Shown here piece by piece: positions 1 through 54,487 of a stretch of 54,487 nucleotides of DNA; within the stretch, counting starts at the first letter, position 1; every line of letters starts with the position of its first letter. The translations under genes were made by a program, and so were the position numbers. The notes below the pieces were generated by a model, which searched no databases, had not been told where the DNA came from, and was given only the letters and a program-made list of their open reading frames with translations. This DNA is from Catajapyx aquilonaris (lineage: Eukaryota): assembly GCA_000934665.2 (NCBI GenBank), contig JYFJ02002574.1, positions 1 through 54,487 of the forward strand. Direction: 5' to 3'.

Positions 1-169
1 GGCTGCATCACGGCCCCGTTGGTCCATCCGTTTAACCATCCGTTCCTCCCAGGCCTGTCCGTTAACTATGCACTGCAAGGCTAAGTAAAATCAGGGCCTG
101 CATAGCGTCCTCGTCGGTCAACTGAGAGTCTGAACACAGCAGCACCACTTGCGTTGCTGAATACGATTT

Positions 170-418
170 ATGCAAAAAAAATTGGAAGGCATCATGCCGC
201 AGTTATGCGTTGCCCTTAGGATTTTTCTGTCTATTCCCGTGAGTGTTGCATCGTGTAGCAAGATGGCTCTCGTCAAGAACTCACTTCGGTCAACCATGGG
301 TGATGGACGCCTGAATGATCTTGTTCTCAGCCTTGAGCGTTCAATCTTCAATAATATTGACCACAGTGACATTATAGATTTTTTTGCCGAACAGAAATCA
401 AGAAAGAAGACATTATAG
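170..418 (+). mobile_element. hAT transposase C-terminal dimerisation-domain remnant (ZMYM1-like hAT)
   Basis: PQLCVALRIFLSIPVSVAS..SKMALVKNSLRSTMGDGRLNDL..LSLE...DIIDFFAEQKSRK fits the hATC pattern; the ERSF part is deleted. Confidence 0.8.
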
Positions 419-2933
419 ACTGACTGATGTAAAAAATATATCATACTGTGTTGGAGATGTCTCAATATAAACTGGTTTATCTGAGCAACCATGCTATATT
501 TATCTTATATAATTATAATCGGACCTGCTGGGTTTTTGTTTCGACTTTCGAGTGTATAGGCTATATAACTTTTTATGCGTCCGTACACGTGAAAATGCAA
601 GCAGAGTTGATTCAAATTAGAGTTTCTCATTTACTTTTTAATAATAAAAATGATAACATGTCAATATTGACTTAATTTGTCGCTTTTACATGGCGTGTGC
701 AGCATTACATTGTTTCTTTGCATCACCAATAACATTTAATAATATTACATGCGCATATTAATATTTTAGAAAACAATTCTGATCATGGCTGCAGATTTGC
801 AGACTCAGACGTCGCTGTCATTGCAATTGGCTGCTTACTCATGTCCACCAACATATTTTCCTACTTGTATTTAAGTGAAAGGTGATGTAGAGTGTAGTGT
901 TCAAAATGTTGGCCGGGCTCCACCATGTCACCAGATAATAACGTAAATAAAGATTCAGTTCCCTACGAATAACAGCGCATGAATGCAGCACGAATAACAG
1001 AGGACAACGCTCAACCCAATCATTTTAAAGACAAAGGAGCGGTTTTTTGTCTAGCTGACTGAGGAAATACGTGTCGATTCAAATATCCTTATTCAAAAAA
1101 TAACAGTACAATCAAGTAGATCATTCTGATCAACAATGGTGACGTTACATATTGAATGAGCACAAGAGGGATCAGCATCAGAGACGGACAGAAACCGCGT
1201 CCGCCGTCACTGAAGGACTTCCTTAAAAGCCTGGATGACAAGACAACATACAGTGGGCGAAGAGAAGATTGATTGCAAGTTGACAAAGAAGTACGGGGTA
1301 CGCCACACGGACTCTGAGGGAGTCGGAGGATTTCCTCCTCAGTACGGTGAACTCTCTCGAGGAGAGGATCATGATCGAACATGAACGTGACTTATTCTAC
1401 CTAGGAAGACCCTTGTGATTTCTAAAAGAAGCGACAGATCTAATGAGGATCGTAGAGTCTAGTTTGTTCGGAAAGGATCCCATGTATGCCATCTACATAT
1501 TAACTATCCAGCCGTGAGGGAAGTAAGTGGCCGCGTGCTTCTGCAGCAGTCATTGACAAATTACTTCATCCCTAGAAAAATTCTCAATTTGTATGACTTT
1601 GGAACCAATGTTTTACTACACATCAAACAAAACTGTCAGTATAGTTTAGATAATGTTGACAGAATGATGCAGTGTGCATTGAGGAAGACCCGATTAATGT
1701 GGGTGCCATTGTTGCGTCACATTTCTACGTACCCTTACGCATTACTCGACACAAGCGTTACTCTGCAGGTCTACCAGATTCTGTTCCGCCGAATAGATGT
1801 CTTGAAGCTCTTACAACAAGGAACAGGTTTAAAAAAAGTGAGATTCCGCCGGATAATTTTCCATCCCCTTTTGATGTGGAACGAATACTAAGATAAATTA
1901 TCGAGTCAAGGCAGACAGGGAAGAAACCAAGAGGAGGCGATCCATGGTACCCCCAGTTTTAAACCTAGACCATCTTCACTTAAAGATTTCTTGGACACAG
2001 GAAATATCGCCATTACGGAGGACGCCTTCCGTCTACGTTAACTCCAGAATTCCTTCCAGAAGCTTCCGTTACCCCGCACTTAACTCCTCCATTCCTCCCC
2101 CTTTGGAAGTTATATCAAAGTTCCTGCGCTCTGTTTGAGGCCGCTGCCTCTCTGATGAGTAGACCATGGGCGGGAACCCGAACCGGAGCAGTAATTAAGT
2201 AGCACTAATTAGTCACAACTCTGTGTAGTCTACTCTTGCGACCCACAGCGTAAGATAGAAATGGATAGTAAATGAAGACGAGTGACAGAGTAGTGAATGT
2301 GGCAGTCAGGCCCATGAAAAGTATTCATTGATCATGGGATGACTTAATTTCATTGTGCTGCAACATGTCTCACGATGCAACATTACTGCTCGTCGTAATG
2401 AGATTGGTTTTGACCATAAGCCAGTCCTCTTCTAAGCCTTAATTTTCGCCTTGCGACCCACACTATAATATACCAGGTACTAACTGAAACACCAGACTTT
2501 ACAGTTCATACAATATAATTTATACTGCTATATACCCTTTTTAAAAATATAGCCAGAAGAATAAGACGGTAAATGGTCAGTATCACAAGGAGAAACTATC
2601 GCGGAAAATATCACAGATGAACATTTTTCCGATACAATTAAAACTCCCCGAACAAACTACATCACAGGACACAAACTATCACACATGTTGTAAGATTCAT
2701 GTCTTTACAACCTACAGTAAGACTGAGGTCACGTCCGACCGGATTTTACAGTCAATATTCTAAAACATGTGTCCATAAGTCATTTTTTCGTAATTAGAAA
2801 AACAACACAAAACGATACAACAGCCAACAATCAATGTAAATAATTGTCAAGTGAATGGTACATTGCATCATCGCCCCACTCGCAGCGGTATAAGTGTCCA
2901 TCGTGGGTACCGTAAGAATATTAACCCTTGAAA

Positions 2934-3030
2934 ATGGGACGTGGCCAGGAGGTAGATGAATATGTGAACCAAATCATCATAAAGTTGCACGGGAAAGGAC
3001 GTTCTGGCGCTGCATCGCGCACAGCATACG
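2934..3030 (+). mobile_element. Tc1-like transposase N-terminal HTH fragment
   Basis: MGRGQEVDEYVNQIIIKLHGKGRS resembles Tc1 starts of the form MGRGKELS...IV.LH..GKS; short and frameshifted. Confidence 0.4.
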
Positions 3031-3768
3031 GCGACACAAGGAGTTGGGTGAACTGTCCCCAAGCGACGATCTGGCTGAAGACCACATCACGCATGAGCGT
3101 ATGCTACCGAACGTGGTTCGATAGAACCGGTGGTTGTCCACTGCAGAGGTCATCAAGAGGTCTCACAGGGTAATGATAGTCCAAGTGCAAACGGCGCGCC
3201 GTACAAAACGGTCATTACAGATAATGAGAAGGTACGGATCACAAGTTCACATATTTTTGTTATGGTGTATTTTAAAAGAAGAGGATTAGTGGACCACATC
3301 ATGACTCCACAAGATGACAGAAACAGACCCGTACACGGTGGAAACCTGCCGGATCACACCATTCCGCACGTATATGTAATGAGAAACTATGTCGACTCTG
3401 TAGAAAGAACGTTTGCGTCAGTGTATAATTCACTTCTGAATCAATAACAGCTACAGGATATTAAATACAATGCCTTTTTTCTTTTGTTTCTAATCCTGCG
3501 TGGTTAGATGTCGGGATTGTTTTTAACGAATGATTCCAGTACATCGATATTTTCGTCACGTCTCTTGTGCCAGTAACATTGCCATACTCGTACAACATAC
3601 TCTAAAATATAGAGAAGGGAAAGGTGGGATTGTGGCAACACTATAGTATGGGAAGTCATGGACGACTTTCCTACGCCGATAAGGCTGCAATTAAGAGAGA
3701 GAATTTCGGAACTCGCCGAGCAAGACCAAATGTAATAGTTCTTGTGGTACACGTAGAAACGGCGAAGT

Positions 3769-3910
3769 ACCACTCAAGTAATCGAGTCGCAATGGCGCCC
3801 CTTGAAAGCAAGAGTAAGAAAGGGTGGAATACCAAATGCCACATTTTTCCTTCACTTGGCCGAATATCTGTGGCGGAGGGAGATGAAAAGTATAGGACCT
3901 GATCCATTCA
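3769..3910 (+). mobile_element. Merlin (IS1595/ISXO2-like) transposase C-terminal fragment
   Basis: TTQVIESQWRPLKARVRKGG...HLAEYLWRR.....DPF matches the Merlin TQ.IES.W...K...YLAEFMWR motif. Confidence 0.7.
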
Positions 3911-4901
3911 CGGGATCCGTGTCTGTTTGCTCGAAGCTGTATTCTGTTTGTTACATCCTAAACAAATATATTTTTTCAAATATCTTCATAACAACAAATT
4001 GATATAACATGACTATAATGCAGGGACACCGCTACACATTATTTTACCAGTTTCAGATGAAAATATGAAGACTGCAAGTGACACACACGCTAGACTCTAC
4101 TTGCAGACCTAAGAACAAGAGAAACAGACACTCTCAAGTCGAACAATATCGCCCCATTATTTTGCCAGTCGCTTAACAAAGGTTTTTTTTGTCAGGATTT
4201 GAGCAGTTTCCCATACTTTGTTTGGCCTGATATTTCCTGAAACGTACTAATTATTTAGATCCTCAATTCTACGAGCTAGCTTTAGACGAATAACATTACA
4301 ATCCTCAGGAAGTCGAGGAAGGGACGTACCACCGCAAGGCATCGACAGACACTGGGACGTTGGGGTGTGACTTCCCGTCACTAAATGGCAGGAGAGCCCT
4401 TGGCTGGGACCTAGGGTAGGGAGGGAGAGACCACGACCCTAAGTGACCTAGCGGGGTCAGAGGGATGACCTGACGAGGCCAACTCTGGGTTTATCGTTGC
4501 ATTTCGAAATTAGTTTCCGTGGATTCCTGTCCAAGTGTGGCGGGGAGTGACCAAAATAGGTGTCATGGTCAACTTCAGGTGTCCCGCCACTTCCGGTTTC
4601 CGGGTTCACTCTATCCGCACATGTCGACGAGAAAAAGTATATTCTAATCACGTCGCGACCCTCTGATCCTCTGACCTCCGCAACATTACATAGTTATATG
4701 ATAGCTCTTTTCTCTAATGTGCATAATTCAGAATCGTATAACATAATTTTTATATTGTCATACAGTAGTTTGATCCTAGCAAAATTCTAAATTTGACAAT
4801 GACAGCCACGAGTGCTTCAAATTGTACTCCGCGTTCCAGAAGTCGTATCATCGACAGACAGAGCCATGCTTAAGACTTTTTCTCTCTCTAAAAAGTCTAA
4901 A

Positions 4902-4967
4902 ATGGATGTTTTTAAGGCTGGGTTCCCCGGTCTGGTTTGTCTGATTGATGGGAGTCGCACGCATCAT
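4902..4967 (+). mobile_element. PIF/Harbinger transposase micro-fragment
   Basis: FKAGFPGLVCLIDGS resembles the GFPGVIGCIDGTH first-aspartate motif; very short. Confidence 0.45.
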
Positions 4968-5659
4968 GCCAAAGACAGGTCAAATTAGAATGTGAAAGAC
5001 AATATGCCAAGAAGGAAGCTGTCTCCACTAATCCCGTCGCAAGCCTTTGATCCCGGGGAGATCCGATCTCTATCTATAACACGACGCGACGGTAAGAAAC
5101 CCCATAGGGGTACGAAACCCCACGACGCGACGACCAGGACTTTTTCCATTAATATTTCAACATGTAACGCTTCTTTGCATGATTTATAGGAGGAACAGTT
5201 ACGTGGAGGAAAATGTATGAACAATTGAACATACTCGCCGATACTTATGATGCGCCAAATTTATCACATCTATGAATAGAACACAGTATATACTGATAAA
5301 TCCTCACGAGTACTCGTCTCCTTTGACGAAGGGACATTTTCAAAACCCGGAAGACACAAGAGAAAAGGGCCATCGCCAGTTAGAGGTATATTCATCAGAA
5401 ATATGCAGCTTTTGTTCACAATGAACGTGACGGTTCATGTGAGGCAACAGGCACACTAATAACTAGTGAGAAAAGGCAACCTTCCGTGATATTTTCTTTT
5501 TCCCCATCTCTAGCTACGAATCTTTTTTTATTTTGTTTCTATCAGAAACAACGCCACCTTCATCAACATATGACTGAACATCGGAAAACCTTTTGAACAG
5601 TACATTCAAATATTTTGTAACAGCTCTATTCCGGGCCACGCCACCTTCTTCAACATATA

Positions 5660-6389
5660 CAGGGCTATTCATAAGTCTTGACCCTATTTTAAAAATTCAC
5701 CAAAAATACACTACACAACAGATAGTTATAATTAATATACCAAAAGAGCGAGAAAGGATCCGAGTTTTTTTTACAGCAAACCCCTCTCGTGTTGTAGCCT
5801 TGCTGTGCCGCTAGGAGGCAGTAGTTAGAAAATGATAAATTATACATTATAAATGAACATGGAGGATTACCTCTTTCAACAAGATGGTGCTCCACCTCAT
5901 TTCCATACCCAGGTGCGATGGTACTTCAACCAAAACCTACCACGACGTTAGATTGGACGCACAAGTCCCGATGATGAGGTGTTAATGCGGTGGCCACCCT
6001 GGTCACCCGATTTAACTCGCAACTTTTTCTTACTGGGATTTGTGAACGGCACTGTCTTTGTGCCTCCACTCACTGCCAATGTCCAGGAACTTCGCCACCG
6101 CATCACCATGGCTGTCACAAACTCTCAATGATTGACCTAACAAAAATTTACTCCATTTCGCCCCATACGCGAGCAAGCATGTCACATGCTTGCTCGCGTA
6201 TGGGGCGAAATGGAGTATCGGCTAGATGTGTGCCGGATCTCCAGAGGAGGACACATTGGACATTTGTAATGTGTGTAAAAAAAACTCGGATCCTTTCTCG
6301 CTCCTTTGGTATATTAATTACAACTATCTGTTGTGTAGTGTATTTTTGGTGAATTTTTAAAATAGGGTCAAGACTTATGAATAGCCCTG
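5660..6389 (+). mobile_element. Internally deleted Tc1/mariner DNA transposon with ~115 bp TIRs and TA target duplication
   Basis: TA|CAGGGCTATTCATAAGTCTTGACCC...GGGTCAAGACTTATGAATAGCCCTG|TA. Internal peptide FQQDGAPPHF...IGR...WPPWSPDLT..FFLLGFV (WPPRSPDLTPCDFFLWG-type) with stop and frameshifts. Confidence 0.92.
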
Positions 6390-6591
6390 TAATTTAGAAC
6401 TGTACTTAATAATGATCGATTTACGTACTAGAGAGGTACAGTATGAATATATAAGAGTACTGTAAAGTAAGCTTACAAAATAACGACACCGGCCTCCCCC
6501 ACCACACTTAGATGAAAAATACTACGGTATGTGTTATACGCAAGTTGTACGTCCTTCTTCAGTTCCCTTTTCTCACGACTTTTTAGGTTGA

Positions 6592-6849
6592 CAATTGAAG
6601 GGGTCGGTGCAATACTGCCCTAACCCTCCCAAACCTGATTTTGAGAAAACTGCAGTTGAAAGTTTGAGAGGCCATATACATCCCATATACCATGTGACTT
6701 ATTTCATTTGATTTCTCAGTGACCGATGGCAGAAACTGCACAATTTCAATGGATTTTATTAGATACATGAGTGTAGTACATGGAAGTGTGCTTAACTCAA
6801 TTTGTGTCATTTGGTGGGTTAGGGCGGTATTGCACCGACCCCTTCAATT
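6592..6849. mobile_element. MITE with ~45 bp terminal inverted repeats
   Basis: AATTGAAGGGGTCGGTGCAATACTGCCCTAACCC ... GGGTTAGGGCGGTATTGCACCGACCCCTTCAATT. Confidence 0.75.
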
Positions 6850-7169
6850 ATAAGTACACTTCCATAAAAATAACTAGTTCAGGTCTGTACACATTTGAAA
6901 CAACGGCGGCAAAGCGTGTGAGCATCGCCCAGCTCCAATTTGTCAGGTCCTCCTAATCACTGTGGAGTGATGCTGGTCGAATATTACTGGTGAAATCGTT
7001 CCAGATACCATAGAGATAAAGTAATATAATTACAGGGTCCTCAATGAAGTGTTCGTAAAGTCATCAATAAAATCGGGAGTGTGACAGTATTCTGCACATC
7101 ATGGCCAAGACATACCTCCCCAGTCCTCCCCTGCCCACCACTATCCTTCCTCACTTTTCTTCTTCCCTT

Positions 7170-7265
7170 CTATCAGACGTCCAGCAAGCCATCGACATTA
7201 TCACTGAAGCCTGGTCGTGCGTAACACCGTCAACAATCGTGAAATGTCGGGGTAAAAGTGGGTGA
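7170..7265 (+). mobile_element. pogo/Tigger transposase fragment
   Basis: DVQQAIDIITEAWSCVTPSTIVKCRGKSG resembles the DAI...AW..V...TI.NCF.KAG motif. Confidence 0.65.
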
Positions 7266-8243
7266 AAATTAAAAGCGCATTGAGACAGATCCATGGAAAA
7301 TTATATGCACGGTACGGTCCATTCATGTTACATGTTTCAATCGTCACTCTACGCATATTGTACTATACAAAGACTGGAGAAGGATATTCTTAACGGTCGA
7401 GTTCACCGTTCCAGTTGGTTGGAGTGGGAATGTGGGTGTGCGATAACTTCCCGGAGAAGGACATGGCGGTAGGAATCTCCATGTGGAGCATTCCCAGACT
7501 TGCAGATTTGGCTGACAGTGAGTGGGAATACGGGGTCTGGATCACCCTTGTGAGCCTTATAAACGCATGAATGAATACCGGCGTATCAGCGTCCTTTTGG
7601 GTGCAGAAGTTACGACATTCTTAAAAAGGAAAAGACCTGGTTCTGACCTTTTGTGGCCACCTAATGGCGCCACAGAGGTACGAATTTCTCTCCCATAAGA
7701 AACTCATAACATTTTCTGCCGGTAAATGATGCACACATATCAACTAGGCTACTTTATCGTCAATTATTGACCCCTTTACTCCAATTCCAACCGAATGTGA
7801 TCAGTGGACTTCACTTCAGCACTGCCAATATTTGTCAACTAGACGTGGACGCCAAGAGCAACGGACGAGCATTCCACAAGAAAATATTGTCAAGAAATAA
7901 GGGGCCTCATACGCATCCGGGAGGAAGAGCATCCTTCCTGTTTATACAACAAATTATCTGAGACATATCTGTAAAATATAAGTTATTTCCAGCTTAATAA
8001 TTAGTTGTAACATAAAAAGCATTAAATGAGCTTGGAGATACACCAGTGAAAGACTTGAAATCATAACATGCCCATCATCAGTTGCTTATCGGTTCAGGTT
8101 ATTTGGAAACTTCATACACTGTATGTCAGTGGTCCAGGATCAGTTCCTCATTTTATGAGGGAATGGTAACCACGAAAGTCAACATTAACTAAGAGTCCTC
8201 GACAGGCGCAGAAGGATTCGTCAAAAAAATCAGGCTCATTTAA

Positions 8244-9101
8244 CCCATTCGTTCCCAGCGTTCTATACATAGGACGCTTGGTAAAAAAATATTTCTTGAA
8301 ATTGTGCATATAAATCGCAGAATAAGCAATCTGAACCACTGCATGCAAGTCTAATCTAGTGGGATAATGCAGATACATCACATTTCAGTGATCGCATCAG
8401 CCCCAATTGATTTTGGGAAATGCCAATTTCAGACCTGGCGCTATTGAGTAACTATTTCCTTAAATAATTATAAATATTGTACTTCTACATCTCTGAAAAA
8501 TTAATGCAGTGCGTGACTGTTGCAAGAAAGGTTATGGGAAGCTTCCATAAAATATTTACATTGTTGGCCTTCATGACTGGCGAATGACAGCAAGGGAAAC
8601 AATGGTGTCCTACAATCCACTAAATACTTTTGATAGCCATTAAAGTAATTGCTTAATTTATGTAGATTTGAGCCAATAACAGCCACAGCAATTGGAGAAG
8701 TATTTTAGATCACCCTGTATAGCCAGGTGTTACATAGTGTAACTTTGGACCCATACTTTCCTAGATGAAAAATGAGAAAGGCCGTCGAAAAATTTATTAA
8801 CTCGATGTAATGAGCTGCAATACCTGAATTATTGGGATAATAATGCGATTCCATCATTTCCACTAGTAACACGATTCAATGTGAGTATAGCTACATTTCA
8901 TTGCATTAAAGTGAAGCAATGAGTGGAGAAAAAATTATACGGATTGTCCTAACGTTCTATATATAGGACGCCTTGCAACTTCTGTTGTAATTAAAATTTT
9001 ACGCTGAACTATTTTTGTTCTATCTTAGTTTCTGCCTTCTTACGCATGACTTAAAATATTATTAAAATATCATAAGTAGATCAACCTGGGGAACAAGTGG
9101 G
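8244..9101. mobile_element. Non-autonomous piggyBac-type element
   Basis: TTAA|CCCATTCGTTCCCAG ... CTGGGGAACAAGTGGG|TTAA; the subterminal motif CGTTCTATA(C/T)ATAGGACGC occurs twice. A mariner-like end (GATCACCCTG|TA, ~8719) is nested inside. Confidence 0.75.
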
Positions 9102-10199
9102 TTAATACAACCAAGACATGGCTAAAAATACCATCACATAAATTACATAAATATTATACGACTTTACGTTGTGTGCATTTAGGTAGCCAGTGATCGGATG
9201 CAGAGACGGTCAAGTGCGCCTCTAAAGCAATGGACGATCCATCAGCAAGACCGTGAGACCACAGAATCTCGTAACAATGATGAACCGAAGAAGGCGACAC
9301 CCATGCAGATACAACTCTGGTCGGCCTTGCTGAGATAATGTCCCCTCTAAACAAACGCCACAACTGCACAAGTAGACTCTTATATCCGAGAAAAACTCTT
9401 TGCCATCATCATTGTGATTAAGTCATCCTAAAGACTAGTATTCACCTGATGTCTCACGACATTTTGCAGTTGCGGTGGAAACCCCGACAAGTATCCCTGG
9501 ATTGTCCTCTCAAAGGAAGTGACTTCATCCAGACGGAGTATTATTATCTACCTAGCGTGTCTAATAGAGTGAGACTCTACTGTGTCATATGATGTGCGAG
9601 TCACATGCCACAATATCTAACCTTGTAACAAGCTAATAATGCAACAGATGCAGGTTCATACCAATAATACCAGCACTAAGAACAAGAGATGACAACGCCG
9701 AATCCACTTCCTTTAAAAACCTAGCTGGCAGAGGAGTACGTACATGTCCTTGGTACTCGTACATGTCCAGTATCTTGAATTGAAGAAACAACCGAGTAAA
9801 TCACTCTAATCAACAATGGTGGTTTAATCGCGACAGTTAGTGGCCGGAATTCATGCCAGACCGAAATCAAAACACCTCTGAAAAACATAAATGTACCGTG
9901 ACCGATGAAACACGGCAGAAGTACGTGGTATTTTAGTTTTGAATGTAAAAGTGACCGCTTAACGGACGCCTTGCGAAGTTCTGTGCTTGCGAAGGGGACT
10001 TGACCTCGCATAAGGTGCAAAAGTGGTCATCAAGACAGTTAGACGATGGAAACGAAAAGTTAGCGGTATGAGAGATGTAGATGGTTCAACTTGAGGTCCC
10101 ACCTTCAATCTATCCTGACACTAGGGTAGAGGTCCTCATTAAGTGCCAAGGCAACACGTACACCCGCGAGCATAAAGATGGAGACGGCCGGCCCTCACC

Positions 10200-11400
10200 T
10201 TCGGCAGGCTGCTCTGTCAATCTCAGCAATTACGGTATCAAATATACTGTCATAAATAATTGTACTGTAGTTTATCCTGCTGTAGCCTATAATCACAAAC
10301 ACAGACTTCAGATTCAAATTATATTTTTCCGTTAAATATTGGCAAATTTGTTTCACTATTTAATGAAACCAACAGTACAATATTATGAAGGCTGAGCAAC
10401 ACTACACGCGACTAGTGTGTTCACCTCCAAAATATACGAATTGTCGCGACAATACTTGGTTCCGTGCTCCTTCGTAGAATACTAATATCCTTATTAATTT
10501 GTTTATATTGTTGTCCTTTGGCAAACCTGATTATCAACAAAACAAGGTCCGACAATCACGTGCACCTCGATGTGATGGGTGATTTGGACTACCAGTGAGG
10601 TAGGAGAGCTCGCCTCCGAGGAAAGGTGGCATCTGCCTCCTGGTTTATACCATGTCTCTTGCCGCATTACACATACACAATATCATCAGGGATGATTGAG
10701 CTTATGTCATATTTGCTGTCATTAATAGGTTACTATAACAACGATGCAGGTATGCCTTGAAAAAATTTAGCGTGATCTCATGATAAACTTTGTAACTTAC
10801 TGAGTAAAAGCAGACCATGTCAATTATCCACTTCACTGCAATAAATTTTTGGTTTCTGACCATGAAGCCAGTATCTTCAAAGTATATATTATAGAAATAC
10901 CTCACACAACCAGAACACCTCCATCGCTAGCAGTATGACTCGATTAATGGCCAACACTGTACAGAAGTGATTTCCTTATATTCAGCTCAACATCTAGGAG
11001 GCTACAGGCAAAATAGGCTGACTTTAGACCATTTGATGCAATTCTTTCCAAATTAATGGGTTCAGCATACATGAAACTTGGAGAAATCTGACGCAAAGGC
11101 TGCTCGACTTTTTAGACATTGTAGAACGTGACGGGAACGTCACTGAAATTAAGAGAGCACCAATTAGGATCAACTCTTGTACAAAATAATTATTGTAGAA
11201 GTGTGGTCCGAACGACATCATACCATTTTAGAAAGCCGACCATCTCTGCAAGCTCCAAAGTCACCATGCAATGGGAGCAAAGTCGTAACAAGACCAAAAC
11301 ATCACCCATGATGAATATAAAAACACAGACGGACTTGCTCGAGTTATAAAACTTTCCTTGTTGGTGCCATCAGCCTGAGGGAGAACAATGTGGGAACATA
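10200..11400 (-). pseudogene. Decayed Cys-rich glycoprotein-like coding segment, divergent copy (candidate endogenous viral element); boundaries approximate
   Basis: WIIDMVCFYSVSYKVYHE..FKAYLHRCY (10735-10830) is homologous to FIIDLVCFYSISYKFYHE..LKAYLHCCY at ~12695-12795; many stops and frameshifts. Confidence 0.5.
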
Positions 11401-11649
11401 CGTATTATATCCACGTACGATGTAGGCTACTAGCCAGAAAACAAAGTTGTGGTGATGGTGACGTGACGTTTATAAAGTGCGCTGAATTGGAAAAAACTGT
11501 GGAATCCCTGGTAAAAATTCCGATTTGGCAATGAGGTGGAAACCCAGCCTGATTTTCATAATTGTCCTCCAGCAGAAAGGGACATCAACAGGACAGAGAA
11601 TTGATAACGAAAAGAACCGTGTACTTGACGCGGATCCGACAGGACGTCA

Positions 11650-13810
11650 TGCAGGGAGTGACTCAACAGCAAAGGTCGAGCCTTCAACAAAACATATCCA
11701 TCCTGTAAAACCTTATGGTCCGTGTCTGCAGGATGCAATAAGTATTCATGCTAAATCACATGGGCAGAGTGTAAAACCGATACAAGCACCCACACAACAG
11801 GTCGCCTGGAAAAGATTAATCCACCACAACGGCAAGGTTCATTCACCAAATTGAAACATGCCACCAGCTATTTACAAATATAATGTTTTACTGCTGTCTA
11901 CTAATATTAGATAACCTTTTCTTATTGTGTACCAGCCTTTTTGTTTAGGACTTTAACAATATATTTGATGCACAGTTTTTATCCCTCCCCACTCCATTTA
12001 GAGGAGAAAGAGGAAGGATAGAGGAAGAAGGAGGGAAGTAGGCATACGAGTGTACTACAAGACATTAATATATCAGCCCGCAAGGACGGGAGAAAAACCG
12101 AGTACAAGATGAGGAACTGAGGAAGCTTATATCATCCTATTGCAGGCGATAGATTAGTATTGCTACTTAATCTCTTTAAATTGAAGCTTTATTTTAGTAT
12201 TTGGTATGAAAATGCTTTTGGACTGAGAGTCGATGTATTAATTTCAGGTTGGTTTGGGTTACTGCAAAAGTTTTTGTCTGCCCTGGTAATTATGGCCCAA
12301 GGCCGAAGGGCACTTGCATAATCAGATATACAGTTTGTCGCATCATAATGACACAGAATCCTGAATAGGCTACTGTGGCTCCTTAGTCACAATGATTTTG
12401 CATAATCAAAATTAGGTGCACACTTGAAAGAGAAGTGGTTAAGTCGCCAGTCCCATGGATGGTACAGTATTATGCTCATTACTTCTGTACAGACAGGTAG
12501 CACCCAAGTATAGCACCATGTACGGGAAAAAAATGAAAATATATATTCAGTAGCTTTTTTGTCTTCTTTTTTATCATTAGGCCAATTAGCATCATTCCAA
12601 TAACATACGTGTAGGAGCAAAAATGAGCGACAACTTTTGCTTTCGAAGTTTCAGGTTGGGCTTATGTCATCTTTGTTGGCATTAAACCTTACCATAACAA
12701 CAATGTAGGTAAGCCTTCAAAAAATTAAGACTATACACTCATGATAAAATTTGTAACTTATAGAATAGAAGCACACCAAGTCAATTATAAATACACCGGT
12801 ACTACAAAAAAAAAGCTGACTTATTCTGTTATCCTAATGTATCGCATGTTTCAAATATAATGCATGGAAGCAGCACATTTTATGATTTTGACTGCAAACC
12901 CATCAAAAATATTTTGTCTGACATAATTCACAACTTGAATAATTTCACCTTAAGGCGTTGGTTTGGTTACCAATGTGGGTGGAAAAAGAAGAGGGCCATG
13001 TGTATACACGCCTTCATGATCAAGAGACTCTTATAAATAATACAGTTTGCGATCTAATATAACGTTCATGTCATGCTAGCGTTAAACATTTGTTCAACAA
13101 GTCACTGCCACGATGGCAAACACACTAATGGGTAGGCCACTTTTATCATCCAAATCATATCTCGCTCCCTTATTACTTGCACTATCTATTACCATAATTT
13201 CACTCCAATAAGCAGAAAGCGTGTCACAAGGTGGAGGTTAATGATCAGGAAAAGGAACTTACTGGTAAGCAAATGCAAGGTAAAAACCCATTTCAATAAA
13301 CACATTATGAGTTGAAAGTGAGTTGCAGTAGGAAGATTACTGGCCAGAATCAGCTGAAAACTATGGCGTAGCCTACTAATAATATGATCTGGCGGCATTT
13401 TTGTTAAATTTCTCACATGCAGCCTAGCAGTCATCAGCTCAACTTTTCTGTTAACATGGGAGTAACCAAAATGAAAATATATCTAAATGATGCATTGCAA
13501 AACACAGTAATGCTGACACATAATAGCGGTAGCAGGAACAAATTGTGAAATTGAATATGGCCAGAGACAAAACGTGCCACCATAATCCACGCACTATACA
13601 TTATTAGAAGCACATGTTTTTATTTTAAATTAGATATATAATGCAAAACCGCATTAGGAACATCATCAGTGTGTTTCAAGTATCCAGATGCACTAGTTAT
13701 CGCATGTTCCGCCTCACCCTCCGAACACCCCATCTCGACCAACTTTCCCGCGCCTCTCTAACCGTTTACCGTTCGAACCGTGTACGAATGGGTGAAAAAG
13801 ACGTATGAGG
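11650..13810 (-). pseudogene. Most complete decayed copy of the type I membrane glycoprotein-like gene (interrupted at ~11880-12200)
   Basis: Homologous to 17820-19141, 20345-20690, 21975-22440 and 32190-32620. Peptides WIMVARFVSGHIQ, FSFKCAPNFDYAKSL, YDATNCISDYASALRPWAIITR, TLPLWWINLF, QTRTIRFYR. Confidence 0.55.
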
Positions 13811-14278
13811 AAGAAGTCTTCATAAAAACCACAGATAAATCCTGACGCATCTGAGCGCACCCGTTCCTTGTCTATGAAACCCCTCTAGGCATAAACTTGG
13901 TTGGCATAATATACTGGAACTGGTCACTATAACAACGACAATAACGCGAGTTGTCTCCAGTTCCTGCAGCTTATTCGACTAAAGAGTGTGAAAAGTGTCA
14001 AGATGAAGAGACGAGCGACGCCGAGTCGTACGTGACCTGCTCGAAGGAGGCTCCGGACGTGTTGTCCGTTGACTACACTCTGGCGGAGGACAAGTGGAGC
14101 GACGCCGACGACGTTAGGATAGACCCAGGGACGACCCTCGAGTTTTGATTGAATTCTTGCAAAGTACCACGATTTCATCAAATTCGTCTGGTACAGTGTT
14201 CTCAATGTACATATTCCGTATATTTTAGCGTATAGGCTATTTCACAATAATTAAATCAGACTAACCGTTGGCTGGTAT

Positions 14279-14906
14279 AGTAGGAATCAGATCATAATAA
14301 ACTTTTGAAAAAGTGGAAGGGTTGTAAATTGCAACAGTGCAAGGTTTAGGACCGGACTGGAAAGAGGAGGGTCACTCTCAGATTAGGACGACCGGGTCCT
14401 CGCCTCGGGCTTGTACCAGCTGGGGAAGTGAGCCTCCGAAAATAAGCTGATGAATTTTTTAAGGGTGACTCTTTTTGAATTTTTGACAGCAAATATGAAT
14501 TCTAAGGTGTCGAAAGCCTATATTTTCATACTTGATTCGTATCAAATACTCTGTAAAAAGTATATAACTTAGACGGTGCAATTGCGAAATGAAATTCTTC
14601 AAGTTTTTCTTTACATGCACGTGGCCTATTTGTGACATGCCTGATACGAATCAAGTATGAAAATATAGGTTTTCGACACCTTAGAATTCATATTTGCTGT
14701 CACAAATGCAAAAAGAGTCACCCTTAAAAAATTCATCAGCTTATTTTCGGAGGCTCACTTCCCCAGCTGGTACAAGCCCGAGGCGAGGACCCGGTCGTCC
14801 TAATCTGAGAGTGACCCTCCTCTTCCAGTCCGGTCCTAAACCTTGCACTGTTGCAATTTACAACCCTTCCACTTTTTCAAAAGTTTATTATGATCTGATT
14901 CCTACT
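14279..14906. mobile_element. Fold-back element: ~265 bp near-perfect inverted arms with a ~97 bp spacer
   Basis: 14279-14544 is the reverse complement of 14642-14906 with only a few mismatches. Confidence 0.9.
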
Positions 14907-15170
14907 CGACTTTCGTTTTTTTACGACTATCTATGTGAAAATCATTTTAGGGACTTCTAAGCGACGAAAATCGTCTCCAATACATTCATAGTGCAGACTG
15001 TATAGTGTAGAGCATAAACGTGTTAGTATATGATATGATCCTACATGTATCACGGTAGCTGTTATTATTTGTAAATTATCTTGTCCTTGTCTTCAGAGTA
15101 CGTGTAAGCGACAACCTGTAGGCGATGGCGGTATATCTGGTATTGCGAAGAGGTTTAAAAAAAGAACTGA

Positions 15171-15944
15171 AATAAGAGCAAAAACATTCCCTTCAGTGAA
15201 AAAAAGGGTAGTAAGACCTCCGAGGCGGAATGAAAGTACTGAAACAAGGCAGGCGCACGTAAGACCTTCACCAATTGATTTAAGCTGTACCATAGGTCTT
15301 ACTCAAGGACTGCATGGAACGGCTCGTAAAAATTACTGCTACAAACTACTCAGACCAGTATGTAGGGTTTTATTTTGAAAAGAAGAAAAAATAAATGGGA
15401 AAAATTTAAAGCCATCCTAACAGACTTGGTCCAATCGAAAAAGACCCTCTCAAATTCGCCAATTAACGTTTATATGTGAAAAGTGAAACATTAGAGTTAA
15501 AAATCAGTATCTAAAAGGGGTGACGATTCTGAATTATGAATGTTTCATGGCAATAATTAGCACCAATCGTATAGAAATTCAATGTGCTTAATATTGAACT
15601 TCCCAATTTCAGAAAACACATATGGAGTGGCTCATGGAAAATTAATGGGTGGAATTTTCGCTGTACTACTAGTAACTATAGTTACTGGTAATTTAGCAGC
15701 ACCATTGCACTACACTGGTACTGCTAAGTTAGACGTAACTAGTAGGCCTAGTATAACGAAAATTCCACAAATTGTTTTCGGTAAGGAGACTTCATGAGCA
15801 GTAAATTGGGAATTGCTTGAGTAAGACCTATGGTACAGCTTAAATCAATTGGTCTTACGTGCGCCTGCCTTATTTCAGTACTTTCATTCCGCCGCGGAGG
15901 TCTTACTACCCTTTTTTCACTGAAGGGAATGTTTTTGCTCTTAT
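15171..15944. mobile_element. Element with ~130 bp inverted arms and a nested palindromic MITE (~15649-15768)
   Basis: ATAAGAGCAAAAACATTCCCTTCAGTG...GGTCTTACTCAAG (15171-15307) versus its reverse complement at 15817-15944; a GTAAGACC motif is reiterated in the arms. Confidence 0.85.
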
Positions 15945-16169
15945 AATATTAATCAATTGAAGTAGCACAGAAGGAAATGGACAATGAGGGAATTATAACA
16001 GATCCCAGGCTAGCGATATGGAATTTGTTGTAAGTCAGTGAATCACGGATCAAATTATCATTTGAGAGAATGGTACCCACGAAACTTAGTTAAATGAATT
16101 GATCTCTGGAGTAACTGTGCAGTAATACCACAGCTGGCCGATGACACACACACACACACACACACTCTG

Positions 16170-16830
16170 GAACTGTATGCAAATTTGTGTCTGCAGGGTG
16201 GTGCAACTCTCGCATTTGCATCAGGCATTTCTTACTTATCCTACGCATCGCCATGCTGAATTACAACCATTGCGTTTCCAATATAACCGTTGAATTGACT
16301 CAGTGACATTGTGTGCTCACACATCAGATTGTCAACTGGCAGGTATTGTTGACATTGAGTAAACACTTAAGAGTTCCTAAAGTCAGGACGTGACTTACTT
16401 AGAGGCCTGTTCGAGGGCCGCTCACCGGCGTCACCAAGGCCTATCAGTACATGGTGGCAGCGGGGTGAGACGAATCTACTCCTACCGTTGTTGGAGAGTC
16501 AAAGTCTTGCACAAGCTTGGACATGGCAAGCTTGGGATTTCGACCTCCAGAACCACTGGACTTCCAACGTCCGGAAGGATGGGCTCTGTGGAACGCATGT
16601 AGCCACGCATCTCATTACCAAGTAGTAAAAAGTGGCATTCAATCAGAATCAGCACAAATGCAGCTGTGTACTTCGCTGCTGCCATAGTACCCGCCAACTA
16701 AAGTAAGCCATCGACGTGAGTATTTTTGTAATCACCTTACGTCAAGTATAATAATTAGAACAGTTGACTTACATCAGAAACGTTGGGCAAAGGCCTGGTG
16801 AACTGATGATTTGTCCTGTGATTTGTAGTT
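16170..16830 (+). mobile_element. Heavily decayed Ty3/Gypsy pol (integrase region) remnant
   Basis: Fragments KFVSAGW, AHRRHQG (H..H.G zinc-finger half) and a LPL....WTWQ...FD segment occur in the expected order; weak match. Confidence 0.3.
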
Positions 16831-17066
16831 TCTGTCTCAATATATATTTTAATAAAGGTGACGCTTAGCAAATGCATTGTGTGCAACTGATCTCGCATAT
16901 TTTTCAGGTTTTAAATATGGCATTCAACATGGATTTGTTACTTGTAGTGTCCAGATTAGTTTTAAAACATATATTGATGTCCGAGTATACAAATCTTGTA
17001 AAAATCAGTTGATTTATTGATTGGATCGATTCCAAGTCGAAGCAGTTACCACCGGCCAAGCCTGGC

Positions 17067-17180
17067 TAATATCGTCCAATGGAACTGCCGTGGGTACTTC
17101 CATAATTTGGATGATATCAAGGGGATAATACGACGTTCACCGCCCTCTCGGCATGTGCCTCCAGGAAACTCTTCTGAGAG
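17067..17180 (+). mobile_element. LINE AP-endonuclease N-terminal fragment (I/Jockey-like)
   Basis: NIVQWNCRGY ... (frameshift) MCLQET are the two canonical APE N-terminal motifs. Confidence 0.7.
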
Positions 17181-17369
17181 GAACACAGAAGGCATATATT
17201 CCAAACTATACACTTCTTCGTGAATATTTGTGGCATGCCGAGTTATCCGTTCAATAATTTTTGATACCTTATGTTATTTCTTGAGTTCATTCGTTCATGC
17301 TTTCTGCAGGTGTTGAAGATCCCTCCAAGGGACAGACTTACACACCACAAGAGGACGAAGTACATTATG

Positions 17370-17460
17370 CCTCGCGATATTATATAAAAGAAGGCTGGTA
17401 GTGCCGAATGATTCCAAGCTGCGCATTGAAATAATGAAGGAACGAATTACTAATTCTCGC
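17370..17460 (+). mobile_element. Ty3/Gypsy pol micro-fragment (segment just before the integrase zinc finger)
   Basis: YKRRLVVPNDSKLRIEIMKE resembles R.VVP...LR..IL.E.H. Confidence 0.5.
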
Positions 17461-17819
17461 CAACAAGAAGCGGAAGCCATCTTGGATTTGTGACATCAAA
17501 GGGTGCTTCCCTACCGCTGGACATGGTCCACACGGAACGACGCTACGGGCTTAAGCGCCATTGTGGTAAGCTGTTACTAGCCAGTAATTTTATCCAGCTC
17601 TTTAATGACAATAATATTTGATTTAAATTTCTTTAAATGGCGGCACTGCAAACAGCAGTCGTAGTTGACATCCAGGTCAACAGGCTATTGTTTGCTATCT
17701 ATCCAACTTGGAGAACTTTATAAAAATTTATCGAAACAGCGCAGAATGCCGGCAGTCAGCCTGATACCGCCGCCTGATTTGTGAAGCCACAGTTGATATT
17801 CAATCACGGAGAGATATCG

Positions 17820-19141
17820 ACAAGGTCAATCCACCACCACGACAAGGTTGATGCTCCAAACTGAATAACACACTAGATGAAAAGCTGCCACCAGCTTATT
17901 TCACTGAAACATCAGACGTTACAGTTCACACAATTAATTCTGCCATTTGAAGCAGCCTTTTGAAAAAAGACAGCTAGAAGAATAAGACAGTAAACATTTG
18001 AAGGAGGTAATTCTTTGGCCACTGTCACAAGAAACAGGGTTCAAGGTTTCAATGTTAGGCAAAGAGCGGCCGTGCGGTAAGTCATAACGATCAAGAACCT
18101 CACAAAAATCGTGATGATTGCATGAAAATGCTTTTGAACTGACAGTCAGTGTATTAATTTCAGAGTTTATGTTTTCCCTGGTAATTATGGCCCAAAGGCA
18201 CTGGCATAATCCGGTGTACAGTTTGTCGCATCATAATCACACATAATCCTGAATAGGTTACTATATGCTATATGGCTCCTTCCGTAGACACAATGATTTT
18301 GCATAATCAAAATTAGACGCACACTTGAAAGAGAAGTAGCTAGTCCCATGGATGGTACAGCATTATGCTCATTACTGCTGTACGGGCAGGTAATATGCGC
18401 ATCTAGGCACCATGTAGCAAAAAAACCAAGAAAATATTTTCATATAATATAATTTTCATATAATATTTTATGCAGCTTTTTTGTCTTTCTTTTTATCATT
18501 AGGTCAATTAGAATAATTCCAACAACATAGAAGCAAAAATGAGCGGCTACTTTATATTTCAAAGTTTCAGGTTGGGCTTATGTCATCTTTGTTGGCATTA
18601 ATACCTTACAATAACAACAATGTAGGTAAGCTTGAACAAATTAGACTAGGCACTCATGATAAACTTTGTAATAGAAGCACACCAAGTCAATTATAAATAC
18701 ACCGGTACTACAAAAAAACAGGACTTATTCTGTTATCCTAGTGTATTGCATGTTTTAAATAAGTGTAATACCTGGAAGCAGCATATTTTATGATTTTGAC
18801 TGCAAAATCACCAAAACTATTTTGTTTGGCACAATAACATGAATAATTTCGCCTTTAAGCCCTTCAGGTGTTGGTTTGGTTACCAATATGGGTGGGCAAA
18901 GAAGAGATCCTGTATTACGCCTTCATTACCAAGAAACTCAAACAATCCAGATTGAGATCGAAGATAACGTTCATGTGCATGCCGGAGCTTAACATTTGTT
19001 CAACAAGCCACTGCTACCACGGCAATCACACTAGAAGGGAGCTAGAAGCAGACTACTTTTACAACCCAAGTCAGATTTAGCTCCCTTATTAATTACATTT
19101 TCTGCGACCATAAAGTTTCGCTCCAACAAGCAGAAAGCGTG
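17820..19141 (-). pseudogene. Decayed glycoprotein-like copy (central and C-terminal ectodomain)
   Basis: Co-linear with 12205-13222 over ~1 kb. Open frame EINTLTVSSKAFSCNHHDFCEVLDRYDLPHGRSLPNIETLNPVSCDSGQRITSFKC, followed by a Trp-rich segment. Confidence 0.55.
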
Positions 19142-19269
19142 AAAGTCCCAGCAACATTCCAAAAAAAGCATTGGGACAGAGATTCGGACTCTCCACGAGG
19201 GTCTTACAAAATGTCACGAGACGATATGACCAAGACGAATACCAGATGCCGAACGCAGAGTGCTACACA

Positions 19270-19830
19270 ACACACTGTCTAGAACTGCACGCAAAAGGCG
19301 GATAATCGGATATGCGAAGAGAGTAGATGATAGAAATATATGCGTTACCATGGGTGTACCCTATATATTTGCCCTGATGTTGTCTGTGGAGTCACCATGT
19401 TCTACTGTGATTGCATAGACCTTTGATATGACACCCTGGCCGAATTCGTGAGCGGGAGCGTGCCTCGCAGGATTGTTGCTTGTCGGTATATTCACGAATT
19501 ATTTATAGTTAAAAGGGGAAAACGACTGCTCGAGGCGCGTCCTCCGAAAATAGTGCATCAGCTGGCTGGAGCAGACCGCGGGGCATAATGAGTACTACCG
19601 GCCATCGTTACTGTTCCAAACATTTCACCGCAGTACTCGCAGTAAGTTGCACATGCACTAGGTGACATGAATGTGATCTTGATATTTTAGAGATGCCTCG
19701 AACTTGGGAGGAATACGGGGGCAACCTGAAGTGTGTCCTATGTGGAAAATGGAGCCCCCGGAATAGAACAAGGCCATACGAAGGACCAGGCGGCATTCGT
19801 GGACGTGCATGTGGGCGATGCAAACGTCGT
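19270..19830 (-). mobile_element. Helitron PIF1-like helicase remnant
   Basis: Frameshifted ALFYSGGSIFH / RTHFRLPPY...ISKISR (GG.T.H..F.LP), then KGLCN and SDYPPFACSSRQ (GLCNG...PF...RQFP), in the correct order. Confidence 0.45.
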
Positions 19831-20174
19831 ATTCATCGTGGTAAGTATGCCTCATACATCAACCAAAACTTTGTTGTTGTTGTTGTTGTTGTTGTTTTGG
19901 CAGAAGCAGAAGCCAGCACTGCTAATTCTGAAAGTGGTGGGCACCTTATTCCGATGATGATCCTGATTCAGGTGGTGGTGGACTGCATGACCCTCCTGGT
20001 GATGATATAGTGTCTGCATGGTGGTGCAATTGGGCTTATCCAGGGCCAGCTTCACTGCTGGAGGCCGGTTGGGAAACGGTCTGTATTAAGGGCAAAAAAT
20101 GCGTCGGCCACTTGAGCGTCGCATGTTTCTTTTAAAAATGACCAGGGGTTACGGAAGTTATATTAACGCAGCAT

Positions 20175-20337
20175 ATGGACGCCGAGGGGTATGTTAAGCT
20201 CCTGGATGACGGCCTGCTCCCGGAACATGAGGTACCCGGTGGAGCAGCGCATCAGGTTCGTCCACGATAACGCAAGAATCCATAGGACGAGGTATACAAG
20301 TGACTACATTGAGGAGGCGAATATGTGATGGCCCTGC
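20175..20337 (+). mobile_element. Tc1 DDE transposase fragment
   Basis: MDAEGYVKLLDDGLLP / IRFVHDNARIHRTRYTSDYIEE..*WP matches the F.(Q/H)DNA..H...WP motif. Confidence 0.75.
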
Positions 20338-20344
20338 TTATAAC

Positions 20345-20690
20345 GAAAAGTACCGTGGACTTTGAGGTTGACTAGAGAGGACAGCATGCAGGACGTGCTT
20401 CAAGAGCAAAGGTGGCGCCTTCAGCAAGAAATGTTGATCCTATAAAATCTTATTGTCAGTGTCTGCGGGATGAAAGATGTAATCAAGCAAAATACCTTGG
20501 GCAGCGTGTAAATCGATACGATCACCCAACAGGTCGCCAGGAAAATGTTAATCCACCACGACGGCAAGGTTTATGTACCAAACTGTTTATGTACCAAACT
20601 GAATAACACAAGTGACGAAACGCTATTTTTACTGAAACATCAGACGTTACAGTTCACACAATAAATTCTGCCATTTGAAACCTCCTTTTT
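20345..20690 (-). pseudogene. Decayed glycoprotein-like copy (TM helix and cytoplasmic tail)
   Basis: TLPSWWINIFLATCWVIVSIYTLPKVFCLITSFIPQTLTIRFYRINISC*; homologous to 11660-11875 and 17825-17960. Confidence 0.55.
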
Positions 20691-21974
20691 AACCCTCGGA
20701 CGGTGACGTGGGGACTTTTTGTGACCAACGTCACTATTTACGCTATAACTTGGAAAATTGAGGATATTCGAGATTCATCTTTGAGAACATTTTCGTTTGA
20801 CTATTTCTATGACGAATGACGTTTAGTTTAAATTTTTTGAGCAAATAGCATGACCAGGAAATAATTACTTAGGCGGCAATGCATAGCTGGGGCCCGACCA
20901 AGATCCGGTCTAGCTGCTCCTGGTGGCATCCCAGGGCGCCAAGGGGTGGAATCCCCCTACCCCCGAGAGTAAACTGAAGCCTCCCCCTCTTTTTGGCCTG
21001 ATGGGTTGAAAAATTCCGGACTGTTCAGAACCGGACCTACAGAAATGTAACAATATTGATCGATGCAGCAGAACTAGCCGTGGAATAAGAGCAGAACCTT
21101 CACATCAAGAGAGATAAATACAGCTCCCAAGATACTTCAGAGGCCGAGAAGGGCGAAATAGAGGTGACTATGGCTGGAAAGTCACAAACTATAAGTATAA
21201 GTTCCATCTTATATCCAACGTTGCAACACATTAACCCTATTCCAAGGAGTGAAGTGTTGCGCAATGAAACTAGCGAGAACTAGTCAGAATAAACTGACCT
21301 GCTTGTGAATCAGACCTGCTCAGGATGTGGTCTTACCGTTGTAGCACATTATATCAGGACGTCGCGTAGGGACGGATCTTCGGAAACTGCACGAGTGTCT
21401 CATGGAACCAGCATGGCACAGAAGGATAGGATATCACTAGATGCCGAACACTTACCCATCTGATAGAGATCTTCGTATCTCTCACCATGCAAGTATAGCA
21501 GTGAAAAAAGTCATCTCAGTAACTATATACATCACCACGAACACCCGTCTAAAATTCATATTATATTTTTTCAAATCTCAGCAAAAGTAATGGTTCAACG
21601 TACGGGATTTGCAGATCCCGTACGCCCCGCAGGGTTTTTGCGGGCGATAAGGCTGCAATCAGATCTAATAATTTCGGATACCGCCGAACAAGACCAAGTA
21701 GTATCATGCACAACGAGTAACTTATAACAAATGAGCGACTATACAAGTATACACTTATAGGAATGCAAATGTGTGGCACTTGCAGACAATTGGGCCACTC
21801 GCTGAATTTGGAAGACAGTGGTAAAATTTGCATATATTCCAAAGAATGATGACACGGTTAATCAGAGGTGTCTTAGCCTAAACTCTGAACCAAGATATTC
21901 GTGGCAGATGCCACGTTGTATGAATGTTTAGAAAGGCAACAACTACACTGACTTTATGTTCTATAATACGTTGA

Positions 21975-22440
21975 AACGTTGTTAAATTCTCATATGCAGA
22001 CCAGCAGTCATCAGCTCAGCTTTTTCTGCTAGCATGGGAATTACAAATGATGAAAATAGATCTAAATGAGAATGTGTTGTATTGCAGGGCACAGTAATTA
22101 TGAAGCATATTAGGCGACGGAAGACCAGGAGATACGAGCCATCTTTCTGAATATGGCCAGAGACGAAACGTGACACCATAATCCACGACATTATTCGAAT
22201 CGCATGAATTTTAAAATAATGCAAAACCTAATTAGGAACATCATAGGTTATTACAGGCATCTATGGTGTGTTTCAAGTATCTGCAGACACATCGTTATCG
22301 CAAATTCCACCTGGCCCTCTGAATCCCTACGTGAGAAAGAATTCCACAGATTCAGCCCCATCTCGACCAACCCGCTAGCATGCACGGGTCTCTTCTGAAG
22401 TGGAAGTAAAGACACAAGAAGAACAAGTCTTCCTGAACAT
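21975..22440 (-). pseudogene. Decayed glycoprotein-like copy (N-terminal third)
   Basis: HYFKIHAIRIMSWIMVSRFVSGHIQ...ITVPCNTT...KAELMTAGLHMR; homologous to 13400-13810 and 32300-32600. Confidence 0.5.
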
Positions 22441-22729
22441 TAAAAGTAAATCATGGTGTGTGTGGATAATGTTTATATAAAGTTGTTCCATCTGATAAAT
22501 ATAAGTATCAGCATTCATAAATATATACTGCCATATGAAATGTCATTTTTAAAATAAGGCATTTAGACGAAGCTACCGCCGGCATAGCTCTTGGGGTCAC
22601 GGGAGAACGTTACAACTTTGGAAGGGGACGAAAGCAATCTCCATGTGTCCTTTACATTTTGAAGCCATGGAATCACACTATCTGCGGGTGTTTCACTCAA
22701 TCCATAGCCTTCATACACTCAAGATCGCT

Positions 22730-23220
22730 GCATACGTCTGTTCCAAACTCCCGTCATCAGAAATCCTCTTAACAGTGCGGAACATTCCTCTGCTAAACCC
22801 ACAACCGAAAATGATCCTACTATTCTTCTGAATCCAGATTTCGACACTCTGTACTTCCAGATACTCTTTAGAAGCGACTATGCAAGTTCGGATGGACCCC
22901 ACACCACATACGTTACCTTACAATAGTATAAAATGAGTAAGAGTTAGGAACCATCCTGAGGGAACTAAACCTGTCATCACCACCCCCACTGCCTTATCTA
23001 TACCAGCATCTTCGGTAAAAGAAGAGCGATCCATCCATCCTACTTGATGAGAACCAGAGACTTCCTAAAACCCGCTGCACAACATCTGAAATCTAGTATT
23101 GGAAAGGCGAACTACGACAGTATGTTATCATAAAAATGGTACAGTTTAACATGACTACAGACAGCCACTAAATAAGGCGACAATAACTTTTCCCAAGGTA
23201 CCAAAAACTTGTCCACCTAC
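22730..23220 (-). pseudogene. Second decayed coding family, copy 1 (unknown protein)
   Basis: PWEKLLSPYLVAVC, DVVQRVLGSLW, SLLKSIWKYRVSKSG, VWNRR; homologous to 26285-26760 and 29715-29860. Confidence 0.45.
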
Positions 23221-23384
23221 GTTCGGGCTGGGGATACAACAATTGGCGACGAGGAGTAGAACGCACTTACGACAGAGCTACGCCGCTCCGTTCTGCTTCG
23301 GAGATTTCCGGGCGTGAGTCCTAGTGCAGATGGAGAGAGAAACGAAGAGGAAAAAGAACTGAGAAAAGACTGGAATCTCTCTTA

Positions 23385-23510
23385 GTCTGTCTCCTATTCC
23401 ACAGACCTGTCCGGGTTGGGTGGCCCTACCAGTAGACGAAGCTACCACCGGCATAGCTCTTGGGGTCATGGGAGAAACGCAAACCCCCACCACCACGATA
23501 AGGTGGAGAT
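23385..23510 (-). mobile_element. RTE/BovB-type LINE 5' UTR segment (partial second copy at ~22565-22609)
   Basis: The minus strand reads CCACCTTATCGTGGTGGTGGGGGTTTGCG...ATGACCCCAAGAGCTATGCCG...AGGGCCACCCAACCCGGACAGGTC, matching the 5' block I recall from BovB/RTE elements. Confidence 0.7.
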
Positions 23511-24739
23511 AGGCCTACCATCGGGATACCAGATGAGAACTATACAGACTATCCCAAAATGCAAGACACACTTGTTATTACATTGAAAACAACTAGAAAT
23601 GATAGTGGACTCGGGAGCAGACGTGCCCATAATGAGCACAAATACGTTTCAATGGTTGTGGCCATCCAGTCCACCCACGTCCGTTTCCTTAAGAGTGGCC
23701 AGACGTCCTTCTTTAGGCTTTTGAACTCTGTCCTTCGTCTTGCGCCACCTCAAGAAGGACATCAATTTGTCATTTTAGGGGCCTGTATAAAAAGAATTGT
23801 ATACATTTTCGGACCTGCACTCCTCTACTTGGAACAGGGGAAAATTCAGGAACCATAACGACTTACGTATTTTTATATTTTTAAAATCTGCTCCGTCAAT
23901 ATTAACACCACTTATGACACCTAGCGAGAGTACATTCCGCCACCTCCGCTGAGCCCACTACCGGCAACACCATAATCAACAGCCACCAGTTGAAATATGG
24001 ACTTGTCATCTGATGAAGGGCACCTACTATCAACTGCTACCTTCCTATGTCAGCTGGTGCCTAATGCACTAAATGCAAAATACGATTCTTGAACTCCGTA
24101 ATAATTATCAAAGCATCAAGCTAATGACCAAAACAAGAGAACGCTATCTCGTCCTAGACCACCGCATTACCTTATTGCTTCACATAATGTTCCGATGCAT
24201 TATTTAGTAATGATGTCATAAGTATGATTGCGGTCAATTTTTATTGCATTCTGATCCTCGAATATCGACACCACCAGCCTCAAATGTACAACTGGAATTC
24301 TGCATTACTAACATAAATGTGACTGAAATAGTCCACCAAAGGGAGCATGTTCGTTTCATAGCCCTTGAAGACTTCATACCAGCAAAGGGAGAGATTGGTG
24401 AACTCAGGACATAACGTGCACTGTTTCTAATGTAGTAATGGGCCAAAGTGTCATGCACAGAATGGGAATGGAAGTAATTGCAACTGAAAGACACTTAACA
24501 CCTAAACAATCATTATAACTCGTACAATTGGCACAATGCAATTAATAGTTAATTTCATCTAAATTCTATTATTTTCGTGATTAATACGCAATAGGATAGG
24601 ATTGAATTGGATTAATATAGGAAGATAACTTGTACTCCTTTTGCCATAATCCATATACAACCATCTTTTGATTGCATTATTTTCCAGGCGAAGACAATAC
24701 CAGTCCAAAGCAACAGTGGAAAAAAGGACGAGCAAGGCT

Positions 24740-25300
24740 GGAACAAGTGAAGAATCAATGATTGCCTAAGGGGATACCTCTCATTCTCCGGGTATTTATG
24801 ACCTCGTCCGGATGCGAGACACTTGATTAGACAATGACATACCTCATGATATACGACATGCAGTAGCTTTACCATAGGTTGGATACTCCTTCCGGAAAAA
24901 TGTCCCCGGAAAGAGTTCCCTGTTGGTGGTGGGTGAGCTAGTAGCTTGCTGTAGCTACTGTACAGTGTGACTAAATGAAAGATTAGGTTCCAGGTTAAAA
25001 AGCCGGATGGCCGACAACATTAGTGACATAATCGGGAATTGCCTACGCCTGGAATATGTTGATTTGAGGCGTCCCAGCCGGCTCTTGAGATCGCGGGAAA
25101 AACGCAAATCCCTCCACCATGATGAAGATACCGTCTGGGAGCTGACCATTTGTCTCACACACAAACAGAGGAGATTTTACTACATGCCTACTGCACTTAA
25201 CATGAATTCTGAAGTTACAACTCAGAAGAAGATGATGGAGAAAATGGTGTCCTACCATAATAAGACACCCTGGCTAATTGACCAGGTCGGTCGCACTCAT
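24740..25300 (+). mobile_element. piggyBac transposase remnant
   Basis: EESMIA*G (DESMI.F.G-like), SLHHDED and MVSYHNKT..LIDQV (YNKTK.GVD..DQ-like), in order. Confidence 0.45.
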
Positions 25301-26284
25301 GGGCCAGTTGATCTAACAAGCAGCGAGCACACCGAGTAAGGTATAGAGAATGATATGTGGGCCAGCAGGCTAGCGCCGCCCGGATTATCGGACTCGATTA
25401 TTACGGAAGGGGTTCCTCCTCTCGACTTGTGAGTCGTCGGAAGCCCGGACTGGGGCAGAGTAGGTTCCGATTAGATAACACTTTGTGTACCTACTCTTTG
25501 TTTCCTTTTGTGATCGTTGGGAAGTAGAACCTAGCGTCACAAATCTAAGCAAATCCATAGGTAATTCCAAGCGTTGCAAAAAGTAACACCCATTTTTGTA
25601 TACCAATCATTTACCACCTAGAACCTAGAAATCCAGAAGTTCTAGTTCCGTCCACTCTTCAAATACAGTCAAAATTTTCGTATTGAATCCTTCACGGTCC
25701 TAGAAGATTACGGCAACTCACAACTTCCAATCGAAGAAACATTCTCACCTAGAAGGTTACCTTGGCTTGGCTTGGAACAGTTAGCAACGATGGCAGCTTA
25801 ATATATATCTTGTGGACAGATGGCAGTACTATAATACATATAAGACATATAACTATAACTAAGCATATAACTATAACTATAGGCTACATATCTATAATAG
25901 ATGGAGCTGGGTGTGTTGATGAGTTTTCGGACATAGGTTGCTGAATACGATATAATGATGAATAACAAAAAAATAGATGGCGCGTGAGGGTGCAGTACCG
26001 TCTGATCAATAACTATCAATCGATGGCGTTGTCCAGAGTGGTGACGTAGGTGGTCTTCTAGGTCGTCGTAGGTGGTATTCTTCTTCTCCTTCCAGGTAAC
26101 GTTCCAAGCCAAGCCAACCGTTCCGTTTACCTTGGCACATCCCTGGTTGTTCACAATCATTGTAGCCTACACAGTATAAGAGCCTCATCATTCATAGACA
26201 CAACGAGATGATCTCAGCCTATCACCCGTAGGCTGGTACCTTTGGACAACGACGTTTACTTCAAACAAGATGAAACAATGAAGG

Positions 26285-27045
26285 AAGACGTCTGTTCCAA
26301 ACTTTCGTCCCCTTCACAGAGAGGGCCAGCCCTAATCCCAATGGCATTTCTTTAATCCGGCTTTCGACATTCTGTACTTTTGGAAGCGACTGTCCAAGTT
26401 TGATTGGACGCCCACACCACATGCCTAATCCTACAAATGTAGAAAATGAGCAAGATCTGAAAACGTCATGGTGGGACTAACTATAAGCACGTTACCATCA
26501 ACCAGCATTTACAGTAGAATAAAATCCATTCTACTTGATGGGAACCCAGAAACTTCCCAACACCCTCTGCAGAACATCCTTGGGGTGATAAAAATACTAC
26601 TACATCTCCATGACTCGATCATGGGAACTCGAACAACGACAGTACGTAGGCCTACTCAGAAAAAAATGTAGTTTAAACAGATTACAGACAGGCACTAAAT
26701 AAGGCAACTACTCGTAGAACTTTGTCCAAAATTTGTGTATCTCCACCTATTTCAATTTTGGTTGGTGAGAATTGCAGTGTTCAGTGTTTTTGCCAAAACC
26801 ATACTATATTTGTCTACACTGTTTCACACCGTAAGCTTTGTTAACATACTCTTGTTCAGAAGTAAGACATTGCAGGAGTCAGGGCAATTAAAAGGACCCA
26901 AGAAAGATATGGTACCATGCCAAATGTTGAAAAGAGCAAAGAGCCTTCATCAAGACATCTCAAAGGTTATCTTAGTAAGTGCATTCAGATCGCTAGTAAA
27001 GTACACATGGCACATTCCTGGTGGCTCAGGTAACTCATGAGAGGG
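26285..27045 (-). pseudogene. Second decayed coding family, copy 2
   Basis: SWVLLIALTPAMSYF, WTKF...PYLVPVC, DVLQRVLGSFW, KYRMSKAG, VWNRR. One half matches 22730-23220, the other matches 31370-31735. Confidence 0.45.
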
Positions 27046-29714
27046 GTTAGGTTGGTGCAATTACTGTAGCATATTAAGATTGAGGTTAAGAAGGCATGTA
27101 ATTGCCATTAAAAGCCTTTTTTATTTTTACTGAGATCTTGCAGTGATTACAAATTTAGTGGCTCATTTGCATTTCAAGGACCTGTAATTCATCTGCATAA
27201 CTGCAGTGCCCTTAAGTGTATATCATCACATTTGTATTGATTTTTACCAGTAAGCGAAAGCCGAATTGGTGTTCTACACAGTGCAGTGGTGCCAACTTTT
27301 ATTGAAAGTCATTTTTCAACATCTATTATAACACTGATAACATGTTATGTGTCAACATATTGGTGTCACTTGGCCATTCCGTAATGTGAAAAAACTTTCC
27401 CTGAAACGTACCTATCGCCGGGAAAGTCAGGAAATGGACTTAAACTGCGACAAGTTGAATGAAGTGTAAGTTCTAACACCTGGATGTATCATGTCCATGC
27501 AAGGTCCTTTTGCTTGCGGGACATGCCACGGGTGACGGGAGATGTGACGAGAAGATAATGTGTTTTTAAACCAAGATTTCGCCTGAGAATGGCTGAACAT
27601 AATCTTGCAAAACGGCTGAAAAAGACGGCATAAAAGCTGAGGCGATGTGAGAACTATAGGATGTGACATACCCTGAGGAACATAAGATTGGCTCGGCCTA
27701 CCACTTGGTTGGCGTACTGTAAGGTATGTTCACTGGGTATAAGTGGCCCAATAGCAATGGAGTCAGATTCTTCCGGCCGCATGAAGACTGAAAGCATCTG
27801 AATTTCATTTACAGCAGCATGTGTACGTAGTAGGTCAGAAAGGTGCCGGTGAATATCCGTCCATCATAAATATCGTGAAACGTATCCAAAATATTGGCCA
27901 ACCAACCCAAAAGAAAGGACAAATGAAGACACTCGTCTAGAATAAATGTGACACATCTGGCAATACCTTCTCACCAAAAATGGCCACAGACACCTCTGGC
28001 ATCACAGTATTATGGCATTTGGTGTATGGTAATTAAAGTACAGAGTAGACTGGTAAACAAGTAACTCATTGACTTCCCATTTTCCCTTCAAATTTCCATC
28101 TTACCTCATTCCACGAACCCACGACACTAGGTGTGGCTTGGAGATAACGACTGTTATGTATATTATAAGATGCGGTTAACATTTTTGAGAAACAGTACAG
28201 TGCAAGCAAGCACCGGACTTCCCTTGCAAGCTAATTCAAGCACCTTGTTGTCAAGTGGAATACTGTGATTCTAACTTTGAGGAAAGAATCAGTGGTGCTC
28301 CCATGAAACCATCATTCAAACTCTAGTAATAAGACACCGCATGTGCAGGCGATGTTCATGCATCAGGGTACAGAGGTTAAGCTGGGGGGAAAAAAACCTT
28401 CACCCGATTTCAATTCGCTAGTTTAGTTACTTTTTTTTTGTACATCTCTCCACCATTCTCTAGACGAAAATCATTTTTCAAAACACTCCTTTTATCAAGA
28501 AGAAAAGGAAAAAGTCTTCATAGTTTCTGCCGATGGTAATGTTGACCTTGGATTTTCAACCAACGTTAACTGTCGTGTAGGTTCAAATAATTGAGGGTAA
28601 GGCTGTATTAAAAATGAATTTAATGTGATGTATATTTACACTGGTTCTCAAATAGTTACAATACACTGTTCTCTAAGTTATGGTTGTTTCCGAAGTTCAC
28701 AAGTTAATGCCAATTAACAATTACGTTGTCTCAGCAAAGGCCTGGCCAATGCCAGCCTCACGGGTTAAATCTGAGCAGCTACATTCCCAATCGTGAGCCC
28801 TAGCCCGCGCCCAGGAACTCTCTAGTCCTGTGCAGAAGTTACTCTTATATACTGGGCTGTGCATGACAATATGAGGAAACCCTCCTATTGCACAAGCAAA
28901 GTCAGCATGTTTTTGCCCAATGTGGCAAGACTAATACTCGTGTGGCTCATCAAGATATGGATTGCCAAATCCACTTGTAACAGTAATAAGTAAATGCTTC
29001 GCCGTTTTGCACTTATCACCAGCTATATTTTGTGTTGTAAAAATAGGGAGTTCAACGGAAAAGGGTATTAAGTTCAATTTTTTGATACCTTAGGTTAGGT
29101 TAGCTTCCATTTCTTGCGCTCATTTTGCATTGCTTGCTGAAGGTGTTGGAGCTAGAAGCCGACGAACCTAAAAACCACAGGAGGACGTGCATGTTATACC
29201 TCACGATATTGACTTGCATTCCATACGCAGGACCTGGACTAATGGTCCCGAACAGTGCGCATAATGTGCGAAACCGCGAAATTCCTGTTCAAAATTCCAA
29301 TGAGGCAACCTTGCTTGTATTATGCGGTACCATCCGAAGCATATCGGAAGGATGTAAAGTTCGGGAAATTTCATTTTTCTGTCGTGAAATTGCTGAGAGA
29401 GGACAACTGTTACAGTCGTTGCCTCTCCTAACGTTTACACTGTGGATTACCCCTAACAAATTACTCAGGTGACTGTGATTGCATAATTATTACATTTTCC
29501 AGACTAATTCAAATGGTAGGAACGATCGCAACCAGCTTGTGAAAAACAAAATGAAGCTCACATCTCAGATAAAAACCCAAAGCTGCGGAGGTGCACAATC
29601 TGGGGACCTGTGAACACGGCAAGGGCAAGCGTCCCATTTAACAATCACTTACGTAGGTATGCCACATAATTATATGCATATGCAACTACCTTTCTACGAC
29701 ACCGAAGATACCCG

Positions 29715-29860
29715 CAAACGTCTGTTCCAAACTTCCGTCAGCTGGACCATCCAAGTGTGATTCCTATCGAAGCAGATCTACTGAATCCGGCTTTTGACAC
29801 TCAATATTTCCAGATACTCTTTGGAAGCGACTATGCAAATTTGGATGGACACCATATGCT
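29715..29860 (-). pseudogene. Second decayed coding family, short copy 3
   Basis: Shares cgtctgttccaaact...tccagatactcttt.gaagcgactatgcaa with 22735-22890. Confidence 0.45.
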
Positions 29861-30489
29861 TTTTACCCTGCACCACCTGGGACGAAATGTGCTTCAAGCA
29901 ATGCCATTTCATACTTGTTGAACAGAATAATGTGACAGTTGAAGTGCCCGCCTCTCCCCGTATTCCCTTTTCCTTTGTTCTGGAAGATTGTCCAGTCGGG
30001 GTCCAGTGGGTCGTCCTGGTTGGAGACTCCAAAGATGGCAACTGATTCGATGCCCTTTTCAGGGAGAGTTGGGCAGAAGCGACTAAGGCGGGAGGACGCT
30101 TCGGAGCAGGCTCCTGCCGAGTGACCTCTTTGTGCGGTATGTATTAGTGTGTCCTTGCCAATAAACCAGTTGCACAGATGTGGCGTTGTGTTGTTTGAGT
30201 TAGGTCTTGAAGGAAACCTTTGACAGAAGGTCATAATAAGGAGGAGTAAAGTATGTCCTTGTTACATCTTTTACGCTAAAATTTTCACGCCTTCTCTGCA
30301 TCGAGGTAAAAATTCAACCAGACGCTGGGAGTACCTCTTCCTGAACACACCGGGGATTACGCTTCCTCCAATCCTGGTGCTGTTCCTTTCAACCCCACCT
30401 GCCCTACTTGCCTCTACTTGATAAAACTGAAGCTCGTCTTCAGGAAATGGAAAAAGCTGTGATTAGGAAGACAAAGGACCTGTTCACAG

Positions 30490-30805
30490 TTCTGAGTTGA
30501 TCATGGGGCGGAAGATCAGATGCACTCTCCCTTCCTTGTCCTCAACTCTTCTCCCCACTACTAGAGATGAAGTGAGTTTGCGCAAGAAAGAAGAGAAATT
30601 CCGCGAGAAGCAGATGGACTACGATCGCCGTCATGGGGTTCCTTCTCCAAACCTTCAGGTGAGTGACCCGATTCCAGAGGAGGTGTGTGACCAGACTCCA
30701 GAGGAGGTGAGACCTACACCGGACTCCTACACCTATCGGACTCGTTCTGGACAACTTGTGAGGCCTCCTGTCAGGATGGACTTATGCCCTCCAGAGAAGG
30801 GGGGA
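30490..30805 (+). mobile_element. Ty3/Gypsy integrase C-terminus followed by polypurine tract
   Basis: SELIMGRKIRCTLP...YDRRHG...TRSGQLVRPPVR, then PPT AGAGAAGGGGGGA ending at 30805. Confidence 0.85.
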
Positions 30806-30905
30806 TGTTGTATAGTTACTGTGTGTCCATAGTATTGATTAAACTTGTTAGATGACATTCCCAAAGCCTAGTCGAGTCTTTAGATAGCTACCTCCTAACA
30901 CAACA
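30806..30905 (+). repeat. Short (~100 bp) 3' LTR
   Basis: Starts TGTTGT immediately after the PPT and ends ACAACA (terminal inverted TG...CA); contains ATTAAA. Confidence 0.7.
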
Positions 30906-31023
30906 CACAATGACCCATAAGGACAGTTTTAAGGCGGTGTAGGGGCGTTCCCCTGGATTTCTCTAGCGAACAAACACACCCGCAAACATCCTCATTTATA
31001 GATATAGGCCTACCACCATAACA

Positions 31024-31052
31024 TACCCGGTCAACGCCGGGTAACCTGCTAG
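31024..31052 (+). mobile_element. Helitron 3' terminus
   Basis: Hairpin TACCCGG-tcaacg-CCGGGTA followed after 5 nt by CTAG and then T. Confidence 0.75.
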
Positions 31053-31369
31053 TGCCTAATATGAGCACCGACTGGTCAAAATATTGGCCATGTCAAATCG
31101 TAGGAATTCAACGCTTCAGGACGACATCTTACCTAGCTAACAAAACAAACTAACATTGCCATGGACACATTGGATGAAGGCAACAGTAAAGCCGGGAGGC
31201 CCTGCCGAAATAAACTTTTCCCGGGTGTCAGAAGGACAGAGCATTATCCAGAGCATGGCAGCTTGAATATATTTTTGACCCAAAAAGGCAAAATTGTAGA
31301 AGTGAAACTACAAATCAACAGCAATTGGGCGAGGTGAAGCTATCCATGTGTTGACAAGTAAAAATACGA

Positions 31370-31735
31370 AGAGCTACTAAATAAGTTTACTAGACCTTTT
31401 TCCAAGTCATAGGTATGCATAATTTGGGTACCTACAATATTTCTCTCTCTCGATTGGTCAGCATCGCAGTGTTCAGTGTTTTTGCCACCACCATACCGTT
31501 CAAATTGATCTAGACTGTTTTACACACTGTAAGCTTGTTAACAAACTCTGTCTCGAAGTAAGACATTGCAGGGGTCAGGAAATTTAAAAGGACCCAAGAA
31601 ACATGTTGCCAAAGATTGGAAAGAGCAAAGAGCTTTTAACAAGATATCTCAAAGGTATCTTAGTTAGTGCATTCAGATAGCTAGTAAAATTTTCATGGCA
31701 CATTTCATGTTGGCTCCATTAACTCATCAAAGGGG
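31370..31735 (-). pseudogene. Second decayed coding family, copy 4
   Basis: Co-linear with 26695-27045 (gcagtgttcagtgtttttgcca...gaagtaagacattgcagg...gtgcattcagat); peptide SWVLLNFLTPAMSYF. Confidence 0.45.
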
Positions 31736-32189
31736 TGCTACGCTACGAAACATGTTGTTCTCATGAACAATAATAAGTAAACATTAGGTTGTTAGTTACG
31801 GTACAGTACGTAATCGCTACTATCACAAACCAGTGGTAGTATTACACTAATAAAATTAACCTTCAAATGACCATGATAAATGTGTCTGGATTTAAACATC
31901 TGCTGCTACTGCCCATTCTTTAAGAAGTCACTGCTGCTTTAAACCCCACGTATTTTGGCTCACCTCCGGACGGTCACAAAGCATTCAGCATTATAGTTAT
32001 TGTATTATATGAAGTCACCTAGCGACTGCCCATGGATAATGATATATTCATTAGCCATCTTCCCCGTCCCCCCACAAAGCATCCAGCACAGCCAATGCCC
32101 ACAAAGGGAATGATGAATTGACAACTGATAGCACATAACCATTGCATTTGACGACTTGTGTGGACAAAATGGCACAAAATGGTACAACA

Positions 32190-32620
32190 TGGCAAGAACC
32201 CATTCCAATAAGCACATTATGAGTTACAAGAGTTGTGATTGTAAGATTTCTGGACAGAAACTGCTGCAAGACATGGTTCACTGATAGTATGACAAGCCAA
32301 CATATTTAAGTTCTCTCATATGCAGCCCAGCAGTCATCAGCTCAGTTTTCCTGCTGGAACAGGAGTAACAAAACATAGAAAAATATCTAAATGAAAATAA
32401 AACACATCGTGTTTCAGCAGAGACTGCAATGGTACCACATACATAAGCCAACAGAAGACCAGACCTCTTCTGCAGCCCCACCATCTTTCTGGACCCAAAA
32501 TTTGGGCAAAAAAAAGAGCTGCCATAAACCATGTTCCACGACATAATCCGAATCACATTGTTTTTAAAATAATGAAAAACCTCTTTCGTAGCATCATTAG
32601 TTATCAAAATCAGGCTTGCA
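32190..32620 (-). pseudogene. Decayed glycoprotein-like copy (N-terminal third)
   Basis: HYFKNNVIRIMSWNMV...TELMTAGLHMRE; nucleotide homology to 13290-13670 and 21985-22230. Confidence 0.5.
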
Positions 32621-32830
32621 TCTAGTATGTGTAAGGACTGCCTGTAATTCAAATGAACCTTCATCACATGAAATTAGGATAGTACCTGAAGAGCTTTTGA
32701 GGATGGCTGCGCCCCCAGAATTCCTGAAATGTTGTCACAATGCAAGTTGACATGCTTCGACCAGTACAGGTAACACTAGGCCACAAGACCTAAGAATCTT
32801 TCAGTATCACGTGCACTTGACAGAAGGATT

Positions 32831-33067
32831 GAAAGAGCTTGGAATAGTAACATGGCGTGGTGCGTCAATATCGAGAGCCTCATACAATACATACCATACA
32901 GAATAAGAAGCACAAGAAAAAGATATTGGCCAATTATGGATGTTCTCGCATTAACCTATATTACTTGGCCAGTATCTTTTTCTTGTGCTTCTTATTCTGT
33001 ATGGTGTGTATTGTATGAGGCTCTCGATATTGAAGCACCATGCCATGTTACTATTTCAAGCTCTTTC
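32831..33067. repeat. Inverted duplication with ~103 bp arms and a 31 bp loop
   Basis: 32831-32933 is the reverse complement of 32965-33067 with few mismatches. Confidence 0.9.
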
Positions 33068-35419
33068 CCCAATGAGAAATATGCCATCCACTTTGCAAAT
33101 GAGCCAACACAAACACAAGCAGCATATACATATGGTTTCCCTTAAACCACACAGGGAAATACCATCTGCGTGTGGGTGGAATGGTATTCATATATCATAT
33201 CATCAACATTGCGCCGATGTAAGTCGCATGCAATCTCAAGGAAAATACAACAACTTCATTAGAAATCTGGGAAGCAAGCAGATCCTAATAATGGTGGATG
33301 ATGCCAACTTGCACCTGTGCAGTGTACTACTCAATACAGAACATGTGTGAATCAATGAGCAAGCCACACCCTTACATATCCACCATAATAACATCAACTC
33401 ACCAAGGTATTCTAAGCTTTAGTGCAAATTGCACAAAATTATGTGTAATTGTCTGAGTAACAGAGAGGTGTCATGCATTAATGCTACGTGTTCACCTATT
33501 GTATGACTTTAAGTTACGGACTGGCCTAGCCTGACAGGCCTAACAGTCCGGGGGCAACCAACAGTCAAAGTCCAGGTGGTCGAATCATACAGCCAGACAG
33601 CTGGGACACATGGTTCATCAATCAAGGCGATTTATATAAATCCTAGACAGAGTCCCAGTCCAAAAGCTATGTACAACATTAAACAAACAGAAAATAAAGT
33701 CCAAAAACCAACAAACGAAAAACCACTGTAGCACAACCCAACCCACTCTCCAACAGTCTAACCTAAAACCCACCATGCACACACTACACCCTGCATCAGG
33801 CGTTCATCACTGATAAACACATCAACTAGTCGACAAAAATTATTAAAAGGACCTTCCAAACTTCCCACTAAACTTTTATAAGTACATGGTCATCCCAACC
33901 CCTCTCTGATGGCTGCAATCCAAAGTCCACTCTGGGCTTCGATCACCGGTGGTAACCGACACATTTCTCATACAGGAAGTACATTCTGGAAGTGCTACTG
34001 CCAGCTGGTGAAGATGGGCTCACAAAAGAGAACCTTGAGGCAGCAGTACAACTAAGGTTCCACCAGAATAATTATTGTCTTATGGAAGTGCCACAACAGA
34101 ACTGATATAGTAGTAATCATTAGCATTACTTGCTAACTGAACCTAACCCCACATCACAATTTTACTTATTATCATGTAACACAATGCTAATTTTTAGAGT
34201 GAAAGTAAAACTCAACAGATAACGAACCTTCTTCTCACCTTGCAACATTTTAATGGTTTACTACTGTCAGAAGATAGCCTTGTAAACACCAAACCAAAAC
34301 GGCCTACGCCCAATCAGCATTGCCAACCATCCGCTTGGAACGCATTGTCAATAACGCAATGGACAAGAATCCTTTCTGAACACAATATTATGCTACAGTA
34401 AATTCTGTTCAAATTTTATTACCAATCTAATGCATCTCCTTGAACTTATTAGCCCAAAAGCCTCGGACAACAATGCCGGTGCCGATTGTCACATATGGAA
34501 CATTTCTACCTATCAGGGCAGGCCTGTTCAGAATCATCCAACTATTCCTAGCTCCATGACGCTCGCAACATATCAAGGACAGCTACATGCCCTATACAAA
34601 GAACAGAAAGGCCAGAATCCCTCTTTACAACTTTTGGCATGCCCCAACTCTACCTTTCTAGCTTGGCCAACTACAATTATTTTGGCACAGATATGGTGTA
34701 CCTGCAGTGCATAACTTTTGGCATGTTACGCAGCATATGACATGAATTTAATTGCAATATTACCAATATTAACGCAGTTATACCAGTGATTACTTATACT
34801 ACTGGTTATACCCAGGTTATACTATACCAAACAAAAAAAAAGAGACCGTGGCCGCATTCAGGACCTGAACGATATAGTGAAGGAAGTGCACAATGTGGAC
34901 TATGACGACCAAAGGTGGAATATCGAGCCTTACGTCTCTGGCCTAACCATCAACCCGGTCCTCTTCTTCCCTAACAATTATTGAGCCGTAAACAGAAAGA
35001 GTAACAGTCAAACAGCAGAGAGAAAAAAGAGGCTCCAAACTTCGCCAAAGAGGAATCGAGAAGCTTCGATTCTAGTAAAGGGGCCAGCTTCTAAGTGACG
35101 TCACGGGGAAGACTCGCTCTCAAGCTCAAGTATAGGCCGCTTATTCTATGACGTCACGAGCTGATGACGTCACACGGACATTTCGATACCGTACTGTACT
35201 GTATTTTGGCATAATTTTTTTTCGCGATAAATCCGTTCAATTGGGATCGCAATTTGCGTAAAACATGCAAAACGTTAAAAAAAAATCGCACATGTGTCTC
35301 ATAGTATCCTGAAGGCCCATCACCAACATTGATTACGTGACCCAAAGAGCATTGATTCGGTAGGGTTTGAGTTAGGCTAAGGATGTTGCGAATTGCGATG
35401 GACATACATTGACCCATGG

Positions 35420-35500
35420 ATACGACGTTGACCAGTTGCTGTAGAGTCTTGGTGAACCACTTTCGACGGAGGAATTGGATGAACTGGCTGTGCAACTTCA
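35420..35500 (+). mobile_element. pogo/Tigger acidic C-terminal fragment
   Basis: DVDQLL*SLGEPLSTEELDEL resembles DVEELLESHGEELTNEDL.EL. Confidence 0.5.
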
Positions 35501-36021
35501 ACAACATGAGGACGACAACCAGAGCAAGTGGAAACATTGAAAACATGGAAACATTTCTTGCCAAAAATTCGTAGTGGATTTTGATGAACTCAACCATGAC
35601 AATCTTCATCGAGAGACTCGCCATGGTACCCAAATTCCTTAACGAACATTCAAAAGATTTTGTCCTTGCGATTAGCTAACATACAGTAAGACATGTCATT
35701 GCAGCTCCCACCGTCATCACAATGCAAACAAATCATTTCGGCAACGTGACGCTGGACAAAAAATGTAACAAGTATTTTAAAACCCACAGAAAGGTATAGG
35801 AAAGACAGAAATCTCATGGCAGGGCTCAGTGGCAGGGCATGGCAAAAGTGAAGATGGCATGTCCCTCGCCAGCAGCGCCCTTTAACAGTGGTGCACACAG
35901 TAGCGGATCGTGATAGCTGCTCCAGGCCAACTATTTTAATCACGGCATCTGTGCCAATACACAACAATCCATTAAATAGCAAGAATACACACATTGCAAT
36001 TTGATTTTTAGGCTAGGCTAC

Positions 36022-37148
36022 TGTGTATCCGCACCTTAACAATGCGGTTGGGGTTGGCCGGGCGGTGTCCTCCTGACGGTTGGCAATGGTGCGTCGCAAA
36101 CATTAAGGTGCCTTGACACTGCTGCCAAATTCGAATGCCTTCACGGTTGCTTTATCATGGTTGCTATGTCTTGGTGGGTCGCACGTCTTGACGGAGTGTG
36201 TTTGAGTAGGTCGCCAGGTCTTGAGGGAGTGTGTTCATGACCAACTACTGACATGAACACCTGGAAATTTTTCTCCATGTGCCAAGGAGGCTTATGTCAA
36301 GTATACGGCCAATTCGCTGAATCAATTAGGAAACAGTACCTTCGGAAGATTTTGAGGTGATTATTAGGATGGAATAGCCCTTTGTGTTAATGAGCGATGC
36401 TTTGTTTCTGCAACCGTACTGTCCATTGCTGTGGCCCTGCCAGGCACAATACGTCGCTTGTGCGTGATATTTTTAGTTTTGCGGAGCGAGAGCGGAGCTG
36501 GGCGCTTATTGTGTGGTTTGTATATGCCTACAATGCTGTCCTCATTGTGTGCCGCAGGCCAACGAATGTTACTGTGGCTTTGCCAAGTGCGAAATTTACC
36601 TTCACACAGTACGTCAAATCAACGAACTATATGACATCACGATCCACCCACTTCCACCAGGCTCTCCCCTCCAATCATGTCCATGACTCACTCTACAGAC
36701 ATACTACTGCACATGCTCAGAAAACACGGCTGGTGTTACATCATGCTGTTCTTTGGATTAACAAACTGCAGTAACCCTCATGGCGTTCAAATTTGCCACC
36801 TCCTTCCTTATGACCGTGGTCCAACACTCATCTGATCAGTTCGCATGGCGGGGGTAAGAAGACGCCCTTTGTTGTGCTCTCCCGGCAAGCGATAAGGCCA
36901 TTTCACAAAAAAAAAAACGGGCGGCAAACGGCGCACGTTGCGGCATATTTATTATTTATATTTATTATTGCCAACAATTAATAATAATTGGCGGGGCAGG
37001 CGTTTGCCGCTTGACGCTGCCGCAAAATCTTTTTGTGTTTTGGCCTATAGCTTGCGCCGCGTAGCCAACATGTTTGGAGCCCACCCCGTCGCCCCAACCC
37101 CGCTGTGTCGCTAGGTGAGGATAAACGATAGACTTTCCGATTTTTAAA
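36022..37148. mobile_element. Non-autonomous element; long version of the 46655-46894 element in the opposite orientation
   Basis: Both ends (TATCCGCACCTTAACAA..CGG..GGGGTTGG and GTAGCCAACATGTTTGGAG...GTCGCTAGGTG.GGATAAACGATAG) match 46655-46894 in reverse complement. Confidence 0.7.
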
Positions 37149-37151
37149 ATA

Positions 37152-37731
37152 CAGGGTGGTCGGTAAATGGCGGACAAGCTTCAGGTAGCGAGATTCCTTG
37201 TGAAAAATCAGTATCTGCAAGTGAAGGTCATATTGCTCTATGATGCCTGGTTAGGGGTGACGAGGCCTCCAAAGTTTGGGCCAAATCATGACGTCACATC
37301 CGCCCGCGAAATTCAAACACTACCGTATCGCTACCGTGCGCAGCATGTTGCTAGGCGTTGCCATGTTGACATCCCCCACATGTTCACCAAACAATGGAAC
37401 CGTATAAACTGGCTGGGACATTGCCAGGCATTGCCATACCGTCATCGCCGAGTTCCTGGCAACGTCCTGGCGAGTTTATACAGTTCCATTGTTTGGTGAA
37501 CATGTGGGGGATGTCAACATGGCAACGCCTAGCAACATGCTGCGCACGGTAGCGATACGGTAGTGTTTGAATTTCGCGGGCGGATGTGACGTCATGATTT
37601 GGCCCAAACTTTGGAGGCCTCGTCAGCCCTAACCAGGCATCATAGAGCAATATGACCTTCACTTGCAGATACTGGTTTTTCACAAGGAATCTCACTACCT
37701 GAAGCTTGTGCGCCATTTACCGACCACCCTG
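37152..37731. mobile_element. 580 bp almost fully palindromic Tc1/mariner-type MITE
   Basis: TA|CAGGGTGGTCGGTAAATGGCG ... CGCCATTTACCGACCACCCTG|TA; mirror ORFs 37167-37499(+) and 37384-37716(-). Confidence 0.92.
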
Positions 37732-37756
37732 TATACTGTAATAATGCGAACAGGTA

Positions 37757-37969
37757 CACTGTAAACCACAAAACATTAAAAGAGCATCACTGGTGAGTCT
37801 TTCATGGAACATCAATTTTTAATGCGCTTATAATGCTCCTGTGATGCTTTTTTGTTGATAAAAAGGAGCATCAGAAGAGCATTAACAGAGCATTTGAAGA
37901 GCATTAAAAATTGATGTTCCATGAGAGACTCTCCAGAGATGCTCTTTTAATGTTTTGCGGTTTATAGTG
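37757..37969. mobile_element. Palindromic MITE with TA flanks
   Basis: TA|CACTGTAAACCACAAAACATTAAAAGAGCATC ... GATGCTCTTTTAATGTTTTGCGGTTTATAGTG|TA; internal AGAGCAT reiterations. Confidence 0.85.
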
Positions 37970-38843
37970 TACAGAAAACCATGTTGCAAGATCCAAAATG
38001 TGAGGTGTCCATGTTGATATTTCTCAAGAATGTAAAAGTCAACAGTGATGTTCACGTGCCTAGTTTTCTATTGCTGATTACGACCTACATATTTCTATAG
38101 GAAAGATCACCCAAACGCAACAGGTCTTTTGGGTAGGAGGCCAGTCCTATCCTCTCATTTTTTTTATTTATTTTTTTTTGTTTCTATCTCCATCTGTCCC
38201 ACCTTTGTATCTTCTAATAGCCACGCAGCCATAGTTGTTTTGGCTCTTTCCTACTCAAAAATGCTTCATCATAAGCAGTGAAAACTCGATTTTCATTCCT
38301 GGAAGTACATTACATCAGATCCCGATCCAGCACTGAATTCGTAGGGTACAGAAACAAATTTCTATTTAATATAGGTTCCCATATTTAACATTTTCCCATA
38401 TCCATCAATTTTTTCCAGAGGTCCCAAATAAACCTTGAATGGAAATTTCACTGTCAATTGACAGTGTACATAATTATATTATATTCCGTTTACTGTTAGA
38501 TAACTTTTTTTGCAGAAATGTGACTTGCGAAAAAATATTGAAAATTCTAAAGTATGTACTTTGAATTACTTACAATAGTATTAGTTACATTGGGCGAGGG
38601 CCTTCGGAAGCCTTCCTACCACTTTTTGGCCATGATCATGTGCTTTATCTAGTGCGGATGGGGGATTGGGGAGGTAAGGGGAATTGGCCGCAGCTGACCT
38701 GGATGGTGGGCGGGTGAGATTTTGGGAGGTGATGGAGGGGGGCCTTATCTTGCAAATGCAAGGTCATGGATCTGCCAACTAATATAGCCATGTGTTGCAT
38801 AATTCTGGGCTCGTGGCCTTGGAAGGTATTTTAAAAAATATAA

Positions 38844-39011
38844 AGGTGGGTTTACATGTGAGCAATTTGATTGCACAATGTCATCCAATTGTTTGAGGTG
38901 AAAGCAACAATCGATTTTCGCCTCAAACAATACTGGTTACTTTGGTTACGCAGCAATGTTACCACTGGCGATGACATCATGCCATCAAATCGCTCACGTG
39001 TAAACACACCT
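38844..39011. mobile_element. PIF/Harbinger (Tourist-like) MITE
   Basis: TAA|AGGTGGGTTTACATGTGAGCAATTTGAT ... ATCAAATCGCTCACGTGTAAACACACCT|TAA. Confidence 0.8.
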
Positions 39012-39915
39012 TAATTTTGAAAGCGAACCTTGTTATCGATGTTTCATTGAGTGTTGCTAACCAGGAAATACTGTCGTTGATGCCTCAAATTTTGTCCTTG
39101 CAACAGGGCATGTGTACTTTTTCAATTATTTTTAAAAACCAAACTGGAACCTCTCCACCCATGCACTTTCCATGCGTTTGATGAACTTAAGTGTCCGGGC
39201 CTTCACTTGGATTATTATCGTTGGCAGGAAGCAGCTATCAGACAGTACCCACAAGCACCAGCTGGTGTGCACCATGGCAGTGTCGCACCCGCAGCCTCGT
39301 TCCATAAGGATTTTCAGGCTGTCTCTCTACCACTGTGGAGACGACAGCCGAGACGACGCATGTCGGCCAACCTGGGGTCATGGAATGCATCAGTGCAAGT
39401 GCCAGTACAAGCTAGATCATCCACAAGTAAAAGATGATGTATTTCAGGTACCAAACAGCTTACCAGACATGCACAACTCATGGCATAAAAATACAGGTCA
39501 AAAGTAGTTCTTATGTCTAAAGTCCCGGCACCTCACGCAAACCCTTCAAAGTACGAATTTACGGGTCATCAGGACGCTCCTCCGGTCAGCCTCCGTGCTC
39601 CTCTGACCTCTTGTGTCATGCATGTGCCCTCAAGTCCATTAATTTCAGACCAGAAGTCGCACGAATCCCAGGGGGAAAAAAAAAGAACTGAAAATACTTG
39701 AGAAGAAAAATTCTGGCTCCATCTTGAGCAAATCTGCGCATGCGCTGGAATATCGATATTAAGAGATGTATCGATATTTTTGAATCGGAGCGCGCGCCGC
39801 CTCCGTTTCGTTATTTAATAATTATAATAATAATTATAATTATAATTATAATTAATGAATCTAGCACATTCTCATGGATACGATGTCGCTTATTGGATTT
39901 GGTGTTTACATCGGA

Positions 39916-39993
<78 letters not shown>
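39916..39993. repeat. (ATT)n microsatellite
   Basis: Perfect trinucleotide run. Confidence 0.98.
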
Positions 39994-39995
<2 letters not shown>

Positions 39996-40210
39996 AATCC
40001 CGGGGCCGGCGACCCTGACCATGGTTTTCTGTGGTTTTCCATGGTCCCCTCCAGGATAATTCCGGGGTCGTTTCCGTAAAAATAGGCCACAGCCGCTTCC
40101 TTCCTTCCCTATCCCTGGCCTCATCCAATGGTGGTAATCCACCCCACTAAGGGAGCCAAAGGCTCTAGCACGGGGTATGATAAAATAAAATAATAAATAA
40201 TAAATAAATA
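39996..40210 (+). mobile_element. 5'-truncated insect SINE (Lm1-like body) with A-rich tail
   Basis: GGTTTTCTGTGGTTTTCC...CCAGG.TAATTCCGGG...AGGCCACAGCCGCTTCCTTCC resembles the core of polyneopteran SINEs as I recall it; (AAT/AAAT)n tail. Confidence 0.7.
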
Positions 40211-40227
40211 ATTATTATTATTATTAT

Positions 40228-40246
40228 TAGTAGTAGTAGTAGTAGC

Positions 40247-40318
<72 letters not shown>
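40228..40318. repeat. (AGT)n microsatellite
   Basis: Near-perfect trinucleotide run. Confidence 0.98.
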
Positions 40319-41084
40319 TAAACACTCTGAAAAAAAATCTTTCTCTGCGTCCATTGCTAGTATTATTGTCTACTCACTTTCTACAGAGCATGTCACACAT
40401 GGATGCTTCTTTAAATGGTGAGAACTGTTACGTGAAGCTGAAAAGTCTCGTTGCGTTGTTTTTTATTGCCCTACTTAAGAACAGCTTTTTCATTCATCAC
40501 CGAAAAATTGGCTTGGTTTATTAACTCCCTTTTGTGATTATTTAGAGAGAGAAATTGCCTGCTATTTTAAAAGTCCAATAAACGTATACGGTAAAATGCA
40601 ATCACATCTAAAATATTTCGTGCTTTTAAAGTGCAAATTAGTGAAAAACATGCTTTTAAGAGACGTACATGATAATTATGATGGGAATAATGATTCTACC
40701 TAATCGAAGGTTTGGCATCATTTCAAGGTTTCCAAAGGGAAGAAAATCTCAAGGAATAAGGTTCAAAATATTTTATTACAGGTACAGTACTAAAACATTT
40801 TATGTTGTTTTTTTGTAGGCACGATGACATTAAATTGTTAAATGATAAATTACTTGTGCTAAAATATTTGTCAGCTAATACGACGACTGTTTTCCCTATA
40901 AGCTGTTTATTTTTAGCTGTGACTATTGCAGTTACTCCGAAAGTAAATTAGTTTGGCAATTATTTTGGGTCACCTTGTATATTCCTAACTAGTAGAAATA
41001 GGTTGCTAGTAGAACAAAACCTGCCCTATCTTATTACCACACTACTAATTAGTGAATTAATAAAGAAGAAATCTGTAGTAAAAT

Positions 41085-41228
41085 GTACTATCGGGTTCAA
41101 ATACTTTTTTGGCCACTTTATCCTGGTCTTGAACACACACTCACCTCCTTAACGTGGGGTCTGTGCGAAGGGTTGCTTCAAGATCAGGATAAAGTGTCCA
41201 AAAGTACTTATTTAAACCCGATAGTACC
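41085..41228. mobile_element. Small MITE
   Basis: GTACTATCGGGTTCAAATA...CACTTTATCCTG versus CAGGATAAAGTG...TATTTAAACCCGATAGTAC. Confidence 0.75.
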
Positions 41229-41650
41229 TTAGTACATTTTCATTTCTGATGTGAACTTGCTGCGTAGAAATTGCTGGACACTATCGTAATTATATTTTAG
41301 TCGTACTACAGCTCAAAACTGGTTTGTTTTGCAATCTATACTTTAAAAAAAATTCTCGTGTGTTTTCCTGACGTGTGCATGTGATAGACTTGGGGAAAAA
41401 TCACTGTACACTGACAACTTCACGTGTGTAACGTTTCAGAGTCACAATAATTACAGCTGACGCAGTGTGAATAAAGTAATATATTCACGATAGTTACTAT
41501 AATTTGGCATCGTATCATACGCTGCCAAATTAGCCACCATCATGAATTACTTTATTCACAATAGTATTAGCAATCCTTAAATCTAAGTAGGTCTACCACA
41601 TTTTTAATCTCACTTATATACTATAGTATATCATATGTGAATTATTTAAT

Positions 41651-42367
41651 GAGTGCAACCGAGTGCGCACTACAGTTCGCGCAAAGTGTACGGTTGGCAT
41701 TATCAATGATAGCTGGTAAGCCCCTTGTATAGTGGTACTGGGCTACACTTATTTCCAACGCTACGGTTGGAGCGGAACAAAATTGCCGACTTTTGCGACG
41801 TTGCTAAGGCTCTGATGGAACGAACCTCAGACTACATAAGAGGCGCAAACATACGATTCGCGCGTCTCTCTGTTTGGGCCGTTGCTAAGGCTGGCGGCCA
41901 TTTTGAAACGGGGGCAACGCCAACGAGGTATAAATAGGGTACAGGCAGCCGTAAAGGTCCGCCATATTTGATGGATTTGGCTGCCATGGCAATACACGGC
42001 AAGAACACGCGCGAATTTGAATATTTTTGCCGTACTTACGGAATAATACGTGGATAAGTGCAAGGAGCTCATACGGCAAAAATATTCAAATTCGCGAGCG
42101 TTCTTGCTGTGAAGTGCCATGGCCGCCAAAACCATCAAAGATGGCGGACCTTTACGGCTGCCTGTACCCTATTTATACCTCGTTGGCGTTTCCCCCGTTT
42201 CAAAATGGCCGCCAGCCTTGACAATGGCCCCAAACAGAGAGACGCGCGAATCGAATGCTTGCGCCTCTTATATCCTCCCTGCCTCAGACATCTGGGGAGT
42301 AACCGTGGCAACATTGTTGTCATAACAATGCAGCTGTGCGAGTGTGAGTGCGCACTCGATTGTGCTC
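41651..42367. mobile_element. MITE with GAGTGCAACCGAGTGCGCAC ends and a large internal palindrome
   Basis: Terminal inverted motif; internal inverted arms ~41838-42040 versus ~42070-42270; related copy at 52848-53443. Confidence 0.85.
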
Positions 42368-42999
42368 GTAAAAAAAATATTTTCAAATATAAATTTTGTG
42401 CACTTGTTAGTGTTTTCAGTGTACTAGTCACTGCACAGATTTATATAACTAATAACTAGTCTATAGGTGACTGTAGAATTTCAAGGTCCGATGTAATGCT
42501 GAAAAATTGCTATTCCTTCGTAAACCCTCCGATCATGAATGAACCTCGTGAAACTTCAAGGTCTCGCAAATCCAGTTTCTTCTGATCGCATGACAGTGTG
42601 ACAGGAATCAGTATCTGACCCCTCCTACAAAGGAATGATCACCACTAACCAAACACACAAATTTCGATGTTTCTTACGTGTAATTTGCGCACATACTGAA
42701 GGCCACCATCTCGTTTTTCGAAGGTGACCCCCCGACAGGTCATAGGGAGTAGTCAGCCTTGTGAACTGGTCGAGGAAGGAGAGTTGCTTTGCTTTGTTGG
42801 AAAGCGCTCAAAGGTGGTTGGGATAGGTCCGGGATCAGGTCTGACTTCCAGTCAGGGAAGATACGGTGTGTATGAGAAAGCTAGGTATGTACCGGTTTGG
42901 TGATTTTTGTATGAGCAAATGTGACTGCAGGTGTTAGGAACCTGGCAGATGTTTAATTTAATTTTTTTATGCAGATAAAAACCATTTTTTGAGTCACAT

Positions 43000-44412
43000 A
43001 TTGTTTACCAATATTATGTAATTTTTATAAAATTGTCTTAACATTTTAATCTCGTATTCATTATGAATCTTACATTAATCTCACATCTAATATCTAACAT
43101 TAATTTAATGGCCATACCGGTATAAGCCCTACATAATGCCAATTGTAACACCCTATTTCAGGGCTGCCACATTGTTCAATTAGCAGGTTTTATTAAATAA
43201 GTTTAAATGAGTAATATCCTACTTTAAAAATTGCTCATCACCAACTATTGTCTTAATGAAATTAAATTTTTGGAAGGTTCCTAGTGCCTTTTGTTGTCAT
43301 TTCAAATCGAAAAAGTTGCAAATTATAAACTTTCTAGCCCAGGTTTTCACTATTCAAACAACATGTACTGTATTTAAAATCTAAGTTTCACTTTCTCACC
43401 TAATGGTGTTAGGAACAACTTCCACTGAAATTATTGCAGGCCGCAGTTAAACCAATTCTGTCAGTTGCTGTCATTGCACTTGAACTGTACCGGCTTAGCT
43501 TATTTGCACAATAATAAATCTTAAAATTAATAATAGCTAATTAATTTACAAATGCTAAAAATTTTAGGCTGATCATTGTTCGTCATTATTCGTGAAATAT
43601 TGTAAGCAATAAATTAATTAACACTTTTCTGAAGTAAAAAGAGGTGCATTAACCTGTCATAAAATAATTACTAGAAACAAATGAGCGAAGCATTCTGGCC
43701 TATATAAAACGGCTTCTCTAAACCATTGGTCATTCTTTCTGAAGTCATTCGGAACTAAACATCTTAGCATCAATGTTGCAAGCAACATACTCATCAGAAC
43801 AAGCAATATAATGTGCAAATATCAGGTTGAAGGTCTGTGAAGGAAGGTTAAATCGACATGTTATCAACTATGAAATCAAGTGTTGCTGTTGTCCTTCGGG
43901 AGGTCCCGTTCTTTACCTTACTTTTACCATATTCCATACGCAGTGTTCAAGTTCACTATCAAGCACATTGGCACTTGGCAATATAGCCACACTTTTATTC
44001 CGAGAACAAAATGCGACCTAATAATAATGATCGCAAAATAGCAGTTTGATTGCTGTAATTTGGCACTTGCTTGCCCTTGAATCATGTAACCTTTTACTGC
44101 CCTTCTTGTAACCTTCGATGCAGACCAACCTTCGATACCGACTGTCTCATGCTGACCAGCTATTAATTTTGTATCCTTGTCAAAAATGAGGTCAAAATGT
44201 TCGACTTTTACAGGTATCTTTAGGTAACTCCTTCCGTCACTGATTATTACATACGGGTTTTTTGTCTTCTTGTACTCAAGGTTCAGTATATGTTCCTTTT
44301 CAAAGCCGCACGTGACTTTCCCGCAGCATATGACCCATATGACGCCATAGGAATTTTGTGACCAAAGGCCAGTCATAGTACTGGAAATAATGTTAGGTTG
44401 ATAGGGACTCAA
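43000..44412 (-). pseudogene. Distantly related decayed secreted/membrane glycoprotein-like ORF with a putative signal peptide
   Basis: ~120 uninterrupted codons (MTGLWSQNSYGVIWVICCGKVTCGFEKEHILNLEY...VGIEGWSASKVTRRAVKGY), then frameshifted Cys-rich continuations (FCDHYY*VAFCSRNKS, FAHYIACSDEYVACN, QFKCNDSN*QNWFNCG, MLDIRCEINV). Confidence 0.4.
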
Positions 44413-46473
44413 TCAGATCTAGCTGGAATAATCTCGTATCCAAACATGTTTTGCTATTAATGACTATAGTTGAGACTCAAATTGCGTCAAATTCTGGAAA
44501 ACGTGATATTAGCAGAGTATTTATAGAGATATTGCCCCATTGATTGAATGCCTTTTGTAGGTATGTTGAACTCTTAGCGTGTAGTAAATTGATGCAAAAA
44601 GGTGCAATATAAAAGGGATCGGTGGTTTATTTTTTTTCCCTCGGGATGCTTTGGTTATTTATATGGGCAATATAATTATACTGTACACGTTCAATGGCGC
44701 AGTAATACAATTTGTTCCTAGTTATTTTAACCACTTAGTTTTACAATTTGGTTCGAATATGTGAGAATATTAGCACCTGTCGTGAAATGAAGGCAAATCG
44801 CTATTCAATATTAAGCTCCACTATTTTTAAAAATAACGTCAATTTGTGAGCAATTCCAGTAAATTTGTGATAGCATATTACGTGACCACATTATTTGAAC
44901 GGTGTAAATTTTTTTTTTTTGAAAAATGGGAAATTTGATAATTTTCCCACCAACCAGGAAAGACTGTTCTATACACGCCTGACAAATTGTCATCCAACAT
45001 TTCCTTGTGGTGAAGAGTATTTTGAAAAATTTGCAGCGAGTGACAGGGCTTATTACACCTGTCTTTTTAAATCATTAATTTTTATCGCCACTGGTTGGCA
45101 CTCACCTATTTAAGCATTGCCTCCAGCCAAGCAAGGATTCTTAGACGTCATGTATATTGGCAATAACAACAAAAATTGTTATTAATCTACTGTGTCATAG
45201 CTAGTCGACGTTGAACAACTAGTTTTCTTCCATGCTCTAATGAAAAATTATTGTATCAAAATGAAGTCATGAAATTCATTAGAGGCGACATATATGTGCA
45301 ATTGGCACCATGTGGATATCATAGCATAATATACGATATATTGTGCATGGTGCACTAATATAGCTAATACAGTTACGTAGAATAGAGGTTCTTATAAAAA
45401 TTCTGTATTCATGCACGAGCTCTGAACAAGTTTGACTTTTACACTAACAACTTTTTACAACCGGAAGACTTACATAATAGTGCAATCATTCATCATAGTT
45501 TTTTTTAAATTCCATCTAGAAATTTCTCACACACTCCACATAATATTTCAACTCCTTACGCATTGTTTTTCAGTGTTTTTTTTGACACGCTTATTGAACA
45601 CCAGCATAATATGGACTCCTTTCATTTTTCTTTTCTTCTCCTGCTATCCAATAGTGGATTACATCGTTACAACGAAAACCGGACCAGGCCTTGATGTCAC
45701 ATGCATGCTACGGGAAAAAGGAGCCAAGGACGCTGTTTTTATTTCGTCGTTTTCGTCACAACAAATCGCCAGTGTAGTAGGATAGCTCGTGCTTTAACAA
45801 GTGTCTTCATCCAGTGGTCACTTGTGCTAAAACTGTACTTAACAAGGGGATTACTCAAGAGGTGGACCAGTGCTGCCCCCAATTTCGATAGTGTGTGAAA
45901 CCGGTTTAGTGTCTTCTGGTGACACGCTTTCTTCCAGGTGAGAACAATCAATCGACATTATTGCTTCACACTCTAATCAAATAGTGGGCATTTATATCAT
46001 TGCCTATGTCCATCAATTTAGCGTCAGTATACTGTAAATGGGCCGGATTAATTTCGCATCAATCATTGGTCCCACGTGGTCCAATGTTATTGTCTAGGTC
46101 AGTTTGTTGCATTTTTCTCGGGATAATTGTATTTAAAAATAATTATGTTCAGATATTAACCTGACACATTTATTTGGTATATATTTCCATAATTTCATAC
46201 GTGGTATTTTGCATCGCCACAGCTTGTTTTATTATTACTGTACTACAGGGTTCGAAATATTCGAATGCAAAGGTGCAATTTGCACTCCAAAATTTGTTCA
46301 GTTATCTGTATTCTAAACTTTCTTGACTTTTTGACACGAATAAACGCAATAGGCATAATTAAAAATTAAGCGCTCCAAGCAAGTAATTTGCACTCCAGGG
46401 AAAGTCTGGAGTGCAACTTTGCACCTGTGCAAATTTTTAAAGATTCCACCTATGTGTACTCTAAAGAATGATG

Positions 46474-46566
46474 GTGGAATTTTCGTCCCACTGCTAGTTA
46501 CTGCTAACTTTAGCAGTACCTGTGTTGGCTAAGTTAGCAGTAACTATAGCAGTGGGACAAAAATTA
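46474..46566. mobile_element. Short palindromic MITE related to 15649-15768
   Basis: GGTGGAATTTTCG start shared with 15649; TCCCACTGCTAGTTACTGCTAAC...GTTAGCAGTAACTATAGCAGTGGGA. Confidence 0.6.
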
Positions 46567-46654
46567 AATCCTTTAGATATTTCACGAAGAGCTAATTGGC
46601 AGCAAGTGTCATTGAATTGCTTTTCTGCAAATTTTTAATGTGGATCAACATCGT

Positions 46655-46894
46655 TGTAAATTTTCGGAAAGCCTATCGTTTATCCGCACCTAGCGACGAG
46701 GCGGGGTTGGGAAGTTGTGGTGGACTCCAAACATGTTGGCTACGTGTTGCAAACAATCGGTTGCCGGGAGAGCACAACAAAGGCCGTAACAAAGGGCGTC
46801 TTGTTATCCAAGGCACCCGATTGTTTGCGACGAAACCGTCGGGAGGCCCCCCGCCCACCCAACCCCGACAGAGTTGTTAAGGTGCGGATAAACA
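46655..46894. mobile_element. Short deletion derivative of the 36022-37148 element, just upstream of ABCH
   Basis: Inverted motif GTTTATCCGCACCT...AGGTGCGGATAAAC; homology to both ends of 36022-37148. Confidence 0.7.
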
Positions 46895-47127
46895 ATAGTT
46901 TATTTCTTTGTGATCATCTTAAAATTTTCTGAAGAATTGAATCAAGAACACTACACTCAACGATAACGTCGTTATCGCTTTGTCGTGTAGACCTAACAAA
47001 GTGGATGACACTACAAAGAGTGGTTCTCCTCGGATGATACCGGTGCATTCCTGATACGTAACCTTCACCCAAACATCTCCAAGGGAAGATATTCTGACAG
47101 ATTCCCTCATTATTACAGCTTGTGGAC

Positions 47128-47276
47128 ATGGCACCAATCACTCCGGAATCACCAGAAGAAAGACACGTACCAGAAGATGTCATCACTTTTCGAAAAGCCT
47201 TCAAATCGTACGGGAGAGGAGACAAAGCTTGTCATGTCTTACAAGATTTCGACATGACAGTGAAGCAGAGTAATGT
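47128..47276 (+). CDS. ABCH: ABCH coding exon 1 ([49 protein letters not shown])
   Basis: ATG at 47128. 'AFKSYG...HVL..FDMTV' is the ABCH NBD start. GTGAGT donor at 47277; phase 2 joins exon 2 to give V-YALLGASG. Confidence 0.85.
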
Positions 47277-50200
47277 GTGAGTTGTAATGAAATAGCATGC
47301 AATATTGCAACTGCCTGATGTGTAACATATAGCTATAGTGCGTAATATTAATGTGCTATAAGAAGAATATTTCTTAGTCTTAGATCTTAGAGAAGAATAT
47401 TTCTTAGTCTTAGATCTTAGAGAAGAATATTTCTTAGTCTTAGATCTTAGAGAAGAATATTTCGTAGTCTTAGAGAAGAATATTTCTTAGTCTTAGCTCT
47501 TAGAGAAGAATATTTCTTAGTCTTAGCTCTTAGAGAAGAATATTTCTTAGTCTTAGCTCTTAGAGAAGAATATTTTTTAGTCTTAGCTCTTAGAGAAGAA
47601 TATTTCTTAGTCTTAGCTCTTAGAGAAGAATATTTTTTAGTCTTAGCTCTTAGAGAAGAATATTTCGTAGTCTAAGAGAAGAATATTTCGTAGTCTTAGA
47701 GAAGAATATTTCGTAGTCTTAGAGAAGAATATTTCGTAGTCTTAGAGAAGAATATTTCGTAGTCTTAAAGAGGAATATTTCTTAGTCTTACAGAATAATA
47801 ATTCAAGGGAAATAGGTGGTGTGAAACAAGTGACGTAGGGGATTTGACAGGTAAGGTTTCTTGTACAAAAAAACATGTTGGAAAGGAGTACACAAACCAA
47901 TCTCACTTCAAGGGCGCGTAATTGTCCGTTGCTGATCCCATTTTTTATAATAGCTTTGTGTTAATGCATTTTAATGAAGCGTATATTAACAGGGGCGTGT
48001 AACAGCCATTTAAAACCGGTTTTAATAATTTAAAAAATAACTACAGCAACAACAACACTTAATTGGGCATACACTGTGATGGATTTTATTTTAGAAAGAG
48101 AACCCACAAAAACCAGATATGAAGTTATCAAAGAAGCAATATATTAGTATGTTGCATTAGCTACTACCCCACTGTGCCCCATAACCGGTTTCTAAGACAC
48201 GTATGAAGGATATAGCGGTTACACTGTAATGTTTGCAGCATACTGTAGTCTACATGAAACTGCGTTGCAAGAAAAATGATATCGAAATAAGCAGTATGCA
48301 TTCGGATGGGACTGAAGAAGCAGCAGAGAGACTCACTTGATATTCATATCATGATGTACTTAGGCGGATGTTGAGGAAAAATATGGGATAAAGAGCACCA
48401 CTTTTTTTGTTGGACCTCCTTAAGCGAAGAATAAAGCACAGGTCTGAGAAACAAATGTGACATGTCAAGATTCTTTATTGGTGAATCACGACAAAATTAT
48501 CTTCAGTATGATCCTTTGCATTTGTCATGCATAGGATCCATTCCAGAATAATTGTTAAGCTGCTAACAGCTACAATTTTTTTATGGAGGTTGTTCCTAAC
48601 AAGGTTAGACTGAATAATGACATTAAATTTTGTGCAATCGATAGGTAATGCGTAAATATGCCTTTAAAATTAGCCTTTTTTTCTTAATAAAATTGCAACC
48701 GGAAGAGCTACCTGAAACAATATATTTGAATTCAATAATTATAGTGATGGTAGATGATAGCTATTGTTATGCCAAGTCGTATAAACACAATTTAAAAATC
48801 AAATTATTATTACTATTATTAGCAGAAAATCTCGAAATATTGTTTATTGTGAATGTCTACATGTAACTGAATATTTTCCATAATGTTCTTCGAAATAATT
48901 GGCTTTTAGATATACTTAAACTGTATGTAATGAATTTAACTTTCTCAAAATTATAGTTTCTCATTCTAATACCTTTTAAAATGTGCAACCAGTATTTCAC
49001 AATATTACTGTCTCATATTAAGGGGTGGTATGTCAAATGGGCATGGTCTACCATTGCTAAATATGCTAAAGGTTATACTGTATGAAGATCCTAGCTTATC
49101 CTGTCGCGATTTACATTTTGAAAAATTGATCTCACCAATTTCAAGCAGGGATGAATAAACCCAAGGGGAATTTTCACATTTAAACAACCTTTTTATAGAT
49201 ATCTTTTAGATATCTTTTTAGATGTTTTTAGATATTCTCGATATTCTCGATATTTTTATTTTATTATTAGACACAACTAAAATTTTACTAAAATAAGGTT
49301 GTTCATTGCAAAACTTATGGAACGACCTTTTAATCACTATATGAATTTGAATTTTTTTAAATTACTTATTAACTTGTACTATAGTCGAATACTGAAAGAC
49401 TGTTATATAACCATAATATTAATACAGTATTATTACATATCGCTAATTTGCAGGATAATTTACGCTAGTCAAGGTCTTTTTCCTCCTTTTTCCTTCCTTA
49501 GTCCAGCTGATAGTATCCCGACCTACCCCAATGCGTAATAATGCAAACATCTCCCCCAGGTAAATCCGATCAAGATTGCGCAACCTGATCACATCCTCTA
49601 TACTTCTCCTTCCAGTTAACCTTGCTGGATGCCATACAACTTTTTGTTCCGGGTGGTCAAACTGGTTTAGTGGTTATAATATTCAAGTCGTGGATCTTTT
49701 TTTCCTTAGGGATACGTATTCCTCATGCAGACTCAAAATTTTGCCCTTGGATTGCCCCCGCCTATGTTATACAAGGCTACTATCCCTTCATGTACTGTAT
49801 AGAGCAAGCGTATGCATTGATTTATTAATGAGTTACGTGGGATCAAACTTCACACCACTTCGAACACTTTATAGTGAAATAATGTAGTAAAACTTCATAA
49901 CAAGAGTGTCATATAACATACAAAAAATTAGTTAGAGATATGAATCTCTAGTATTGAATAAAAAATATTGAAATCATTTGTTGCGCAAAGCATTTTTTAA
50001 ATACTTTACACTTAAAGTCACCTGCCTCCACATACGCCTTATTTATGAGATTTCCAATATGCAAATAAACTGGAAGCCGTAGGCCTATATTCCATTGGAG
50101 CTGACCAAGGTTCATTCCTGCAAGGTCGTAATTACAGTCCTATGCAAAACATAACGCAATGAAGAATTTCATTCGAGTCCAAATTGTAATCCAAGTCATT

Positions 50201-50478
50201 AAGGTTTGGAATAAATAATAATTATTTTAGTGCACAAATTACGTGAAAGACAATCCATTTAATCCAACATTGGCGAGTACAACTTTATATATATATCCAA
50301 TGGAAGCAGCTGTGCTCAGTGTAATAATGGTTACCGGTATTGCACTCGTCTGTAATTTTTTGACTGCATTATTTATTTATCTATACGTATATTTATTTGT
50401 GTATTTATTTTATTCAGTATTTACAGATTTATTAGGCTATATTTTAATTAATCATTTTCTCATTTTATTTATTATTTA

Positions 50479-50510
<32 letters not shown>

Positions 50511-53500
50511 GGACAGGCAAAAGGAAATACATGTAATTAAGAATCTAAATTAAAGGAAGGCCGGGTCGGAAGGACGGGAGAGGTTGGAGATGTAGGAGGT
50601 GAACCCCAGATGGCAGGAAAATGACGGTTGGCGTTCCGGGCGGACAGACAGACAGACAGATCACAAACGGATGAAGATGATATCTAATGTAGGACTACTG
50701 TACATTTCAGATATGCGCTTCTTGGAGCCAGCGGATGTGGCAAAACGACAGTCTTGTCATGCGTGGTTGGACACATACCCTTGGACTCAGGTGAAGTTCG
50801 CATATTCGGACGGAAGCCCAACACCAAAGACAGCGGTGTACCGGGTCCTCTGGTAGGATACATGGCTCAAGACAAAGGCCTCTCTTTGCAAGTCAAGGTG
50901 GGAGAGCTTTTGTACTACTTCGGCCGCCTGTATGGTATGACTCCAGTAGAGATACATCATAGAATATCGTTTCTGCTTAAGCTGTTACAACTGCCACCAA
51001 AAACTAAATATATCTACACGCTCAGGTGAGTCCACCGAGTCAACCGGACTTGGACCACTATTAAATTAATACTGACCTGTCATCCGTTTCAGTGGTGGTC
51101 AACAGAAGAGGTTGTCGTTTGCAATCGCTCTCATTCACGAACCAAAGCTGCTTATTCTGGACGAGCCGACCGTCGGAGTCGATCCCATTCTGCGAAAAAT
51201 GTATGGTCATAATATTATAAGCATTATTTTGATTTTTTTTACAGTATAATTTTTTTTGCCATCTGTGGATAAATTAAAATTAACTGCTTTCTTTCATGCC
51301 GACTGGACGTCCGTATTTTAATTATTTTGTATATTCTTCGTGTTCAAAACTTAACTTGTAGATTAATTTTCATTAACAGTCAGACACTTGAAATATTCAA
51401 ACAATGACAAAAAAGTAACATGTTCCATGCAATTTTTTACTGACATGATGGCACTTTAAATGTAGCAAATAATCAATCTCCATCATTGTTTCTGTCCATC
51501 TCGTAAGTAAATGTGTTGTCATTGTTGTACATGGAATTACTTATTGCCAGGATATGGACGTATCTGCACAAGTTGACATCCGGAGGCACTACCATTGTGA
51601 TAACCACTCACTACATAGAAGAGGCTCGAAAAGCACACATGGTTGGCCTGCTGAGGAACGGTCGTCTCCTAGCCCAGCAGAATCCCACTGACCTTATGCA
51701 ACAATATTCCGCCAAGACACTGGAGGAAGTGTTCCTAAAGCTCTGCTGTAGCGACGAGGAACAGTTAGTCAAGCGACAGAGTCAGTCACGTGCCAAACAG
51801 CAGAAGCCCAGCGTGTCTGAAGAGGAAGAAGAGAAGCTTCCGATATTATTCGAGCAAAAATCTAGCTCTTGGGATCGTATTAAGGCCATCATTGAAAAGA
51901 ACTGCAAAAGATTGTACCATGACTACCTGTAAGTAGTTCAAGGCATCATCATCATCATCATCAATTACTCTTTCACACTCTTTCAGCCCGCCAGTAATGT
52001 TCATCAATCTGGCTCCTGTCATCATGCTGGCAGTGGTAATTGCCCTTGGAGGAAACCCCAGAGCAGTCAACGTGGCAGTGGTGAACCATGAGTGGCCTCA
52101 AGAACCTATATGTCAACCCTTTGGCGACTGTTTCTTCTACAACCTCAGCTGCATGTTCTTACAGGGCATCGATCGAAATATTATTACCCTGGTAATATTA
52201 CCACATAAGACTCACTTATTATTATTTTTAATGGCTGTGTTTGACAGGTGCCATACGAAACTGAGGCTCAAGCATTGGCGGCAGTACATGATGGCCAAGC
52301 AGCTGGTATGGTTACGTTTCCAGCTAACTACTCCGACGGTATTGCAAATCGTCTTATAGAAGGTCTTCGAGTCGATAACACATCAATAGCCAATTCTATC
52401 GCAGACATGAGGATGGACATGTCAAGTAAGTTATTACATCTGTAATTCAAACATCAGAATTTTACTATTGGCTATCTCTGCAGATTACCACGTGGCACTC
52501 CTGACACAAAGAGCTTTCCTTCTGAGGTACTCGGAAATGGCGCATGAACTGTCTGCACTCTGTGGTTCCAATGAACTGCTGACCGCCTCTCCAATCAAGT
52601 TCGACACACCGATTTACGGACGAGAGAATCCGGACTTTCTTGAATTCATTGGCCCAGGTGTTTTCATCAAGTGAGTATCATGTTGGAAATCTCAAGAGAT
52701 ATATATGTACAACACTGATTTTCCCTATTTCCAGCGCTCTATTTGGCATCATGCTTATTGGATGTGCAGCATTCTTCTTGTGGGAAAAGGAAGATGGGAT
52801 GTTGGAGCGGATTATAGTAGCAGGTAACTATAGATTAATTTCTTTTAGAGGGCCACAGAGTGCGCACCACAGCTGGCGCAGCTCCATTGTTCTGACAATG
52901 TTTCCAGAGTTACTCCCCAGGGGCAGGGAGCATATACTACATAAGAGGCGCAAACATTCGATTTCCGCGTCTCTCTGTTTGGGGGCGTTGCCAAGGCTGG
53001 CGGCCATTTTGAAGTGTGGGCAACGCCAACGAGGTATGAATAGGGTACAGGCAAAAATAGGGTCCGCCATCTTTGATTCACGCGTGTTCTTGCCGTGGTG
53101 TTGCCATGGCCGCCAAAACCATCAAAGATGGCGGACCCTATTTTTGCCTGTACCCTATTTATACCTCGTTGGCATCGCCCCCATATCAAAATGGCCGCCA
53201 GCCTTGGCAACGGCCCCAAACAGAGAGAAGCGGACATCAAAGGCGCTGACAGAAGTTTGCGCCTCTTATGTAGTATATGCTCCCTGCCAGGGGTCTCTGG
53301 GATTCGGAAACGTCGCAAGCATCTGCCATTTTATTCCTTCCCAATCGCAGCATTGGAAACATGATACAGAGAGCTTACCAGTTGTCACTGATAATGCCAA
53401 CCGTGCACGTTGCGCGAACTATGGTGCGCACTCGGTTGCGCTCGCAAAATAACTCATCTACAATACTGGCAATGTCCATAATGGTGTCTACTCTAAGGAG

Positions 53501-54034
53501 AAAAATGACATCCATTGTGACACTGTATTATAATTTCCAGGAGTCAAAGAGTGGGAACTCCTAGTGGCTCAAACGGTGACTCAGATCTTCTTCGTCCTGT
53601 ACGTTGTGATAGTCATGATGCTGATCATGTACGTAGCTGTCGTACCGGTCAACCACACCATGCCGTGGGTGTTCCTTCTGGCCTTTCTTCAAGGAATATG
53701 CGCCACAATGCTGGCGTTGTACCTGGGCACAGTCCTGCCTCGTTTCACCACGGCTCTCGTTGCCTTCATCGCTGTCTTGATCTACAACCACATCATGAGC
53801 GGAATACTGTGGCCATTAGAAGGTGTTCCATATGAGTTTATGAAATGGCTGTGTTACCTGAATCCGAACACTTGGGCCAACGAGGGCTCCAGAAGCATGG
53901 TGACTCGGGGCACCTCGTTATATGACAAGAGAGTTATTATTGGCTTTGCGACAACATTAGGGTGGACAGCAGTGTTTTTTATCATGACTATGATTGCTAT
54001 GAGGCGGTTCAGAGGAAGCCTGGTGCAACATTAG
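47128..54034 (+). CDS. ABCH: ABC half-transporter, ABCH subfamily (NBD-TMD order; often annotated 'ABC transporter G family member 20/23-like'). Exons: 47128-47276, 50711-51025, 51093-51200, 51551-51928, 51987-52191, 52248-52425, 52484-52670, 52735-52823, 53541-54034 (2103 nt, 700 aa + stop)
   Basis: All eight introns are GT-AG and phases join in frame. Walker [10 protein letters not shown]-loop GYMAQ, signature LSGGQQKR (split by intron 2), Walker B/D-loop [14 protein letters not shown]-loop TTHYIEEA, then an ABC2-type membrane domain ([18 protein letters not shown]). The [13 protein letters not shown] segment matches the arthropod ABCH pattern. Confidence 0.93.
47361..47791. repeat. Minisatellite in ABCH intron 1 (30 bp unit AGAAGAATATTTCTTAGTCTTAG(A/C)TCTTAG and a 23 bp variant)
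   Basis: About 16 head-to-tail units with no spacers. Confidence 0.97.
50470..50696. mobile_element. GTCT-microsatellite-bearing element end(s), DINE-1/Helentron-like
   Basis: (CTGT)n at 50471-50510 and (ACAG)n at 50644-50660, followed by ...GATGATATCTAATGTAGGACT; the family call is by resemblance only. Confidence 0.4.
50711..51025 (+). CDS. ABCH: ABCH exon 2 (Walker A, Q-loop)
   Basis: tttcag acceptor, [17 protein letters not shown]...YIYTL, GTGAGT donor. Confidence 0.95.
51093..51200 (+). CDS. ABCH: ABCH exon 3 (signature and Walker B)
   Basis: [36 protein letters not shown] between a tttcag acceptor and a gtatgg donor. Confidence 0.95.
51551..51928 (+). CDS. ABCH: ABCH exon 4 (H-loop and linker)
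   Basis: [29 protein letters not shown]...; ccag acceptor, gtaagt donor. Confidence 0.95.
51987..52823 (+). CDS. ABCH: ABCH exons 5-8 (51987-52191, 52248-52425, 52484-52670, 52735-52823): first TM helix, extracellular loop, further TM segment
   Basis: Short 56-64 bp GT-AG introns with in-frame joins. Peptides [33 protein letters not shown]. Confidence 0.9.
52848..53443. mobile_element. MITE in ABCH intron 8, same family as 41651-42367, inverted
   Basis: Ends AGAGTGCGCACCACAG and GTGCGCACTCGGTTGCGCTC; internal palindrome ~52918-53075 versus ~53122-53290. Confidence 0.88.
53541..54034 (+). CDS. ABCH: ABCH exon 9 (C-terminal TM helices, stop)
   Basis: ttccag acceptor, [11 protein letters not shown]...[11 protein letters not shown]...IGFATTLGW..., TAG at 54032-54034. 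Confidence 0.93.
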
Positions 54035-54487
54035 TGAAGTGAGAGGGCATATGTGATATGTTTTGGAGTAGTTATGTGCGTTAGTTTCATTGTGCATTTG
54101 GGCATGTATAGGGGCCCACATCAAATTGTCACTCATTGTCACGGAAGCCCCATAAAAACCATGGCCACCTCCAGTTTTTTCGATCAACTGGAGCAACTAT
54201 TGAAGATCTGTTAGGCACATTCTAGCCAAAGTTGTTACCTAATCATTAGTGTCCTTGATAATAATTAAATATTATGTGTTCTTTAATGGCCAAGCCAGAA
54301 AATGGTTGAAAATATTTTACCTCATACAGCACTGTGTAATCTTCAAATTTCAAATCCTCATCTCTCAATATGTGGCATATGAGAGTTACTGATAGTACTT
54401 GCTCTGATCTGAAAATATTGGGACACCCCCAAAAAATGGAGTGGTGGGGTTATACACAGGATGTGATAAAAAGTTTCCATTAAGATT

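Follow-up and report, generated by a model that had tools for sequence, protein, structure and literature searches.

Local (tandem) segmental duplications in animal genomes leave decayed paralogues and pseudogenes in repeat-rich intergenic DNA, as direct, collinear, low-copy units with graded K2P, shared lesions and later interruptions by transposons. The locus described here lies in a window of 54,487 nucleotides, the whole stretch of DNA that was analysed (Catajapyx aquilonaris, GenBank assembly GCA_000934665.2, contig JYFJ02002574.1, forward strand). It is alike in all these respects, but it has no nameable parent gene or homologue and its coding-like trace spans at most ~90 codons. Lineage-specific orphan small ORFs are also alike, being short, homologue-free, cysteine-rich and locally duplicated with a codon-phase bias, whereas here the frame is closed in two of three copies. 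Endogenous viral elements (EVEs) can likewise occur as a group of decayed copies at a single locus whose differences, over short stretches, look synonymous, but the present copies have no similarity to viral proteins or contigs, no hallmark gene, and lesions in common. In addition, NUMTs resemble the locus in their in-frame TGA codons and in TGA/TGG and ATG/ATA differences that are silent under an organelle code; here, in contrast, there is no recognisable organelle gene, the composition is unlike that of organelle proteins, and no high-depth look-alike contig is found. Among these likenesses, how did the copies come to differ in a manner that looks synonymous?

The array is built from a low-copy unit of ~2.2 kb, present as four decayed direct copies spread over 22 kb with high-copy transposon debris between them (Table 1). 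As found with blastn and nhmmer, all copies are collinear and lie in one orientation at a single locus, which is the pattern expected from local duplication. Divergence between copies is graded, with K2P from 0.16 to 0.35. Unit 2 is separated from unit 1 by a p-distance of 0.140 (K2P 0.156) over segment Y; unit 3 lacks this segment between its left and right parts, and a high-copy repeat occupies bin 20709-21175. Over 1.0-1.4 kb the copies have in common non-coding-like sequence, indels and stop codons, and similarity continues across the stops and indels. The marks of a local segmental duplication, namely collinearity, a shared orientation, one locus and similarity that is blind to reading frame, are all present in the units, and we conclude that the locus is a non-viral local duplication. 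A 138-nt block inside units 1 and 2 (copies B and C) recurs as copy A, which is the sole unit-like part of its neighbourhood and lies in DNA of low depth with a high-copy repeat bin on either side; nhmmer --max gave no match of copy A past 10694-10831. Comparison of the window with itself by tblastx was too noisy, as any match of the DNA shows up in all six frames.

Table 1. Coordinates of the duplicated units, the block copies, the coding-like features and the neighbouring repeats in the window.
Feature	Position	Strand	Remarks
High-copy repeat bins	9968-10434 and 10902-11368		Similar to the bins of the cluster at 13704..16038; flank copy A on both sides
Block copy A	10694..10831	-	138-nt direct repeat; blastn 81% to B, 77% to C
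Open frame in copy A	10705..10926	-	74 codons, frame of the quoted peptides; ends in TAA
Unit 1	11602..13850		Most complete copy; segments X 11602-11855, Y 12206-13223, Z 13251-13850
'Tail' peptide QTRTIRFYR	11702..11728	-	Unit 1; 23-codon open frame, in the frame with shared stops
Block copy B	12654..12792	-	Inside unit 1
Periodic stretch	12806..12926	-	Unit 1, frame of the quoted peptides; unit 2 counterpart 18712-18834
TAG in peptide frame	12834..12836	-	Common to B and C (C: 18738-18740); between periodic stretch and block
High-copy repeat cluster (bins)	13704..16038		Separates unit 1 from unit 2; based on depth
Unit 2	17817..19142		Aligned with unit 1 at 11807-13224
Block copy C	18570..18698	-	Inside unit 2; absent from the initial annotation
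Unit 3, left part (segment X)	20338..20692		Contains QTLTIRFYR; K2P 0.250 vs unit 1
'Tail' peptide QTLTIRFYR	20439-20465	-	Unit 3; outside 10735..12797
Unit 3, right part (segment Z)	21972..22461		
Unit 4	32168..32635		Segment Z only; K2P 0.31 vs unit 1, 0.35 vs unit 3

The units are of low copy number, and the DNA around them is not. Summed contig depth, counted from the contigs of two DNA runs at ≥80% likeness, so that copies below 80% are invisible and depth is not true copy number, is 30-50 over the units versus 4,900-79,000 over the repeat cluster that separates units 1 and 2, in which inverted arms are present. Summed depth over A, X, Y and Z is 28-52, which corresponds to single contigs carrying the window's own sequence (for copy A, bin 10435-10901, 39.9/28.6 from its one carrying contig), and the neighbouring repeat bins reach 10^3 to 10^4.9. 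No run recorded as RNA contains positions 10001-20000, and the contigs of one run of unknown kind fall on high-copy repeats only; neither observation has a bearing on expression. Could the block and the unit nevertheless be members of a dispersed transposable-element family, with copy A as an independent short non-autonomous insertion? High-copy repeats are abundant in the neighbourhood, and an A-rich run follows the block on the plus strand in B and C. However, this run is absent from copy A; none of A, B, C, X, Y and Z gathers additional contigs at ≥80% likeness; the unit has no terminal repeats (none of at least 16 nt, direct or inverted, in 11300-13950); Pfam recognises no transposon protein domains in the unit frames; and neither a tRNA-like nor an Rfam match exists. 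Membership in such a family is exceedingly improbable.

The block is where coding-like differences were originally noticed. The initial annotation had placed two minus-strand peptides with their codons at 10777-10830 (WIIDMVCFYSVSYKVYHE) and 12738-12791 (FIIDLVCFYSISYKFYHE), and both are found there, as are the four silent third-position changes that it had counted in these 18 codons. The codons contain nine nucleotide differences, three of them at first, one at second and five at third positions, with the replacements W>F, M>L, V>I and V>F. When the positions of the differences are shuffled, at least four synonymous changes arise with P=0.024, a value for one of six frames tested and a stretch chosen post hoc. 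Among 231 gap-free, stop-free 18-codon windows from ten repeat pairs on both strands, nine windows at three loci reach at least 44% synonymous; the quoted codons are one of those places, and two of the three loci lie in adjacent, mutually exclusive frames of segment X.

Over the whole 138-nt block, A and B differ 9/3/14 times at codon positions 1, 2 and 3 (chi-square p=0.030; probability 0.033 that any phase has ≤3 differences). Synonymous changes make up 9.5 of 25 against 5.5 expected (P=0.026), and omega is 0.32 (bootstrap 0.11-0.90), with 0.42 (0.16-1.16) for A versus C. Copies B and C differ by 5/2/2, and their divergence is 9/128 in the block versus 124/822 in the rest of Y (P=0.0045). 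Downstream of the block the phase counts are 6/4/10, 4/3/3 and 5/4/2. The reading frame is open in copy A alone, and the TAA that ends it is found at the same columns in B and C, which both carry shared and private stops and frameshifts. Three lesions close copy B: a 2-nt length difference relative to A (common to C), the loss of 1 nt in B alone, and a TGA. Copy C carries an in-frame stop and has deletions of its own, one of 9 nt and one of 2 nt. Because of the 2-nt indel that separates A from B and C, one frame cannot have survived in all three copies. A micro-exon on the plus strand, suggested by acceptor- and donor-like block ends, was considered and rejected: a hand count gives zero third-position differences between A and C in the sole plus frame open in both, and the reading also fails on the frameshift of copy B. 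The distance from the acceptor-like sites before the block to its conserved part differs by 5 nt between copies.

The 'tail' peptides QTRTIRFYR and QTLTIRFYR had been advanced as further support for separate viral strains or for paralogs once under purifying selection. Three of their four changes are silent, as claimed, but this is no more than chance (14.5 of 52 changes synonymous in segment X, P=0.16). Moreover, the 'tail' frame contains five stops in the first copy of segment X, three of them at identical columns in the third. The ancestor from which the two copies descend thus had this frame closed already, which speaks against the viral strains.

An origin by independent integrations of related viral strains, which would have diverged as replicating genomes before insertion, would account for the synonymous-type differences and for dS above the host neutral divergence. 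The homologue searches point the other way. Among 148 frames of at least 60 aa over 1-32305, Pfam at its curated cut-off gives no match in the array, whether viral, transposon or host-gene; the one domain that passes, a hAT at 161-415, lies outside it. The 136 frames of 30-59 aa inside the units have none at the same cut-off, and 121 further frames show no viral similarity in Pfam. A phmmer search of 1.84 billion representatives with the 74-codon frame of copy A has 0 hits at E≤0.001, and a word-indexed search of 5.8 billion clusters has 0 hits. IMG/VR viral contigs yield 0 relatives for two queries, one of them this 74-codon frame, and 185,579 prokaryote genomes yield no relative. Atlas recognition of the 74-codon frame is 1538, within the range of shuffled sequences, where 91 of 100 known-family proteins reach 2300, and the Atlas has no usable hit for it. 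Zinc-knuckle-like CX2C motifs in the translations were set aside, as no Pfam family backs them. Furthermore, B and C have in common stops, indels and ~1 kb of non-periodic sequence, and each copy is a fragment of a single unit, collinear with the others, in one orientation and without terminal repeats. EVEs are recognised by similarity to viral proteins and by unrelated flanks with private lesions only, and neither is found here. The proposal of independent viral integrations is unsupported by any viral, transposon or other protein homology, and the shared stops and indels and the collinear direct copies speak against it. Its probability is very small; the viral reading is close to refuted and can be dropped whether the codon signal is real or due to chance.

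Outside the biased stretches the unit has the character of non-coding DNA. Segment Y has stops in every frame, 17-29 per frame in B, of which 8-21 recur at the same columns in C. Lengths of the B-C indels show no triplet preference (16 of 21 are not multiples of three), and segments X and Z have no codon bias. The lesions of B and C are of both kinds, private and shared, the latter comprising these 8-21 stops per frame, indels and ~1 kb of sequence. A dN/dS near 1 together with shared lesions, which the initial annotation had named as evidence against its own reading, is what the rest of the unit displays; the two biased stretches depart from it. Omega falls below 1 only locally, and does not do so in X, in Z, in the rest of Y or at 13013-12929, the 84 nt upstream, where it is about 2.

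The second biased stretch is the 121 nt immediately upstream of the block on the minus strand (12806-12926). Here B and C differ by 14 substitutions in 119 aligned nt, and 12 of the 14 fall at third codon positions (12/1/1 by phase); under the standard code seven of the 14 changes are synonymous. A scan-statistic permutation reached this periodicity once in 3000 trials in one run and never in 1000 in another. It is the only clearly significant pair among 11 repeat pairs, the other ten giving one P=0.048 and nine P≥0.18. For 12926-12837 (27 of 30 codons, NG86), dS is 0.635, dN 0.062 and omega 0.10. The peptide frame is nevertheless shut in B by private TGAs and in C by a private TAG, a TAA, TGAs and 4-nt and 2-nt indels; besides the TAG at 12834-12836, B and C have additional common stops upstream.

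Taken together, these results tentatively favour local host duplication and decay with a ~90-codon remnant of a minus-strand orphan exon that was once under purifying selection, a reading to which we give slightly less than an even chance. A host segment of ~2.2 kb was copied locally several times, each time in direct orientation, after which the copies decayed by substitutions, indels and deletions and high-copy transposons settled between and inside them. Of the copies, unit 2 is a younger duplicate of unit 1 (K2P about 0.16), and units 3 and 4 and fragment A are older (K2P 0.22-0.35). Almost the whole unit is non-coding and was so formerly, the putative exception being the ~90 codons from 12926 down to 12665 in unit 1, a short exon remnant of an orphan gene. 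Purifying selection may have continued to act on this exon for a while once the duplications had taken place, and stops and frameshifts may since have put it out of use in B and C. Differences would be concentrated on third positions because purifying selection persisted after duplication. That a short orphan exon was once under such selection is possible, its chances being about even, but unproven. The duplication architecture, the low copy number, the lack of homologues and the codon-phase bias itself are observed, and that the bias reflects past translation is our inference. In favour of this reading are also the lower B-C divergence of the block and the frame still open in copy A; against it weigh the closed frame in B and C, the 5/2/2 of the block between these two copies, the 2-nt indel that sets A apart, the 5-nt shift of the acceptor-like sites, the indel lengths, the omega of about 2 in the 84 nt upstream, the Atlas score and the lack of homologues. 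As for the proposal of paralogs once under purifying selection, it has support in the block (omega 0.32 and 0.42) and in the periodic stretch (12 of 14 at third positions), but not in the rest of the unit.

The same duplication and decay could have involved a unit that was never translated, so that the excess at third positions would be a statistical accident in neutral DNA. Several features of the periodic stretch fit such an accident. Total B-C divergence at 12806-12926 (14/119) equals the average over Y (133/950), meaning that it is redistributed among codon positions and not lowered; the surrounding duplicated DNA has a K2P of 0.156, a quarter of the dS of 0.635 in the stretch. Among the 12 third-position changes, three make or unmake a stop and two alter the residue. 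These five non-silent changes of 12 are about what unfiltered third-position mutation would produce, and they count against coding. Accident is also in keeping with the stops in every Y frame, many of them column-matched between B and C, with indels of which only 5 of 21 are multiples of three, with the unbiased segments X and Z, and with the absence of homologues. Furthermore, the A-B signal has a P of just about 0.03, in one of six frames and picked by eye, and three loci of the window hold equally coding-looking 18-codon windows. Against it stand the scan-corrected P of about 0.0003 for the B-C periodicity (about 0.004 after multiplying by the 11 pairs), the fact that the periodicity lies in the frame already named from a different copy pair (a further 1 in 3), and the lower B-C divergence of the block than of the rest of Y. 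We regard accident as a serious contender, with a probability somewhat below one half.

An alternative genetic code could also bear on the excess. The unit might come from a system in which TGA encodes tryptophan; examples would be organelle DNA copied into the nucleus, a mitovirus-like element or plasmid of an organelle, or sequence transferred from Mollicutes. The peptide frame at 12189-13124 has eight TGA, only one TAG and one TAA in 312 codons; table 4 gives frames of 214 aa and 96 aa there, and of 136 aa and 88 aa over the two 'tail' copies. Three B-C changes (TGA/TGG flips or ATG>ATA) become synonymous in table 5, which raises the count to 10 of 14 in 12926-12815. However, table 4 frames of at least 170 aa number 20 in the window, the longest having 347 aa, which deprives frame length of any weight as evidence. 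Nine table-4 translations have no Pfam family at the curated cut-off, the viral contigs and the 185,579 prokaryote genomes hold no relative, and the units have no high-depth, organelle-like contig at ≥80% likeness. With its many C, R, H and K residues, the peptide has a composition unlike that of animal mitochondrial proteins. The ABC transporter exons in the window are read normally by the standard code. A source with TGA as tryptophan is accordingly very unlikely. A more specific version takes the unit for a foreign element that was captured in tandem and is translated with an organelle-type code (TGA tryptophan, ATA methionine), for example a mitovirus-like or organelle-plasmid element without known relatives, which diverged under purifying selection before or during nuclear copying. 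In that case TGA/TGG and ATG/ATA differences would be silent, and the third-position divergence of 31%, above the neutral divergence around it, would be explained. We consider this version highly improbable as well.

Should the codon-phase signal prove real, this decayed local duplication would document how a very short lineage-specific gene, without relatives in public protein space, arose, was duplicated locally and died. It would be a modest but clear example of orphan-gene turnover. If it is due to chance, the locus is a caution: short synonymous-looking windows arise readily between decayed duplicates, and such windows cannot support claims of viral origin or past function.

Two further candidates were tried and rejected. 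A snoRNA or other structured RNA has no Rfam match (0 in the window at the gathering score and 0 at E≤1 in 10400-13400; tRNAs, 0), and the folds are unconvincing, with alifold covariation terms of -0.43 and +2.44 kcal/mol and fold z-scores of -2.1, 0.35, 0.55 and 1.33. For an 81-codon frame on the plus strand (12791-13033), the periodic B-C differences fall on its second codon positions.

The two peptide blocks on which the initial annotation rested were confirmed at 10777-10830 and 12738-12791 of the minus strand, and their 18 codons contain nine nucleotide differences, spread 3/1/5 over the codon positions, with four changes silent. Self-comparison of the window showed that this pair is a piece of a direct DNA repeat of 138 nt that occurs three times (A, B and C), of which B and C are embedded in a far longer repeat, namely decayed copies (units 1-4) of a segment with parts X, Y and Z, every one direct and collinear. 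Unfiltered nhmmer found no unit-like sequence flanking copy A past the 138 nt, and no terminal direct or inverted repeats of unit 1 were found. The K2P distance of Y between units 1 and 2 is 0.156; those of the 138-nt block are 0.074 (B-C), 0.24 (A-B) and 0.28 (A-C), with 0.25 for X of units 1 and 3 and 0.22-0.35 for pairs of Z, so that unit 2, as a duplicate of unit 1, is younger than the remaining copies. A second set of direct local repeats of low identity occupies 22715-31736 (22831-23181 resembling 26354-26708, 26727-27047 resembling 31418-31736, and 22715-22901 resembling 29699-29854), which suggests that local duplication reaches well past the units studied.

Repeat copies, units and protein-domain matches in the window
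Feature	Position	Strand	Details
Copy A of 138-nt block	10694-10831		
Copy B of 138-nt block	12654-12792		81% to A
Copy C of 138-nt block	18570-18698		77% to A, 93% to B
Unit 1	11602-13850		X 11602-11855, Y 12206-13223, Z 13251-13850
Unit 2	17817-19142		aligned to unit 1 at 11807-13224
Unit 3	X 20338-20692, Z 21972-22461		without Y
Unit 4	32168-32635		Z only
hAT-family transposase C-terminal dimerisation domain remnant	161-415	+	PF05699, 22.9 bits, cut-off 21.4
ABC transporter exon, ABC_tran	50688-51026	+	Pfam, E 8e-11
ABC transporter exon, ABC2_membrane	53534-54031	+	Pfam, E 3e-14

Contigs from two DNA runs of the same organism were matched to 9501-23500 at 80% likeness or more, and their summed depth, which does not equal copy number, was used only for the presence or absence of extra look-alike contigs. 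Summed depth over A, X, Y and Z is 28-52, the depth of single contigs bearing the window's own sequence; it is 12,000 and 1,900 in the bins 9968-10434 and 10902-11368, 4,900-79,000 across 13704-16038, about 300-3,200 across 19308-21175 and about 560-18,000 across 22110-23500. At this likeness the units attract no additional look-alike contigs, against thousands alongside, so that they are low-copy local duplicates between high-copy transposon debris rather than a dispersed repeat family. Within this debris, a high-copy repeat carries a nested element of about 626 nt (14277-14904; long inverted arms 14279-14544 and 14642-14906, 98-100% complementary). Contigs from the DNA runs connect 14277 straight with 14904 (depth 1227 in X1), which means that the insert is absent from other genomic copies of the host repeat. 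A second foldback or MITE-like element lies at 15172-15944 (arms 15172-15307 and 15816-15944, 93-100%), where summed contig depth peaks for the stretch, at up to about 79,000.

Searches of any library returned no match to the array at the library's own threshold. Of 148 stop-to-stop frames of at least 60 aa over 1-32305, none in the array held a Pfam family at the curated cut-off, the hAT domain being the sole one to pass; within the units, a further 136 frames (30-59 aa) gave none at that cut-off and one match below it. A search of 1.84 billion representatives with the 74-codon frame of copy A gave no match at E<=0.001; the frame also had no relatives in viral contigs and no usable Atlas match (recognition score 1538). 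A read-through of copy B (116 residues, the four stops given as X) had no match among proteins of 63-203 aa in a word-indexed library of 5.8 billion clusters. No Rfam family, tRNA or convincing conserved fold was found. The copies had been proposed to be independent viral integrations, or paralogues once under purifying selection; no test supported the viral reading, and the locus consists of low-copy host DNA that was duplicated locally and has decayed.

The greater part of the unit has the character of non-coding DNA. In Y, copy B has 17-29 stops per frame in the six frames, 8-21 of them at identical columns in C, and the length of 16 of the 21 B-C indels is not divisible by three. Neither X nor Z has a significant synonymous excess once 42 frame tests are allowed for, and both lack local periodicity. 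The second peptide pair, the "tail" (QTRTIRFYR in unit 1, 11702-11728; QTLTIRFYR in unit 3, 20439-20465, the latter beyond the interval originally annotated), does have three of four changes silent, but its frame contains five stops in copy 1, three of them common to copy 3, its share of synonymous changes is ordinary (14.5/52, P=0.16), and an equally silent-rich window in another frame adjoins it. Over X, Z, the tail and most of the unit, dN/dS is near 1 and disabling mutations are shared; the claimed synonymous-site divergence is borne out over about 90 codons in the frame of the first peptide pair (hereafter the block frame) but not for the rest.

Those codon-phase stretches do not fit neutrality. 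Between A and B, differences in the block fall 9/3/14 on codon positions 1/2/3 (chi-square p=0.030; probability of any one phase having three or fewer, 0.033), and 9.5 of 25 are synonymous where 5.5 were expected (P=0.026). NG86 omega is 0.32 for A-B (bootstrap 0.11-0.90) and 0.42 for A-C (0.16-1.16), two non-independent comparisons in a frame chosen by eye. Extending the block frame over unit 1 revealed that just upstream of the block on the minus strand (12806-12926) 12 of 14 B-C substitutions are at third positions, seven of the 14 being synonymous under the standard code, with an omega of 0.10 from 27 of 30 codons. In scans of Y with windows of 150 or 120 nt, covering every position and phase, the observed statistic was matched by 1/3000 and 0/1000 permutations; the same scan on ten other repeat pairs of the window gave 0.048 for the A-B block and P>=0.18 for the remaining nine. 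B and C also diverge less in the block (9/128) than in the rest of Y (124/822, P=0.0045), although their least diverged 135-nt window runs past the block.

Several features fit a former gene poorly. The block frame is closed in B and C, by private TGAs in B and, in C, by a private TAG, TAA and TGAs together with 4-nt and 2-nt indels; common to both are a TAG at 12834-12836, which separates the two biased stretches, and more stops upstream, and a 2-nt indel inside the block sets A apart from B and C. Among the twelve third-position B-C changes, three create or destroy a stop and two alter the residue, so these changes were not filtered by effect. Total B-C divergence at 12806-12926 (14/119) equals that of Y (133/950), at odds with purifying selection, which would require a reduction; at 0.635, dS there is fourfold the divergence of the duplicated DNA around it, and omega is about 2 in the 84 nt upstream of the biased stretch. 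With the small permutation probability on one side and these misfits on the other, we consider genuine past codon-level constraint on the biased stretch about an even bet, and the stretch of about 90 codons may be a former exon of an orphan gene.

A source reading TGA as tryptophan could account for some of the stops: of those in the block frame over 12189-13124, eight are TGA, one is TAG and one TAA, table 4 gives open frames of 214 and 96 aa there (136 and 88 aa over the tail copies), and three B-C differences, two TGA/TGG and one ATG>ATA, would be silent under an invertebrate mitochondrial code. The window as a whole, however, has 20 table-4 frames of at least 170 aa, up to 347 aa. No Pfam family reached its curated cut-off in the table-4 translations, and no relatives of these were found among viral contigs or among 185,579 prokaryote species, each represented by one genome. 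The units attract no look-alike contig of high depth, and the ABC exons of the window read normally by the standard code. On these results an organelle-type code was rejected as the main explanation; such an origin of the unit is very improbable.

The window looks like animal-type nuclear DNA, with a GC content of about 0.41, transposon remnants and no long open frames. Between the ABC exons lies a repeat (52838-53456) akin to 41638-42378 and with its own internal inverted structure. A near-perfect palindrome at 37149-37734 (280-nt arms, 97% complementary, 26-nt spacer) yields a 110-aa open frame on each strand (plus, 37167-37499; minus, 37384-37716), the two being nearly identical, and a second pair lies at 37754-37972. 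Microsatellites, (ATT)26 and (TAG)30, and a tandem repeat of 30-nt period in 10-16 copies occupy 39916-40318 and 47361-47804, and an inverted repeat with 118-nt arms of 98% identity, about 500 nt apart, is present at 5658-5775 and 6274-6391.
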